Translations under genes and position numbers: made by a program | Virus record (IMG/VR): IMGVR_UViG_3300020474_000009 | Span: 1 to 63,771 of that record | Strand: one strand, 5' to 3' | From: a virus | Lineage: Duplodnaviria > Caudoviricetes | DNA length: 63,771 nt | In this document: positions 1 through 63,771 of the stretch, one piece after another | Layout of the letters: every line of letters begins with the position of its first letter | Position numbering within the stretch: position 1 is the first letter of the stretch | The notes under the pieces: generated by a model | Databases searched by the model: none | What the model saw: only the letters and a program-made list of their open reading frames with translations | What the model was told of the DNA's origin: nothing

Positions 1-1125
1 TTTGGTAATCCTTCTTGTCTAAATCTTCTATGTTGGGCCAAGCTTTGAGTTTCTATGGTGTACCTTTTAGGATCCATGGCACCCCTTGCCATTTTCATAG
101 CATTTTCAGCTTGTTTCATATCAGCTGCATTGTCTGACTGAGCAGATTGATATTTAGTAAACTCTTGTTTTTCGTTATCAAAAACGCCTACTACCGCATT
201 GTCTTTTGGGTCTCTGGTTCTGCTGTAGCCAAGTGCTTGTGCTAAAAACTCGTCTAAAACACCGGTGTCGTATTTATAACCACTATCCATTACGTTTGCT
301 AATCTGCCAGCTTTACGTCGGTCTGTAGTAAAGAAAGCTCCTAGTGGGGTTGATACACTAAACAACTCTTTGCCCTCAAACATTTTTTCTATATTTGCTT
401 GTACCTTTGCAAACTCTGCCTTAGCTTCAATAGGTACAAAAACACTGTCTGCATTAGAGTTTTCATTTTGTGCAAAGTCAAACTGCGTTTCCAGGGCCCC
501 TGAACGTTCACCCATAACTGCACCTAATTCTGCGGCTGTTTCTCTTTCAGAAAAAATACGCATCATTTGTCGTTCAGCTGCGTTTCTTTGCCCCATAGTC
601 CTGGCTTTATTCATAACAGCTGTACCAGCACCTAAACCGCCACCAACACCTAAACCACCCATAAGACCTGCAAACAAAGCATTTACTCTATCTATCCTTG
701 CTTGTGCTTTCGTGTAATCATCGTCTATTCTAAATTTTTGTTGTACGGATAGCTCTTCCTGTAAAAATTCAGCAAGCCCTTCCCCTGCGGCTGTAACAGC
801 AGTTATAGAAGCAAAGTCTTTAAAAGCACTACCCGGAGGTATAGGATCAAACTTAAACGGATCATCTCCTATTTGTTGTTTCTTGACTCTACCTGGTCTT
901 TTAAAAGCTCTTAAAGTTGCGCCTACTGTTGCAGCTTCAGACCCTATTCCTACAATACCAAAAGCAGTACCTTGTAAAAGAGAATCTATAGCATCTTGTT
1001 TACTAGTCATACCTTGGTCTGCGTAATCACTAAAAGCTATACCAGTACCCATTCTTTGTTCTTGTGTAAACGCACCTAACACTGCACCCTGGGCAAATCT
1101 TTTACCACGCATGTTTGACCTAAGA
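1..1125. repeat. Left copy of imperfect terminal direct repeat (matches 62647-63771)
   Basis: Position 1 (tttggtaatcc...) aligns with 62647 and 1121-1124 (taag) with 63767-63770, same length; near-identical at both ends, many substitutions internally. Confidence 0.95.
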
Positions 1126-1820
1126 CCCGCGTATATTTCATCTAAGAAATTTAACTCATCTCCCTCAATTTTAAACGGAGGTTTAGTACCCTTGTTTACA
1201 GCTATCTGGTTTCTATAGGCCCTATCTAAAAGGTCCTCTACATCTTTTTTATCTGCGCCGGGCTTAAGTCTTTGTAAGCGTTTTACTCCGGTTTCTACAC
1301 CTTTTCTTCTTGCAGCCGTTCCTGCACCAGCCGCTGCTACTAAACCAGGAGTCAGAGTACCGCCAGAAAGTACTGTTCCCCCTGCAACAAGTCCTCCTAC
1401 TACGACAGCTTCAGCTAAACTTGCTGCTAAAGAAGGTATAAACTGTCCCGTGGCAGAAGCCATATTTAGGAAAAAACCGTGTACGTCATTTTCTTCAAGC
1501 GCACTAGCAAAGTCTTTTTCAAGTCCTTGTAAAGGTATACCAGACTGGTCTTCTATAAAATCCGCTTCTCGTAGTCTGTTTCGTGCAGATAAGTCATCTC
1601 CTCGGAGTGTATCTATAGCGGCTAAAAAGTTTTGATTTTGGGCCGCTATGTTTGCAGCACCTGATTGTATACCGGCCTTGAAGGCCTCTCCCATAGTGTC
1701 TATTCTTTCAACATAAGTTGCATCTGGAGTAGCAAGTCTGCCTGCGACTTGTACAGGAGTTGTTTTGTCGGCGTCTGGGGTTTGTTTAAGCCTGGCAATT
1801 GTATTGCTGTCAATTGCCAT
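1..1820 (-). CDS. N-terminal part of giant putative internal virion/ejection protein (runs off left edge; continues as 57228-63758 on the circle)
   Basis: ATG at 1820 (MAIDSNTIARLKQ...) reads open into MRGKRFAQGAVLG at 1112, the same sequence that begins ORF 57228..63758; absent from the ORF track because no stop lies in the window. Confidence 0.85.
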   Translation of the reverse strand, partial: MAIDSNTIARLKQTPDADKTTPVQVAGRLATPDATYVERIDTMGEAFKAGIQSGAANIAAQNQNFLAAIDTLRGDDLSARNRLREADFIEDQSGIPLQGLEKDFASALEENDVHGFFLNMASATGQFIPSLAASLAEAVVVGGLVAGGTVLSGGTLTPGLVAAAGAGTAARRKGVETGVKRLQRLKPGADKKDVEDLLDRAYRNQIAVNKGTKPPFKIEGDELNFLDEIYAGLRSNMRGKRFAQGAVLGAFTQEQRMGTGIAFSDYADQGMTSKQDAIDSLLQGTAFGIVGIGSEAATVGATLRAFKRPGRVKKQQIGDDPFKFDPIPPGSAFKDFASITAVTAAGEGLAEFLQEELSVQQKFRIDDDYTKAQARIDRVNALFAGLMGGLGVGGGLGAGTAVMNKARTMGQRNAAERQMMRIFSERETAAELGAVMGERSGALETQFDFAQNENSNADSVFVPIEAKAEFAKVQANIEKMFEGKELFSVSTPLGAFFTTDRRKAGRLANVMDSGYKYDTGVLDEFLAQALGYSRTRDPKDNAVVGVFDNEKQEFTKYQSAQSDNAADMKQAENAMKMARGAMDPKRYTIETQSLAQHRRFRQEGLP

Positions 1821-1823
1821 GGA

Positions 1824-3656
1824 TTAATCTCCTCTATAAGGTTTTATAAACTGAGAAACTTCTACGTTTGTGGCTAGATCATTAAAGGTGTCAGTAAAGA
1901 CTTTACCTTCTATAGCTTTTCCTACTTGTTGACCTGAAGAATCTACGAATATTATTTTCTTAAGTTGTAAGCCGCCTCCTACTTTTTCTTCGTAAATACC
2001 TCGTGCTGTATTAACAATATCACCTAAAGTCTGCTGCTGGTTAGGTCTGCCCCCAAATATTTTTTGATACCACGGCTGGTCATCATCACCCCTGTTCATC
2101 ATAACGCTATATAAAGCTTGCCCTACGCCAAGTCTCATACCATCTACCATAGCGTTAGATACAGTTCCATCTAACTGAGCGTTTGTAAATTTATCAACCA
2201 TTCGCTTAAAGTGGAATTGGGCTTCGTTTGCAGTTATATCTCCTATGCCGCCTTCGTCTCCTACGCCTTTATTTATATACTTATTAAGAGCAATTAAATC
2301 TTTATCAAATGCGTTGTAAGCATCTTCGATTGCTTTATTACCAGCTTCTGCCGCTGCTTTTCTAGCTTCGATTTTATTCGCTTCAGACCTAACTTTAAGG
2401 TCTTCGTTGAACTTCATAGTATTTTGATTGAATGTCTGTTCTTGCATTCTAGTTGTGTTTATATTGCCAGTTTCTAATAGGTTTAAACTCTGTTGAAATT
2501 CAGTATTAAAATCACCGCCAGCTGCTACAGCTAAAGCAGACGCTAGTTCTACTTTGTTTATATCTAGCTCGTCATCATATTCAGGTATTGTTTTTAAATC
2601 TTCTGGTTTTTGTACGTTGTATTTAAATAAAGCTGCTCTTGCTTTATCTACATTTGCTTGTTCTATACCAAACTCCTGTAACAAGTTTGAATTTTGTTCT
2701 ATGAAATTAAAAATAACATCAGGTGAGGCATTTCTAGGCATAGCTATATTAGTATTTCCTATACGTGTTAGTAAGTTTTGTTTTTGTTTTTCCGCCGCTA
2801 GCTCTTCTTCGCTTTTTGGAGTCGGCTGTACATCCCTATCCCCAAGCGGTATACCTGAACCAGTCCCAATAGCAGAACCAAACCTTGAAAAGTCGCTCAT
2901 ATTATCGGCTTTTTCTCTATCACTTCTGTATTGCTCTAAATCTTTATCAACTTGCGTAAGTTCTTCACCCTGTTTTCTTCTTAAGTCATCTAAACCATTA
3001 TTAAAATCAGTTGCTATTTGTGTAATCATAGCAAACGCTTCCCTAGGGTCCATTCCGGCGTCTACTTGGTCTTCTAAAATACCTATAGCATCTGGTGCAT
3101 TTTCTGCATCTTCTAGCTTCCTTAGTTGGTCATTCGCTAAGTTTTGTCTAGCAACCTCATTCGTAAGAATACCTTGGGTTCTACTACCAAAACCTTTTTT
3201 AGCTGCTGTAAGTCTATTGCCAGAGCCCTGAACTATAGCATTTACCATAGTACGTAAGCCTTCTCTATCAGTAGCCATAACTATATCTTTTGGGTCGTTA
3301 CTGAAACCTAATGTCTTAGGGACTATGCCTTGTTTACCTTGTATATCAAAAGTAATTTTGCCGTCTTGTTCTCTTATATTTACTATTTTACCTTTAGCCC
3401 TTTCTCCGGTATTTATGTCTGTGTAGGTAGTAGCTGTTGGGCTAGAGTTTAAAATCTTTAAAACTTTGTCGGGTTCTTCCTTATACAGCTTTGTAAAGTT
3501 ATCTTCACTTATAGAACCATACTCCTTGCTTTCTAGTTCTGTCAAAGTAAGGTAAGGGGAAACACTTTCTAAAAGCTCAGCGGCTCCTTGCAAGTTTCTT
3601 GTTCTAACTTGCTGTTGTATTGCTCCAGCTCTTTGTAAATCTGCTAAACTTGCCAT
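1824..3656 (-). CDS. Putative internal virion/DNA-ejection protein
   Basis: 610 aa, helical-looking composition, lies in the ejection-protein position after the adaptors; tightly coupled to neighbours. Confidence 0.55.
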   Translation of the reverse strand: MASLADLQRAGAIQQQVRTRNLQGAAELLESVSPYLTLTELESKEYGSISEDNFTKLYKEEPDKVLKILNSSPTATTYTDINTGERAKGKIVNIREQDGKITFDIQGKQGIVPKTLGFSNDPKDIVMATDREGLRTMVNAIVQGSGNRLTAAKKGFGSRTQGILTNEVARQNLANDQLRKLEDAENAPDAIGILEDQVDAGMDPREAFAMITQIATDFNNGLDDLRRKQGEELTQVDKDLEQYRSDREKADNMSDFSRFGSAIGTGSGIPLGDRDVQPTPKSEEELAAEKQKQNLLTRIGNTNIAMPRNASPDVIFNFIEQNSNLLQEFGIEQANVDKARAALFKYNVQKPEDLKTIPEYDDELDINKVELASALAVAAGGDFNTEFQQSLNLLETGNINTTRMQEQTFNQNTMKFNEDLKVRSEANKIEARKAAAEAGNKAIEDAYNAFDKDLIALNKYINKGVGDEGGIGDITANEAQFHFKRMVDKFTNAQLDGTVSNAMVDGMRLGVGQALYSVMMNRGDDDQPWYQKIFGGRPNQQQTLGDIVNTARGIYEEKVGGGLQLKKIIFVDSSGQQVGKAIEGKVFTDTFNDLATNVEVSQFIKPYRGD

Positions 3657-3657
3657 G

Positions 3658-4233
3658 TTATATTAAAAATGCTGCTAATATAGATGCGCCCATATTAGTC
3701 ATTTGGGAAGAATAATTAGCCTTAGCTTGTTTATACGCCCCCCTTCTTGCTACTTCACCTTGGGCCGCAGTGCCTAGTCCTTCTAAAGCCCTAGCATTTA
3801 CGCCCTGGCCTATCCCTATAATTTCTTGTAATAACGCCTGGTTCATTTCTCTTTGCTGTACTCTGGCATTATTTACCGTGTTTGCCATAGATAACTGTGA
3901 GCCTCTTTGTGCGGACCTTTGTTGCTCTTGCAACTGTGCAGCAGATAGACCGCCGCCTCCGTATCTTTCTAAATTTCTTTGTTGTATGCCAGCTGCTACT
4001 TCTGCTTGCTTAGCTGCGTTTTCTCTAGACCTGTCTACTAATGTAGTGTCATCAGTCATACCTAGTAACCTGTCTTCGAATTGTCTAAAGTTAGCTATAT
4101 AGTCGTTATAATCTTGACGCAACATTCCTGCAAAAGCTTTGTCTGGGTCTTGTACATTTTGTAAACCGCCAACGTAGTCTTGTTGTGATCTTATGTTGTC
4201 GTATGCTGATCTAAATCCATCTGCTAAACTCAT
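3658..4233 (-). CDS. Putative internal virion protein (Q/A/G-rich, hydrophobic C-terminus)
   Basis: 191 aa, Q/A-rich, ends MGASILAAFLI; synteny. Confidence 0.55.
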   Translation of the reverse strand: MSLADGFRSAYDNIRSQQDYVGGLQNVQDPDKAFAGMLRQDYNDYIANFRQFEDRLLGMTDDTTLVDRSRENAAKQAEVAAGIQQRNLERYGGGGLSAAQLQEQQRSAQRGSQLSMANTVNNARVQQREMNQALLQEIIGIGQGVNARALEGLGTAAQGEVARRGAYKQAKANYSSQMTNMGASILAAFLI

Positions 4234-4889
4234 CCGCCGTAATCTCCTAAACCTCTACCAAATGCTATTTGGAATATGTTTGCATTTTCATCCATAGGGA
4301 TGTAATCGCCACCTGGTTGTAGGTTGCCATCCTTATCTGTATTTTTTCTTGTTTCTTCGGCGTTTAAAGATTCTGCAGCCCTGTATTGACTAAAGTTTTT
4401 ACCTGCTTGTACACCTAAAGTTGTACCTGCTTTTATCAAGCCGGCTCTTCTTATCTGTTTTGCTTTTGCACGGTTAAGAGTATCTGTAGTAGCAATTTTA
4501 GAAGCTTGTGATAACCCAGAAGCTGTTTGACTAGCCATTTGATTAGCACTTTTAATACCCGATATTTGATCGCTTCTTGCACCCATAAGGCCTTGGGCCG
4601 TACCTTGTAATTGTTGTGCTCCTGCTGCCGCTGCTAAATCTGCTTGTGCATCTACAGCTGCTACAGCTCTTCTGTTAGGGTTTGAAGTAAGAGCTTGCAT
4701 AGTATCAGCCTGGGCTCTACCCTCACCCATACTCATAAGGCCAGCCTCTTCATTAAAAGACCGTTCTATAAATTCTCTTTGTTTTGGCAGATAGTTTTCT
4801 CTAAAATATTTTTTGTCCGCCATCGCTACAGCAGCATTGGCTTTCTCTGCTTCACTCGCCTTGTACTCTGACTGTTTCGGCTTACTCAT
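4230..4889 (-). CDS. Putative internal virion protein
   Basis: 219 aa, Ala/Gln-rich; 4-bp overlap with next gene; synteny. Confidence 0.5.
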   Translation of the reverse strand: MSKPKQSEYKASEAEKANAAVAMADKKYFRENYLPKQREFIERSFNEEAGLMSMGEGRAQADTMQALTSNPNRRAVAAVDAQADLAAAAGAQQLQGTAQGLMGARSDQISGIKSANQMASQTASGLSQASKIATTDTLNRAKAKQIRRAGLIKAGTTLGVQAGKNFSQYRAAESLNAEETRKNTDKDGNLQPGGDYIPMDENANIFQIAFGRGLGDYGG

Positions 4890-5328
4890 TAACTTTTCTC
4901 CTATATACCCTTGTATCTAAACTCCAACCTAGCTTTTTAGCATAAGGTTCTAGCTCTGGTACATGAGATTGCGCCTCTATGTACTTACAACCAGACTCTC
5001 TTGCTAACGCTTCGATCCAGTCTTCATGGGCCAACCACTCGTGTCTGCCCTTATTGTAAGTATACGCTATCCACATATACAATGTCTTGTCTTTTGTGTA
5101 CCTATCTACCTCTATAGTAAGTACTAAAAACCCGACTGGAGAGGTAAATAAAAACGCTCTTTCATTTACGCACTCGCTAAAAACATCTTCGGGAATAAAA
5201 GTTAGACTTGGATTATCTTCTAATATGCTTTCTAAACCAGGTTTGATAATGTTCCACGTGGAACGTATGTCGGTAAGCACTGGTTTAACAAAGTCATTAG
5301 TAATCGATCTCCCTTCCGTATCTTCCAT
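4882..5328 (-). CDS. GNAT-like fold protein (T7 gp13-like position)
   Basis: GFLVLTIEVD...LYMWIAY...ARESGCKYIE...KKLGW pattern typical of acetyltransferase-like genes preceding podovirus ejection proteins. Confidence 0.5.
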   Translation of the reverse strand: MEDTEGRSITNDFVKPVLTDIRSTWNIIKPGLESILEDNPSLTFIPEDVFSECVNERAFLFTSPVGFLVLTIEVDRYTKDKTLYMWIAYTYNKGRHEWLAHEDWIEALARESGCKYIEAQSHVPELEPYAKKLGWSLDTRVYRRKVNE

Positions 5329-5971
5329 AGCGCCTCCTTGGCTTACCTATTCCTTTGTATTTTACTGTTCGTTTAACTCCCAGATCCCCGCCTCTTGCAC
5401 GAAGTTCTGCTTGGGTTATTTCATTATTAAACTGGGCTAGATACTCTCTAGCTGCATTTACATCTGTCCACTCTCTGCTAGGCATACGTAGTAATCTATA
5501 TAAAGTACCGTATATAAGAGCATCTCTATATTGATTAGATATCCTAGTATCTATGTTGTTAGAACTTCTAGATGGTTTTAAAGCTACGCTAGCTATAACT
5601 GGGAAAGACCCGCTTGGCACTGGCACTAGCCAAAATGTAGACTCTGTTTTCTGTAGATACACATGCGGTGTACCTGTTCTATCTCTCCAATCTGGATAAT
5701 TTACTTCTAGGCTTCGTGGGCTTATAGGGTCCATATCCCTACCATCGTACGTCATGTGTAAAACTTGATGCACTTCTGTGCCTGTAGGTATATCAAAGTC
5801 GTATTCGTATACACCTGAGATAGTGTTGAAAGCGTCCATATCTAAAACATACGCTTTAGAACGTTCGCAAAATTCTATAGTAGTTGAACGTAAGTTACTC
5901 TCCACCAAACTGTCCGGGCAGAAAGGCACGTAAGGTAAAACTTCTTTTACTAAAGAAGAGTAACTCGCCAT
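5297..5971 (-). CDS. Head-tail adaptor / tail tubular A-like protein
   Basis: 224 aa; YRDALIYGTLYRLLRMP..WTD motif; position after capsid genes. Confidence 0.6.
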   Translation of the reverse strand: MASYSSLVKEVLPYVPFCPDSLVESNLRSTTIEFCERSKAYVLDMDAFNTISGVYEYDFDIPTGTEVHQVLHMTYDGRDMDPISPRSLEVNYPDWRDRTGTPHVYLQKTESTFWLVPVPSGSFPVIASVALKPSRSSNNIDTRISNQYRDALIYGTLYRLLRMPSREWTDVNAAREYLAQFNNEITQAELRARGGDLGVKRTVKYKGIGKPRRRYGRYGREIDY

Positions 5972-5972
5972 T

Positions 5973-6698
5973 TTATCTTCCCTGTTGTGGTACTACAGGT
6001 GGCGTTGGCATTCCTCCTATATTTGACGTCCTATCGTTGTTCGGGCTTAGTAGTTCCTGTGCCTGCATGCCCTGTCCGATACAATTCAAAAATAGTTGGT
6101 AATGTGTCTGCGCTCTTTGTGCGTTACCTGCATACTCAGAATCTTTTTGGTAAGCTCTAAACAAGACATAATCAATAACTGCGTTACCATAAATATCATC
6201 TATATCTAGGTTTGAACTTGCACTACTTAAATCTGTAGGTACTTTTGAATACACTATTTCTATAAAAGCATTTCCAGCTACTCCTGGATATACGTAATAG
6301 TTTTTTGGGTCATCTTCGTCGAAGATGTAGTGTTTAACTACAGTTCCGTGTTGTGCATCTCCACTAACAGTCGGATCATTCCAGTCCGGCTCTTGTGTGT
6401 TTAAGATATCTACATTTACAATTCTAATTGCTCTTTTACCAGTAGCACTACCACTTGCTGCACTCATATTCCTAGTTACCTTGATTAGTCTAAGACCGTC
6501 AGAAGGTAAAGCTTGTTTGGTTCCAGTAGTTAATTGTACATTGTCAGTCTTTGCAGATGACTCTGGTCTGTAGTTTACAATTTCTCTTTGTGCATCATTA
6601 ATATATCTAAGTATTTCAGCTTCTGGCCATCTAACACTAGTAGTGTCTTGTAAGATGTCCTTAATCCTACTTAGCAAATTTGTCCCGGTTAATGCCAT
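5973..6698 (-). CDS. Head-tail adaptor protein (DUF6682-like)
   Basis: LQDTTSVRWPEAEILRYINDAQREI and YVLFRAYQKDSEYA motifs of phage adaptors. Confidence 0.65.
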   Translation of the reverse strand: MALTGTNLLSRIKDILQDTTSVRWPEAEILRYINDAQREIVNYRPESSAKTDNVQLTTGTKQALPSDGLRLIKVTRNMSAASGSATGKRAIRIVNVDILNTQEPDWNDPTVSGDAQHGTVVKHYIFDEDDPKNYYVYPGVAGNAFIEIVYSKVPTDLSSASSNLDIDDIYGNAVIDYVLFRAYQKDSEYAGNAQRAQTHYQLFLNCIGQGMQAQELLSPNNDRTSNIGGMPTPPVVPQQGR

Positions 6699-6707
6699 AA
6701 TTTATCC

Positions 6708-7043
6708 TTATTGTGCAGCTTCTAATTCTGCGATTAAATCTGATTTCTTTTTACGTCTATCAAGTTCAATCCCAATGCCTCTGCCATATTCTTCTAGCTG
6801 TACTTTGGTCATGTCCTCAAAAGATACCGCTTCCTCAGCAACTTCTTCGATAACTTCCTCTACGGGAGCTTCTTCAACTGCTGGTGCTGGTTCTTCTTTG
6901 ACGTTCTTTACCTCCGTGCATCCGGCTTGTAAACAAAGTAATCCTAAGTCATCGCCTACTTGTCTTGGTTCGCCAGCTTTTAAATGTATACTTGCGCCCC
7001 AGGTAGAAGCTATTGACTTGTCTTCATTTGATACTATCCACAT
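6708..7043 (-). CDS. Small capsid-associated protein with C-terminal HeH/Rho-N-like motif
   Basis: MTKVQLEEYGRGIGIELDRRKKKSDLIAEL; strong AGGAGG RBS. Confidence 0.55.
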   Translation of the reverse strand: MWIVSNEDKSIASTWGASIHLKAGEPRQVGDDLGLLCLQAGCTEVKNVKEEPAPAVEEAPVEEVIEEVAEEAVSFEDMTKVQLEEYGRGIGIELDRRKKKSDLIAELEAAQ

Positions 7044-7054
7044 AATTTCCTCCT

Positions 7055-7085
7055 TAAAAATGGGTGACTTTTAAAAGCCACCCAT
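7055..7085 (-). terminator. Intrinsic terminator after major capsid gene
   Basis: - strand ATGGGTGGC-ttttaaaa-GTCACCCAT followed by a T run. Confidence 0.7.
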
Positions 7086-7099
7086 AAAATATATCACAA

Positions 7100-8245
7100 T
7101 TAGTATGCAACATCTAACGCAATAACACCAAAGTCTTCATTCTGACCTGAGTGGTCTGAGTGATAAACTGGCTTCTTGAGTCCGAATATTTTACCAATTG
7201 AAATACCGTTTTGGTTACCATAGTCGAATGTGTCTTCTACTATTTCTGGTATACCAATATCTGCCATAGCTAATGCTTGAGCACCTGCGAAGATACATCT
7301 TGAGCCGTTAACGTCAGCGTTAGCACCCCATTTGTAACCAGCAGCACCTGCATTTGATGATGATCCACTAAGCGCACTGTTTGTGTTAAACACATGTCTG
7401 AACTCATGAATCATAACTCCATCAACCATTAAGCTAGATGAACCTGAGAATAAGCTTGAACCTGGTCCTCTTACTCCAGCTTGTCTTACGTTAGCAAGGA
7501 AGTCTGAATCAAGTTTTAGGTCAGCCATTACTTGTGGTGTTACGAAAAGATGGAATGTCTCGTCGTTACCCGCACCTCTTAGTCCTCTAATGTAGTTATC
7601 TTTAGCGTAAGCTTTTAGATCTACAATAGTGCTGTAGCTTAATTTGTCAGCTGCATCCATAGCAGTAACATCACCAGCTACAAGACCGCCAGATGCATCC
7701 ACTCTTCTATGTCTGTTAGAAGTTGGAGCACTTATAGCGCCTGAGAACTCTAAGTCGTTTAAGTTTTGCCCTGAGTTCATTGATGGTCTTAACGCACCAT
7801 TGTTCTTAAGGTTATACCCAATACCACTTAGTGTAAGGAATGCTAATTGGTCCATTCTGTCAGCCATTGCATAAGCAAGAGCATCTCTTGAATGTTCCCT
7901 AAAGTTCACAACTGATTTTTGATCAGCCAGTCTACCTGACAGCCTGTTCGCAAATCTTAGTTGGTCGATTGTTACGACGATGTCGTACGCTCTTAGTGAT
8001 TCTTCATTACCCTCGAGAGTGTTGTCTCCAACAATACCGTCACCAGTCATGTCAGCTAAAAGTGTTAATACAGCTCTAGCTCCCTTTTCTGATTGAGTAA
8101 GCTCAGATATTCTCTGAACCATTGCGTTAGATCCGCTACCCGCGAATTGGTTAATGAAGGACATATTTCTAGCTACACGCCAGAAATCTCTAGACCAGAT
8201 GGTTAACTGCTCACTGGTCAACGCAGCAAAGTTAGTATTTGCCAT
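7100..8245 (-). CDS. Major capsid protein (N4-gp56/DUF4043-like)
   Basis: GDGIVGDNTLEGNEE, VTIDQLR, FREHSRDALA, DYGNQ, DFGVI motifs; follows scaffold. Confidence 0.85.
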   Translation of the reverse strand: MANTNFAALTSEQLTIWSRDFWRVARNMSFINQFAGSGSNAMVQRISELTQSEKGARAVLTLLADMTGDGIVGDNTLEGNEESLRAYDIVVTIDQLRFANRLSGRLADQKSVVNFREHSRDALAYAMADRMDQLAFLTLSGIGYNLKNNGALRPSMNSGQNLNDLEFSGAISAPTSNRHRRVDASGGLVAGDVTAMDAADKLSYSTIVDLKAYAKDNYIRGLRGAGNDETFHLFVTPQVMADLKLDSDFLANVRQAGVRGPGSSLFSGSSSLMVDGVMIHEFRHVFNTNSALSGSSSNAGAAGYKWGANADVNGSRCIFAGAQALAMADIGIPEIVEDTFDYGNQNGISIGKIFGLKKPVYHSDHSGQNEDFGVIALDVAY

Positions 8246-8249
8246 GATA

Positions 8250-8457
8250 TTTCTCCTATCATTAAAGTTTATTAACCAGTCGACTTTTGGAGCGACTTTT
8301 ATCCGTATACCCTATTTCGTTGGGATAACGCTCTCGTTGTTTGCGGACACGACTCCGGCCAGTTTTACGCCCTGTGCAGGCGAATAACGTTTTTTACGGA
8401 CACGACCCCGGTAAGATATCGCTCTTACGTGCGAACTTATTTAATTTATACCACAGT
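8250..8457 (-). promoter_or_regulatory. Capsid-gene leader: extended -10-like promoter plus repeat-containing putative structured 5' UTR
   Basis: - strand TGTGGTATAAAT near 8443-8454; 24-nt repeat at 8335-8358 and 8388-8411 (3 mismatches); cgactttt at 8281 and 8293. Confidence 0.55.
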
Positions 8458-9483
8458 TTATCCGAAATCTCCACGCATTCTGCGTAAAGTTTCGTCAGGC
8501 AATGCAGAAAATTCATCAACAGACATCTTATTAATATCTACTTTTTTCTCTACTTTATTCTTACCTTTCATCGCTGGTGGTTGTTTTTCAGACGCTTGTA
8601 CCTTTTTAGTGGTATTAGCTATCTTCTTTTTCTCTACAATTTTTTCTTGTACTGGGTCAGCTTTTTGTGCTTGTGTTGCTGGCGTTCCCATAAGTAGTTT
8701 TACAGCTTTATCTAAAGCATCCGCACCCATATAACCTTGTGTCATGTAAGCATCTCTTAGTTCTAGTACTTCATTGGTTTTATCTTGGTTAAATTCTGGA
8801 TTAGCTTGGTTTAGTTCTGGGTACATAGACTCTAATTGAGTAGCTTTGGTCTGCAGGTCTACCATTTCTTGGTTCTGCGAAACTGTCTGGCCCATCTTAG
8901 CTTGTACTTCAAACATCATCTGTTGTTTTTCAGCTTCTCTAATTTCTTTTCTTAGTTGCGTAGCTTTTTCGCTTTCGCCTTCCATCACTAAAGTTTGATA
9001 CTCTATTTCCTTTGTATCAAAATCAAACTCAGGTGCTTCTTTTACGTCTTCTACTTGTGGAGCTAGTGCATCATCTAGTTTTTTCTGTAAAGCTTTTTGT
9101 TTAGCTAAAACTTCATCAAACCTAGACTTAGGAATCATTGGTTCTTTTTGAGCAAGTCCTGCCTCATCTGTTCCCTCAGGTTGTTGTGTATCTCCCTCAT
9201 CTTCTGCCAGTAACTCTTCTTCTCCTGAATCTTCTGCTTCTGCGTCTGCAGCTTCAACGACTTCCTCTTCTTCGTCCTCTTCAGGCTCTTCAAGTGGTTC
9301 TTCTTCAACCTCGACATTTTCATCAGCTTCCTCCTGGGCTTCTTCTTCGTCTTCTTCTGGTGTTTCAAAGTTCATGTCAACTTCGAACGGTTTTGCTTCT
9401 TCTTCAGATATAGGATCTGCTCCAGGCATTACATCTAGTTCGACCTTATCTTCCGCGGTAGTATTATCTTGAGTCTTAGCCAT
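8458..9483 (-). CDS. Capsid scaffolding protein
   Basis: Very acidic N-terminus, IPKSRFDEV motif, coiled coil; between portal and capsid. Confidence 0.75.
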   Translation of the reverse strand: MAKTQDNTTAEDKVELDVMPGADPISEEEAKPFEVDMNFETPEEDEEEAQEEADENVEVEEEPLEEPEEDEEEEVVEAADAEAEDSGEEELLAEDEGDTQQPEGTDEAGLAQKEPMIPKSRFDEVLAKQKALQKKLDDALAPQVEDVKEAPEFDFDTKEIEYQTLVMEGESEKATQLRKEIREAEKQQMMFEVQAKMGQTVSQNQEMVDLQTKATQLESMYPELNQANPEFNQDKTNEVLELRDAYMTQGYMGADALDKAVKLLMGTPATQAQKADPVQEKIVEKKKIANTTKKVQASEKQPPAMKGKNKVEKKVDINKMSVDEFSALPDETLRRMRGDFG

Positions 9484-11600
9484 TATTCAGTACCTCCTGT
9501 TTTGTCTAAGTTTTTTAATGCTTCGACGGCCATCTTGGACGCCGCTGCTGTGTCACTCTGTTCTTTACGCATTTCGTTTGTCAGTGCTGACAACCTTTCA
9601 CGTAAATCGAGTTCTTCACGTTTAGATTGAATTTTACTTTGTAATTCTGCAATCTTCAACTGTGGTTCGGTTTCTATCTGATCTACTTTAGCTGCGTTTA
9701 GTGCAGCTGCTGTTTGTATGTTAGCGACTTCTGCTTCTAGTTTTGCTATTTCAAGCTGTGCAGCTCTGATTTGTGATTCCATTTGGAACTTCTGCATCTC
9801 TATCTGTTGCTGTGTAGGTGGTGCAGTACCTTGTTGTTTTCTAATTCTATCTGCAATATCTGCTTTACGTGACATGTGCGAGTACTCTACTATCATGTCG
9901 TCCGGAATCGGCACTCCAACTTGGCGCAGTGCTATAGCTTCAGCAAACTGCATTTCGTCAAAGTTATCTCTAGCTGGGGCTTGTGAAACTACAACGTCAT
10001 ATTCACCTAACTGCAAGTCGTTTACAACCTGGCCCTCTGGTGTCATCTGATTAACACGCATTGACTTTCTAGGTTTGTAAGGATCTTCCTCGTCTGTAAC
10101 TTGTATTATTCTTTCTTCTGTATAAAAACTTTGTACTAAATCTAAAATAGACTCTGCTAAGTATTGTCTAGTTTTTGCTAAATTAGTTAGTGGCACCTGT
10201 AATAAAGTAGAGCCTCTGTTTTGTTTTTGTTGTATAGCTACTCCAGATACTTCTGCGCTATCCATACCCAACATTGCATCTGTAATACCACTTATCTGTT
10301 TAATATTAGCTGCTGCTTTTTGACCTAATCTATCTAACCCGGTAGGTATTTGGTTAGGTGGTATCTTTGCTGGTGGGGTAGAGCCTCTATTAAATTCTAA
10401 TACTAAACCTGTTTCCGCTCCATGTTCCTCTAGATCGTCTGCAGTCATGCCCGAAAGAGAACCGTTCTCTACAATCCAGCCACTATTTGCTGTTGTATTT
10501 ACTATATGCAGCTCTTGCGAGGTTATTTTGTTGAGCTGTTCTTGTGGGGATAATAAGTTTCGGACCATACCGAACGGTTTCCCTCTTCGAAAATATGGAA
10601 AATAAGGCACGAGCGTAAAATGTTTATAAGGAGACCAGTCATCAAATAAAACAACTGTGTCTGCTGTTACTGTCCACCTTACTTTTCTTACTGTTTTTTC
10701 TAATATGTCTAAACCGAACTGGTCTGCGAATTGTTCTCTTTTTTTCTTAGACCAATTATATGGGACCTCGCGCATATCACCAGTAACTGGGTCTAGGTAA
10801 AACATGCAATCTTTTAGTCTGTAATACTGTCTTTCTATAACTCTAATAGACCTAAGCATTCGTGCGTTGTCAGGATCCCCTGGAAACTGTTGTCCGTAAT
10901 TATGTTCGTCCGTATCTCCATATCTTTCTTCTTCGTATTCCATAGAGTCGGCACCTAAGGTAGTGCCCGTCTCTGCTAGTATCCTTAACTTGTCTGCTTT
11001 GTCTTGCCCGTATACTTCTTCTATTTCATCTAAGCTCATCCACTTAGTTTCAAATATTTCGTTCCAAGTCCTTGGGTCGTAATGTTTTGCATCTGGGTCT
11101 ATAAGAATATCTAATGGGTCTTTAGATTCTATTCTTACTTCGCCTCTAATGTGGTCAGAGAAATCTATACGTACATCAAACCAGCCCCTGTCTTGTATTA
11201 ACCCATCAGAAAATACTTGGTTTTCTATCCAATCTAACTTGTTGTTGTCTGCTATCTGCTGGTAAACCATAGTAAGCACGTCAGCGACTTCTTGGTTACC
11301 ACCACCCCTAGGTTTAAATTGTATATCTGCTTTTTTCGTGCTTTGTTCCCCAAGCACTGCATTGATTGTAGGTAAGATTGTATTTATTGTTAGTGCTGGC
11401 CTGCCCTGGTCATCGAGTTGTTGCATATCAAAATCATCCCACTGTTGACCCCTATAATACGCATCACATTTTTGCGCCATCTCAACATATTCTTCGTGGC
11501 CGTGGTCACGCGCTCGTGTATAACAATCCCACTGTTGTTTGGCTAGTGTAAGTTCTTCTGCTTTGTTAAGATTTTTCTTTGTTTTTTTCTTATATGCCAT
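9483..11600 (-). CDS. Portal protein (P22-like)
   Basis: YYRGQQW, RPALTINTI, GMVRNLLSPQEQLNK, SGVAI, GEYDVVV motifs; follows TerL; start taken at MAYKKK (11600). Confidence 0.85.
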   Translation of the reverse strand: MAYKKKTKKNLNKAEELTLAKQQWDCYTRARDHGHEEYVEMAQKCDAYYRGQQWDDFDMQQLDDQGRPALTINTILPTINAVLGEQSTKKADIQFKPRGGGNQEVADVLTMVYQQIADNNKLDWIENQVFSDGLIQDRGWFDVRIDFSDHIRGEVRIESKDPLDILIDPDAKHYDPRTWNEIFETKWMSLDEIEEVYGQDKADKLRILAETGTTLGADSMEYEEERYGDTDEHNYGQQFPGDPDNARMLRSIRVIERQYYRLKDCMFYLDPVTGDMREVPYNWSKKKREQFADQFGLDILEKTVRKVRWTVTADTVVLFDDWSPYKHFTLVPYFPYFRRGKPFGMVRNLLSPQEQLNKITSQELHIVNTTANSGWIVENGSLSGMTADDLEEHGAETGLVLEFNRGSTPPAKIPPNQIPTGLDRLGQKAAANIKQISGITDAMLGMDSAEVSGVAIQQKQNRGSTLLQVPLTNLAKTRQYLAESILDLVQSFYTEERIIQVTDEEDPYKPRKSMRVNQMTPEGQVVNDLQLGEYDVVVSQAPARDNFDEMQFAEAIALRQVGVPIPDDMIVEYSHMSRKADIADRIRKQQGTAPPTQQQIEMQKFQMESQIRAAQLEIAKLEAEVANIQTAAALNAAKVDQIETEPQLKIAELQSKIQSKREELDLRERLSALTNEMRKEQSDTAAASKMAVEALKNLDKTGGTE

Positions 11601-11601
11601 A

Positions 11602-13245
11602 CTACGCACTCATTGCCGATTTCTTTTTCGGTCCTTTTGCTATTAAGTTTAACCTATCTCTCCACGAAGGTACATGTTCTGGTGCCTCATAGAAAGTTGC
11701 GTACTCTGACATCATTAAACCAACCCAGGCCAGAGCATCAACCTGGTCATCATGCACGCCATTAGGAAAACGCAAAAGTTCAGCAACCATTGGGCCCGTC
11801 CATAATGCACCTTCGGGTAAGAATACTTTACCCTGTTGCATTCTACCCTGGATAGCTCTAGCTCTAGCTTCTTTGTCACGTCTACCTACTTTTAAATCTT
11901 TAAAATACGCAGAATGTAATTTACGTTCTGCTACACGTTTTTGTAGAAAAGGACCAATTGCCATTTCTATATGACCTTTTTCTATACCGATAATGCCGGG
12001 CTTCCATTGCTCGTAAAAATCTAGTATCTTTTCTACTAACTCAAAACCATCATACTTACCACGTATGACATCAACAATGTACATATTGTCATATTCGTCT
12101 ACGCCTACAGTAATTCCTACCGAAAAGTCATTCCTATCTCTTTGACCTATGGCTAAATCCCAAGCCGTATAATATCGAAGTCTATCATAATCTAAGTCAG
12201 GTGGGTCATAATATTGAATCATATCCCTAGTAAAGTAATCACCATCATCAGACACTGGGTTCTGTTGATATAGTGCTGACCAGTCTCTAGGGCCTATAGC
12301 TTTTTGTATTTTTTCTAATGATCCTATGTCGTACCGTTCTGGATGCAGAGATTCACCCAATGCACGATATTCTTCATCTTCTTCTGCAATTGCTGGATAT
12401 TTGACCACTTCCCAGTCATCGGCCCCGTTTTCACTAGCCATTAACAACCTACCAGCTAGATCATCGTCGTGCCACCTAGTTAAAATGACTAAAATACCGC
12501 CACCTGGCGCTAAACGTGTATATGCGGTCGAAGTATACCAGTCCCAGGTCGCTTCGCGGCTGTTTTCGGATTCTGCGTCCTCTCTGTTCTTAACTGGGTC
12601 GTCAATTAGTAAAATATGGGCACCTTTACCCGTAATACCACCACCAACACCAGCTGCAACGTACCCACCACCCGATGTTGTCTGCCAAGACTCCACAGAT
12701 TGTGAATCTTTGTCTAATCTAGTGTCTTCAAACACCTTTTTATAGCTTGGTTCCCTTAAAACTTGTCTAACTTTCCTAGAAAAGCTCATTGCAAGCGATC
12801 CAGAGTACGAACAACTAATAAATTCGTGTCCTGGGTTACGCCCGAGGTGCCAAGCAGGGAAAGCTATACTAGCTAAAGTCGATTTTCCGTGACGAGGCGG
12901 CATAAACAGCATTAATCTTGGGGATTTCTTGTCCGCAACGTCCTGACTGAACTTTTCTAGCCTTTTACAGATGTCTTTATGCACCCAACCGGCTTGGTAA
13001 TCAGGATTAAACTTCTCTACGAACGGAATCATGCGTTTTCGGGCTAGAATTCTCTTCGCGAGCTCTTGTTCGGCACGAATTTGTGCAGTTTCGGCCTTTT
13101 TTTGTGCTTTTTCTTGTTTTTTAGGCTGCGGAAGCTGATCTGCTTCGTCCGCAGCACAATATACGCATAAACCTTTAGGTAATACGAGGTTTTCTGCTAA
13201 AAGTTTCTTACACTTATAGCATTCTAGCTTAATTTGCTCTGTCAC
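11602..13245 (-). CDS. terL: Terminase large subunit
   Basis: PPRHGKS Walker A, LLIDDP Walker B, TRWHDDDL, FPNGVHDDQVDA nuclease; N-terminal CxxC..CxxC. Confidence 0.93.
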   Translation of the reverse strand: MTEQIKLECYKCKKLLAENLVLPKGLCVYCAADEADQLPQPKKQEKAQKKAETAQIRAEQELAKRILARKRMIPFVEKFNPDYQAGWVHKDICKRLEKFSQDVADKKSPRLMLFMPPRHGKSTLASIAFPAWHLGRNPGHEFISCSYSGSLAMSFSRKVRQVLREPSYKKVFEDTRLDKDSQSVESWQTTSGGGYVAAGVGGGITGKGAHILLIDDPVKNREDAESENSREATWDWYTSTAYTRLAPGGGILVILTRWHDDDLAGRLLMASENGADDWEVVKYPAIAEEDEEYRALGESLHPERYDIGSLEKIQKAIGPRDWSALYQQNPVSDDGDYFTRDMIQYYDPPDLDYDRLRYYTAWDLAIGQRDRNDFSVGITVGVDEYDNMYIVDVIRGKYDGFELVEKILDFYEQWKPGIIGIEKGHIEMAIGPFLQKRVAERKLHSAYFKDLKVGRRDKEARARAIQGRMQQGKVFLPEGALWTGPMVAELLRFPNGVHDDQVDALAWVGLMMSEYATFYEAPEHVPSWRDRLNLIAKGPKKKSAMSA

Positions 13246-13409
13246 TTGCGTTTTTTAGGTGGTCTACCTCTTTTTTTGGGTTTTTTATCCCAAGGTAGCG
13301 GTAATTGCTTACCAGCTTTACGCTCAGATACAATATGAGACGACATATATGCCGCCAAACCCATAACAATAAGTAACGAGATGCCTAAAATATTTTCTAG
13401 CACTTCCAT
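13242..13409 (-). CDS. 55-aa membrane-anchored basic protein with AT-hook-like motif
   Basis: Manual translation MEVLENILGISLLIVMGLAAYMSSHIVSERKAGKQLPLPWDKKPKKRGRPPKKRK; stop overlaps the TerL start (GTGA). Confidence 0.6.
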   Translation of the reverse strand: MEVLENILGISLLIVMGLAAYMSSHIVSERKAGKQLPLPWDKKPKKRGRPPKKRK

Positions 13410-13693
13410 CTTCTCCTTGCTTGCCTAATTCTTGAATTAGGATCGTTTCTAGTCTTTGCAGAACTCCTTTTTAGTTGCCCTGCGCTCCTTGCGCAATAAG
13501 ATTTACGTCTTTTTGCAGCTTTAGACCCTTTTTTGACTTTACCAGTAACAGCAGTTTTTAGTTTCGAGCCGGGATTAGCTTTTCTATAGGCAGCAACGCC
13601 TTTTTTAGTCATCCCTGCACCAGACTTAGTCTTTCTATAATTACCACCTTTACCGGTGGTTCTTCTTATAGCTTTTGCTCTTTTCCTAGGCAT
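13397..13693 (-). CDS. Small basic phage protein (DUF6321-like)
   Basis: K/R-rich; RRKSYCARSAG...DPNSRIRQARRRWKC motif. Confidence 0.65.
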   Translation of the reverse strand: MPRKRAKAIRRTTGKGGNYRKTKSGAGMTKKGVAAYRKANPGSKLKTAVTGKVKKGSKAAKRRKSYCARSAGQLKRSSAKTRNDPNSRIRQARRRWKC

Positions 13694-13875
13694 TATCTTT
13701 TCTTTTTTTGTGAACGCTTAATAGCTTTTTGAGTAGGTGCACCCTTTGCGCCTTTTTTACGCATTGGTTTACCCTTCTTTCTTTTTTGGGCTATGTTATA
13801 CCACAAACCTTTTTTGGCTCTTCTGCCATCTTTAGTTGTGTGATACTTACTACTAGATTTTTTCTTAGTAGCCAC
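13693..13875 (-). CDS. Small basic protein
   Basis: 60 aa, K/R-rich, KKGLWYNI...KGAPT; coupled to neighbours. Confidence 0.65.
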   Translation of the reverse strand: MATKKKSSSKYHTTKDGRRAKKGLWYNIAQKRKKGKPMRKKGAKGAPTQKAIKRSQKKKR

Positions 13876-13975
13876 CTTTCTTCCCTCCTTTGTAGGATTT
13901 CTTGGTAGTACCCTTCTTTTTCTTTTTGCCTTTCATCTTCATAGACTTAGGTTTTGCGTTTATACAATGTGCCAT
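13865..13975 (-). CDS. 36-aa lysine-rich micro-protein
   Basis: Manual translation MAHCINAKPKSMKMKGKKKKKGTTKKSYKGGKKGGY; fills the gap in the operon. Confidence 0.5.
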   Translation of the reverse strand: MAHCINAKPKSMKMKGKKKKKGTTKKSYKGGKKGGY

Positions 13976-13977
13976 AT

Positions 13978-14754
13978 CTAGATCCTCACTATGTCATAAA
14001 TTGTTTTCGTAGGGACCATAAATCGCGAGACAAATGGGACCTCCGACTTTTCATTATCGCCTGGACGTCTTTCGCCAAACTCTATATTAAATAGTGTACC
14101 ATTAACTTGTAGGAAGGCGTCAACATATTCTTTAACTGTATATGACTTACCCGAGCCGATTGGTTCTATAGTTTTTGTGCCTGGTTGCCCGACTGCCGCT
14201 ACAATAGCGGCGCACAGATCGTCGATGTGCACGTAATCTCTGACACATGTACCATCCGACGTTTTGTAATCATTTCCAAAAATAGTAAAAGTTCCTGACT
14301 CTACTGCGTTTTGTGTTGCCGCGTACAAACCCTCTGGGTTAGTTGGTGTCCGACCACCGACATTGAAAAAACGAAAAATTGTATAGTCCGAGCAGTTCTC
14401 TTTAACTATATCTTCGGCCGCTACTTTTGATAGCGCATAAGGTGACGCTGGATCGTATGCTGCTCCGGTAGATGCAAAAATAATTTTTGCATTTGGAAAT
14501 CTACTAATGACATTTTTTGTTCCGACTGTGTTTGTATAAAAATATGCTGTAGGTCTTTCGACACTTTCGCCTACTTTTACTAATGCTGCTAAATGTACTA
14601 CGACATCTATATCAGGTGCTATATCCTTGGACGCCTGTCGAATGTCCCACTCTTCTATATCTAGTGGTATAAGTTCTAGGCCGGATTTTTGAGAAAGAAG
14701 GTTTACTACCTGGGTGCCGATATATCCTTTGGCTCCAGTTACTACTACCCTCAC
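13978..14754 (-). CDS. galE: NAD-dependent sugar epimerase (UDP-glucose 4-epimerase-like)
   Basis: VTGAKGYIG Rossmann motif, VGESV, PYALSK (YxxxK), DGTCVRDYVH, RRPGD. Confidence 0.8.
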   Translation of the reverse strand: MRVVVTGAKGYIGTQVVNLLSQKSGLELIPLDIEEWDIRQASKDIAPDIDVVVHLAALVKVGESVERPTAYFYTNTVGTKNVISRFPNAKIIFASTGAAYDPASPYALSKVAAEDIVKENCSDYTIFRFFNVGGRTPTNPEGLYAATQNAVESGTFTIFGNDYKTSDGTCVRDYVHIDDLCAAIVAAVGQPGTKTIEPIGSGKSYTVKEYVDAFLQVNGTLFNIEFGERRPGDNEKSEVPFVSRFMVPTKTIYDIVRI

Positions 14755-14876
14755 TTTTTCTTATTTTTCTTCTTCTTAGCTGCCATTATGATATCGGCTC
14801 GGGTAATCTTCCCGTCCTTATTCATATCTGGAAACTTACTTGTCTTACGTTTTTTCTTTCTAGCTCTAGCCGCCAT
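14751..14876 (-). CDS. 41-aa basic micro-protein with EF-hand-like loop
   Basis: Manual translation MAARARKKKRKTSKFPDMNKDGKITRADIIMAAKKKKNKKK; GTGA overlap with the epimerase. Confidence 0.6.
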   Translation of the reverse strand: MAARARKKKRKTSKFPDMNKDGKITRADIIMAAKKKKNKKK

Positions 14877-14886
14877 TTCGTATTTA

Positions 14887-15405
14887 CTAGTCATTCTTTT
14901 CTCCTTGTGGTTCTAAATAAGATGTATCTACTCCGGCTAATTTTAAAAGCTCGGAATCCGGCAGTCGTTCTAGTTGCTGGATCTTGTCTACATTTATATT
15001 AACCTGGGTTGCTTGTTCTGGTGCGAATAACCCATGCAGTTTACATAGGGAGTCGACGACGTTTTTTTCTTCTGTGGCGGTGGCCGATTTTCGATGGGCC
15101 TCAAGATACATAGTAGTAGCCGTGGTTCTATCAAACTTAACTTCTTCGCGCATCTCTTCTCTAAGATACCCAACAGCTTTTTGTATTTTTGGTTTCTTAA
15201 ATACTTCGTACACGTGGTCCATATTACGGTACCCGGCAGCACGGCCTGCAGCTGCTTTTGTAAGTCCTCTTAAATGAAACAAAATCAATCTTTCTTCTTG
15301 AACAGAAAGCTCAGATAATTTTACTCCGGCGTATGGGTAATGTGACTGAAGTTCAATCCTTTCTTCTTCGGTCACCTGCATTTCTTGATCTGCTACTAGG
15401 CTCAT
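14887..15405 (-). CDS. terS: Putative terminase small subunit
   Basis: HTH-like TKAAAGRAAGY, LCKLHGLF, first gene of the packaging operon. Confidence 0.65.
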   Translation of the reverse strand: MSLVADQEMQVTEEERIELQSHYPYAGVKLSELSVQEERLILFHLRGLTKAAAGRAAGYRNMDHVYEVFKKPKIQKAVGYLREEMREEVKFDRTTATTMYLEAHRKSATATEEKNVVDSLCKLHGLFAPEQATQVNINVDKIQQLERLPDSELLKLAGVDTSYLEPQGEKND

Positions 15406-15593
15406 ATTCCTAAATATACCTTATAACCTTTTATATTGGAAATTTATAATAAAAAATTTTTTTTGAAAAATGTTTCATATACCCGTCTCGTATTCCCCAT
15501 CCCGTCTGCCAGCGACCCACCCCCGACCCGGATTCGGTTTCTAAAACACAATCGACTTTCAACCTTTTGGAACCTTGTTTCAATTAATTACAA

Positions 15594-15634
15594 CGCTAAC
15601 GACAGTCGTCGTTTTCCATATAGTTTTATGATGT
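15594..15634 (+). promoter_or_regulatory. Putative early promoter (copy 1 of shared motif)
   Basis: TTCCATATAGTTTTATG at 15614-15630 is identical to 16956-16972; contains TATAGT -10-like hexamer. Confidence 0.55.
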
Positions 15635-15684
15635 AGGTAATGGTTACTTACACGTTTAACTAGCTAATATAAAAGGAGTTTATT

Positions 15685-15996
15685 ATGGCTAACAATAAAT
15701 ACGAGACGAGCTTTGACGTCAACACTATCGAAGCAGAAAAGGGTAACGCACTATCAATATCCCAAAGGGGCAACCTTAACATGGATGCTAAGATAGCTAA
15801 CCCTAACTACGACCCAAAATGCAAGGACAAATCAGACCCTGCATACTACAAGATGGTATCTATTAAGAACATATTCAAGTTCTTTCTAATCAAGCCTGAC
15901 GGTAGCGTAGCGTTCGAGATTCAAGACCATTTGAATCTACAAGGTGGTACTGCTGTTACTGCTTTCGGTAGAGAATTCTCTACGGAGAACAAGTAA
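15685..15996 (+). CDS. Hypothetical early protein
   Basis: 103 aa with AAGGAG RBS. Confidence 0.7.
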   Translation: MANNKYETSFDVNTIEAEKGNALSISQRGNLNMDAKIANPNYDPKCKDKSDPAYYKMVSIKNIFKFFLIKPDGSVAFEIQDHLNLQGGTAVTAFGREFSTENK

Positions 15997-16268
15997 TGAG
16001 ACTAGGATATTATCTTGGTCGTGCAACAAAGGGCGTGGCGAAAGCTACGCTCCCAGTTGCTAAGTGGGCGACACAAACAGCATCCACTTTTGCACTTGAG
16101 TTCGGTCGTGGTATGACTGAACAACCTAAAGTCATCGGTACTGGCGAACAGACTGATGAGAACTATAAAAATGCAGTGAGAGATGAGACTAACAACGAAG
16201 TCCCATCAGAACCTGTACAACCAGAGCTACCTGGCATGAATCCAGAACAACCTGCGAGGCAGTCATGA
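15996..16268 (+). CDS. Hypothetical early protein
   Basis: 90 aa; TAATG coupling to the previous gene. Confidence 0.65.
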   Translation: MRLGYYLGRATKGVAKATLPVAKWATQTASTFALEFGRGMTEQPKVIGTGEQTDENYKNAVRDETNNEVPSEPVQPELPGMNPEQPARQS

Positions 16269-16311
16269 GTAGCCATTACATACCAGAGTCCATATGGGCT
16301 CTGGTTGAACA

Positions 16312-16515
16312 TTGGAGAGCATAATGAATACTACATTAGTACTTATTGATTACGCAGCAATTGCAGTAATCGTTTACATAGCTTTGACAGTCCTATCAAG
16401 AGCAGCATTACTAGCAGCTTGGACATACATCGTCAGAGACTATCTCAAATCTGAGAAATCCAAACCAACTTCTTCGGTCAAGTCTGACCAATTCAATCCT
16501 AATTTAAACTTTTAG
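16312..16515 (+). CDS. Small membrane protein
   Basis: Hydrophobic N-terminal half; GGAG precedes ATG at 16324, the probable real start. Confidence 0.55.
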   Translation: MESIMNTTLVLIDYAAIAVIVYIALTVLSRAALLAAWTYIVRDYLKSEKSKPTSSVKSDQFNPNLNF

Positions 16516-16526
16516 ATTAGCCATAT

Positions 16527-16558
16527 CGGGGCACCTTCGGGTGTCCTGTCTTTTTTTA
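16527..16558 (+). terminator. Intrinsic terminator with cUUCGg tetraloop
   Basis: ggggcacc-ttcg-ggtgtcct followed by T7. Confidence 0.85.
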
Positions 16559-16643
16559 TTAAAAGGACTACTATCATGCCTGCCAACTACTATCATCATG
16601 AGCGCATGCGAATGTGCCTGCATGCATATGCCACGCTTGACGA

Positions 16644-16927
16644 TGGTTCCCTGTGTTCCACGGACCTGCCCCGATGTGGAACCATTAAGTGGAACCGTTT
16701 CAAATGCCTGCCATTACAGCTCAAGGGGGGCATGTGCTTGCCGGCGGTTCCACGGTTCCGCCAAGTTCAGCAGCTACTACATTACGGTCGACCATCGACC
16801 TAGGATAAAGAACGATGAATGAATGTTATTTTTATATGGAACAACGGAACCATACCCTAGAACCGTTGTCGTTACGGGCCAGATTGTGTTCCACGGGACT
16901 TGGAACCATGTGGAACCGAGTGGAACC
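16644..16927. repeat. Array of TGGAAC(C)/GGTTCC motifs in both orientations (iteron-like; candidate origin)
   Basis: About a dozen copies, including tggaacc at 16901, 16911, 16921 (10-bp phasing); tgtgttccacgg at 16652 and 16885. Confidence 0.7.
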
Positions 16928-16937
16928 ACCTAGATTG

Positions 16938-16976
16938 CGCCAAACAAGTTGTCGCTTCCATATAGTTTTATGTTGT
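16938..16976 (+). promoter_or_regulatory. Putative early promoter (copy 2 of shared motif)
   Basis: 17-bp exact repeat of 15614-15630 with similar upstream cgcYaa...agtYgtcg. Confidence 0.55.
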
Positions 16977-17105
16977 GTGTGTATTACTCACGCATCACGA
17001 CAGCACGTAGTCGTACTAAAGTACGTGTCGGTGTCACCGGAACGACCACAGCCAGATGAGAAGCTGGCTACTAACTTTAACCCATTTACAAACAAGGAGG
17101 TAACT

Positions 17106-17543
17106 ATGGGATTAGACGCATATGCAGGTTTTCAAGAACCGCAACCACAAAACGTTGAGCCAATCAATCACGAGGCGCTCAGCGAAACACTACACGCTGA
17201 TGACGATTTCTACTGGCGTAAACATGCTAGATTGCAAGAGTACATGCAACAGCTATGGAGAGTCAGAGAGTTCGGTGAAGATGCCAAACACTGGGGAGGG
17301 CTCCGTATGGACGGTAAGCATGACCTGTCTGAAATCATCTTCTTAGAACGTGAGGACATCGAAAGGTTACAAAACCTAGTCGAGACTGACAGCTTGCCTT
17401 TCTGTCCAGATGGTTTCTTTTGGGGACATCAGTTCCAAGAAGAATCAATGAAAGAATATAAAGCACTCGACCTTAAGTTCTGTGAACGAGCACTGCAATG
17501 GCTCGATGAGGGCAAGAAGGTTTGGTACGACTGTTCATGGTAG
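17106..17543 (+). CDS. Conserved phage hypothetical protein (MGLD...YWRKH type)
   Basis: Start reassigned to ATG 17106 after AAGGAGGT; ends VWYDCSW. Confidence 0.75.
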   Translation: MGLDAYAGFQEPQPQNVEPINHEALSETLHADDDFYWRKHARLQEYMQQLWRVREFGEDAKHWGGLRMDGKHDLSEIIFLEREDIERLQNLVETDSLPFCPDGFFWGHQFQEESMKEYKALDLKFCERALQWLDEGKKVWYDCSW

Positions 17544-17551
17544 GAGGAACT

Positions 17552-17704
17552 ATGATTAAAGACTATTTTAGATCGGTGCTAATGGGTACGGGCGTTTTGT
17601 TCGTACTCTTTGGCATTGCTACGAGTATTCAATACTCACTTTTACTGCTCGGTATCGGGGTCGGTATCGGTTCAATATTGTATTTACTATGGAGGTTATT
17701 ATGA
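17552..17704 (+). CDS. Small two-TM membrane protein
   Basis: AGGAGG then ATG (MIKDYF...); two hydrophobic segments. Confidence 0.6.
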   Translation: MIKDYFRSVLMGTGVLFVLFGIATSIQYSLLLLGIGVGIGSILYLLWRLL

Positions 17705-17853
17705 ATGCAAATATAGTTGGTGCGTTGACAACAGCGCTTTGGATATTAATAGAACTAATTCAGTTCGCATATATGGCTTATTTAGCCTGGAGGAATCGAG
17801 ATGTTAATGGTAGGGATACTGTCGGCGCTAGGTTTGCTGATTCTAGCGCTTAA
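17701..17853 (+). CDS. Small membrane protein
   Basis: GGAGGT RBS, ATGA overlap; MNANIVGALTTALWILIELIQFAYMAYLAWRNR... Confidence 0.5.
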   Translation: MNANIVGALTTALWILIELIQFAYMAYLAWRNRDVNGRDTVGARFADSSA

Positions 17854-18133
17854 AGCAGGCGGTCGTAAAGCTATCGGTCACGATATCTTTGTGGACGTCT
17901 TAATTACAGTTACATTGATGGTGTGCTTTTACGGCACATTCAGCGGTATGACTGCAGCAATGATTGGCGGTTTATCTGCTTCACTTGTCTTGTTCGTTAT
18001 GAAAAAGACGATGGTGCACGAGAAACTAACAGTCGTAAAGGAGGACAAGGTGATTATGAGTAGCCCTGTTAAAATTAAAATACCTACGGTCAAAACTAAG
18101 TGGCAGACTGTAGAACCAGAATGGAGGTCTTAA
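17801..18133 (+). CDS. Membrane protein (about 3 TM)
   Basis: GGAGG RBS; hydrophobic segments. Confidence 0.65.
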   Translation: MLMVGILSALGLLILALKAGGRKAIGHDIFVDVLITVTLMVCFYGTFSGMTAAMIGGLSASLVLFVMKKTMVHEKLTVVKEDKVIMSSPVKIKIPTVKTKWQTVEPEWRS

Positions 18134-18134
18134 A

Positions 18135-19151
18135 ATGCAAACTATAAATCCACAAGCACTAAAAGCTGAATTGAAAGACGCTGTTACAGCAGGCTACCCC
18201 GCAATGATATGGGGCGGTCCAGGTATCGGTAAGTCTGACATACCAGCTCAAGTAGCCGCCGAGCTCAATATGAATATTATTGACTTTCGTGCAAACTTAT
18301 TCGACCCAGTCGACGTACGTGGCATACCATATCTCGCTCAAGAGAATGTAGATGCTACTAAATATACGTCCTGGGCTGTACCTGACGTGTTCCCAATTGC
18401 AGAACGCGACGGCGACAGAGGTATCTTGTTTATTGACGAGTTACCAACTGCGCCACCTGCAACACAGAACGCATTTTTACAACTATTGCTCAACAGAAAG
18501 CTAGGTGATTATGAGCTCCCAGCTGGTTGGGCTTTAGTTTGTGCAGGTAACAGACTAACTGACAGTGCAGCTGTGTATCAGATGCCATCGCCAGTTAGAA
18601 ACAGACTAGCTCATTACGAGCTTGAACCAACGCTCGATGACTGGGTTCAGTGGGCTCATCAACACAACATTGATACGGATCTGATATCGTTCATTCAGTA
18701 CAGACCTGGACTTCTGTCTAGTTTCAATGCAGATGAGTACGCATTCCCAACACCACGTGCATGGTCTATGGTCAGCAGAAAGCTTGGTAAAGCTAACACT
18801 GACCCAGACAGATTGTTCTTCGGTGTTGCATCACTAGTCGGTGACGGTGCTGCAGGCGAGTTTGTTGCGTTCAAAGACATCGCAAGCAAGCTACCTGATA
18901 TCGATGCTATTATCAAAGACCCATCTAAGTACAAGCGTGATGACAACCCAGCGTTGTTATATGCTTTGGCTAATGCGGTCGCAGCAAGAGCAGAGGATGA
19001 CAAGATGGATAACATTATGAAACTCGCTGACAAACTAGTTGTCGAGTATCAAGTTGTTCTAGTCAAAGGTTGCCTTGCTAGGAGCAAAGAGTTGCGTCAG
19101 CACCCAGCTGTACGTAACTGGATTACTAAAAACGCTAACGTTATCTTATAA
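18135..19151 (+). CDS. MoxR-like AAA+ ATPase
   Basis: GGPGIGKS Walker A, ILFIDE Walker B, AGNR sensor, PTPRAW. Confidence 0.9.
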   Translation: MQTINPQALKAELKDAVTAGYPAMIWGGPGIGKSDIPAQVAAELNMNIIDFRANLFDPVDVRGIPYLAQENVDATKYTSWAVPDVFPIAERDGDRGILFIDELPTAPPATQNAFLQLLLNRKLGDYELPAGWALVCAGNRLTDSAAVYQMPSPVRNRLAHYELEPTLDDWVQWAHQHNIDTDLISFIQYRPGLLSSFNADEYAFPTPRAWSMVSRKLGKANTDPDRLFFGVASLVGDGAAGEFVAFKDIASKLPDIDAIIKDPSKYKRDDNPALLYALANAVAARAEDDKMDNIMKLADKLVVEYQVVLVKGCLARSKELRQHPAVRNWITKNANVIL

Positions 19152-19163
19152 CAAGGAGGTTCT

Positions 19164-19820
19164 ATGAAAACGGTTAGATTATCACAGTCTCTAACGTACG
19201 ACATTCGACGTGCGGCAGAGAACAAATATGACTCGGCTAATCCCAAGAAAGAGTATGCCAAAGACGGTATGCAATTGTTTATTGATGAAGGCTATCAGCA
19301 AAAGATAGACGTAACCAGTAAACAATTTAAAGACGTCTGGGGATTTGATATGCCAGTTAATACGGTTCGTTATCTTGTTATATCGTCACAGTATCTAGAT
19401 TCTACTGACGATGAGGGTAACGAACATTACGAAACCAAATCGTACACGCTAGACTTACCAAACGTAGAAGTTCCTACTGTGTTGGTAAAATATGGCGATG
19501 AGATGAGGGTTAAAGTCGATCCTGACAACCCGACATTCTTACATTGTATCGAGACGGAAATGTTTAACAGCAACAGAGACCGCAAGAAACGTGAATACGT
19601 TAACAACCTAGACACGGTTCTTCACAAGTTCTCTACGCTTAACCAGCTGATGAAAGCTGCGCCGTATATCAAGGACTTAGTACCGCAAGATAGACTGCAA
19701 AAAATGCACGAAGTTGACGACCGTTCAGGTCGCAAGAAAGAGCAAGCAGAGATTGCGGACAATGAGTTATCTGAATTACGCGAAGTGTTGCTTGAAGATG
19801 CGTTACTTGGAGACGACTAA
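19164..19820 (+). CDS. Nmad5-like protein (paralogue 1)
   Basis: VRLSQSL..DI N-terminus, TLNQLMKAAPYIKDLVP C-terminus. Confidence 0.5.
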   Translation: MKTVRLSQSLTYDIRRAAENKYDSANPKKEYAKDGMQLFIDEGYQQKIDVTSKQFKDVWGFDMPVNTVRYLVISSQYLDSTDDEGNEHYETKSYTLDLPNVEVPTVLVKYGDEMRVKVDPDNPTFLHCIETEMFNSNRDRKKREYVNNLDTVLHKFSTLNQLMKAAPYIKDLVPQDRLQKMHEVDDRSGRKKEQAEIADNELSELREVLLEDALLGDD

Positions 19821-20911
19821 TGAATCCATTATTCGTAAAAGCTAGGTCAAGACTAATCCTTGACAATCCATTCTTTGGCACGTTGTGTCTCCGACTCAAG
19901 GTAGTTGAGTGGGACGAACCGACTGGCGCAGTAGATGGTGTCCATTTGTTTTACAACCCTAAGTGGTTCGAGAAACTTACGGACATGGAGAGGATTGGCT
20001 TCTTGGCACACGAAGTGCTTCACGTTGTGTTTCTACATATTACACGTAGGAACGAACGTGATGCTACTAAGTGGAATGTAGCGTGTGACTACGCAATCAA
20101 TAACTATTTGGTTGCGGAAGGTTTTATATTACCGAAGGGCGGGCTTGTGGATGCGCAGTACAATGATATGACTGCGGAGGCCATCTACGGCATGCTACCC
20201 GACCAGGATAGCAAGTTGTTAGACCCTGGTAAATGTGGTGGAGTTATGGACCACCCTGGCGCTGACGGCACTAGTGGTAAAACTAGTGCTATCGAGGCTG
20301 GCCTGACTGTAGCAATACATCAGGCTGCCGAGGCGGCTAAAGCCCAAGGTAAATTGTCTGGCTCTATGGAGTCTGTTATATCAGATATTACTGACCCAAA
20401 GGTCGACTGGAAGGCTGTGTTGGCTCGTTTCTTACGTTCCAACAACAAGTCTGACTTCACCTGGGTTAGACCAAACAGACGATTTATCGCTCGCGGTATG
20501 TATCTACCTTCGCTACATAATCCTTGTCTAGAGGAGATTGTAGTTGCAGTCGACACATCAGGCTCGATCAGCGAAGATGAGCTCACGCAGTTTACAACCG
20601 AGACGTCGTACATATTGCACGAACTAGCACCAGAGCGTGTTCAATTTCTGCAATGCGATGCTGAGGTACAAAATGCTACTGAGTACACACGCGAATCGTT
20701 GCCACTAAAAGTAACATACGAAGGCAGAGGCGGAACTAGATTCTCACCGGTCATTGATTATGTCAATGAGAATTATCCCAATGCAGCTGCTCTAGTATAT
20801 CTTACCGACTTAGAATCTAGCGATTTCGGTGATAAACCGCACTATCCAGTTCTATGGATTACAACAAACGAGACCAACGCCCCGTTCGGCGAGGTCATAC
20901 AAATGCAATAA
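19820..20911 (+). CDS. Metallopeptidase-like + vWA protein (DUF2201 type)
   Basis: HEVLH zincin motif, WNVACDYAIN, DTSGS MIDAS, GRGGT, YLTD. Confidence 0.88.
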   Translation: MNPLFVKARSRLILDNPFFGTLCLRLKVVEWDEPTGAVDGVHLFYNPKWFEKLTDMERIGFLAHEVLHVVFLHITRRNERDATKWNVACDYAINNYLVAEGFILPKGGLVDAQYNDMTAEAIYGMLPDQDSKLLDPGKCGGVMDHPGADGTSGKTSAIEAGLTVAIHQAAEAAKAQGKLSGSMESVISDITDPKVDWKAVLARFLRSNNKSDFTWVRPNRRFIARGMYLPSLHNPCLEEIVVAVDTSGSISEDELTQFTTETSYILHELAPERVQFLQCDAEVQNATEYTRESLPLKVTYEGRGGTRFSPVIDYVNENYPNAAALVYLTDLESSDFGDKPHYPVLWITTNETNAPFGEVIQMQ

Positions 20912-20924
20912 CAAGGAGGTTACT

Positions 20925-21806
20925 ATGGCATCTGTAAGAATGACAATCGAGCTGAGGAATCAGCTCATATCGGCGTATCGTAAGCAATGTCAAACTGCTT
21001 ACAATACACAATTCGATGTAGAATCCACGATCAATGAGGTTGTGGATTCTATACAACAACAAGCTAACACAACGGATTTTGCAAAGCTTGTAGAAACTGC
21101 AGAGCAATTTGCAGAGCTTATGGCTCAGCATTCTAATAGGTACAAAGGTTTATATACCAAAGAGTACAACAGAATGTATGGCTCTATAAATGCTATTAAC
21201 CAAGAGTATGGTGACAACGAAAGGATGTGTCCTATCAAAAAGCCATCTCAGCTTTATGTAGTGTGTAATCCTAGTCGACCACAGTCAGAGAACATGACAA
21301 CAGTGTCTCAATGGCATTGTGCTTTTCATGACAAATGGGACGGCAAAGTAGTGCCAGCATCTGACAGCTATGTAGAAGGCGACATGTTGTTTGTGCATGA
21401 CTTTGGCGAAAACGCACCTTTCTTACCATTTATTACTAATGGCGACGAAGATAACTACAGAGCAAAAGAGGATTACGCACCAACATGCAACCTCGCTCTC
21501 GTTGTTACCGACGTTACTATGTGTGATAAACTACAAGCTATACCTATGGCAAAGCAGAAAGTAAGCGACATGGTTAAGAAGTTCGAAGACTTTGTAGAAC
21601 CTATAACCACGCTCAAGAAATTCTTAGATGAGTTTCCTGGCGGTAGGTCTCTAGTACCAGAAGAGAAGCTTAAAGAAATGGCTACGCCAGCTACAAAACG
21701 CAAAGTAGAAACCAAAGTAAAAGCAGAAGACTTATTGACACCTGATGCAAAACAGGAGTTTAATGAGGTTATGTTAGAATCATCTTTACTAGGGGGTAAT
21801 GAATGA
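20925..21806 (+). CDS. Nmad5-like protein (paralogue 2)
   Basis: Start at ATG 20925 after AAGGAGGT; VRMTIELRNQLI, TTLKKFLDEFPGGRSLVP, ends ESSLLGG like paralogue 1. Confidence 0.5.
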   Translation: MASVRMTIELRNQLISAYRKQCQTAYNTQFDVESTINEVVDSIQQQANTTDFAKLVETAEQFAELMAQHSNRYKGLYTKEYNRMYGSINAINQEYGDNERMCPIKKPSQLYVVCNPSRPQSENMTTVSQWHCAFHDKWDGKVVPASDSYVEGDMLFVHDFGENAPFLPFITNGDEDNYRAKEDYAPTCNLALVVTDVTMCDKLQAIPMAKQKVSDMVKKFEDFVEPITTLKKFLDEFPGGRSLVPEEKLKEMATPATKRKVETKVKAEDLLTPDAKQEFNEVMLESSLLGGNE

Positions 21807-22000
21807 ATAACCAAGCAATAATGCCTTATCCAGAATTTATCTACGATGAACGTCAAGACTTTCAGTACAACTTCTGGAAGTGGAGAGACATGGCAGATAA
21901 CGAGGCTAAAGCAGAAAATAGACCATATTATACTGATGTAAAAGCTAAAGCTTTATTTCAACAGTACTTTGGTCACTATAGCAAAGGAGTAGCGTTATGA
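21803..22000 (+). CDS. Hypothetical protein
   Basis: 65 aa; ATGA-type overlaps on both sides. Confidence 0.6.
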   Translation: MNNQAIMPYPEFIYDERQDFQYNFWKWRDMADNEAKAENRPYYTDVKAKALFQQYFGHYSKGVAL

Positions 22001-22188
22001 GTGCTATTAAAAACTACATGTGGGACGTCGGCGAATTCGCCGCGGACCACGGTATCGCAGCTGCTAGAGATAAGTATTTCGAATCAGAAGAGGGTGTAAA
22101 ACTCTGTATAATGTTTACGTTTGCTTACGACGGTAGTTGGGAACAATTTATTTCAGAAGGTAACTGGAAGGAGCCTCCTGTTCATTAA
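21997..22188 (+). CDS. Hypothetical protein
   Basis: 63 aa; AAGGAG RBS. Confidence 0.6.
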   Translation: MSAIKNYMWDVGEFAADHGIAAARDKYFESEEGVKLCIMFTFAYDGSWEQFISEGNWKEPPVH

Positions 22189-22210
22189 CATGCCAAGGAG
22201 TGGCATTAGT

Positions 22211-22244
22211 ATAGCCCAAGATTCGGTGTCCCGGCTTGGGCTAT
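22211..22244. terminator. Hairpin between convergent genes
   Basis: atagcccaag...cttgggctat 10-bp inverted repeat. Confidence 0.5.
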
Positions 22245-22255
22245 GCGTCTTTAAC

Positions 22256-22666
22256 TTAGGATATGTATACCCAAAGTTCGATTGTTCCAGATGCAACGTC
22301 ACCTGCTGGAGCTACTTCACAGATAACATCAATTGTGTCGTCTGAAGAATAGTTCACAGGAGCTACGCCATCATCTTTCTCATCAGCAGTACCACCTTGT
22401 CCACATGTAGATGCAGCGATGTACTTATCAGTATCTCCGCCATCACCAACACCAAACACAAGGCCAGTACCTGTATCTAGGTCGCTAGATTTAATCTTAA
22501 CATCATGCACAGTTTCACCAGCAAATACGTCTACCATTTTGTATACGTCGCCTGCGTTAACTGCAGCATTTACATTAATCTTTGCGTATCTAACACCAAT
22601 CGCTCCACTTGGGAACGGCTTGAATGATTGATTTCCAGCTACCATGTCACTTGTAAAAGTTGCCAT
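22256..22666 (-). CDS. Putative capsid decoration/cement protein
   Basis: Beta-rich; DLDTGTGLVFGVGDGGDTDKY..YSSDDTIDV..SGTIELWVY pattern; GGAG RBS. Confidence 0.55.
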   Translation of the reverse strand: MATFTSDMVAGNQSFKPFPSGAIGVRYAKINVNAAVNAGDVYKMVDVFAGETVHDVKIKSSDLDTGTGLVFGVGDGGDTDKYIAASTCGQGGTADEKDDGVAPVNYSSDDTIDVICEVAPAGDVASGTIELWVYIS

Positions 22667-22763
22667 ATTGCTTCTCCATTTGTGTATTACATCACCATGA
22701 TGTAATATCTATAGTCATAAAGACATAATTGTCTTTTGTCAAATTTAATTAAGGAGTAATTAA

Positions 22764-22976
22764 ATGCCACCATCACATGTATATGTAAAACGTAATCCAA
22801 TACATCCATATACATACAATGACCCAGCAGATTTACCCCACATACAATGGAAATTTGTCAAAATATCTGTTGCTTACAACATGTACACCAGTAAGCAAAT
22901 AGGATGGGAACGTGCAAAGCGTTCAGAGTACGAAGAATGGTGTACAAAAATGAAAAAGTTCAAGGAGGAACTATGA
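22764..22976 (+). CDS. Hypothetical protein
   Basis: 70 aa; AAGGAG RBS. Confidence 0.6.
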   Translation: MPPSHVYVKRNPIHPYTYNDPADLPHIQWKFVKISVAYNMYTSKQIGWERAKRSEYEEWCTKMKKFKEEL

Positions 22977-23161
22977 GTAAACCACAACAACCACAACACT
23001 GGTTAAAAATATACGAAGCCAACCAAGGCCACCATGAAATGTTAGATAACATACAAGATGTGTTAAATGACATGGATATAGATTGTTATAACGATATGGA
23101 ACTCGCAAGAAAAAACCAATGCGACCTGTTCGTAGTTTTGGAGAAAAGAGATGAAGGATGA
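22973..23161 (+). CDS. Hypothetical protein
   Basis: Start MSKPQQ after AAGGAGG; ATGA overlap. Confidence 0.55.
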   Translation: MSKPQQPQHWLKIYEANQGHHEMLDNIQDVLNDMDIDCYNDMELARKNQCDLFVVLEKRDEG

Positions 23162-23233
23162 ATTTAACAGTTTATTACAAATGCTAGAGAACCTAGAACA
23201 AGACATAAAAAAATTTATAAGGTGGTTATTTAA

Positions 23234-25030
23234 ATGAAAAAATTATATTTAGACTTTGAGACGTACTACGACGTACAGTTCTCATTAACAAAAATGTCTA
23301 CAGCACAATATATAAATCACAAAGATTTTAAAGTTTGGGGAGTAGGACTGAAAGTGGACGACGGAGATACCGAATGGTACAACGCAGATGAGACAGACGA
23401 TATCTTAGCTGCAATAGACTGGAGCGATACCGCCCTAGTTTGCCATAATACTCTGTTTGATGCCTTCATTCTTACAAGGCACTACGGATATAATCCTGCG
23501 TATTATTATGATACGGCTGCGATGAGCAGAGGTTTATACCCTAATGTGTCAGCTAGGCTGAAAGAGTGTGTCATTCGTGAATTCCCAAAGGATGAGACAA
23601 TGCGTAAGGGAGAAGAACTCGTGAATGCCAAAGGTATACGCGACCTTGACCCAGAGCTAGACGAACAAATAGGTTCGTACTGCATTCAAGATGTGGATCT
23701 AACGTATGCACTTTTTCAGTCCTACGTGTCTAAGTTTCCAGAGTCAGAGCTTGACCTGATTGACTTAACAACACGTATGTTCGTTGAGCCAAAACTTCTA
23801 TTGGACCAGCCAATGCTGTTGCAATACAAAGAAGATATGGCAGAACGTGCAGAGCTTGCAATAGATGCGTCAGGTGTAACACGCGAAATTCTTGCGTCAC
23901 AACAAAAGTTTCGTGCGCACCTGGAGCAGCTGGGCATAACAGTACCGACAAAGAAAAGTCCAACCACAGGCAAACAAATACCTGCGTTTGGAAAAAATGA
24001 CCCTGCCTACTTACAAATGTGCAATATGTATCCAGAACATCGTGCGTTGTGGGACGCCCGTGAGGTAGTTAAGTCACGTATTGATGAGACTAGAGCGCAA
24101 CGCTTTATTGATTCGTGCAACCCTGACGGCACATTCGGTGTACCACTACGATACTATGCCGCACATACAGGTAGATTCGGTGGCTCAGATAAAATCAACT
24201 TACAAAACCTACCACGTGGTTCTAAGTTACGTACGGCAATCAAAGCCCCTGAAGGACAACGGCTGTTTATAGCTGATTTGTCTAACATCGAAGCACGTAT
24301 GTTAGCTTGGTTAGCAAAAGAAGCTGACTTGTTAGACGCTTTTGCTCAAGGTCGTGATGTCTATTGTGAATTCGCTTCACAAGTGTACGGAAAGCCAATA
24401 ACCAAAACAGATAAGCTAGAAAGATATGTCGGCAAAACTGCGGTGTTAGGTCTGGGTTACGGAATGGGACACGTAAAGTTCCAAGACACACTCAAGACAG
24501 GTTCACCATCAGTTGATGTTACGGACACAACCGCTGCACAGATCGTTCAACAGTATCGAGGTATGTATAGCAATATACCAATACTTTGGTCTCGCATGAA
24601 AGACTTATTATTTAATATGATTTCACCCAGAGACTACGGTATTACCTACGGCCCAGTTACGGTCGGACCACAGCAGCTAGTCTTGCCAAACGGCATGGCA
24701 CTTTCATACCCTGATTTACGGTATGCAGGTGGTGAATTTATATACAATACGCAAAAAGGTATCGTGCGTACTTACGGGCCCCGCTTGGCCGAAAACGTTA
24801 TTCAGGCACTTGCACGTGTTGTTATAACTGACCAGATGTTAGAAGTACACGCACTGCCAGAAGTAGATGTAGTATTACAAGTCCATGACGAAATCATCGC
24901 ATTAGGTTCACAACTTGATTCAGATGTTACAATGGAAAAGATACTAAATATTATGAAAACTCCACCGAGTTGGTGTCAAGATTTACCACTCGATGCAGAG
25001 GGAGGCGTAAGCCAGGTATATGACAAATAA
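23234..25030 (+). CDS. polA: DNA polymerase family A with 3'-5' exonuclease
   Basis: LDFET exo I, HNTLFD exo II, DLSNIEAR motif A, RYVGKTAVLGLGYG motif B, VHDE motif C. Confidence 0.93.
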   Translation: MKKLYLDFETYYDVQFSLTKMSTAQYINHKDFKVWGVGLKVDDGDTEWYNADETDDILAAIDWSDTALVCHNTLFDAFILTRHYGYNPAYYYDTAAMSRGLYPNVSARLKECVIREFPKDETMRKGEELVNAKGIRDLDPELDEQIGSYCIQDVDLTYALFQSYVSKFPESELDLIDLTTRMFVEPKLLLDQPMLLQYKEDMAERAELAIDASGVTREILASQQKFRAHLEQLGITVPTKKSPTTGKQIPAFGKNDPAYLQMCNMYPEHRALWDAREVVKSRIDETRAQRFIDSCNPDGTFGVPLRYYAAHTGRFGGSDKINLQNLPRGSKLRTAIKAPEGQRLFIADLSNIEARMLAWLAKEADLLDAFAQGRDVYCEFASQVYGKPITKTDKLERYVGKTAVLGLGYGMGHVKFQDTLKTGSPSVDVTDTTAAQIVQQYRGMYSNIPILWSRMKDLLFNMISPRDYGITYGPVTVGPQQLVLPNGMALSYPDLRYAGGEFIYNTQKGIVRTYGPRLAENVIQALARVVITDQMLEVHALPEVDVVLQVHDEIIALGSQLDSDVTMEKILNIMKTPPSWCQDLPLDAEGGVSQVYDK

Positions 25031-25214
25031 AAAATCAAACTTAATCCTAACAAGAAAGATTGGCGATCGTGTCAAAGTGTACACACCCCAGGGGGACATG
25101 TGTACGATTACGGTCACCAGTATTTCTCAACGCGCATGCAAACTCGCGTTCGAAGCTGACTCTAATGTCCGCATAGATAGGGAAGAAGTTTATACAAAGA
25201 AGGAGAAAAAATGA
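25020..25214 (+). CDS. csrA: Carbon storage regulator CsrA/RsmA homologue
   Basis: LILTRKIGDRV...KLAFEADSNVRIDREEVY matches the CsrA pattern LILTRR.GE...(I/V)GI.AP..V...REE(I/V)Y. Confidence 0.8.
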   Translation: MTNKKSNLILTRKIGDRVKVYTPQGDMCTITVTSISQRACKLAFEADSNVRIDREEVYTKKEKK

Positions 25215-27697
25215 AAGTTGTATTTTTAGAAGCTAAAAAACCACTTGTCAAAGAAATAACAAAGGATGGTACAAAACCCTATCCTCTTGTTAAAAACTTT
25301 ACTTCTACAGAAGAAAGCATAACAGTTGACAAGAAAGGACTAAGCAAACTATTTCGTGCACTTTGCAGTGCAGCTGCAAACGGCATGTGTATGTTAAAAG
25401 GACCATTAAAACGTCCGCTTGTAGATGAACCCCGAGCATTTATGTCTGACCGAACAGCTCCAACAGAGTTGCTTGTGTTAGATATTGATGGTCTACGTGC
25501 AACCCCAGGAGATGACTTGCAAGCTATGGCAGATCGTATCGTGCTTCAGTTACCTGAGATATTCCACGATTGTTCGTACATAGTACAAGCCAGTGCATCT
25601 TTAGGTATTAAGAAAGATACAATTTCATTACATTTGTTCTTTCTTATGGATATGCCAGTACACCCAAAAACGCTCAAGGACTTTATGCGTGGTCTTAACT
25701 ACGAAACAGAGTTCCTTGCAGAACAAATTACTTTATCGGCCAACGGCCAAAGTCTTTCGTGCGTGTTAGACCCGTCAGTTGCAGATAACAGTAAGTTAAT
25801 TTACATAGCAACACCTAAATTTACTGGCGTTGAAGATCCGTACCCAGAAGCTAGATTCATCAAGGTTGACCGTGGCTCAGCTGTTCTTAAAATCTCCTCA
25901 TCTTTAGTCGGCGTTAACCCTGAAAAGGTACACGCCCTTGGTTTGCAGATTAAAGACAATCTTAGGAAGAAAAACAACCTTCCTAAAAGGACAGGCAAGT
26001 TATCCACGGTCAGCGTTGCTGGTGAGTCGCACGAAGTGCTACAAAACCCAGACAAAATGACCATAGAAGTTACACGTGTTTCAGAGCCCTACGTTAACTG
26101 TAATGTGAACGGAGGCGACAGTGGAGGTTATTACTTTTTATTAACCAACCCACATTACATGTACAACTTTAAAGGAGAACCTATATGGGAAATAGAAAAA
26201 GCTGATGCTGATTTCTACAGAAGTATCTTTGATATCTTTGCAGATAAAATAGATGCAGATACTAAACAAAAACCAATTGTCTTACGTGATTTTTACACAG
26301 ACACATTTTATAACGGAGTATATGATGAAACAAAACAACAGTTTAGTGAGAACTACCCACTCACGCCCACCAATAAAAACAGTCTTAACGATTTTCTTAA
26401 GTCTCATGGTCGCGGCGCCTTGGATTATGTCCCAGATGCTCGTGTCGTATTTGATCCGAGCAGTGACGAAGGTATTAACCTGGACACAATCCCATACAGC
26501 GTAAACTTATTTAGGCGAACAAAGTATATGCTTAAGCCACAAGAAAATGTAAAAGAACTTTCGTACGGAGATGCCATCCAGATCCAGGACGTTGCACCGA
26601 ATTTTTATAATTTAGTTATGCACATTCTAGGTAACGGCAAACCTGAGTTCGAACATTTTATAAATTGGCTTGCGTACATATACCAGAACAAACGCAAGGC
26701 TATGACCGCGTGGATATTCACGGGCGTACCGGGCACTGGTAAAGGTCTGTTTGTACACAAAATTCTAAAGCCACTATTTGGTGAACAACAAACACCAATG
26801 CGTTCTTTAGAAAATATAGAAGAACAGTTCAACTTGTACATGCGTACTGCAATGTTTTTAGTTGTAGATGAGTTTCGTATGGCTGACTCTGGCTCGGTAG
26901 GTAAAATGGCTGATAAACTAAAACATCAGATTACAGAACCAACCCTGACAATCAGAGCCATGCGTACCAACCAGATCGAGCTGCCATCTTACACGAACTT
27001 CATCTTTCTAACTAACAGAGCAGATGCAGTCAAAATAGAAGACAGCGACAGAAGGTACAACGTTGCACCGCGACAAGAAACTAAACTAGAAGTAGCTAAT
27101 AAACAAGTCATAGAGAATATAGAACTACTAGAACAAGAACTATATATCGTGGCAGGCATACTGCAGCGCTTCCAGGTCGACGCACGTATGGCCCACACAG
27201 CTCTAGAAAACGATGCCAAGAAAGAAATGAAAGAAGTATCTATGTCTATACTAGAAGAATTTGCAAATGCAATACGCATACGCAACCTAGAATATTTTAC
27301 AGAAGTATTAGACATACCACTTACAAACACTTTCGACGCAGGTGGAATTAGTACAGCACAACGATACGTTAAAGAATGGTTAGCACAATCTAATAACGAG
27401 CAAGTTATACCACTAGCTCATTTTAAAGTTGTGTACGACGCACTAACTGACAGTCGTAACACCATCTCACAGCGTGAGTTTGCTAAACGTATGTCCAGGC
27501 TAAATATAAAAACCGCACGTAAACGTGTTAGCAAGGATCGTACAGCTGGCATTCCACGCGGGGTTGTATTGATTTGGAAAATAGATAATAATGTGAAAAA
27601 GGAGTTAATCGGAGAACACTTCGATGAAAGGGACTTAGGACTAATAGATGAAGAATCTAACACAATCCAAGCGTCCAGACCTAATCTCAACGGTTGA
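25211..27697 (+). CDS. Primase-helicase (prim-pol-like N-terminus, DUF5906/SF3-like ATPase)
   Basis: LVLDIDG and LHLFF prim-pol-like motifs; GVPGTGKG Walker A, LVVDE, IEDSDRRY. Confidence 0.8.
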   Translation: MKVVFLEAKKPLVKEITKDGTKPYPLVKNFTSTEESITVDKKGLSKLFRALCSAAANGMCMLKGPLKRPLVDEPRAFMSDRTAPTELLVLDIDGLRATPGDDLQAMADRIVLQLPEIFHDCSYIVQASASLGIKKDTISLHLFFLMDMPVHPKTLKDFMRGLNYETEFLAEQITLSANGQSLSCVLDPSVADNSKLIYIATPKFTGVEDPYPEARFIKVDRGSAVLKISSSLVGVNPEKVHALGLQIKDNLRKKNNLPKRTGKLSTVSVAGESHEVLQNPDKMTIEVTRVSEPYVNCNVNGGDSGGYYFLLTNPHYMYNFKGEPIWEIEKADADFYRSIFDIFADKIDADTKQKPIVLRDFYTDTFYNGVYDETKQQFSENYPLTPTNKNSLNDFLKSHGRGALDYVPDARVVFDPSSDEGINLDTIPYSVNLFRRTKYMLKPQENVKELSYGDAIQIQDVAPNFYNLVMHILGNGKPEFEHFINWLAYIYQNKRKAMTAWIFTGVPGTGKGLFVHKILKPLFGEQQTPMRSLENIEEQFNLYMRTAMFLVVDEFRMADSGSVGKMADKLKHQITEPTLTIRAMRTNQIELPSYTNFIFLTNRADAVKIEDSDRRYNVAPRQETKLEVANKQVIENIELLEQELYIVAGILQRFQVDARMAHTALENDAKKEMKEVSMSILEEFANAIRIRNLEYFTEVLDIPLTNTFDAGGISTAQRYVKEWLAQSNNEQVIPLAHFKVVYDALTDSRNTISQREFAKRMSRLNIKTARKRVSKDRTAGIPRGVVLIWKIDNNVKKELIGEHFDERDLGLIDEESNTIQASRPNLNG

Positions 27698-28403
27698 GGT
27701 CAAGGAGGACATCGAGTTAGGCTATATACCAGCCTGGTCATACTCGACTTTAAAAACATTTGAATCTTGTGCTTACCGCTCTTACATAGCCAAAGTAAAA
27801 AAAGTGCAAGAGGACTTCGGTCCCGCAGCTGCACGTGGTACAGAAATACACAAACAAGCTGAAGACTATGTAGCAGGTAAGCTAGGTGAACTACCTGACA
27901 CCCTCAAAAAATTTACATCTCAGTTCAAGGCCCTCCGATCCATGTACGCTGATGCAAAAGTAGAACTTGAGGGTGATTGGGGTTTTACAATCGGTTGGGA
28001 AACAACTGGCTGGTTGGCACCTGACACGTGGGGACGTATCAAACTAGATGCGTTTGTACACGAAGACGAAACATCTGCAAGAGTTATTGATTACAAAACA
28101 GGTAAAGCGTACGGCAATGAGATCGCTCATAGTCAACAAGCACTTGTTTACGCAATCGGTAGTTTCTTCAGATACCCAGACTTACAGATTGCTAAGACCG
28201 AAATATGGTATCTCGACCATGGCACTATGTTAGAACAGGTGTATACGCGGGATGAGGCTATGGTCTTTATGCCCAAGTTGCACGATCGAGCAGTAGCGAT
28301 GACTACCGCAACAGACTTTCCGCCAAACCCTAGCAATTACAATTGCAAGTGGTGCTCGTATGGTAAGGGTGAACACCCTATTTGCGAGTGGGCAGAAACC
28401 TGA
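27648..28403 (+). CDS. PD-(D/E)XK (Cas4/RecB-like) exonuclease
   Basis: WSYSTLK..C, RGTEIH, VIDYKTGK, CKWC..C cysteine cluster. Confidence 0.85.
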   Translation: MKNLTQSKRPDLISTVEVKEDIELGYIPAWSYSTLKTFESCAYRSYIAKVKKVQEDFGPAAARGTEIHKQAEDYVAGKLGELPDTLKKFTSQFKALRSMYADAKVELEGDWGFTIGWETTGWLAPDTWGRIKLDAFVHEDETSARVIDYKTGKAYGNEIAHSQQALVYAIGSFFRYPDLQIAKTEIWYLDHGTMLEQVYTRDEAMVFMPKLHDRAVAMTTATDFPPNPSNYNCKWCSYGKGEHPICEWAET

Positions 28404-28463
28404 TATAATAATATTAACGAATAACGATTAACAAAGAACGATTAAGGAGTAACGATGAACGAT
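28382..28463 (+). promoter_or_regulatory. Sigma70-type promoter and AACGA-repeat leader of the helicase gene
   Basis: TTGCGA (28382) and extended -10 TGATATAAT (28401-28409), then five AACGA copies around the RBS and start. Confidence 0.65.
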
Positions 28464-29813
28464 ATACCTGTGGCTTACGACCACCAACAAAAGACTACTA
28501 ATTTCATAGTAGCAAATCCAAAATGTATGATTACCTCAGACCCAGGCACTGGCAAAACTCGTGCGGTTTTAGATGCTCATGCTATACTTGGAGGCAGAAC
28601 ATTAGTTCTAGCGCCACTTTCAATACTGGAAGCAGCGTGGGGGGAGGACATACGTAAGTTCCAACCCGATATAAAATATGGAGTAGCTTATGCTAAAAAC
28701 AGGGAAAAAATATTTAAACAAAATGACCTCGATATGGTCATCACTAACTTCGAAGCTGTCAACTTCTTACGTAAAAATACACGGTATTGTAAGCAATTCG
28801 ATACAATCGTTATTGACGAATTTACCGCTTTTAAAAATCGCACAGCCAAACGTAGTAAAAATCTCAAAGATATCATCCACCATTTTACTAATAGGATTGC
28901 CATGTCTGGTACTCCTAATAGTAATACTATTCTAGATGTCTGGCACCCAGCATACCTAGTCGACGACGGCGAACGACTAGGTGCTAGGTTCTTTCAATTC
29001 AGGTCACAGGTTTGTACACCTAAGTTCAATGGCTTTGCCAATGAGTGGATAGACAAGCCTGATGCCGAAGACGCAGTTGCTATTAGACTGCGTGACATAA
29101 CAATACGTTACGCACTGTCAGAGTGTATGGATCTACCTGACAATGTAACACGTACAATCAACACTAACTTGTCCAAGCAAGTACAGCAAAAATACAAACT
29201 CCTTGCTGACGATTCTGTTTTGTATACTAAAACAGGAACAGTCAATGCTGTACATGCGGGTGCTCGTGTCAAAAAGCTCCTGCAGCTAGTTACAGGCGCA
29301 GTCTACGACGAAGACAAGTTGGTGCAGTTCATTCATCAAGAACGTTATGACATAGTTATGACTCTTGTAGAACAACGTGCACATACCCTGGTAGCATTCA
29401 ACTGGCGACACGAACGTGACGCATTGATTGAACTAGCAAACAAACAAGGTGTGTCGTATGAAGTTATAGATGGTACGGTCAAAGCTGAGAAGAGAAAAGA
29501 CATAGTCACACGATTCCAAGCTGGTCAAATCCAAATGCTGTTGTGTCATCCACAATCAGCAGGTCATGGTTTGACACTGACTAAAGCTAACACAATCATA
29601 TGGTGTTCTCCTACGTACAATGCAGAACACTTTCAACAATTCAACCAACGTATACATAGAGCAGGTCAAACACAAAAGACCGAAACTATACTTATACAAG
29701 CGAGAAACACTTGGGAGCCCGAGGTGTATAAAAAGCTTAATACTAAGCTAGGGCGAATGGAAAACTTATTGTCAATATTACAGGAGGTAGGACATGGCAA
29801 AGAAACTAAATGA
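28455..29813 (+). CDS. SNF2-family helicase
   Basis: DPGTGKT, VIDE, SGTP, SAGHGLTL, QFNQRIHRAGQ. Confidence 0.9.
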   Translation: MNDIPVAYDHQQKTTNFIVANPKCMITSDPGTGKTRAVLDAHAILGGRTLVLAPLSILEAAWGEDIRKFQPDIKYGVAYAKNREKIFKQNDLDMVITNFEAVNFLRKNTRYCKQFDTIVIDEFTAFKNRTAKRSKNLKDIIHHFTNRIAMSGTPNSNTILDVWHPAYLVDDGERLGARFFQFRSQVCTPKFNGFANEWIDKPDAEDAVAIRLRDITIRYALSECMDLPDNVTRTINTNLSKQVQQKYKLLADDSVLYTKTGTVNAVHAGARVKKLLQLVTGAVYDEDKLVQFIHQERYDIVMTLVEQRAHTLVAFNWRHERDALIELANKQGVSYEVIDGTVKAEKRKDIVTRFQAGQIQMLLCHPQSAGHGLTLTKANTIIWCSPTYNAEHFQQFNQRIHRAGQTQKTETILIQARNTWEPEVYKKLNTKLGRMENLLSILQEVGHGKETK

Positions 29814-30165
29814 CTTATTAGCCGAGTACGGCAGAGTGCGTGAGGGTATCACAGACCTAAAAGCACAAGAGAAAGAATACAATGTGCAAAAGCGAGAGCT
29901 CGAAGCACAGATAGCCATTAGAATGCAAGACGAAGGTCTTGAGAAAATATCTAATGGTGGACGAACACTCTCCCTTAAAAAGGAGATTGTACCTACAGTC
30001 GATAACTGGGATGCGTTACAAGAGTACGTAGCAAAAACTGGAAGGTTTGAGCTACTACAAAAACGCATGTCAGCTACTGCCTATAGGGAAGCTATCGGTC
30101 TTGGGGATGATATCCCTGGGGTTGAAAGCACGGAGTTGACCAAAATTAATTTTAGGTCAACATAA
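29794..30165 (+). CDS. Conserved replication-module coiled-coil protein
   Basis: VDNWDAL..YV...LLQKRMS..IPGVE pattern. Confidence 0.65.
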   Translation: MAKKLNDLLAEYGRVREGITDLKAQEKEYNVQKRELEAQIAIRMQDEGLEKISNGGRTLSLKKEIVPTVDNWDALQEYVAKTGRFELLQKRMSATAYREAIGLGDDIPGVESTELTKINFRST

Positions 30166-30205
30166 TAATAATAACGATAAACGAATGACGAAAGGAGAAA
30201 TAACG

Positions 30206-30874
30206 ATGTCAAACGAAATAAGCGTAGTAACGAGCAAAGTCCCGGCTCATGTAAAAGCGGGATCTAAACTAGGTAACGAGAATGTATCTTCGGAACATAT
30301 ATCGGTACCGAGGGTAAAACTTCTACAGAAGATGAATAACGAAGTAGATAAAAACCATAGTGAGTATATTGACGGAGCCCAAGAGGGTGACTTCATTAAT
30401 ACTGTAACTGGTGAAAACTACGGTTCATCTATGTACGTAGTGAATGTGCACTTCAAAGAAGAATTTGTGGTGTGGAGAAAGCGTGAAGAAGGTGGCGGAC
30501 TTGTAGGGAACTTCCCAACAAGAACCGAAGCTGAAAACTACCTAAGTGATAATAACTTAGAGCTAGAGAAGCACGATATTACTCAGACTCAAATCCATAC
30601 CTTACTAAGGTTGGACGAAAAGACTGCAGAAATATCTGACATACCTTTTCTATTTGACTGTGCTTCATCGAAGCTCAAGGTATCTAGAGAATGGAATACA
30701 AAAATCATGAAGCAAGGTGGAGACAGGTTCTCTTTCTTGTGGAAGATGGCTTCTGTACCACAAAGCAATGCTAAGGGTTCATGGGTTAACATCGACATTG
30801 GTGGTGTTGACTGGTTGAAAGACGAAATCTATAACAAGGTTAAGGCTTTCTACGAAACCTCATTCGCTAAGTAA
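30206..30874 (+). CDS. Putative ssDNA-binding/annealing protein
   Basis: PRVKLLQKM..EV, GDFINTVTGE, SKLKVSREWN; start MSNEIS after AAGGAG. Confidence 0.55.
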   Translation: MSNEISVVTSKVPAHVKAGSKLGNENVSSEHISVPRVKLLQKMNNEVDKNHSEYIDGAQEGDFINTVTGENYGSSMYVVNVHFKEEFVVWRKREEGGGLVGNFPTRTEAENYLSDNNLELEKHDITQTQIHTLLRLDEKTAEISDIPFLFDCASSKLKVSREWNTKIMKQGGDRFSFLWKMASVPQSNAKGSWVNIDIGGVDWLKDEIYNKVKAFYETSFAK

Positions 30875-30926
30875 CTTACGTGCGTTCGGCCTGCGACAGA
30901 TTGTGTCGTAGGCACGAACGTGTTAC
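30871..30926 (+). promoter_or_regulatory. Long bulged stem-loop after the SSB-like gene
   Basis: gcgttcg-gcctgcgaca / tgtcgtaggc-a-cgaacgt; no U tract. Confidence 0.55.
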
Positions 30927-30935
30927 GCTCCTTAT

Positions 30936-31337
30936 GTGAAAGAAAAGGAGTTCATCAACAAGGTGCACAAGCATCTTCCCAAAACCATCTACCGATGGAA
31001 AATCAACGACCCTTACCACGGCGGTGTTCCCGACACCTACTATTCAGGACCAAGCAACCACTGCTGGATTGAATATAAATACACAGAAAAACTTCCTAGC
31101 CGTGACAATTCCAAAATAAAATTTAACTTATCAGAACAACAACGCATCTGGCTGAAACGTCAAAAACAATTTAATATATTCGTGTACGCAGTACTTGCCT
31201 GCAAAAACCAAGTTTTCATAACCGAAGACTTTGATTTAAAATTTATTACGTTAAAACAATTCCAAAAAGAATCTATTCCATTTACAATGTTTATAGAAGG
31301 ACTGGCTCATTTTTGTTTAGGAGGAACAAATGACTGA
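30936..31337 (+). CDS. VRR-NUC/Holliday junction resolvase-like nuclease
   Basis: KEKEF, GGVPD, WIEYK, LSEQQRIWL. Confidence 0.75.
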   Translation: MKEKEFINKVHKHLPKTIYRWKINDPYHGGVPDTYYSGPSNHCWIEYKYTEKLPSRDNSKIKFNLSEQQRIWLKRQKQFNIFVYAVLACKNQVFITEDFDLKFITLKQFQKESIPFTMFIEGLAHFCLGGTND

Positions 31338-31593
31338 TTATGTAAACTCACCTCCGCATTACAACACAGGGAACGTGGAATGTATTGTGGCAATCGAAGA
31401 AAGTATGACGCCCGAGGCGTTCAAAGGTTATCTAAAAGGTAACATTCAAAAGTATATGTGGCGTTATGAAGCTAAAAAAGGACTACAAGACGTGTTAAAA
31501 GCACAATGGTACCTAAATAAGCTCATTGAAACACTGGAAAAAGAAGAAAACGCAGAGGACGCACGCACAAGCCCGCCAGATATTTATTCGTAG
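31330..31593 (+). CDS. DUF3310 protein (T7 gp1.7-like nucleotide kinase family)
   Basis: VNSPPHY..GNVECI..GNIQKYMWR..KGLQDVLKAQWYL. Confidence 0.85.
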   Translation: MTDYVNSPPHYNTGNVECIVAIEESMTPEAFKGYLKGNIQKYMWRYEAKKGLQDVLKAQWYLNKLIETLEKEENAEDARTSPPDIYS

Positions 31594-31651
31594 TTTTGGA
31601 CCTAAGGCCTTGGGTACCCTAATAAAATGCGTTACACGCGATTCTGTGAGG

Positions 31652-31897
31652 TCATTTTTTGCCAGCTTTCTTATTTCTGGCGAAAGAACGGTTTTTTGAT
31701 CGTCTTACTACTTTTAAGTTAGATTTCTTATTATTTTTAGGATTTCCGTCTTTATGATGCACGTCATTACCATCTCCCTTCTTAATCAACCCTAATCTTT
31801 TTGCCATTCTGTTAGCCGCATTACGCATTGCCCTCTTTTTTATTTGAGCAGGTTTGCCTTGGTAATTTTTATATTCTTTCTTATAGTTCCTTGCCAT
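31652..31897 (-). CDS. HNH endonuclease
   Basis: DVHHKDGNPKNNKKSNL..NRS. Confidence 0.8.
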   Translation of the reverse strand: MARNYKKEYKNYQGKPAQIKKRAMRNAANRMAKRLGLIKKGDGNDVHHKDGNPKNNKKSNLKVVRRSKNRSFARNKKAGKK

Positions 31898-33658
31898 CTA
31901 TATAGTATACACCTTTAGCAAGTCCTCTTTACCTTTTACATTTATAGTTCCAACATACACCAAAGCTGTTTGTTCTATTACTTTATTTGCAGTAGTTTCT
32001 CCTATTAATATATCTTCACCTGCTCCTTTAGTCGCACTTTCTAATCGTGCTGCTACATTAACAGCATCTCCTATTGCCGAATAGTCAAACCTGCTATCCG
32101 AGCCCATGTTACCCACTACTGCTTCTCCAGAGTTTATACCTATACCTATTCTTACATCGTGGTCTAGTTGTCTGTTTACGTTGCGTACTGCCGTGCGCAT
32201 GTCCTGGGCACAGGCGACGGCACGTTGTTCATGTTCATCTATAGTTAGGGGGGAATTAAAGATGGCCATACATGCGTCGCCTATGAACTTATCTACCATA
32301 CCGCCATGGGCCTGAATACATTCGACTTGTGCGGTTAAAACTTTGTTCATGATTTCTGTAACTTCTTCAGGTGGTAGTCTTTCCGACAGAGCTGTAAACC
32401 CACGAACATCTGTAAATAAGAAAGTGCAATACCTTTTCTCCCCGCCTAGTTGTAGTAAGTCAGGGTTGTCTTGCAATCTTTTTACCTGCCGTGGATCTAG
32501 GTAATGTTCAAACTGTTTCTTTATCTGTTGTCTTAGTTTGTATTGCTCACCAAAACGTAACCAGAACTCTTGTACAGATATAAGTGTCATTGATAATGCA
32601 CTATAACTAAAGTCTATTAATATATTGTTACGTGCAAGAGTAACAGCAGCTGCAGCTTGCACGCAGTATAAAAGCCCGACCCCCGCCATAGAACCTGCAA
32701 CAGGTGAGAATCGTATTATAACTATTGCTAATGATAAGACCCCTACTAATATAAGTAATTCATATAACAAAGCTGGGCCTGGGATCTGCGGTACATCTAC
32801 AGTCATGCTTTCTGCCAGGGCCGCTTGTACGTGATGCGGGTACTTAAGACCTGCAGGTGTAGCTATTTGTGGCATGACACCTTTAGCTGTTACCCCTACT
32901 AATACAAATTTATCAGCAACATCTTTTTCTGCCAGGGTTGTAGTTGGTGTATCTATCCATGACACCCAACGTCTGCCTAAATTATCTACAGGTATCTCTC
33001 CATATCCAGGTACTTTGAGTTCTGTTATTTGTCCTTGGTCGGTCCTAATTATATATGTGTCTGCACCCCCAAGCATTTTTATAATCTCTATAGCAAATGA
33101 CGGAGTCCAACCATCTTCTGTTTGTACTAACAATGGTAGTCTACGTACTAAGTTATCTACATCGGTTCGTGCAACTGCGATCCCCTGGTATGCAGACTCT
33201 GCTAGCACGGGCACGTTGCCTAACACACCTTCACTTTTATATGCTTCTACAGGTATACCGTCACCTAATATAACTGTGCCTGTAGTAGGTGGGTAGTTAC
33301 CGTTAGGGTTTTCAAACATTGCTAGTACACTAGGCCCCTGTATAAGTGTATCTGCAAAAGCTTTATCACCCCCAAATCTATCTTCTTGTGGAAAAGCTAT
33401 AACCCAACCTACACCTAAAGCCCCTGCATCCATGAGGTCAGCATGTATTCGTGCAAGGTCCTGACGCGGATACGGCCACCCGCCCGAATCAGCTAAGTCT
33501 TCTTCTGTTATATCTAGTGTTACAAACCAACCAGACTCTGCTGGTGTTTGTACGAGTGCATCAAACGTTTTTAGTTTTAGTATCTCTACTGCCTGCCAGT
33601 TAAATAGCAGCGGTATAGCTAGTATTGGTATTGTTAATAATGAAATCCATTTCTTCAT
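31898..33658 (-). CDS. CHASE2-domain class III adenylate/guanylate cyclase
   Basis: N-terminal TM, GGWPYPR and DVDNLVRR CHASE2 motifs, TM segments, FTDVRGFT, VDKFIGDA, IGDAVNVAARLE. Confidence 0.92.
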   Translation of the reverse strand: MKKWISLLTIPILAIPLLFNWQAVEILKLKTFDALVQTPAESGWFVTLDITEEDLADSGGWPYPRQDLARIHADLMDAGALGVGWVIAFPQEDRFGGDKAFADTLIQGPSVLAMFENPNGNYPPTTGTVILGDGIPVEAYKSEGVLGNVPVLAESAYQGIAVARTDVDNLVRRLPLLVQTEDGWTPSFAIEIIKMLGGADTYIIRTDQGQITELKVPGYGEIPVDNLGRRWVSWIDTPTTTLAEKDVADKFVLVGVTAKGVMPQIATPAGLKYPHHVQAALAESMTVDVPQIPGPALLYELLILVGVLSLAIVIIRFSPVAGSMAGVGLLYCVQAAAAVTLARNNILIDFSYSALSMTLISVQEFWLRFGEQYKLRQQIKKQFEHYLDPRQVKRLQDNPDLLQLGGEKRYCTFLFTDVRGFTALSERLPPEEVTEIMNKVLTAQVECIQAHGGMVDKFIGDACMAIFNSPLTIDEHEQRAVACAQDMRTAVRNVNRQLDHDVRIGIGINSGEAVVGNMGSDSRFDYSAIGDAVNVAARLESATKGAGEDILIGETTANKVIEQTALVYVGTINVKGKEDLLKVYTI

Positions 33659-34035
33659 TTTCTACTCCTTAGTTCTGTTGTAGAGAAAGAATGCTTACGA
33701 CTCGTATAATAAACTTCGTGCATTCCTTTGCCCGTAAAATGTTTATCGACGTAATCTTCTCCTATAAACCTTATATCTATATGTGTGCTATTTAATAAAT
33801 CAAGCAAACTTTTTTCTGTATCATAAGGTATTACTTCATTTATATACTTAACTGCTTTGAGTTGTATGTAACGTTCATATATAGATTGGACAGGTTTGTT
33901 CTTCTCTTGTCGGTCTATTGATGGATCTGTTTGCAAGCCTACTATTAAGTGTTTACAGTTCTGCCTGGCTTCTTTAAACATAACCACATGACCTGCATGT
34001 AATAAATCAAAAGCTCCGCATGTGAATCCGATCAT
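33655..34035 (-). CDS. Cytidylyltransferase (TagD-like)
   Basis: GAFDLLHAGH HIGH-type motif; SFSTTELR. Confidence 0.85.
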   Translation of the reverse strand: MIGFTCGAFDLLHAGHVVMFKEARQNCKHLIVGLQTDPSIDRQEKNKPVQSIYERYIQLKAVKYINEVIPYDTEKSLLDLLNSTHIDIRFIGEDYVDKHFTGKGMHEVYYTSRKHSFSTTELRSRK

Positions 34036-35186
34036 CCTGACCCCTGTGTAATGGTAATAGTAGAGTTACCTCCACCATTCACTACAATCTGTTGAAATTT
34101 ACCATCCTGTATTAATATAATAGTGTAACCCTGCGAAGCATCTACGGTCAACTGAGCATTTTGCGTGACCTTTCTTTGAAAAGCTATTTGCTCCCCCTGG
34201 AGCAATGTAATTATTTGTGTTTCTAAATCTTGTCCTATAGCTGTACCTTGTACAAGTGTGCCTGTGGATAAGTTGTCTGCACCTAGTTGGTCTACTTCTT
34301 CTATAATTGCTAGTAAATCTTCAAAGAAGTTTACATCTAAAAAATTTATATCTAATTCTGTGAATTCTAAAGCATCTTCAGCTAGGTAGTCTTGTTCTAG
34401 TTCATTAAACTCTAGGTAATCTATATCTAAAATAGCACCACTATCTCCTACGGACGCTGTGGATTGTTCTGTGGATAACTTTTCTTCGTCCGGAGGAGTG
34501 ACAATCAACATGTTATCTATGATGTCTAATGTTAGGTCTAATATAACGGGACTGCTAGGTGAGTTCTCCCACACATCTACAGTTGTTGCTTCGTATGGTT
34601 TGTTGAGCGTAACAGTACCAGCTGCAGTTGTGACAAGTATCTCGCCACTAGATATACCGTTAGCATCAGGTAATAGAATAATAAGCGAACGTCCAAGTTC
34701 ATCCACAGTACACGTAAAGTCGGTTCCACGAATAGCAATGTCAGCCGTAGGTGTAGATAGTCTAATATTCTTTTTATCAATTTTGCCTAGTTTGCTACTG
34801 ATAAATCTAGCAGTACCATTGGCAAACTTCATTGCCATCTTACCTTTAGATGGGTCTGGGTCGTAGATATATTCAGTAATTACGAGCTTTGAGTGCTCGG
34901 TTAATTTAACAATGGAATCATCTAAAAAGGTAATAGCTATCCGTCCAACAGTCGTACGAACATCGTCCATCTGTTGGATAGGAAAGTCGAGTTCAGCCCC
35001 GTAAGGCTGATCCCTTAAAACTTCAGCATTGCCTGTAAGCTCTGATATATCTCCAATACTAGCAGCTGGTGCTTGTGCCGCCGTCATTTTGAATGACGCA
35101 CACAGTGCCAGTGTTACCAGTAGAAATAATCTTAAGCCAATCGGCCGCCAATGTAGATGATTGTGTAATGTTATAAGTTCTGCCAT
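34032..35186 (-). CDS. FecR-domain periplasmic protein
   Basis: ITFLDDSIVKLTEHSKL, TPTADIAIRGTDF; signal-like N-terminus; start uncertain. Confidence 0.8.
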   Translation of the reverse strand: MAELITLHNHLHWRPIGLRLFLLVTLALCASFKMTAAQAPAASIGDISELTGNAEVLRDQPYGAELDFPIQQMDDVRTTVGRIAITFLDDSIVKLTEHSKLVITEYIYDPDPSKGKMAMKFANGTARFISSKLGKIDKKNIRLSTPTADIAIRGTDFTCTVDELGRSLIILLPDANGISSGEILVTTAAGTVTLNKPYEATTVDVWENSPSSPVILDLTLDIIDNMLIVTPPDEEKLSTEQSTASVGDSGAILDIDYLEFNELEQDYLAEDALEFTELDINFLDVNFFEDLLAIIEEVDQLGADNLSTGTLVQGTAIGQDLETQIITLLQGEQIAFQRKVTQNAQLTVDASQGYTIILIQDGKFQQIVVNGGGNSTITITQGSG

Positions 35187-35757
35187 TGCCTGTTTGATCT
35201 AGATAGAAGTATCCACCTTGTTTACCACTACCAGTAAAATTAACAGTGTTTGAGTCACCATCTATATCTACATAGTTAGTACCTAAGTCATAGTTTATAC
35301 TAAAGTCTAACTCGTTAGAGTCACCTTGTATAATCCAATCTAGGTCAAGTGTAGAAGCAAGAGCAGTTGTACCTATATCCAGTTCAAATTCATTACTTGA
35401 ACCTGTCACATCTACATTGAAGTTACCGTCGTCTGCACCGTAGGTGTTAGTCGGGTCTACTTGTATGGTAAAGTCGTTACTGTCTCCATCAAACTCAAAA
35501 AAACCTACGATGTTATCACCTAAGATATCACCAAGGAATTTGTTAGAGTCACCTATTTGGTTTATATCTAAAGTTAGATTCAAACCATCAAGGTCTAGAG
35601 GAGTCATGTTACCAGTAGCAGCTTGTAGCCCACCAATAATATTAGACGAGCCTAGTTGCTCTAAATCTATATTAGCGTTGTTACCTGCCTGGTCCACGTA
35701 CACTTCGTTATCTGCATACAAAAAACCAACCAACAATAAGGGTAAGAGTTTTTTCAT
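35059..35757 (-). CDS. Curlin-like secreted beta-repeat protein
   Basis: Signal MKKLLPLLLVGFLYA-DNEVY; repeats of the form xDxxQxGxxN (VDQAGNNA, LEQLGSSN, INQIGDSN, IQGDSN). Confidence 0.65.
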   Translation of the reverse strand: MKKLLPLLLVGFLYADNEVYVDQAGNNANIDLEQLGSSNIIGGLQAATGNMTPLDLDGLNLTLDINQIGDSNKFLGDILGDNIVGFFEFDGDSNDFTIQVDPTNTYGADDGNFNVDVTGSSNEFELDIGTTALASTLDLDWIIQGDSNELDFSINYDLGTNYVDIDGDSNTVNFTGSGKQGGYFYLDQTGNGRTYNITQSSTLAADWLKIISTGNTGTVCVIQNDGGTSTSC

Positions 35758-36572
35758 TTGTAGCTCCAATATCCAGCTTGTTCACCCTCCGTGATAATTC
35801 CTAACACGGCGGTTTCTATAGCAGAGCGCAGAGCAAGACTTCCTGACTCATTCCTAACTACACCACTTTCTATCTCGACTAGCTCAGTGCCATCCTCGAT
35901 AAAGCGAAACACGTCGTCTGATAATGATACACTAAGAATGGTCTTAGTTACTAATTTCTCAACTAGTACCTGACCGCTACTAACCGATATAAGACGAAGC
36001 TGGATCGTCAATGTATCAGTTCTGTAGGCCTTAGATATACCTATCCCTAAATAACGAGCACCCGCGCCACCGCTGGTCTCGTTCGCTTCGTACGACACGA
36101 CGGAGCCTTCAAGTAATAAACCAGCAAACAAAAGTGTGCCTAGTTTATTGCTGTCTTTATTCTGCTCTCTACCGCTACGTATGATCTGTCTTTCTTTTGT
36201 AAGGTTGTCGATTCCTATACGCTCGACCACCGTGAAAAAACCATTGTTATTTCTGCCTGCATCTTTTAATGCTTTAATTAAGTATGCGCTCGGTTGTTGT
36301 GTAACAGCTGTAGAGAAGCTTGCATACATAGAATTACTAAGTCTTTGTCCTGTTTGATCTGTAAATGCACTTGCGTACACTGCAACGGTAGGTTTCCTGG
36401 TAGGCGTACGGACATCAGCGAGCTCAGTAATAACTAGCTCATCTATAGTAGCTTCTTCTATATGTCGTACAGGGTTTATATTATTTTCTATTGGGTCAAA
36501 CAGTAATGACGCGCAACTAGAAAGTAAAGGAACCAATAGGTACGGTAATTTCTGTAGTATTTCCTTCAGCAT
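35754..36572 (-). CDS. csgG: Curli secretion channel CsgG-like lipoprotein
   Basis: Lipobox LSSC; FTDQTGQR, FSTAVTQ, VVERIGIDNLTKERQII, SGGAGARYLGIG. Confidence 0.9.
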   Translation of the reverse strand: MLKEILQKLPYLLVPLLSSCASLLFDPIENNINPVRHIEEATIDELVITELADVRTPTRKPTVAVYASAFTDQTGQRLSNSMYASFSTAVTQQPSAYLIKALKDAGRNNNGFFTVVERIGIDNLTKERQIIRSGREQNKDSNKLGTLLFAGLLLEGSVVSYEANETSGGAGARYLGIGISKAYRTDTLTIQLRLISVSSGQVLVEKLVTKTILSVSLSDDVFRFIEDGTELVEIESGVVRNESGSLALRSAIETAVLGIITEGEQAGYWSYK

Positions 36573-36963
36573 CTGTAATCTTCAACGTTATCATAGTGCC
36601 GTCATCACTTACAGAATACTCAATAGTATTACCCATTAACTCCAAGACACCCGATGTACTAGGTGTCTCTCCAAATAGTGCATCTACTAACTGCCTGGAT
36701 AGCTGTGCGTAGATTCTACTTTCTAAGTTACGTATAAACCTAGCAAGTGTAGTGTTTTCGGCGTCCCTTTTTAACTGTTCTTTATAGGCTTTCAGTTCAG
36801 CCTTGTTCGCTTCCTTTCTATTGTATTCTTGGTTCTCAATAGTTAGATAATGTGAAGATGTGCCCACTCCACTAAAGGATGGGCTTTTGAACTTGTGTAC
36901 CATTTCATCAGCACTGACACTAGCTGTAAGAAGTAGTACTAAACTAATCTTTCCTTTGGTCAT
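36517..36963 (-). CDS. csgF: Curli assembly protein CsgF-like
   Basis: Signal peptide then FKSPSFSG; LESRIYAQLSRQL; C-terminal TEITVP. Confidence 0.8.
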   Translation of the reverse strand: MTKGKISLVLLLTASVSADEMVHKFKSPSFSGVGTSSHYLTIENQEYNRKEANKAELKAYKEQLKRDAENTTLARFIRNLESRIYAQLSRQLVDALFGETPSTSGVLELMGNTIEYSVSDDGTMITLKITDAEGNTTEITVPIGSFTF

Positions 36964-37294
36964 CTCTATCTGCCTTAGCTATCTTGTTGCTATCAATTAA
37001 CTGCGGCACTCCTAAAATAGTTTTAATTAACGTGTCTTGCCTAATAATTTCATTGTCTAGGCTACGTATTCTATCTATTAATGCTACTAGTATACCATGC
37101 TGAGAGTCAAGTTTCCCGCCTAGGCGTTCTTCTATAGCTGCGATCTGTTCCGCTACTTTCTCATCTACTACGTCTAATTTAGTTTCCATGCCATCGACAA
37201 TACGCATTATCAACTTATAGATAAACCATCCTAAACCTAATGCTGCTGCTATAGGAAACCCAACTTCTTGTATAAGGGTTACTGCTGAGTCCAT
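36944..37294 (-). CDS. Membrane-anchored coiled-coil protein (holin-like N-terminus)
   Basis: IQEVGFPIAAALGLGWFI TM followed by heptad pattern. Confidence 0.55.
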   Translation of the reverse strand: MDSAVTLIQEVGFPIAAALGLGWFIYKLIMRIVDGMETKLDVVDEKVAEQIAAIEERLGGKLDSQHGILVALIDRIRSLDNEIIRQDTLIKTILGVPQLIDSNKIAKADRDDQRKD

Positions 37295-37764
37295 TAGTCT
37301 TGTTTATTGGAGGCCCCGAAATAAAAGGATATGACTGCGGACGCTAAACCACCTAAGTAGCCTAACACGAGATTAATCAGGGCCTCACTATTCTGCTCTG
37401 GTGGTTGTAGCGTTACGAGGAAGATATAACCAAGAAAACCACCAACCATGGCTATACCTATGATTCTTGCTGTCCAATCTTTAGAAAAATGTTTACGTGC
37501 ATCTTTCTTTTCTTCAGCTTCTATTTTGTATATGTCTACATCCAGCTCTTTCATTTGCTTTTCAAAAGCTATCTCTGCCTTTTTTATCTCCATGAGCTGT
37601 TCTGGCGAAGCAGTTGCAATTGCTTTTTCTAATGATGCTGGATTGTTTTCTACACCTAAGACTTTTGATATAACATCACCAGCCATGCCACCTAATGGAC
37701 CACCTAGTGCTGCACCTAATGTTGGAGCTACGCTCCCTACGATATTACCTAATAACTTCTTCAT
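37294..37764 (-). CDS. Membrane protein, possible holin
   Basis: VAPTLGAALGGPLGG N-terminus, two C-terminal TMs ending FYFGAS. Confidence 0.6.
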   Translation of the reverse strand: MKKLLGNIVGSVAPTLGAALGGPLGGMAGDVISKVLGVENNPASLEKAIATASPEQLMEIKKAEIAFEKQMKELDVDIYKIEAEEKKDARKHFSKDWTARIIGIAMVGGFLGYIFLVTLQPPEQNSEALINLVLGYLGGLASAVISFYFGASNKQD

Positions 37765-38167
37765 ATTTTCCAAGCTTTAACAGCTCCTCCTTGTTTGCTA
37801 AATGTTGTGCTTTGATGTCATCTTTGCTTTGCCCTGTATAAGCAACAGCTAGATAATTATCTATAAGCGCTTGGTTTAGATCCACGCCATCTGCAACGAT
37901 GACGCCTAGAACTCTACCGAACTTCCCTTTCTTGTCTAGTTTTGTTTGTATTACTAATTTGTCAGCATGTAATATATGCTCTGATAAAAACTTAGAAGCT
38001 AGTTTACCTCTAGCTTTTTCATCTAAATCTCTTGTTCGTGACTCTGGCGTGTCGATCCCGTATAGTCTGACACGAGACTTATATATAATATCGAAGCCTA
38101 GGTCTATTTCACAATCGACCGTGTCACCGTCGACTATTCTAGTTACACCACACTTATACTCGTACAT
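37745..38167 (-). CDS. Thermonuclease (SNase-like)
   Basis: IVDGDTVD, RVRLYGIDTPE, GKFGRVLG. Confidence 0.88.
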   Translation of the reverse strand: MYEYKCGVTRIVDGDTVDCEIDLGFDIIYKSRVRLYGIDTPESRTRDLDEKARGKLASKFLSEHILHADKLVIQTKLDKKGKFGRVLGVIVADGVDLNQALIDNYLAVAYTGQSKDDIKAQHLANKEELLKLGKYEEVIR

Positions 38168-38361
38168 TATTTTCCTACAGCTTTTTGTGCTTTTTTATGT
38201 GCAGCAGTAAAAGTACTACCCTTCATCATAAGGTTCTTCATGTACTTCATATGCTTTGCGGTGTGGTGTTTAGAATGCCTACTCATACTAGCCTCTTGTC
38301 TTTTAGTAAGAGACTTCTTACGTGTTGGCTTCTTTCTTGTTGTTTTTCTTTTGTACGCCAT
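38167..38361 (-). CDS. Small basic protein
   Basis: K/R/H-rich; HSKHHTAKHM..FTAAHKKAQK. Confidence 0.65.
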   Translation of the reverse strand: MAYKRKTTRKKPTRKKSLTKRQEASMSRHSKHHTAKHMKYMKNLMMKGSTFTAAHKKAQKAVGK

Positions 38362-38372
38362 AGCTTATATTA

Positions 38373-38708
38373 TCACGTTCCATCCATTTCTGCATAGCCG
38401 TAGATTTGCCATGTAAAATAGCCATCTAAATCTGCAGTTGCTACACCAGCGTTATGCCACCCAATAAAATCGTCTTCTGTTATATCAGCTACTTGTATAA
38501 AATCTTCTGGTAAATCTTGGCTTTGTAAATGACAATGATCTATAGCTCTAGTTGATTGTAAAGTCATAGTCTTAGAATCATCTGCTTTATCTACTGCAGT
38601 AATGTTAATAGTAACCTGAGCTACAATAGGAGTTTTATCAGATGCGCTTTTATATGTAGTTTCACAACCTAGAAATTCATATGTGTAATCAAAATTATGT
38701 AAAGCCAT
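38373..38708 (-). CDS. Hypothetical protein (possibly tail-fibre associated)
   Basis: 111 aa, coupled to the upstream gene. Confidence 0.55.
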   Translation of the reverse strand: MALHNFDYTYEFLGCETTYKSASDKTPIVAQVTINITAVDKADDSKTMTLQSTRAIDHCHLQSQDLPEDFIQVADITEDDFIGWHNAGVATADLDGYFTWQIYGYAEMDGT

Positions 38709-39070
38709 TATATTCCTTTTTCCCTTCCTTTAACTTTATTTAAATACATCTTATCTACTATTGTAAGTGTTTCAATCAAGTTCTTGTTTTCTGGTGTGAT
38801 AAAGTAGTCAGTGTGTGGACAACGGTTACTAACACTAAAACCTGTTTCTTCTGCAACCATAGGCCAGAGTTTACACATTGTTGGACGATCTTCTTTTAAG
38901 GTGCAACCGTCTTCAGCTAAAAACTTACATTTATACATATCGTCTCGTTTTGTGTATGTAATACTACTAAAACCAAATCGTTTTGTTTCTTCTTCTGTTA
39001 AAAATACAGCAGGTCTTTTTGGTTTTATCTTACTACGGCAGCACATTTGACAACTAGCACAAGGGCTCAT
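38708..39070 (-). CDS. YkgJ-family CxxCxxCC cysteine-cluster protein
   Basis: CASCQMCC...CKFL...GC...RPTMCKLWP...CP. Confidence 0.8.
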   Translation of the reverse strand: MSPCASCQMCCRSKIKPKRPAVFLTEEETKRFGFSSITYTKRDDMYKCKFLAEDGCTLKEDRPTMCKLWPMVAEETGFSVSNRCPHTDYFITPENKNLIETLTIVDKMYLNKVKGREKGI

Positions 39071-42000
39071 TACATACCTCCAAACTGACCTGCGTTAGTC
39101 ACACTATAAGTTTCCGTTACACCTTGTATAGTAAGAGTAGCTTGCCTAATTGCGCCGTTCTGATTTGCTCCACTTGTTACTTTTAACTGTATGGTGTCCC
39201 CAACAGAAACAGTAGCAGGAGTTTGTTGATATGATCCCCCATTTATACTCATTGCTCTTGTGTTGTGTCCAGTCAAAGTTGCTGTGCCGCTATCAAAACC
39301 AGTACCAGCTAATGTAATAGTATTAGAATACATAACTGTATTGAACGACATATTGCCTGTTATATCGTTAAATGTAAATTGTTCAGGTTGATTAAGAGCT
39401 AATCTCTGGAATGAATACTCTACACTAGTTAAATACCTAGTTCCCCCATCACCCTGAGCGTGTATATACAAACGTGTAGGTATGGTGTTTGCACTTATCT
39501 TTTTAAACGTAACAGATATCTGAGCTACAGCGGTCATAGTTTGGAATCTTGCTATACCAGCCCAGAACTCAGCCCTGTTAGAATGATATTGTATTCCTCC
39601 TGTATCAGCCATCGGCAAAGTACCAGAGTTAGGATCATTACTGTAAGCATCAGCGGCACCAGAAAGTTGCACACCCGAACCACCACTAGAATAAGTACCA
39701 TCTCCTATAGCAATACTTAAAGTTTTAACTTGACCGTTGCCACCAAATACTCTGACGTAGCCCATATATACACCACGTTCTGTTCCTATTTCTCCTACCT
39801 GAGCAAGCCTCATGTCGTTGTTAGCAAACCCACCAATAGTAGTACCTAATACTTTTTTGTTTATAGTTGGTAAGATTAAGTCTTCAACATCAATACGATC
39901 TGCAGAAATTTGACCAGTTGTAATACGTGAACCATCGATCACGGTTGATCCACTTGAACCTAGGTCACTTGCTTGTATAAAGGAAGCATTGATAGCACTG
40001 GCGGCTATGGTATTTGTTTGGATATTACCGCCATGTATAGTCGTTGAACCGTTAGTAGATAAATCAGTAGACTGTATAACACCACCAGATATACGTGCAG
40101 CATCCATAACGCCCGATGTTATACGTGCAGCACTCATAGATCCTGTGGTAATCACGTCCGCACTCAAAGAACCTATCTTTGCTGCTGCAATAGAACCATC
40201 TTTGATCCTGGCTGTGTCTATATAAACAACACCACTATCTACAATAAACGGAGCGGAGCTACTAGAACCATTCCATATAGCAAACTTATCTGCTTGGAAC
40301 TGAACCGAAGAAGCGGTACCACCATCTGAGGCATTTGCTTCGATAACCATACCTGCTACAGAACCGTTAGCGGCTACTTGTAAAACATAAGATGCCTGAG
40401 CATTACCTTCTAAATCTGCTGTTGCATTAGCTAGTTCAGCAACACCTGCATAGGCACCAATAATATTATTAACAGTAGCTGTGTAGCTACTAAAAGCAGT
40501 AGTAGAAGTAGCTGCATCACCAGTAATCTCTATGGTCAAGCTAGTAGTGTTTGGCACAGATTGTATTTTGTGTGTCTTGTTTAGTTGAGTAGTTGTTATA
40601 CCACCAACTGCTGTAGCTCCTACTAGTGTAATGTAAGCTCCTGCGGTTACGTCAGCAGAACTTATACCATGGGCAGAAGTTGTTGTTGAACCAGCAGAGT
40701 TAGTTACAGTTTGTATAGTTACAGTTTTACTAGTATTAGTGGTCTTGATACGTACACCAAACTCTAGTCCTACTGTTGCTTGTAAAGCAGTTATAGAATT
40801 AATGTTAGCAGTGATGTTATTTGCATTAGTAGAAACGTTTACGTTAGTAGAATTAAAAGCACTAGCAATAGCACCACTACCAGTATAACCACTTATGGCA
40901 GCTTGTAGATTTGTTATAGCACCAGCATTAGTAGTAATGTTACCCGCGTTGGTACTAGTGTCCGTTTGCAACTGGGTTATAGCACTAGCATTAGATGCAG
41001 TTCTAGCGTCTGTAACTTCTACCCAAGAGCTACCATTCCAACGATACACTCTATTGTTAGCATCAGTGTCGTACCAGATATCACCAACGTTAGCACCAGT
41101 AGGTTGTGAGTTTTGAGCATAAATTGCAATACCAGAAGTATCATTAACAGCTACCCAGGCGCTACCACTCCAACGATACAACTTATTGTTATCGTCTGAA
41201 TCTATCCAAAGGTCCCCTGCATTACTAGCAGTAGGAGCAGAAGTCTGTATAAAAGTCCTATTACGCAGGTCGATATTTGTTTGTAGCCCCTGGATAGCAG
41301 TAGCGTTTGTACTTATATTCCCTGCGTTTGTACTAGTGTTTGTTTGCAACTGAGTTATAGCAGAAGCATTAGCAGCTAATCTAAGATCATCTACAGCTAC
41401 CCAAGCGCTTCCGTTATAACGATATTGCTTATTATTATCATCTGTATCAAACCAAAGGTCGCCTGCATTACTTCCACTAGGTTGCGAGTTTTGAGCGTAA
41501 ACTGCTATGCCCGAAGTGTCATTAACAGCTACCCAAGCACTGCCACTCCAACGATAGAGTTTGTTGTTATCATCTGAATCTATCCAAATATCACCTGTAT
41601 TAGTAGCGGTAGGCGCAGAAGTGCTAATAAAAGTTCTGTTCCTTAAATCTATATCAGTTTCTAATTGAGTAACTTGCCCTGAAATAGTGGATATGTCTCC
41701 AGCGTTGGTAGTAGTAGCAGTTTGTAATGAAGATATTGCAGAAGCATTAGCAGCTAGTCTAGCGTCATCTACAGCTACCCAAGCTGTCCCGTTATATCTA
41801 TACTGTTTATTATTGTCGTCCGTATCAAACCATAAATCGCCAACGTTGCTGCCTGTAGGTTCTGAAGTTTGTGCGTAAACAGCAATGCCTGAAGTGTCGT
41901 TGACCGCAACCCAGGAGCTACCATTCCAGCGGTAAAGTTTGTTATTGTCATCTGAATCTATCCAGAGGTCACCTGCATTGTCTGCAGTTGGTGCAGAAGT

Positions 42001-44076
42001 CTGTACAAAAGTTCTGTTACGTACATCTATAGTAGTTTCTAGTGCTGTAACTTTCCCTGAAATACTACTAATGTCTCCGTCATTATTAGTTATCTGTGTT
42101 TGTAGTCCACTTATTGCTGAGGCTACTGTGCTAGATCCTGAGTAGCCAGTAAGAGTACTTTGCAATGCGGTTATTGCACTAGCGTTGGTGCTTATACTTT
42201 GGCCTTGTGTAGATGTTGTAGTTTGTAATTGTCCTATAGCAGTAGAATTAGCTGCTAATCTGGAATCGTCTACGGCTACCCAAGCACTGCCATTGTACCT
42301 GTATTGTTTATTATTATCGTCAGTGTCAAACCAAAGGTCGCCTTCGTTACTACCAGTAGGCTCACTGTTTTGTGCGTATACTGCAATACCAGAAGTATCA
42401 TTGACTGCTACCCACGAACTACCGTTCCAACGATAGAGCTTATTATTGTCATCTGAATCTATCCATAAATCACCCGTGTTGTCTGCAGTTGGTGCAGAGG
42501 TACTTATAAAGGTTCTGTTTCTTAGATTTATGCTAGTTTGTAATGCTGAAACATCACCAGAAATACTAGTGATATCTCCATCATTATTAGTTATCTGTGT
42601 CTGTAGTCCAGAGATAGCAGAAGCTACGGTACTAGACCCAGAGTAGCCAGTAAGAGTGCTTTGTAGATTTGTTATGGCGGTAGCGTTTGTAGTTATACTT
42701 TGACCTTGCGTAGATGTTGTAGATTGCAACTGAGTTATAGCAGTAGAGTTAGCAGCCAGCCTAGAATCGTCTACTGCTACCCATGCAGTTCCGTTATACC
42801 TGTATTGTTTGTTATTGTCATCTGTATCAAACCAAAGGTCACCTACATTACTACCAGTTGGCTGACTATTTTGTGCGTAAACAGCTATTCCAGATGTATC
42901 ATTAACTGCTACCCACGAACTGCCATTCCAACGGTATAACTTGTTGTTGTCATCTGAGTCTATCCAGAGATCGCCTGTGTTAGTTGCAGTAGGAGCTGAA
43001 GCACTAATAAAAGTTCTATTACGAAGATCAATATTAGTTTCTAATTGATTTATAGCAGTTGCATTAGAGCTAGTGTCAGTTGTCAAAGTTGCGATGCTAC
43101 CCTGAGCTGAGGCCATTGCAGTAGTTAAATCGGACCCGCTAAAGCTAGCAGATCCTATCGTTGACACGAGAGTAGCATCTCTTGCTTTCTCCCAACCGTT
43201 GTTAGATGAGTTACGTGCATACACCTGGTTGTTGTCATCTGTATCTACCCATATGTCATGGGCCTGTAAAGCAGTGCCGTCAGCTCTTTGTGTAGGAGCA
43301 GAAGTAGATTTTATAACTCTAGTAGCATTAGTAGTAATAGCGTTAGCAGTTGTTTGAGCAGCATTAGCAGCAGACTGAGCAGAATTAGCAGCAGACTGAG
43401 CGGATGCAGCTGCGGTATCTAATGTACCTAAAGCACTAGCTAAAGATGAACTTACACCATCTACATTTACAGTTATATCATTTTGCAAAGTACTAAAGCC
43501 AGGTAGGTTAGCTAGTTCCTCACTAAGCTGTTGCATGACTGCGCCTACATCAACTGCTGTAGTAGCTGACGTGCCTTCGGTATCGTTCCAGGGGCCAGCT
43601 ACATCCGACGCACTTACATACCTAACCCAATAATAATATTTTCGGTTATATCCGACCTCGTCCGTGTACACAAAAGCATTAGTAGTTGCTATACGTACGG
43701 CACCGCCAAGAGCATTGTCTTGTGATCTCCATATCTCTGAGTAAGCATGATTGCCATAACTAGCCTTAGTCCAAGATAAAGTTATAGAAGTAAATGCAGC
43801 AGAAGCTTCTAATGTACTAGGAGCAGGCGGCGGGGTTGTAGAACCACCTGTGCCTGGGGGTTGTGATATACCACCAGATACACCTACCTTTTTATTTTTT
43901 ACCTTTACAATACCAGAGTCTTCTAACTCTCTGAGAGTAACAGCTCTATCTAGTGGGTCACCACGTTGGCCTAGTCTTACTTCTAAGGCTTCTTTAATTG
44001 CATCTAAAGCAAGCTTTAGCTCTCTATCAGTTTTAGGTGGTATGTTCTTAAGAGCAGGTAGTTTAGTTTTAGCCAT
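39070..44076 (-). CDS. Long tail fibre/host-specificity protein
   Basis: 1668 aa; FN3-like N-terminus (YYYWVRYVS), five tandem repeat modules, DUF1983-like QFQADKFAI..PFIVDSGVVYID..IKDGSI..AKIG. Confidence 0.8.
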   Translation of the reverse strand: MAKTKLPALKNIPPKTDRELKLALDAIKEALEVRLGQRGDPLDRAVTLRELEDSGIVKVKNKKVGVSGGISQPPGTGGSTTPPPAPSTLEASAAFTSITLSWTKASYGNHAYSEIWRSQDNALGGAVRIATTNAFVYTDEVGYNRKYYYWVRYVSASDVAGPWNDTEGTSATTAVDVGAVMQQLSEELANLPGFSTLQNDITVNVDGVSSSLASALGTLDTAAASAQSAANSAQSAANAAQTTANAITTNATRVIKSTSAPTQRADGTALQAHDIWVDTDDNNQVYARNSSNNGWEKARDATLVSTIGSASFSGSDLTTAMASAQGSIATLTTDTSSNATAINQLETNIDLRNRTFISASAPTATNTGDLWIDSDDNNKLYRWNGSSWVAVNDTSGIAVYAQNSQPTGSNVGDLWFDTDDNNKQYRYNGTAWVAVDDSRLAANSTAITQLQSTTSTQGQSITTNATAITNLQSTLTGYSGSSTVASAISGLQTQITNNDGDITSISGDVSALQTSINLRNRTFISTSAPTADNTGDLWIDSDDNNKLYRWNGSSWVAVNDTSGIAVYAQNSEPTGSNEGDLWFDTDDNNKQYRYNGSAWVAVDDSRLAANSTAIGQLQTTTSTQGQSISTNASAITALQSTLTGYSGSSTVASAISGLQTQITNNDGDISSISGKVTALETTIDVRNRTFVQTSAPTADNAGDLWIDSDDNNKLYRWNGSSWVAVNDTSGIAVYAQTSEPTGSNVGDLWFDTDDNNKQYRYNGTAWVAVDDARLAANASAISSLQTATTTNAGDISTISGQVTQLETDIDLRNRTFISTSAPTATNTGDIWIDSDDNNKLYRWSGSAWVAVNDTSGIAVYAQNSQPSGSNAGDLWFDTDDNNKQYRYNGSAWVAVDDLRLAANASAITQLQTNTSTNAGNISTNATAIQGLQTNIDLRNRTFIQTSAPTASNAGDLWIDSDDNNKLYRWSGSAWVAVNDTSGIAIYAQNSQPTGANVGDIWYDTDANNRVYRWNGSSWVEVTDARTASNASAITQLQTDTSTNAGNITTNAGAITNLQAAISGYTGSGAIASAFNSTNVNVSTNANNITANINSITALQATVGLEFGVRIKTTNTSKTVTIQTVTNSAGSTTTSAHGISSADVTAGAYITLVGATAVGGITTTQLNKTHKIQSVPNTTSLTIEITGDAATSTTAFSSYTATVNNIIGAYAGVAELANATADLEGNAQASYVLQVAANGSVAGMVIEANASDGGTASSVQFQADKFAIWNGSSSSAPFIVDSGVVYIDTARIKDGSIAAAKIGSLSADVITTGSMSAARITSGVMDAARISGGVIQSTDLSTNGSTTIHGGNIQTNTIAASAINASFIQASDLGSSGSTVIDGSRITTGQISADRIDVEDLILPTINKKVLGTTIGGFANNDMRLAQVGEIGTERGVYMGYVRVFGGNGQVKTLSIAIGDGTYSSGGSGVQLSGAADAYSNDPNSGTLPMADTGGIQYHSNRAEFWAGIARFQTMTAVAQISVTFKKISANTIPTRLYIHAQGDGGTRYLTSVEYSFQRLALNQPEQFTFNDITGNMSFNTVMYSNTITLAGTGFDSGTATLTGHNTRAMSINGGSYQQTPATVSVGDTIQLKVTSGANQNGAIRQATLTIQGVTETYSVTNAGQFGGM
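41005..43030 (-). repeat. Five intragenic repeat modules (RNRTF..APT..GDLWIDSDDNNKLYRW.GS.WVAVNDTSGIA.YAQ..P...GD.W.DTD)
   Basis: Directly visible in the translation, separated by coiled-coil linkers of two lengths. Confidence 0.9.
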
Positions 44077-46049
44077 TACACACCCTTAAGCTCTACAATA
44101 GACTCTCCTAGGCATACCTCATTTATAACTTTTGCAGACTCTACTTCAAAAGCAAAAGTTTTATGTACACTTGCTGGTAAACGCACTACTGGTTCAGGTA
44201 TAGCTGTGGCACTAAAACTAGGAGTAGTTCCCGTTACACTATAACCACTACCGCTCGTAGAAATAGTAGCATTATAGATAACACTATTATCTCCATATAC
44301 TTTTAGTGTTACTGGATAAGCTTCTGCATCTACCTTTGCAAAACCAAAACTTGTATGCCGTGCAACTGCAAACTCTTTACTCTTCCAATTGTACGTAAGG
44401 TTGTTAGTGCTGCCTTGGAACTTTTTAATTTTGTTACCTACTATTAAATATAGCTGGTTGTCATCTGGATCAGTAAAACCGCCACGTATCAAAGCATTTG
44501 CATCTAAATCTACTAGGGCATTTGTACCTTGTCGGGGGTCGAATATAAAACCACCAAAACCAGAGCCTGTATTGTAGAAACCTACATATCTGCCTTGCCA
44601 ATAAAAACCTGTAATAGTAGAAGGGTAATAATTAGCTTGCCATTGTTCTGGTGTTATTAAACCTTCTGTTAAGTTTTGTGCTGTTGCACCTGCTGCAACC
44701 ATAAGGCCGTTAGGGCCAGCATAATAAACAGACTCTCCCATATCTACCATAGACCTTTTACTTAGTCCGGCTTCTGCTGTTTCTATTTTTATAGCTACCA
44801 TAGCAGATGGATCTGTACCTGTTACTAGATAAGGTGGACCTTCTGTAGTAACAATTAGACCATTAGAAGTGGCTTTCATGCCAACAATTTTTTCTTCTAT
44901 ACCTATTCTGTAATTAGCAGGCCAAGCGTGCGGTTGATACGCTTCACTAAAACATATTCTATTGCCAGTAAACCCAGCAAAAGTACCGTTGCCCAAGGCT
45001 AATAAGCCTTTCATAGGTCCGTCTGGATATAAAGACGTATTATCATCTGGTGGTGCAATCCAATCACTAGAAGGTATAACTTCAGCTAGCTCGCTGTTTT
45101 TAGAAGTGTCCGTGTAAGATGTAGCTGACAAAGCAAGCTCTGCTACGAACTGAAACTCTGTTGTATTAGAACCTGTATTAGACCTGTATATTCTTTTCTT
45201 TGATAAGTTTGTATTAGTAATACTTGTAGATGTTTCTAAACTAGATAGGTTTACAGACATATTATCATCTGTAGTTATAACAGCAGAAGCTGGTGATGGT
45301 GGACCTTCTTCTCCATATGCAGATACAAAAGTATATACAAAGCTAGTATCGTAATCTAATTCTGCATCTGAATTTTCACCAAAGCTAGCACCATTTGATA
45401 TAGAGCTACTAGTAACACCAGAAGTAGCAGCTGCAGATAAAATAACTGTAACTGTAGTATCACTAGGAACTGTTCTTATCCTAAAGGTACCGTTTATATC
45501 AGAGGCGGCTATACCACCTATCGTACCTGTTACATTTGCAATTGTTATGTAGTCATCTACTGAAGCGCCATGAGCTGATGCAGTAGTAACAGTTATAGTA
45601 GAACTTTCATTAGTAGTTGTTATTGTTATATTGAGGGTGGTACCCCCACCTACTGCCACTGTGGGAGCTGCAGTTGGGGCAGGAATACCTAATCGATAAC
45701 CAGCATTTGGAAATACACTACCACCTATAACATCAGAACTTCTACCCATTTTAGGAAAAGATTGACCTGACCAGTATATCGTGTCGTTAGTATCTCCTGG
45801 TATAGGACTACGCACGACATCTACATCTTCATCAAACTGTAGCCAACGTTCTGGGTTATCGGTGTATTTAAATATAGATTGTCTGTTGGAATTAGAAAGA
45901 GTTAAAGTGTCAGAGTTATCTCTGATAGGCACTAAACGACCACTCTCAAGGTTTACATCCGTAGCTACTGTAGCTAGTTCATCCTTTAAGAGACGTGGTG
46001 AAGCTTTAGGAGCGAGCCCTCCAAAAGTATTAAGTTTAATATATGCCAT
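44076..46049 (-). CDS. Tail tubular/nozzle-like structural protein
   Basis: FGGLAP N-terminus, FSEAYQPHAWP, YNWKSKEF; beta-rich. Confidence 0.65.
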   Translation of the reverse strand: MAYIKLNTFGGLAPKASPRLLKDELATVATDVNLESGRLVPIRDNSDTLTLSNSNRQSIFKYTDNPERWLQFDEDVDVVRSPIPGDTNDTIYWSGQSFPKMGRSSDVIGGSVFPNAGYRLGIPAPTAAPTVAVGGGTTLNITITTTNESSTITVTTASAHGASVDDYITIANVTGTIGGIAASDINGTFRIRTVPSDTTVTVILSAAATSGVTSSSISNGASFGENSDAELDYDTSFVYTFVSAYGEEGPPSPASAVITTDDNMSVNLSSLETSTSITNTNLSKKRIYRSNTGSNTTEFQFVAELALSATSYTDTSKNSELAEVIPSSDWIAPPDDNTSLYPDGPMKGLLALGNGTFAGFTGNRICFSEAYQPHAWPANYRIGIEEKIVGMKATSNGLIVTTEGPPYLVTGTDPSAMVAIKIETAEAGLSKRSMVDMGESVYYAGPNGLMVAAGATAQNLTEGLITPEQWQANYYPSTITGFYWQGRYVGFYNTGSGFGGFIFDPRQGTNALVDLDANALIRGGFTDPDDNQLYLIVGNKIKKFQGSTNNLTYNWKSKEFAVARHTSFGFAKVDAEAYPVTLKVYGDNSVIYNATISTSGSGYSVTGTTPSFSATAIPEPVVRLPASVHKTFAFEVESAKVINEVCLGESIVELKGV

Positions 46050-46056
46050 TTGTTCA

Positions 46057-46509
46057 TTATACAGTATTCAGAACTGACTTCTGCAGTTCTCGACTCCTTC
46101 TTCCTACTTGATTAAACCATCTGCTGTCTTCCATTTCAGCAGCCATCCTTTTCCAATCATGCTCTCTGCATGCTGCTAGCATGTTGCGGAACTTAGAAAG
46201 CCTAGTCCCTCCTAGATTAAAACACATATTTACCAACACGTGTTGAATATTTTCGGGCAGGTTATAAAAATCTTCTTCCTTACCAAACACATGCAATGTT
46301 TCATCTAGATGTTTAATAAAATCATCCTCATAATACATGTCTACTACTTCTTGAGTAACTGGTGTGCCTACTTCCCAGTTATATTCAGGATCGTTAGGTT
46401 GGCAAAGATGGCCTACGCCAAGTGTTTTGTAGCCTAGACTATCTTTGTATATCTCTAAAACCTCACCTTCGTGTCTTTTAATCTCTTCTTTTAGTAATTC
46501 TATATTCAT
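46057..46509 (-). CDS. Endolysin, T4-lysozyme-like muramidase
   Basis: HEGEVLEIYKDSLGYKTLGVGH; NMCFNLG; DSRWFNQVGRR. Confidence 0.88.
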   Translation of the reverse strand: MNIELLKEEIKRHEGEVLEIYKDSLGYKTLGVGHLCQPNDPEYNWEVGTPVTQEVVDMYYEDDFIKHLDETLHVFGKEEDFYNLPENIQHVLVNMCFNLGGTRLSKFRNMLAACREHDWKRMAAEMEDSRWFNQVGRRSRELQKSVLNTV

Positions 46510-46754
46510 GGGGTTATTATCCTGTCGTCTACTGCTTTGATGTTATCTTCTTTCATAAAGACTTGCAGTTCTGTGACAACGGTTTTCTGTGCTGCTTCTA
46601 CCTTCTTAAGGTTAAAACTAGCATCCTGCCACTCGCTTTGTAGTCTAACTAACATGTTAAACTGCTCGGCTACGCGCTCAGTCATTTTAGATATATCGTA
46701 TTGTTTACCATCAAAGTTGATTACTTGTGGTACTTGCTTTTCGGCTTTTGCCAT
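46506..46754 (-). CDS. Hypothetical coiled-coil protein
   Basis: 82 aa, AGGAGGT RBS. Confidence 0.65.
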   Translation of the reverse strand: MAKAEKQVPQVINFDGKQYDISKMTERVAEQFNMLVRLQSEWQDASFNLKKVEAAQKTVVTELQVFMKEDNIKAVDDRIITP

Positions 46755-46763
46755 GATTACCTC

Positions 46764-46946
46764 CTATAATAGATTAGACCCAATGATAAGTAGATACACA
46801 CCTATAATCATTGTGGTGAACTTAGTGTCCATACGGTCAAACTTAGCGTCTCCTTTGTCTAAGCGTTTTTCAATAGCAGAATATCGAATGTTGCACTCTC
46901 TTTCGTGCGCTTCAATCTTTGCTAATGTTTCTTTAACCGTGGCCAT
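46764..46946 (-). CDS. Small coiled-coil + C-terminal TM protein (possible holin)
   Basis: HERECNIRY...RMD...IIGVYLLII; near the endolysin. Confidence 0.55.
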   Translation of the reverse strand: MATVKETLAKIEAHERECNIRYSAIEKRLDKGDAKFDRMDTKFTTMIIGVYLLIIGSNLL

Positions 46947-46960
46947 AGATAGATTATATG

Positions 46961-47767
46961 TTATATGATCTCAACTATACAAGGTTTGTTGTAAACGAAA
47001 GTAGTGTTGCTAGCGTAGGTTCCGCTTGTAAAACCACCAGAATAACTAGCTTGAAATACTCTACTAGTACCAGAAGTAAAACTAGTCCAGCCATCAGACC
47101 TGTTAAAAGTATCTGTAGAATTGTAAAAAGTATAAGTAGTACCACTAAGGGTGACTTGGTAATACCCATTTGGGTTAAGGTTTCGTACGCGTATTGTAGT
47201 CCAACAGTTTTCTGGTGGAGCACTTACCTGATACCCAGAGTTAGATACTACAAAATACAGAGTACCACCGCCAAGAGGAGCACTTTTAGACCCCATACCT
47301 GCAATATTCGTTACTCCATTAGTAACGGATGGAAAACTAGCTACTTGAAAGTTTCCGTTCCGGACATTAGTTCCAGAAGCTCCAGCAGGGGTAGAAGCAC
47401 CATTTGTTGCACCCAAACCAAAAAAACCTTGCGCCGTACTGTTAGTTAACCCTGATATAAGCAGTTTAGAACCAGAAGTAAAAACACCATGGTAAGTAGT
47501 GGTTGTCTGTCCTTTAGTTGATCCAGTAGTTGCTGATGTGGTTACACCCGTAAGACCACAGGTATCTGCAAGATCCGAATAAGCTATAGTTGTGGATTGA
47601 GGATGATTGACAGCATTGCCTACAGCACCATTTCTTGTTGTGGTCATAAGTCTGTAGTCAGATAAAGCTACATTAGAATTAGACTTAGCTGATACACCCT
47701 GTTGAGGTGTACGGTAGGTAGATGCTAATTCTGCATTATCTATATTTTCACTTGTAAAAAAGGGCAT
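46961..47767 (-). CDS. Putative virion/fibre-associated protein
   Basis: 268 aa, T/S/G/N-rich beta composition. Confidence 0.5.
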   Translation of the reverse strand: MPFFTSENIDNAELASTYRTPQQGVSAKSNSNVALSDYRLMTTTRNGAVGNAVNHPQSTTIAYSDLADTCGLTGVTTSATTGSTKGQTTTTYHGVFTSGSKLLISGLTNSTAQGFFGLGATNGASTPAGASGTNVRNGNFQVASFPSVTNGVTNIAGMGSKSAPLGGGTLYFVVSNSGYQVSAPPENCWTTIRVRNLNPNGYYQVTLSGTTYTFYNSTDTFNRSDGWTSFTSGTSRVFQASYSGGFTSGTYASNTTFVYNKPCIVEII

Positions 47768-48435
47768 TAGTAATACTCCATCTTGTATTTTGTAAAAGTA
47801 CAGCTATAACTATCCTTTATACCCGGCATTGTTGCACCTTCAGGTACAGCATAATCTTGAGTAACTTCCCCTAAGTTTACCATGCTGCTCCAATTTTTTA
47901 CATTGGACTCTTCCATGTCTTTAAAATAGTTTATCCAAGATGCTAAGCTGTCATGTATAGGAGAACCTATATCTACATAAGTATAAGCTACAGTAGCACC
48001 TAAAGATTTTTCTAATTTACCTAAAACATTATGATATTCAGGCACAAATAAAAAACCTTTCGTGCCATCTGCATCTGGTCTAAACAAACAGTTACACAAA
48101 TGATACTCGCCATCATCATTAATAAATCCCATAAATAGAGATACAAGATAGTCATTTACATAAGTAGCTAAGATAACACCTCCTGGTTGAGACAAAGCCC
48201 CCAGGCATATATTAAGCCATTCTTCAGTATGTGATTCATCGCTAGCTGCTGCTATTTGTTCTGGAGTAGCATCTATCCCTGGATAAGCATAAGTACCCCT
48301 ATTTATATACTCTCTAGAATTTAAAACTAGATCTTGTAAGATACGTTGTTCGTAGAGAGTATGTATGTCATCTTGTGTAAGCTGTGTTGCTGTGTACATT
48401 CCTACAGTATATCGCCTTTGTACCTTTGTGACCAT
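47767..48435 (-). CDS. Hypothetical protein
   Basis: ORF coupled within the operon; likely start MYTATQ near 48399. Confidence 0.55.
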   Translation of the reverse strand: MVTKVQRRYTVGMYTATQLTQDDIHTLYEQRILQDLVLNSREYINRGTYAYPGIDATPEQIAAASDESHTEEWLNICLGALSQPGGVILATYVNDYLVSLFMGFINDDGEYHLCNCLFRPDADGTKGFLFVPEYHNVLGKLEKSLGATVAYTYVDIGSPIHDSLASWINYFKDMEESNVKNWSSMVNLGEVTQDYAVPEGATMPGIKDSYSCTFTKYKMEYY

Positions 48436-50246
48436 ATAGTAAGACTGTACTTAGTGCCTTCAGTAAGTTCGACACATTCGTGCGGGTGCGTAACTTGTCC
48501 TGGAAACAAAAGCAGTTTACCTACAGGTATATCAGCATTGCTTATACCCTGTCTAGGGAAGAATAACTCGCCACCTTTGTAGTTTTTATTTAATTTTACT
48601 GAACCAGTTACATGCGATGAGTCATGGTGTAGCGCTAGTTTTGTTTGTGAATCAGTAGAATACTTCAACATAAACGCATCTCTTACGCCCTCTACAACCA
48701 TAGGATTCCAATAAGGTTCTATTATAGGTTTGACATGTTTTTGCCAGTGTTCTTCTAACTCTTGGTAAATATTAAGTTGTTTTAGTCTTATCTCTTGTGC
48801 AGGATAAGTGTCGTTAGGTAAACTTTTCCACTCTGCATTTTGTTCTGCTAGTTCTATAAGTCTTTGGCACTGATGTTCTGACATAAAATCTATCAATATC
48901 ATGTCTTTTTCTATGACTTCATAGTTGTGGGTAGGTGTATGAAACAAGTTGTATTGTGGGTACATCTCTTTGTAGATACGTTCAAAGTTATCTTTTGCAG
49001 AGTCATCACCGTTACCATGGTATATACAAGGACAGCAAGTAGTTTCTTGGTTATGTAACTGCTTGCCTAGCGTAGTTATATTAGGTTCGTGGCATTGAAA
49101 GATGTAAGCTTCTACATCAAGACCGATATCATATAGACCTTCTAGGTATGCTTGTTGGTAAAACAATTGGTCATCTTGATGATCTTCTATAACATTGTGA
49201 TCTAGTATCTTTTTTATTTCTCCTACCTCACCTATAAACGTACCAGAGTTAAGATATCTGTATCTGGTGTGTACGGAAGGAAACTGATTGCCTAAACTAG
49301 GATCGGGCCAGCATACTTCTTCTGCAGAAAAAAGTACCTTATGGCCCATATCCAAGTATCTTTCTTTAATTGTTTCTAAGTTGTCTGCGTAAAAAACGTC
49401 GTACGAATCTGTAAAAAGTAAAATATCCGTGTCCGGAAGAATGTTTATATTAGACTTTAGTATATTTACTTTCTGACCACCACCTGGCCCTGTCATATCT
49501 GACCCTCTCCACTCAACACCTGAGCCCCAGTTCTGTATTTTTATATCGTGTTTAGCCGCAGAATCATATAGCTTTTGCATTTTGCTATCGTCTGTGCCAA
49601 TTGTTATTACATGTATAGTCATATCTCTCCTATCGTTACGTATATCAGAAGGTAGCACATCTCTAGTAGCTTGATTGCAAGAGTCTTCTTGTAAAGCAAG
49701 TGCCATAAGACTAGCGTTTCTGATTTGTTCAGGTATGTATTCGTCTACTGGTATTATACCTTCTTCTAGTATATTAGTATTTAACAGCTTTCGTGCACCT
49801 TTTGGTGAGATCACATACGCAGTTGTATTGTATGGGTACCAAGGTCTTTCTAGCCTGTCAGATACTTTTATAGTATTTTCTGGTTCGTTTTCATTGCGTT
49901 GTAAATACAAAAAGTCCCAATACCCTATGGTGCGGTCATAAAAAGGTTCATCCCATCTATCTACATTTATGATTGCATCATCTTCTATTACATAAATAGG
50001 TTCATCTAGTTGCGCACATTTTTTCCACATCTCTCTATGAGATAGAAAACAAGCTATTTCTGTAGGTACAATACCTCTGCTCTGGAATGGGTCTATCCAC
50101 CCTGGCCTAGTTTTATATTCAGATAAATTTTGAGTCAAACCATCTACAGCTTCTACAAAAGTATAGTCTTCTAAGGTTGGGTTTTTATCTATAAAGTGTT
50201 GTTTACGTTCAGGTCTACTCTTTAGGTTTATTACAAATTTTTTCAT
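48402..50246 (-). CDS. Trifunctional GT25 glycosyltransferase / PLOD-type glycosyltransferase / lysyl-hydroxylase-like 2OG-Fe(II) dioxygenase
   Basis: GT25: FVINLKSRPER, EAVDG, EIACFLSH, IEDDA. PLOD-GT: GGGQKV, FTDSYDV, FSAEEVCWPD, YLNSGTFIG, DDQLFY, HGNG. LH: LHHDSS, FPGQVTHPHE, GTKY. Confidence 0.85.
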   Translation of the reverse strand: MKKFVINLKSRPERKQHFIDKNPTLEDYTFVEAVDGLTQNLSEYKTRPGWIDPFQSRGIVPTEIACFLSHREMWKKCAQLDEPIYVIEDDAIINVDRWDEPFYDRTIGYWDFLYLQRNENEPENTIKVSDRLERPWYPYNTTAYVISPKGARKLLNTNILEEGIIPVDEYIPEQIRNASLMALALQEDSCNQATRDVLPSDIRNDRRDMTIHVITIGTDDSKMQKLYDSAAKHDIKIQNWGSGVEWRGSDMTGPGGGQKVNILKSNINILPDTDILLFTDSYDVFYADNLETIKERYLDMGHKVLFSAEEVCWPDPSLGNQFPSVHTRYRYLNSGTFIGEVGEIKKILDHNVIEDHQDDQLFYQQAYLEGLYDIGLDVEAYIFQCHEPNITTLGKQLHNQETTCCPCIYHGNGDDSAKDNFERIYKEMYPQYNLFHTPTHNYEVIEKDMILIDFMSEHQCQRLIELAEQNAEWKSLPNDTYPAQEIRLKQLNIYQELEEHWQKHVKPIIEPYWNPMVVEGVRDAFMLKYSTDSQTKLALHHDSSHVTGSVKLNKNYKGGELFFPRQGISNADIPVGKLLLFPGQVTHPHECVELTEGTKYSLTIWSQRYKGDIL

Positions 50247-50722
50247 TAGTTAAATTCCGTGGCTACTTCTATATCATAGTTCCAGGAGTTTATATTCATA
50301 GACACTCTTTCTCCACTTTGTATAGGTGTAACTTTGTGTTCTAGTCCAGGACCAAACATGACAAGTCTATTTGACACTGGTGTTATACGCATGTTGTTTT
50401 TAAATATAAGCTCACCACCTACTAAATCTTTTACATGTGGATAAAAGACTATAGAGCATATAGGAAAGTGGCTTTGTCCTGTTTTAAAAAAGGTTTGTTC
50501 ATCTCTGTCTTGGTGCCAATCTGGCATACCATTTCTATGAAACCATATGTCATACCCTACTTGGTTATTAAAGTTAAAATAATTAGCTGCTGTATTCATA
50601 AGACGTCTAGCAACTATAGCGTTGTCATGTTCTTCTTCTTTTTTAAAGTAAGTATGTTTGTTCTCGTTGTTTATAGTCTCTAGAGTTGCAGGGTAAAAAA
50701 CTTTATCTACTACTACAATCAT
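50246..50722 (-). CDS. 2OG-Fe(II) oxygenase
   Basis: WHQDRDE (HxD), GGELIF, NRLVMF..LEHKV, ERVS. Confidence 0.85.
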   Translation of the reverse strand: MIVVVDKVFYPATLETINNENKHTYFKKEEEHDNAIVARRLMNTAANYFNFNNQVGYDIWFHRNGMPDWHQDRDEQTFFKTGQSHFPICSIVFYPHVKDLVGGELIFKNNMRITPVSNRLVMFGPGLEHKVTPIQSGERVSMNINSWNYDIEVATEFN

Positions 50723-51285
50723 TTAAATTTCGGTCCTTCTATCCAGGCTACTAAAGATTTACGCACGCCACTAGTTACTGGTTTTACTGTATGTCGTATA
50801 GGTGATGGAAAGCAAAGCACGGTTCCTCGTGTTTTAAGTTGCATTGGATCTGGTTGTTCGTATTGTTTGTCTATCAAAAACTCGCCACCTTCATACTCAC
50901 TAGGATTACTGAGTTGTATAATTAGACTTATTTTTCTATCAAAGGCTGTGCTGTTACCCCAGAATGTATCAAAGTGCCAATCGTAGTAGCCTTCATCAGT
51001 GCCATTGTAGATAGTGTATTGGATGTCTTCTAAGAATGATATATCAAAACCAAACGCTTGTTTATTAGCACGAGAAGCAAAGTCTTGTACTAAGTTTTTT
51101 ATCCAACCTATATGACCTGCCCATCGTACTTCAGAACGTCTAACCTGTGTATTTAGTGATTGTTCTATATTACGACCATCCCCTATGACGGCTTCCATAG
51201 GTTGTAATTGTTCGCACTCTAAAATTATTCTGTCGCAAACTGTAGGGTCAACACCCCCTTGCCACATCTGCCAAATTGAATTCAT
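50719..51285 (-). CDS. 2OG-Fe(II) oxygenase (prolyl-hydroxylase/PKHD-like)
   Basis: YDWHFD, RKISLIIQLS..EYEGGE, FPS..RHTVKPVTSGVRKSLVAW. Confidence 0.9.
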   Translation of the reverse strand: MNSIWQMWQGGVDPTVCDRIILECEQLQPMEAVIGDGRNIEQSLNTQVRRSEVRWAGHIGWIKNLVQDFASRANKQAFGFDISFLEDIQYTIYNGTDEGYYDWHFDTFWGNSTAFDRKISLIIQLSNPSEYEGGEFLIDKQYEQPDPMQLKTRGTVLCFPSPIRHTVKPVTSGVRKSLVAWIEGPKFK

Positions 51286-51300
51286 AACACCTCCTGTGTT

Positions 51301-54300
51301 TTAGTCTTTGTCAGCTAACTCCTTTATAGCTTCTATAAGCAATGGTATGAGTTTATCATACCATACTGTTAGATACTGATCGTCTATTGGAGCTTCGGTT
51401 ATAACTTCTGGCAAGACTTTCTTAACATCTTGCGCACTAAGACCTACCTGTCTTCTTTCATTATCATAACCTAACTCTTTAGCTAGTTCATTCTCTTTGT
51501 AATAGTAACCTGTTAGCTGTAATACTTTTTCAAGTGCGTTATCTATAGGCCCTTCAAACTCTTTTAGTCTTTCATCTGAGTAGTAAGCAGTAATATTGTT
51601 TGTAGCTCTTACCTCACCTGTAGTTCCAGACGCTCCTGTACCTACACCTATTGAGTTTAACTGTGTATTTGAACTTGAGCTTATGCCTGGGCCTGTAGGT
51701 CCGGTTGGTCCTGTAGGTCCGGTTGGTCCTGTAGGTCCTGTTCCACCATTACTACCATTACTACCTGCTGCACCTTTTTGCCCTTTAGGACCTGTACCAC
51801 CACCTGGTCCTGTTGGTCCTGTTGGCCCTGTACCACCTGTGCCACCTGCTTGTCCTTTTTGTCCTTTAGGCCCTGTTGCACCTGTTCCACCTGTTCCACC
51901 TGCTTGTCCTTTTTGACCTTTAGCACCAGTAGGTCCTGTACCACCAGTAGGTCCTGTTCCTCCGCCCGGTCCTGTAGCTCCAGTTGCACCTTTTTGACCC
52001 TTAGGTCCAGTAGGTCCTGTGCCACCGCCTGGCCCAGTAGGCCCTGTTCCACCTGTAGCACCTTTTTGACCCTTAGGTCCTGTGCCACCTGTAGGTCCTG
52101 TTCCACCAGTTGGACCTGTTCCACCTGCTTGTCCTTTTTGACCCTTAGGTCCTGTAGGCCCAGTTCCTCCGCCTGGCCCTGTAGGTCCTGTTGATCCAGT
52201 AGCACCTTTAGCTCCTCCTGGGCCAGTTGGGCCTGTAGGTCCTGTTGGGCCTGTTCCACCTGTTCCACCTATTTCACCTTTTTGACCTTTAGCACCTGCT
52301 GAACCGCCTGGGCCTGTAGGTCCAGTTGATCCGCCTGCTCCAGTTGCTCCTTTAGCTCCTGTAGGTCCAGTTGATCCGCCTGCTCCAGTTGCTCCTTTTT
52401 GTCCTTGTGGTCCTGTTGATCCACCTGCGCCGGTTGCACCTTTGGCACCTGCTGATCCTGTTGGACCTGTACCACCGGTTGCACCTTTAGCACCTGCTGA
52501 TCCTGTTGGGCCTGTAGACCCGCCTGCACCAGTTGCACCTTTTTGACCTGTTGGTCCTGTACCACCCGTTGGCCCTGTACCACCTATTTCGCCTTTTTGA
52601 CCCTTCTGACCTTTAGCTCCTTGTGATCCAGTAGAACCAGTACTACCTGTTGGTCCAGTAGCACCTGTAGCACCTTTTGCTCCAGCGCTTCCGCCTGGGC
52701 CGGTTGCCCCTGTGGCACCTTTTGCACCGCCTGGGCCTGTTGGGCCTCCTGCTCCAGTAGCACCTTTCGCTCCGCCTGGGCCTGTTGGACCAGTACCGCC
52801 TGTAGGACCTGTTGACCCTACCTCACCTTTTTGACCTTTAGCCCCGTTAGAACCATTACTACCTGCAGGTCCTGTAGCACCCGTAGCTCCCTTCTGTCCT
52901 GTTGGACCTGTACCACCAGTAGCTCCTGTTGCTCCTTTCGCACCATCAGAACCGTCTCCACCAGCTGGTCCAGTAGAACCAGTTGGTCCTGTACCACCTG
53001 TAGCTCCTACTTCACCTTTTTGACCTTTAGAACCTGTAGGTCCGGTCGGTCCAGTTGCTCCTGTCGCACCTTTTGATCCAGCTGTACCTGTTGCACCTTT
53101 AGCTCCGTCACTACCATCATCGCCTGCTGGTCCAGTAGGTCCAGTAGGTCCGGTTGGGCCTGTACTACCTGTTGGTCCCCCTGCTCCAGTTGCTCCTTTT
53201 GCACCTGCAGAACCTGTAGAACCACCAGCACCTGTAGCTCCTTTTGCGCCAGTAGCACCTTTTGCTCCACCTGGTCCAGTAGGACCAGTTCCGCCTGTAT
53301 TACCTGTAGGACCTTGGGCACCAGTTGCACCTTTGTCTCCTTGTGGCCCTGTTGGGCCAGTGCCACCCGTTGCACCGGTTGCACCTTTAGCGCCTTGAGA
53401 ACCTGTAGATCCAGTAGGACCCTGTATTGATCCACCACTTACCCATGCTGAACCATCCCAAATATGTAAACTGTCGTCTGCTTGTACTATATAAGCATCA
53501 CCTTTTGTGTTGCCTGAAGATGGTAAGTTACTTGTCTGAGCAACTTGACCTTCCATTGTAATACCAGTACCAGTACTACCTGTAGGTCCTTGTGAACCTG
53601 TTGCACCTTTAGAACCTTGTGGGCCAGTAGGTCCTGTTGCACCTATTTCACCTTTTTGACCTTTAGCTCCAGCAGCACCCGTTGCTCCTTTGTCTCCTGT
53701 AGGACCTGTAGGACCTGTAGCTCCTGTCGCACCTTTTGCGCCATCAGAACCATCTGGACCTGTTGGACCTGTTGGGCCGGTTGCACCGGTTGCACCTTTT
53801 GAACCATCAGAGCCATCTCCACCTGATGGGCCTGTAGGGCCAGTTGGACCTGTACCACCAGTAGCTCCTACTTCACCTTTTTGTCCCTTAGCACCCGTTA
53901 GGCCTGTAGCTCCAGTTGCACCTTTATCACCAGTAGGGCCTGTTGGACCTGTTGCCCCCGTAGCACCTTTAGCTCCAGCAGCTCCGTCATCTCCGTCACT
54001 ACCACCTGGACCAGTAGGGCCAGTAGCACCTATTTCACCTTTTTGACCTTTAGCACCTGTTGGTCCTGTCGGGCCGGTTGCCCCTGTGGCACCTTTAGCT
54101 CCGTCGGAACCGTCACCACCAGATGGACCTGTGTTACCAGTAACACCTACTTCACCTTTTTGACCTTTATCTCCGGTACCTCCCGTTGGACCTGTGCCGC
54201 CTGTTGGGCCTGTTGGTCCGCCTGCACCTGTGGCTCCTTTGTCACCTGCTGCTCCTGTTGCACCTTTATCACCCTGTGGACCCGTTGGGCCTGTAGCTCC

Positions 54301-55308
54301 AGTGGCACCTTTTGCACCAGCAGCGCCATCTGCGCCATCACTACCAGCTGAGCCTCCTGGGCCAGTTGCACCTACTTCACCTTTTTGTCCCGTAGGACCT
54401 GTTGGGCCAGTGCCGCCTGTTGGGCCAGTACCGCCAGTTGCTCCTGTGGCACCTTTATCTCCTTGCGGGCCAGTTGCACCGGTTGCGCCTTTAGCTCCGT
54501 CCGAACCATCATTACCAGATGGGCCTGTTGGACCGGTGCCTCCTGTTGCGCCTTTATCACCTGTTGGACCACCTGGGCCTGTTGCTCCAGTGGCTCCTTT
54601 ATCACCTGTTGAGCCAGTAACACCTACTTCACCTTTAGAACCTGTAGCACCTTTTGCTCCAGCTGTACCAGTTGGTCCTGTCGGGCCTGTTGCTCCGGTA
54701 GCTCCTTTAGCACCGTCCGAACCATCAGATCCAGTAACACCTACTTCACCTTTTGCACCTGTAGGGCCGGTAGGACCATTTGGACCGGTAGGGCCATCTG
54801 CACCAGTAGGACCAGTTGGACCAGTTGGACCAGCAGCACCGACTTCGCCTTTTGCACCTTGTGGACCAGTAGAACCTGTAGAACCAGTAGGACCTACTTC
54901 GCCTTTAATACCACTACTTGGGCCTTGCCAATTACCAGAGCCATCTATAATAGTATCGCCATCTATTTTGACACCGGTAACATCAATAGTACCGGTTTGT
55001 GAATTTCCATCTAACTGAGGAAAAGCTTCTAAGACTGCGGCTGTTAGACGTAAGTCTACAGCGTCGTTTTGTGAAAATGCGCGTGCGGAAGTACCGTCTT
55101 GTGCACGTGTGACGGTAAGTGTGTTACCGCTTCTACCGGTAACTTTTACAATTTCTTTATTTGTTCCGTCATCGAACGTAACAAAAAACGACTCTCCGCT
55201 ATTTAACGATGGGAAAACTGAACCATCTGTGACACCTATACTTGTGGCACTATTGGTTATGTTACCCGATAGGGCTGTAGTCGCATTGTTCTTAAAAACA
55301 ATAGCCAA
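51301..55308 (-). CDS. Collagen-like tail fibre with C-terminal intramolecular chaperone (peptidase S74-like)
   Basis: About 1000 aa of Gly-X-Y ([15 protein letters not shown]); C-terminal [33 protein letters not shown]. Confidence 0.9.
51685..54910 (-). repeat. Gly-X-Y collagen repeat region, interrupted once by a globular insert (~53430-53570)
   Basis: 9-nt periodicity and translation. Confidence 0.92.
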
Positions 55309-55325
55309 CTTACATCTCCTTTATA

Positions 55326-55751
55326 TTACGAAACAGTTACCGTCCAGGTAATTGTCATAGCGTCTGAAGCACCTTTGTTAACTACTGAGAAAACGGTTCT
55401 ACATAACATAGTTCCACCAGAAGAAGCATTAAAAATACCAGCTTCTGTTATAGCGCCTGTACCTGTTCCAGCTGCAAAAGTGTCGACATAAACAATGTCA
55501 GCACCTGATACAGTTGTAGATGTCAAACCAGTTCTAGCTGACTCACTGCCTAAAGCAGTTTGAGAAGCAGCTGCTGCTGTTGACCCAGTACCAATCGCCA
55601 TGTGGGACATAGCTGTAGCAGAAGCATCTTTGATTCTACTAGCTACGTATCCTTTTCCTGCAGTAACAACTAAGTTAGGAACTTCTTGAACGATCTCATC
55701 ATTGAGGGCAATTGTTAATTTACCTGTTAATTTTAAGCCGTCATTTAACAT
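55326..55751 (-). CDS. Tail structural protein
   Basis: NLVVTAG..MAIGTG..ITEAGIFNA..MLCR..VNK motif of phage tail/collar proteins. Confidence 0.65.
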   Translation of the reverse strand: MLNDGLKLTGKLTIALNDEIVQEVPNLVVTAGKGYVASRIKDASATAMSHMAIGTGSTAAAASQTALGSESARTGLTSTTVSGADIVYVDTFAAGTGTGAITEAGIFNASSGGTMLCRTVFSVVNKGASDAMTITWTVTVS

Positions 55752-55759
55752 AATTTCTC

Positions 55760-56845
55760 CTAGTTAAGTGTATTACTATTTAAAGCCGACGCATTCAGAG
55801 CGCTTTGTCTATTAGCATTTAGAATACTTATCGACTCACTTATTGTAGCACTATCTTGTGCTGATTTACCAAGACTAAATGAATGAGTTTCGGTAATATT
55901 TAAACTGTCTGATTTAGCCATAGCATTAGCCAATGCTTGTGCATCAGCAAAACTAACACTATCAGACTTGTTTAAACTGGTAGATAACGCTTGGTTATCT
56001 GTAAAACTAAAGTTATCTGATTTACCTAAAGCAGTAGATAGCGTTTCACTATCTACAAAACTAAAGCTATCAGATTTACTTAAACTTGTATCTATTGTTT
56101 CGCTGTCAGCAAAACTAAATGAATCTGTATAACCCCCTGGAACAAAGTCTATAGCATGGCTCTCTACCATATTAAACGTGTCAGTCCTGGCTTTAGCCCA
56201 ATCGTACGTAAGTACATCAGATATAGACATAACATTTGTTTTGTCTGCTGCTACGTCAGTAGCTAATGGATCTGATAAAGAAGTTCTATCGTCTAATGTT
56301 ATAGCATCACTAAATGAACGTTCAAAAATAACTACCCTAGAGAAGACTTCTGACATGCTAACACTATCTGTTTTGGCTAAGTTAGGTTCTAAAGATGGGC
56401 TATCTGACATACTAGCTGTATCAGATAGGGCTTTATCCATAGCATAGTTTAATATTTCTGCTACGGACACGGTATCCGTATGTGCCCCAGAGAATGACAC
56501 GACAGGTGTATCTGACATAGTAGCTGTGTCAGCAAAGCTTCTACCAAAAGTTCTAAGTATGTCTATGCTTTCTGTTATACCAAGGCTGTCTGCAAAAGGT
56601 TTGGAAAGCTCAATAGCGTGTTCTTCATCCATGAAGAAAACTTCTGGTCGTATGTCTTTTGATATAGTGTAGACCAAAGCTTCGGTCATACTAAAGCTAT
56701 CGGAAAGTATTCTATCTACAGTGTCTGGATTTAAATATAGGTCTGCAAATTTTAATTGAACGTGAGAAACTTGACCCCGTAGGTCAACGTGTGCGACCTC
56801 ACCTTTGAGATCGACGAATGAGACTATACTCTTTAACTTAGACAT
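55760..56845 (-). CDS. Repetitive S/D-rich virion fibre-like protein
   Basis: About 18-aa repeats KSDSxSFxD. Confidence 0.6.
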   Translation of the reverse strand: MSKLKSIVSFVDLKGEVAHVDLRGQVSHVQLKFADLYLNPDTVDRILSDSFSMTEALVYTISKDIRPEVFFMDEEHAIELSKPFADSLGITESIDILRTFGRSFADTATMSDTPVVSFSGAHTDTVSVAEILNYAMDKALSDTASMSDSPSLEPNLAKTDSVSMSEVFSRVVIFERSFSDAITLDDRTSLSDPLATDVAADKTNVMSISDVLTYDWAKARTDTFNMVESHAIDFVPGGYTDSFSFADSETIDTSLSKSDSFSFVDSETLSTALGKSDNFSFTDNQALSTSLNKSDSVSFADAQALANAMAKSDSLNITETHSFSLGKSAQDSATISESISILNANRQSALNASALNSNTLN

Positions 56846-57219
56846 TAATCAAAGTCGTCTCTGACCTTGAACTTAATCAAGTCCTGAACAGTATGTATAC
56901 CTCCTCCTGAAGTAGTGTATTCTATCTCGCCTTCAAACGTTCCTGCTGTAGTCCAAGTTCCACTTGGAATAGCACAAGTTACTTTGCCGTTATCTGCATC
57001 TGCTATCGTGCCGGTTATTGTTTTGATCAGTGTAGTTTGTCCGACCTCTCGTATTCTAAGTTTTACAGAGCCACCACCTAAGTCTATTGGCGCCCATGTA
57101 TCTGAGTTTTCTGTGTCTAATGTCAAACCAGTAGCAGCAGTATTGCTGTCTTTTAGAGTAAACTCTAAAGACGGTAGTGTATCTCCTACTACGAATTTTA
57201 TTGTGTCTGAGTAAGCCAT
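56845..57219 (-). CDS. BppU-N-like baseplate/fibre-attachment protein
   Basis: GDTLPSLEFTL..DADNGKV..AGTFEGEIEYT..FKVRDDF. Confidence 0.6.
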   Translation of the reverse strand: MAYSDTIKFVVGDTLPSLEFTLKDSNTAATGLTLDTENSDTWAPIDLGGGSVKLRIREVGQTTLIKTITGTIADADNGKVTCAIPSGTWTTAGTFEGEIEYTTSGGGIHTVQDLIKFKVRDDFD

Positions 57220-57227
57220 AATTAATT

Positions 57228-60200
57228 TTACCTCCCTAGGTTCCTAGTGTCTAGCTGACTATATCCTGGTATGTAATCAGCTGCTCTCCAGTCCCAAGTT
57301 ATACCATCATATATTTTTTCTGCTGCAGGTCCTAAAGGCGGTACCCAGAAAGGTTGACCATACCTATGCCTTGCAGAGAATATAGGTAATGCTAAAGCAA
57401 AAGGACCTAGCATGCCACTTCTATCTATTATCTCTGTCATATATTGACCAGTACTCATGCTGTTTGTTTTAAAGTAATTTACTCCAGGGTCATCTCCATC
57501 AATACCGGGTAGTAACTCGGCTAGTAAATATTTAGTTAGCTCTCTGATTTCTAAACCTAGCATAGTAATAGGTACCAAAATACCCGCCATCATTAGTAAA
57601 GGCATAGCTGCTGCACCCGCCCCCTGGTTAACAAAGTTTCTATGTGATTCTTTTAGCGTTGGGAATACAATAGTTTTGCCGTATGCGTAGAAGAATGATT
57701 TAAGCTGCCATATGAGTGCATACCTAGGGTTGTTAGCATAGGTAGGTCTTTGCGCTGGGTTTGGTCTAACTATAGATTCATCTACAAACTGAGCTAACGC
57801 TTCATTTACTTTTTCTCTTGTAGCTGCATCTGCTTTACCTTCTTCCCAAGCTAATACTTGTTCTGCTGTTACGTTTAGTTCTTTTAAATACAGTTGCGCT
57901 GTACTATCACCTTTTTGTGCTTTTCGTGCGCTGTCTTGTAAGAATCTTGTACCCATGCCCGTAGCAAATACTCTAGTAAACTTAGTATAAGCTTCTAAAA
58001 GAGTTACCCTAAACCAAGTGTCAGATACGCCTTTAGCAGTCTGATTCATAAAGTTCTGTTCACCAGCAAATATAAAGAAGCTAGACATAGCATCTACGCC
58101 TATTACTCCTACTTCTCTTGCTAAATCAGCAGCTTCAGTAGGATCTTTTACCATAGTTTTTATAACACTAGCTATATCACTTATCTTGGCTGTACCTCTA
58201 GACCTTAGTACTGGCCCCGCTGTATCTTGTAAAGAAGCTAATACAGTAAAAGCTAATAAGGTTATTATATTTACTGGAAGTAAAACATTGTTTGCTAGTT
58301 TTAACCAACCCTTATCTATAGGAGGTGTCTTACCAAACATAGAATCAATTATGTTTCTTGCGTCTGTTTGTTCTGCTGGTTTTAGTTGTTCAATTAGGCC
58401 GTTTAATTTTTCTACCCCGTCTGACTGCTCAAACTCATATTTTAAAGCTAATTTATCTAGGTATTGTTGTAAACCTACTTCTGCGGGTAAAGCTAAGCCA
58501 GAATCAATTAACTGTTTATTAGTTACATTAGACCATAGCTTTTTCCTTTCTTGCATCATGCCTATGTCTATTTTATCTTGTGGGTTAAAGTCCAACTCAC
58601 CACTACCTAACTTTACAATACCATTTACTGCGTCGTGTATTTCTAAGTCTGTAGCTTTAGGATTAGCTTCTTTTAACAATTGTTTAGCTACTATTTGTAG
58701 GTTTTCGTTACCGGCTATTTCAGCAACTGCAACTACACGAGGGAAGAAATTCTTTCTTTTATCTATGCCGTATCTTTCTAACCCTAAGTCATCATATACT
58801 TCTTCTAGGTAGTTTCTTAGTTCTTGTGCTTTTGGACTTAAGTCCCTAGTACTTTTTGTATCATCTGCTGCTTCATTTACTACCTGTCTTTGCTCGTCTG
58901 TTAGAGATGAGTAAATCCAACCATCTTCAACACCTAGAATTTTAGCAACCTTGTTGTGCATAGCATTTGCTCTTCTAGTTTTTAAAGTAAATATACCTGC
59001 CCTACCAGACTCAGATACAGTTCTAGGGTCTTGGTTAAAAAAGTCTGCTATCTGTACACCTATGGGGCCATAGTTCCTAAGTCTAGTGTCAGCAGTAAGG
59101 AATATTTTTTGCATCCACGTAGGTAATTTTTTACTTCTAAATATCTTACCTGCTTGTTCCATAGCCTTTCTAATTTGTTTATCACTAGCTGTTTCTGGCC
59201 CAAGTATGCTGTCTATCATAGTTTCTATGCTAGCTTTATCTGTATAGGATGCTTGTTGATTAGCTGGATTAACTAATTTTTCCTGGAGTTCAGCTGCATA
59301 CTCTTGAAAAGACTCATCTACTTCTGTTCTTTTTCTATAAGTTTTGCTCTGGTCAAACATTTTCTTTTGTGATTTAGCTAAACGCGTAAACCAAGCTTTA
59401 GCAGGACCATTCATTTGGTCATAAGCTTTGCCATCTACTTCTAGGCCTAGTTCTTTTCTTATAGCTATACCAAACTGGTCTGCAGCAAAATTTTCAAATC
59501 CTGTTTCATTATCAGTGTATGTCTCTGGTGCACCTTCGCTTTCTCTTATTTTTTCGTACGCCTGTAATAGTTTCTTTCTGGTAGCGGGTACTTTTAAACT
59601 TTTTTCTAATTCTTGGAAAGTTAATGAATTACCTAGTTCCTTTAAGAAAGCGCTATAGTACTGTCCTTCTGATACGTTTGCATTTGTTTTCATTAAGATA
59701 ATATCAAAATCAGCGTACTGTAATGTTTTAGCTAACTTATCTTTTTGTTTATTTAGATCAGTCCTTATGTCTTCAAACTGCTTTTGATCAATACTATTTT
59801 TTATACTTGTTTTTAAAGCAGAGTCACTAAAACCTGTCTCTGCAGATATTATATGTAAGTTTGTAGTTAGGCCTAGATTCCTAGCCCCGGCTAGTAGATT
59901 TGTTATTATTTGTTTTCTAAACGGTAAGTTTTGTCTTCTTTGTTCTGGTCTTTTATACTCTTTTCCTGCTAACTTCTTTTCTTTCTGTAATATTTTTTCT
60001 CGGAAGTCTACAACTGTTACACTTTTATATTTTGTATTGTCCTTAAATTTAGGTGGTATGCCTCTGCTCATATCAGCATACCTATCTCTACCTACAAATT
60101 CTTTTCCTTGCTGTGCTTGGTAGTTTTGGAATACATCGTTGTCTTGGACATCTCCTTTTGTATTTGTGTTATCTACTGGCTGCCCTGCACTAACATCGTC

Positions 60201-63200
60201 TGTCATGTATAAACCAGTTTCATCTAAAGAAGGTGTCTGTCTCTCCATGTCAATAGCTGCAATATCATCTATATAGGTGCCTATTTCTGCTTCTCTGTTT
60301 ATAGTTCCCCCAGAAGTTCCAGATATTATTGATTGACCAGAATCATCTCTCATGCCTGGGTTATTTCTTAAGTCTTGTTTATTTATAGCATTTACAACTT
60401 TACCTACTTCACTTAAAAACCTTAAAAGTGTTTGGTCTTGAGCTCTTACTACACCGTATATTTTTTTAAGTTCTCCTGGAGCTTTCGAGTTATAACTTAC
60501 ATCTACAGCAGAGTGTCTAACAGTCATAGCATCTTCAGCTCTTTCCATAAGTGTTTCTAGTTCATTTAGTGTCATATCTTGCATGGTTTTAGGCGTACCA
60601 TCTTCATTTAGTTCTAAATCCTGTAGCAAAGGCGTTAAAAACTTTTTGTTTACAGCAGGAATTAAAGCAGAGGCCTCTCTTTGGTCTACTAGGTCAATTA
60701 ATGGTACGTTTATTTTTGCAAATTTATCAGAGCTAAAGAAATTACTGGCCAGCCTAGGTAAGCCAAATTCTCTTGTAAAATATTGTACTTCTTTTATAAA
60801 GTCTCCCTCTATTCTTTTAGGTATGGTAATTTTTAGCATACCTGCACCTGCTCCATCTGGTGTAGAAATTAAATGGTCTAGAGCATAGCCAAGTTGTACA
60901 TCTGGTTTCCCTCTACCTTTTTTCTTAGATGTCATATCATAAAAAGTGTTTTCAAAGGTTACACCTTCTGGGTAATACTGTAGCTTAAAGTTGTTTTCTT
61001 GTAGTATGTCTATCGCATCTAACAAAGCGTTAAGTCTTTGTGCACCCTGGTTTGCATACTCCTGTGGCTGTCTTCTTTGCTGTACTTTGGATATAGTAGA
61101 TATACCTTCTAGTAAAACTGCTATGTCTATATTAATAGGTTTTTGACTTTTAGCTTCTTTGTTTAAGTTCTGTAATTTGAAGTGTATAGGTGTATTGTAG
61201 TTTTTACCCCTAGTTCTTGCGTTTGCTTGATCTAATCGTATTTGTAAATCTGCACGTACGTTTCTAAATGTGTCTACGTTTTCTCTAGTAATCTCTCTAA
61301 ACTGTTCTGCATCGGGTTTCATTCTGACTATAACAAATCTTTTTGTTTTTACATTTCTTTCTGGCGATGTAAATGATTCGTTAGCTGCAGTAGCTGTACG
61401 GAAAGCTTGCAAGTCTCTTACTTCTACAAACCTTAAAAAGCCGGTGCCCTTTGTATTTTCTCTTTCTATTTTTGCTTTTTTTCTAAAAGTTTCTACAGCA
61501 CGTTTTGATAAGAAAGGTTTTTGTTCATTAAATTCTGTTTTTAAGGTTGTATGTATGTAAGTGTTCAAACCAGCTATAGAACGACCATCTGCTTTAGGGT
61601 CGTCTTTAGATATCTGAAACCCTTTATCTGTTTTAGGGTCTACAAATGGATTCTGTGCAGTACCAGAACCTTTCTTTGACATAACAATAGGGTCTGCTTC
61701 TTTTAGTGGCCCTTTTGCTTCTTTTTGTTGTTGGTTAAAAGTAGCTAATTCTTTTTTGTAAGCTTTATTATTTATGCCACCTTTAAAATCTTTAGGGTTA
61801 GGTTTTTGCATATCAATAGTAACGTTAGTTCTATTTAAAATTTCACTAACGCCTACAAGAGGTACATTATCTAAACTTCTACTACCAAACTCATCTCTAG
61901 CTAGACTGCTATCAATAGAGTCTGACTGTTGCATTTGGGTACCTTCTTCAGCTATTTCATCTAAAACTAGTTCTAGTTCCATAGCCATGTTGGCAAGGTT
62001 ACCTGAATTTATTCTTTGTAAGTAAGCTCTATCGGCTGCTGTAAGAGCACCAGCATTTTTTTCTGCGTTTACTAACTCTCCATATATTCTTACAAAATCT
62101 TTTCTTCTGTTACTATTTTTATCGCCTAATACGTCTAGGCCTTTTTTAGTAACTAGCGCAGCCTCGTTTACAAAAGTTACAAGTTCATTAAAATTTATTG
62201 GTAGTCTATATTCTTGTCTTAGGTAAGTATCAAACTGTTCTTGTAGTTCTTGAGATTGTTTGTATTGGCCTAATGCTTTTCTATAAGTTTCAGATTCTTT
62301 TGCAAATCTTATTTGTTCAGCTTGTGAAGCGTTGTATACCTTTAGCTGTTCTTGATATCGTCTAATTGCTATCTTGTATGCTTGTTTTTGTTCAGGGGTA
62401 GCATCTTGTTTTAAAATACCTGGCCTTGTTGGTTTTTCTACCTCTACTGCTACATCTTGGTCTAAACGTTTTGGACGCGCTGGTTTATCAGTAACTAGTC
62501 CTTTTTTAATATCAATATTTGCTGCAGTAACATCTAAATTTATTTGACCTCTATCGCCTTCTACCCCAGCATCATCGTCACTTGTGTTCATTTCCCCAGA
62601 GTCAGTTTCAAATGCTTGTTTTGTAGCTTTTAGTACGTCGGCATCTTTTGGTAATCCTTCTTGTCTAAATCTTCTATGTTGGGCCAAGCTTTGAGTTTCT
62701 ATGGTGTACCTTTTAGGATCCATAGCACCTCTTACCATTTTCATAGCATTTTCAGCTTGTTTCATATCAGTCGGGTTGTCTGACTGAGCAGATTGGTATT
62801 TAGTAAACTCTTGTTTCTCGTTATCAAAAACACCTACTACCGCATTATCTTTTGGGTCTCTAGTCCTACTGTAGCCAAGCGCTCCTGATAAAAAGTCCTC
62901 TAAAACACCAGTGTCGTATTTATAACCACTATCCATTATGTTTGCTAACCTGCCAGCTTTACGTTGGTCTGTAGTAAAGAAAGCTCCTACTGGAGTTGAT
63001 ACACTAAACAACTCTTTACCCTCAAACATTTTTTCTATATTTGCTTGTACCTTTGCAAACTCTGCCTTCGCTTCAATAGGTACAAAAACACTGTCTGCTG
63101 GATTGTTTTCATTTTGTACAAAGTCAAACTGCGTTTCTATGGCTCCTGCACGTTCACCCATAACTGCGCCCAGTGCTGCGGCTGTTTCTTTGTTAGAAAA

Positions 63201-63758
63201 AATACGCATCATTTCTCGTTCAGCTGCGTTCCTTTGCGACATATTCCTGGCTTTATTCATAACAGCTGTACCAGCACCCAAGCCGCCACCAACACCTACA
63301 CCACCCATAAGACCTGCAAATAAAGCATTTACTCTATCTATCCTTGCTTGAGCTTTCGTGTAAGTATCGTCTATTCTAAATTTTTGCTGTACGGATAACT
63401 CTTCTTGTAAAAGTTCGGCAAGCCCTTCCCCTGCTGCTGTAACAGCAGTTATAGAAGCAAAGTCTTTAAAAGCACTGCCTGGAGGTATAGGATCAAACTT
63501 AAAGGGGTCATCTCCTATTTGTTGTTTCTTGACTCTACCCGGTCTTTTAAAGGCTTTTAAAGTTGTGCCTACTGTTGCAGCTTCAGCCCCTAACCCTACA
63601 GCACCAAAAACAGTACCTTGTAAAAGAGAATCTATAGCATCTTGTTTAGTGTTCATGCCTTGGTCAACATAGTCACTAAAAGCTATACCAGTACCCATTC
63701 TTTGTTCTTGTGTAAACGCACCTAACACTGCACCCTGAGCAAATCTTTTACCACGCAT
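57228..63758 (-). CDS. Giant putative internal virion/ejection protein, C-terminal 2176 aa (N-terminus at 1113-1820)
   Basis: Long ORF; C-terminal region (QLKSFFYAYG, amphipathic helices) resembles podovirus large internal proteins; joins the left-end ORF through the terminal repeat. Confidence 0.7.
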   Translation of the reverse strand: MRGKRFAQGAVLGAFTQEQRMGTGIAFSDYVDQGMNTKQDAIDSLLQGTVFGAVGLGAEAATVGTTLKAFKRPGRVKKQQIGDDPFKFDPIPPGSAFKDFASITAVTAAGEGLAELLQEELSVQQKFRIDDTYTKAQARIDRVNALFAGLMGGVGVGGGLGAGTAVMNKARNMSQRNAAEREMMRIFSNKETAAALGAVMGERAGAIETQFDFVQNENNPADSVFVPIEAKAEFAKVQANIEKMFEGKELFSVSTPVGAFFTTDQRKAGRLANIMDSGYKYDTGVLEDFLSGALGYSRTRDPKDNAVVGVFDNEKQEFTKYQSAQSDNPTDMKQAENAMKMVRGAMDPKRYTIETQSLAQHRRFRQEGLPKDADVLKATKQAFETDSGEMNTSDDDAGVEGDRGQINLDVTAANIDIKKGLVTDKPARPKRLDQDVAVEVEKPTRPGILKQDATPEQKQAYKIAIRRYQEQLKVYNASQAEQIRFAKESETYRKALGQYKQSQELQEQFDTYLRQEYRLPINFNELVTFVNEAALVTKKGLDVLGDKNSNRRKDFVRIYGELVNAEKNAGALTAADRAYLQRINSGNLANMAMELELVLDEIAEEGTQMQQSDSIDSSLARDEFGSRSLDNVPLVGVSEILNRTNVTIDMQKPNPKDFKGGINNKAYKKELATFNQQQKEAKGPLKEADPIVMSKKGSGTAQNPFVDPKTDKGFQISKDDPKADGRSIAGLNTYIHTTLKTEFNEQKPFLSKRAVETFRKKAKIERENTKGTGFLRFVEVRDLQAFRTATAANESFTSPERNVKTKRFVIVRMKPDAEQFREITRENVDTFRNVRADLQIRLDQANARTRGKNYNTPIHFKLQNLNKEAKSQKPINIDIAVLLEGISTISKVQQRRQPQEYANQGAQRLNALLDAIDILQENNFKLQYYPEGVTFENTFYDMTSKKKGRGKPDVQLGYALDHLISTPDGAGAGMLKITIPKRIEGDFIKEVQYFTREFGLPRLASNFFSSDKFAKINVPLIDLVDQREASALIPAVNKKFLTPLLQDLELNEDGTPKTMQDMTLNELETLMERAEDAMTVRHSAVDVSYNSKAPGELKKIYGVVRAQDQTLLRFLSEVGKVVNAINKQDLRNNPGMRDDSGQSIISGTSGGTINREAEIGTYIDDIAAIDMERQTPSLDETGLYMTDDVSAGQPVDNTNTKGDVQDNDVFQNYQAQQGKEFVGRDRYADMSRGIPPKFKDNTKYKSVTVVDFREKILQKEKKLAGKEYKRPEQRRQNLPFRKQIITNLLAGARNLGLTTNLHIISAETGFSDSALKTSIKNSIDQKQFEDIRTDLNKQKDKLAKTLQYADFDIILMKTNANVSEGQYYSAFLKELGNSLTFQELEKSLKVPATRKKLLQAYEKIRESEGAPETYTDNETGFENFAADQFGIAIRKELGLEVDGKAYDQMNGPAKAWFTRLAKSQKKMFDQSKTYRKRTEVDESFQEYAAELQEKLVNPANQQASYTDKASIETMIDSILGPETASDKQIRKAMEQAGKIFRSKKLPTWMQKIFLTADTRLRNYGPIGVQIADFFNQDPRTVSESGRAGIFTLKTRRANAMHNKVAKILGVEDGWIYSSLTDEQRQVVNEAADDTKSTRDLSPKAQELRNYLEEVYDDLGLERYGIDKRKNFFPRVVAVAEIAGNENLQIVAKQLLKEANPKATDLEIHDAVNGIVKLGSGELDFNPQDKIDIGMMQERKKLWSNVTNKQLIDSGLALPAEVGLQQYLDKLALKYEFEQSDGVEKLNGLIEQLKPAEQTDARNIIDSMFGKTPPIDKGWLKLANNVLLPVNIITLLAFTVLASLQDTAGPVLRSRGTAKISDIASVIKTMVKDPTEAADLAREVGVIGVDAMSSFFIFAGEQNFMNQTAKGVSDTWFRVTLLEAYTKFTRVFATGMGTRFLQDSARKAQKGDSTAQLYLKELNVTAEQVLAWEEGKADAATREKVNEALAQFVDESIVRPNPAQRPTYANNPRYALIWQLKSFFYAYGKTIVFPTLKESHRNFVNQGAGAAAMPLLMMAGILVPITMLGLEIRELTKYLLAELLPGIDGDDPGVNYFKTNSMSTGQYMTEIIDRSGMLGPFALALPIFSARHRYGQPFWVPPLGPAAEKIYDGITWDWRAADYIPGYSQLDTRNLGR

Positions 63759-63771
63759 GTTTGACCTAAGG
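62647..63771. repeat. Right copy of imperfect terminal direct repeat
   Basis: Colinear with 1-1125. Confidence 0.95.

Follow-up and report, generated by a model that had tools for sequence, protein, structure and literature searches.

Predicted animal-type lysine modification of a collagen-like tail fibre in a marine phage gene module

Can a bacteriophage build collagen whose lysines are hydroxylated and glycosylated in the manner of animals? Collagen lysine hydroxylation and Glc-Gal glycosylation are, to our knowledge, regarded as animal traits with giant-virus exceptions. The accessible part of one review describes prokaryotic collagens as mostly free of such modifications and phage collagens as tiny (PMC8968730). 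The question is raised by a virus record of 63,771 bp, analysed here at its full length and hereafter called the window, which encodes a portal, a large terminase, a DNA polymerase and a phage lysozyme. The first-pass annotation, made from the letters alone, had placed at 48402–55308 a Gly-X-Y fibre of about 1000 aa followed by two 2OG-Fe(II) oxygenases and a 614-aa fusion of GT25, PLOD-type glycosyltransferase (GT) and lysyl-hydroxylase (LH)-like domains, and had read them as a collagen-lysine modification pathway. The four open reading frames lie there as described, and the reading is supported, all computational checks named beforehand having come out in favour of it. The best explanation of the locus as a whole, which sequence and model comparisons make probable, is that the fusion enzyme modifies fibre lysines by animal-type hydroxylation and glycosylation. 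Searches of the literature outside subscription journals and supplements turned up neither a lysyl hydroxylase nor a collagen glycosyltransferase described from a phage.

The fibre and its gene module

The four genes, hereafter fibre, ox188, ox158 and fusion, all lie on the minus strand and are tightly packed, with a 15-nt gap between fibre and ox188 followed by overlaps of 4 nt and 1 nt; no terminator-like site was found on the minus strand between 45500 and 58000. They are placed in the tail module, not in the replication module, and probably constitute a late tail-fibre gene module of a marine podovirus of roughly 64 kb.

51301..55308, minus strand: collagen-like tail fibre gene, 1335 aa (ORF, Pfam, PHROG, composition)
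54913..55308, minus strand: fibre N-terminal non-collagen domain, aa 1–132, without a Gly-X-Y run
53563..54912, minus strand: collagen run 1, aa 133–582, 150 unbroken Gly-X-Y triplets (composition)
53422..53562, minus strand: non-collagen interruption of 47 aa, aa 583–629 (ORF, composition)
51685..53421, minus strand: collagen run 2, aa 630–1208, 193 unbroken Gly-X-Y triplets (composition)
51403..51579, minus strand: C-terminal Peptidase_S74 intramolecular chaperone domain, aa 1244–1302 (Pfam)
50719..51285, minus strand: ox188, prolyl-hydroxylase-like 2OG-Fe(II) oxygenase, 188 aa (Pfam, residues, fold)
50246..50722, minus strand: ox158, second small 2OG-Fe(II) oxygenase, 158 aa (Pfam, ox188 alignment)
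48402..50246, minus strand: fusion of GT25, PLOD-type GT and LH-like domains, 614 aa (Pfam, PHROG, phmmer, Foldseek)

The fibre matches Pfam Collagen (PF01391; 319 bits, 2.1e-97), Peptidase_S74 at its C terminus (1.2e-12) and many collagen-like tail-fibre PHROGs, such as phrog_6320 at 2.5e-175. Its two unbroken runs hold 343 Gly-X-Y triplets, or 1029 collagen residues, in keeping with the length first noticed. The product is predicted from sequence to be a homotrimeric collagen, probably forming a triple helix. With a rise of 0.286 nm per residue, this helix would extend for about 290 nm, a length close to that of human type I collagen. The N-terminal domain, 76–99% conserved among related loci, presumably attaches the fibre to the virion, and the chaperone domain, in a C-terminal region that is 70–98% identical in most related loci, is likely to be the nucleus of trimerisation. 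The 47-aa interruption occurs in relatives too, and the fibre of one of them (L043) has nearly the same segment.

The triplets are strongly polarised. Thr occupies 182 of the 343 Y positions, Gly-Pro-Thr and Gly-Ala-Thr dominating, and of 112 Pro residues 104 are in X and none in Y. Lys (82 in all) is found 68 times in Y and never in X, in the triplets GAK (29), GQK (19), GDK (9), GSK (5) and GPK (5), each of which had been picked out at first sight; 13 of the 68 precede G-E. Like Scl, BclA-type GPT repeats and phage collagen tail fibres, the window fibre combines Gly-X-Y repeats rich in X-Pro and Y-Thr with a C-terminal trimerising domain, and it differs from these bacterial and phage proteins in its 343 triplets and its dedicated set of modification enzymes.

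The fusion enzyme and the small oxygenases

The fusion is covered over its full length by phrog_61 (4e-117) and divides into three domains.

49737..50243, minus strand: GT25 domain, aa 2–170, similar to the GT2 domain of COLGALT1 (PF01755, COLGALT1 alignment)
49002..49619, minus strand: PLOD-type GT domain, aa 210–415 (PF25342, LH3 and R699 matches, 6wfv fold)
48429..48905, minus strand: LH-like 2OG-Fe(II) domain, aa 448–606 (LH3 and L230 matches, 6ax6 fold)

In Pfam, both GT domains score far above their cut-offs (GT25, PF01755, 84.3 bits against 24, 1.3e-23; GT_PLOD, PF25342, 180.7 bits against 27, 3.6e-53), and the oxygenase domain falls just below its own (2OG-FeII_Oxy_3, PF13640, 25.6 bits against 27). 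Searched against PDB sequences with phmmer, the PLOD-type GT domain matches the GT domain of human LH3 (PLOD3) at 1.1e-28 and mimivirus R699 at 2.4e-28; the LH-like domain matches the LH domain of LH3 at 1.3e-8 and mimivirus L230 at 9.5e-9; and the GT25 domain matches human COLGALT1 (GLT25D1) at 5.6e-18 to about 6e-17, compared with 1.9e-5, over the N-terminal part only, for bacterial GT25 enzymes. The AlphaFold model has a pLDDT of 85.4 and a pTM of 0.46, so that the arrangement of the domains relative to one another is unreliable. Foldseek superposes the model on the LH3 GT domain (6wfv; TM 0.84, rmsd 2.2 Å), R699 (rmsd 2.2 Å), COLGALT1 (rmsd 3.1–3.3 Å, 28% identity; 9evj at 3.3 Å) and the LH domain of L230 (6ax6; TM 0.71, rmsd 2.6 Å, 170 columns), and no P4H or PHD fold is among the best 50 matches listed. 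These comparisons of sequence and model confirm the pairing of each domain with a collagen-enzyme counterpart in LH3, COLGALT1, L230 or R699, as the first-pass annotation had proposed for LH3 and COLGALT1.

Catalytic residues were scored for invariance over 30 fusion homologues of 48–87% identity. In the GT25 domain, E88-D89-D90 is invariant and aligns with the EDD of COLGALT1, which the available portion of PMC12003778 describes as an unusual metal motif of the catalytic GT2 domain. In the PLOD-type GT domain, D280, Y282, D283 and H410 align with D112, Y114, D115 and H253 of LH3, given in the accessible text of PMC6082870 as the Mn2+ site, a non-canonical DxxD with a stacking Tyr plus a His; D280, D283 and H410 are identical in 30/30 homologues. 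With LH3 residue roles, including the HxD...H iron triad, taken from the same portion of that source, W246 corresponds to the glycoloop Trp75, D358/D359 to the poly-Asp pair D190/D191, Y529 to Tyr656 and H540/D542/H589 to the iron triad H667/D669/H719, all invariant. The 2OG-binding Arg729 of LH3 and its Cys691 are not kept; K599 and L561 stand in their place, both invariant, and K599 could still bind 2OG instead of the Arg. These replacements and the Pfam oxygenase score short of its cut-off count against the proposed activity.

The fusion thus shares with LH3 the metal-binding GT domain with its glycoloop Trp and poly-Asp pair and the C-terminal LH domain, and with COLGALT1 the catalytic GT2 domain. 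As opposed to LH3, it has no central AC domain, carries a GT25 domain in front and would work in a bacterial cytoplasm rather than the ER. The two-domain GT1 + GT2 architecture of COLGALT is not found, aa 3–174 of the fusion corresponding to chain residues 303–501; the non-catalytic GT1 domain belongs to COLGALT1 alone, and since only a GT2-like domain is present, the fusion is not a full COLGALT orthologue. With both accessory domains missing, substrate handling may differ. Animal COLGALT1 and LH3 are separate proteins in a complex (title of PDB 8zgc), whereas the phage has one polypeptide. Mimivirus L230 (LH plus GT) and R699 (galactosylhydroxylysyl glucosyltransferase) are likewise viral enzymes for the virus's own collagen-like fibres, but they are separate or bifunctional and belong to amoebal giant viruses with a eukaryote-like biology, whereas here a bacteriophage encodes a three-domain fusion that includes GT25.

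The two genes between fibre and fusion are 2OG-Fe(II) oxygenases, as first described; both match 2OG-FeII_Oxy_3 (PF13640) above the cut-off (ox188 55.4 bits, ox158 33.3 bits) and, left unspecified in that first description, are better read as prolyl-hydroxylase-like. The HxD...H...R core of ox188 (H104, D106, H165, R175) is invariant in 19/19 sequences, and ox158 aligns with it over that core. The ox188 model (pLDDT 90) has prolyl hydroxylases as its top folds, namely P. putida P4H (PPHD), the collagen prolyl hydroxylase of PBCV-1 and PHD2; it shares the fold (4iw3, TMq 0.76; 5c5t, E 2.6e-10) and core of the PBCV-1 and P. putida enzymes at only 16–20% identity, and its target would be X-Pro. 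The canonical collagen P4H substrate, X-Pro-Gly with Pro in Y, occurs in 0/343 triplets of the window fibre, which leaves X as the position for any hydroxylation of Pro. ox188 is kept in 8/8 complete genomes with Pro-rich fibres, three of which carry it at a distance from the fibre gene, and is absent from 4/4 complete genomes whose fibres have 0–1 X-Pro; the exception is a contig (G025, 71% complete) with a Pro-free fibre and yet a divergent ox188 homologue. We consider ox188 most likely to be a prolyl hydroxylase for X-position Pro in Gly-Pro-Thr and related triplets. ox158 occurs only beside fusions that share at least 74% identity with that of the window, and one of these loci (L025, 80%) is without it.

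Linkage to collagen genes and lysine position

More than 1000 protein clusters match the fusion, and in at least 489 IMG/VR contigs an enzyme of its type is linked to a long collagen fibre. The synteny is strict: a same-strand collagen ORF lies upstream in 46/46 related viral loci whose upstream DNA spans 3500 bp or more (gaps of -4 to 3261 bp), and downstream in 0/56 loci with at least 3500 bp on that side. The suggested co-occurrence survey therefore found no fusion homologue apart from collagen wherever enough upstream DNA was present. The gene order recurs in cyanomyovirus S-CAM9 and Roseobacter phage CRP-6, the carriers ranging from 45 kb to 177 kb in genome size. Public records give these homologues no names other than hypothetical protein, 2OG oxygenase or LPS glycosyltransferase.

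The placement of Lys extends to these relatives. Across 48 distinct linked fibres and 9660 triplets, Lys occurs 2259 times in Y and 0 times in X, which is the X-Lys-Gly substrate context of lysyl hydroxylase; in 78 enzyme-free viral collagen loci the counts are 275 and 71. The median share of Lys in Y is 19.9% in linked fibres versus 0.5% in the controls (Mann-Whitney p 3e-14), with the linked fibres largely homologous to one another, so that neither the counts nor the p value represent independent events. The control locus richest in Y-Lys (57%) has a GT4+GT25+LH fusion of its own, and, against the proposed role, four viral contigs at least 90% complete (G006, G007, G008 and G014) reach shares of 15–38% without the enzyme. 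K-G-E triplets, which form salt bridges and are over-represented in viral collagens according to the accessible part of PMC11923368, may explain some of the Y-Lys.

Proposed pathway and alternatives

The fusion enzyme would act on unfolded fibre chains in the host cytoplasm, before trimer zipping starts at the chaperone domain of their C termini. The Fe(II)/2OG domain at the C terminus of the enzyme would convert Y-position Lys of X-Lys-Gly into hydroxylysine. A first sugar, judging by homology beta-Gal donated by UDP-Gal, would come from the N-terminal GT25 domain, and a second, on the same grounds alpha-1,2-Glc donated by UDP-Glc, from the central PLOD-type GT, while ox188 would hydroxylate Pro in the X position of triplets of the Gly-Pro-Thr kind. 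Three animal-type collagen-lysine activities are thus predicted to be joined in one phage protein of 614 aa. The most likely benefit would be a long fibre that is stable, soluble and resistant to proteases in a background poor in Pro and free of hydroxyproline.

A broader proposition is tentative: that many marine phages of several lineages, ranging from podoviruses of 45 kb to cyanomyoviruses of 177 kb, produce genuine animal-type modified collagen in bacteria, with Glc-Gal-hydroxylysine and X-hydroxyproline in fibres of ~300 nm, by means of a minimal single-chain LH-GalT-GlcT that dispenses with accessory domains and with the two-protein complex of animals. If true, it would provide a ready-made tool for glycosylated hydroxylysine collagen in E. 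coli, and the family would offer a further point of comparison for how the PLOD and COLGALT enzymes arose. An active enzyme would reveal a phage way of stabilising or decorating very long receptor-reaching fibres and supply a compact catalyst for making modified collagen recombinantly, with cultured test systems at hand in S-CAM9, whose host is Synechococcus, and CRP-6, whose host is a Roseobacter strain.

We think it unlikely, yet worth weighing, that the fibre is modified by a chemistry unlike that of animals, for example with the PLOD-type GT placing Glc directly on hydroxylysine, or with the GT25 domain glycosylating Y-Thr, as happens in Thr-galactosylated collagens, or using another sugar. 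Mimivirus L230 reportedly puts Glc directly on Hyl, so the sugar order is not readable from homology. The glycan part is also variable, since related modules swap GT parts, as in one (G005) that has GT4+GT25+LH plus a sulfotransferase. The Thr-rich Y positions of the fibre would suit such a chemistry, as (Gly-Pro-Thr)10 reportedly folds only with galactosylated Thr (work cited in the available part of PMC11923368). Against it, the GT25 domain comes in every case as a fusion with an LH domain, is much nearer in sequence and EDD motif to hydroxylysine-specific COLGALT1 than to bacterial GT25 enzymes, and is kept with the rest of the fusion beside a low-Thr fibre (L045) that has 23 Thr versus 73 Lys in Y over 171 triplets.

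Much less probable still is a combination in which the enzymes serve host takeover or auxiliary metabolism, acting on LPS sugars, EF-Tu or ribosomal proteins, the fibre being an incidental neighbour and its Y-Lys serving K-G-E salt bridges only. Database labels lean this way ('GR25 family glycosyltransferase involved in LPS biosynthesis', GT25 being named for LPS biosynthesis; oxygenase PHROGs labelled auxiliary metabolic, host-takeover or nucleic-acid-metabolism), as do the best fold match of ox188, an EF-Tu prolyl hydroxylase, and the K-G-E excess of viral collagens. However, incidental adjacency sits poorly with a linkage that is always upstream and never downstream across such different phages, with the complete exclusion of Lys from X and with a collagen enzyme as best match of every fusion domain, and 55 of the 68 Y-Lys in the window have no G-E after them. 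It is scarcely credible that the oxygenases have nucleic acids as their substrate, in repair or base modification of an AlkB- or JBP-like kind, with the GTs glycosylating DNA bases, as the PHROG names 'DNA endonuclease' and 'endonuclease V' (phrog_2297, 2.2e-10; phrog_274) come from weak partial matches whereas phrog_61 spans the whole protein, the top PDB matches, whether by sequence or by fold, include no nucleic-acid oxygenase, and the genes lie outside the replication module.

Two further genes follow the fusion.

47767..48435, minus strand: p222, downstream neighbour (synteny kept in related loci)
46961..47767, minus strand: p268, Ser/Thr/Gly-rich conserved neighbour (synteny, 35–46% identity)

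Neither has a match in Pfam or PHROG. The predicted structure of p222 (Atlas) reaches TM 0.53–0.59 against GNAT clusters, a lead only towards a GNAT-acetyltransferase-like fold.

Gene layout and fibre composition

The collagen module lies on the minus strand of the window as a compact run of genes, and the positions claimed for its first four members in the first-pass annotation proved exact.

Genes of the collagen module
51301–55308, minus strand: collagen-like tail fibre, 1335 aa; Pfam Collagen (319 bits) and a C-terminal Peptidase_S74 chaperone
50719–51285, minus strand: ox188, a 188-aa 2OG-Fe(II) oxygenase; 2OG-FeII_Oxy_3 (55.4 bits)
50246–50722, minus strand: ox158, a 158-aa 2OG-Fe(II) oxygenase; 2OG-FeII_Oxy_3 (33.3 bits)
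48402–50246, minus strand: fusion enzyme, 614 aa; Pfam matches to GT25, GT_PLOD and 2OG-FeII_Oxy_3
47767–48435, minus strand: p222, which shares 34 nt with the end of the fusion gene

From the fibre gene to the fusion gene, neighbours are separated by a 15-nt gap, then by overlaps of 4 nt and 1 nt. A terminator scan, in itself weak evidence, found no minus-strand terminator-like sites in 45500–58000. Together, the tight spacing and the absence of such sites would fit a single transcription unit.

The fibre's 343 Gly-X-Y triplets fall into two uninterrupted runs, one of 150 and the other of 193. Lysine recurs in the Y position, as first noted from the sequence, with 68 of 82 residues in Y and none in X; proline shows the opposite placement (104 of 112 in X, none in Y), and threonine occupies 182 Y positions. 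At the textbook collagen rise of 0.286 nm per residue, the 1029 helical residues would form a triple helix approximately 290 nm long. The G+C content is 55% across the fibre gene (51600–55100) compared with approximately 39% nearby, and many long ORFs appear over this interval in the remaining frames and on the complementary strand. All of them are spurious, being composition artefacts of GGN, CCN, GCN and ACN codons that represent neither genes nor foreign DNA.

Enzymes of the module

Pfam divides the fusion into GT25 (aa 2–170, 84.3 bits), GT_PLOD (aa 210–415, 180.7 bits) and 2OG-FeII_Oxy_3 (aa 529–606, 25.6 bits, slightly below the cut-off of 27), and phrog_61, labelled only ‘2OG-Fe(II) oxygenase’, spans the whole protein (4e-117). 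Sequence searches of the PDB recover the human LH3 GT domain (1.1e-28), mimivirus R699 (2.4e-28), COLGALT1 (~6e-17) and the lysyl-hydroxylase (LH) domains of LH3 (1.3e-8) and mimivirus L230 (9.5e-9). An AlphaFold model built with 30 homologues as input has a mean pLDDT of 85.4 and a pTM of 0.46, so that the single domains are reliable and their mutual arrangement is not. Full-length LH3 ranks first when this model is compared with the PDB by Foldseek, followed by single-domain matches to the LH3 GT domain (6wfv; TM 0.84, rmsd 2.2 Å, 34% identity), R699 (rmsd 2.2 Å), COLGALT1 (rmsd 3.1–3.3 Å, 28% identity) and the L230 LH domain (TM 0.71, rmsd 2.6 Å). The three lines of evidence agree with the initial reading of the protein as GT25, PLOD-type GT and LH-like domains, and the structural comparison with LH3 and COLGALT1 bears it out.

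Catalytic residues were transferred through the PDB sequence alignments, with functions as assigned in PMC6082870 for LH3 and PMC12003778 for COLGALT1.

Reference residues and their counterparts in the fusion
LH3 D112/Y114/D115 and H253 (Mn2+ site): D280/Y282/D283 and H410
LH3 Trp75 (glycoloop): W246
LH3 D190/D191: D358/D359
LH3 H667/D669/H719 (iron triad): H540/D542/H589
LH3 Tyr656: Y529
COLGALT1 ‘EDD’ (metal motif of the catalytic GT2 domain): E88-D89-D90

With the exception of Y282, the mapped residues are invariant in 30 homologues (48–87% identity). The fusion departs from LH3 at the 2OG-binding residue Arg729, which is replaced by an invariant lysine (K599), and at Cys691, replaced by L561. 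It also has neither the non-catalytic AC domain of LH3 nor the non-catalytic GT1 domain of COLGALT1. Judged from sequence and model, the fusion is a minimal concatenation in which the GT25, PLOD-GT and LH catalytic domains follow one another in that order.

In ox188, H104-x-D106, H165 and R175 are kept in all 19 homologues. A profile search of the PDB places PKHD/PiuC-type hydroxylases first (3e-9), followed by prolyl 4-hydroxylases (~3e-4), and the closest folds to its model (pLDDT 90) are P. putida P4H (TMq 0.76), the PBCV-1 collagen prolyl hydroxylase, and Dictyostelium and human PHDs. A role as a second lysyl hydroxylase was rejected because ox188 is remote from the LH domain of the fusion (hhalign probability 83%) and its fold matches lie among prolyl hydroxylases. 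Given that proline never occupies Y in the fibre, the target would be X-position proline, not the classic X-Pro-Gly.

We searched 15 related virus records for ox188 and compared the X-position proline counts of their fibres. A homologue is present in 8 of 8 genomes at least 99% complete with proline-rich fibres, lying tens of kilobases from the fibre in three of them and likewise in one 75%-complete record, and is found in none of four complete 53-kb genomes of the proline-poor kind, whose fibres have 0–1 such prolines. The three incomplete records comprise a proline-rich one with ox188, a proline-rich one without it (48% complete) and a proline-free one with a divergent copy (71% complete). 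The presence of ox188 thus tracks X-position proline content, an association that is suggestive rather than proof, as the four proline-poor genomes are probably one clade.

The second oxygenase, ox158, shares the ox188 core and is restricted to loci whose fusion has 74% or more identity with that of the window; one such locus, at 80% (L025), is without it. Pfam and PHROG searches gave no match for p222, whose Atlas-predicted structure resembles GNAT N-acetyltransferases (TM 0.53–0.59). Most of the more closely related loci have it beside the fusion (25–78% identity), and in the L045 clade its position is between the fibre and fusion genes. It could be one more enzyme that modifies the fibre or sugars.

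Linkage to collagen and proposed action

The fusion is widespread, with matches in more than 1000 clusters of the metagenome protein set (E ≤ 1e-10), 489 confirmed places in IMG/VR and full-length copies in 11 records of the phage collection. Nine of these 11 are Synechococcus myovirus records of 144–177 kb (S-CAM9, S-PRM1, S-8S53, S-8S55 and S-8S56); the others are a single-cell-derived marine virus and Roseobacter phage CRP-6 (45 kb). S-CAM9 has the tail fibre first, then a small ORF, two oxygenases and the fusion; in CRP-6, a tail fibre and a collagen tail fibre are followed by a small tail protein and the fusion. A G-x-K-G-Q-K-G-E motif is common to the collagen segments of the window, S-CAM9 and CRP-6.

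Co-occurrence with collagen genes, proposed as a check in the first-pass annotation, was counted over 82 loci, the IMG/VR loci compared being the best 80 of the 489, with a collagen ORF defined by at least 15 triplets on the same strand. Such an ORF is present, at gaps of −4 to 3261 bp, in all 46 loci that extend 3500 bp or more upstream of the fusion, and the 22 loci without one all have under 3400 bp on that side. The downstream side served as an internal control: none of the 56 loci with at least 3500 bp there (438 kb in total) has a collagen ORF in it. The 48 distinct linked fibres (9660 triplets) place 2259 lysines in Y and none in X.

An external control came from scanning viral sequences for 12 consecutive GGN-spaced codons, which yielded at least 118 collagen-like loci; 78 of them have 25 or more triplets and lack the enzyme at the locus. 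In this control set, the fraction of triplets with lysine in Y has a median of 0.5% (IQR 0–7.1%, maximum 37.9%), and lysine falls 275 times in Y and 71 times in X; among the linked fibres the median is 19.9% (range 12.5–51.2%; Mann–Whitney p 3e-14, inflated because the linked fibres are mutually related). Two of the 118 scanned loci contain the enzyme: L182, with the full fusion, and L166, which has the highest Y-lysine content of all scanned loci (161 of 284 triplets). The contig of L166 (record G005) carries a variant module (L202), a 754-aa GT4 + GT25 + LH-like fusion at 409–2673 followed by a sulfotransferase at 2673–3260 (Sulfotransfer_2).

In the converse test, a related enzyme was found in 1 of 15 lysine-rich control records searched, and four contigs at least 90% complete, with 15–38% lysine in Y, lack a homologue, so Y-position lysine alone is no predictor of the enzyme. 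Part of it could instead serve K-G-E salt bridges, which PMC11923368 describes as over-represented in viral collagens, although only 13 of the 68 Y-lysines in the window fibre precede G-E. In the fibres of L045–L049, L053–L057, L064 and L073, which are about 1700–2130 aa long and have collagen parts with proline absent or nearly so, lysine occupies 31–43% of Y positions, in short lysine-rich repeats.

We consider it likely that the fusion hydroxylates and glycosylates the lysines of the fibre; Glc-Gal-Hyl as the exact product is a tentative assignment, about half as probable. Fibre chains would be made late in infection, and the LH domain would convert Y-position lysine to hydroxylysine on still-unfolded chains, to which the GT25 domain would attach galactose and the PLOD-GT domain then glucose, and ox188 would hydroxylate X-position proline. 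The C-terminal S74-type chaperone domain would trimerise, nucleate zipping from C to N and probably be cleaved off, cleavage being known for this domain family.

The closest systems are animal LH3 with COLGALT1 and mimivirus L230 with R699. As opposed to these, the module belongs to bacteriophages, where the enzyme would work in a bacterial cytoplasm, and joins three catalytic domains without accessory domains. Its breadth among marine phages is also new; searches of openly available full texts returned no description of such a phage module.

Seven fusion loci occur in cellular genomes, all on MAG or SAG contigs, and nothing in them suggests that the gene resides in cells. The 60,834-bp MAG contig PBPT01000002.1 (L204) is the size of a phage genome, so it resembles a binned phage more than a host gene. 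The contigs of L203–L208, filed in bacterial MAGs (Neomarinimicrobiota, Gammaproteobacteria and Bacteroidia), carry the fusion, and a collagen gene too where the contig has room.

Phage genome and its spread

The window is a complete virus record of 63,771 bp, with PHROG matches to portal (phrog_156) and large terminase (phrog_38) and genes for a family-A DNA polymerase, primase/helicase, internal virion protein, phage lysozyme and tail-tip fibre. The terminases nearest to its own come from Aeromonas phage phiA008 (51%) and from two Pseudomonas podoviruses of roughly 64 kb, phiR18 and KPP25 (~42%); IMG/VR relatives measure 61–63 kb, and one of them has direct terminal repeats. A megablast search with 20 kb of the window matched nothing in the phage collection, and a distant blastn search with the module matched just short stretches of cyanophage oxygenase genes; from these DNA searches, the phage itself is absent from that collection.

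Near-identical DNA (at least 94% of sampled words) is present in 17 marine metagenome runs among the matches listed, from six studies dated 2014 to 2024 that may include the source sample. Three sequencing runs (X13, X15 and X18) were searched with 45500–57500. Contigs differing from the window by 0–1 per 0.5–1 kb come from marine metagenomes of two 2024 studies, and the phage genotype therefore recurs. In the RNA-library run X18, contigs of a ~94–96% relative span the fusion, oxygenases and fibre; we rejected them as expression evidence, since transcription cannot be read from contigs and DNA may have been carried over.

A 2176-aa ORF (57228–63758, minus strand) takes up the final 6.5 kb. Its open frame runs to the record’s end, and it probably encodes a giant internal virion or tape-measure-like protein. 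A 1668-aa tail protein (39070–44076, minus strand) combines a Phage_Tail_Tip domain with several tandem units of ~115 aa. Every unit holds ‘GDLWIDSDDNNKLYRWNGSSWVAV’-like motifs (DUF7360), and the 47-aa interruption of the collagen fibre is formed by a shorter version of this motif.
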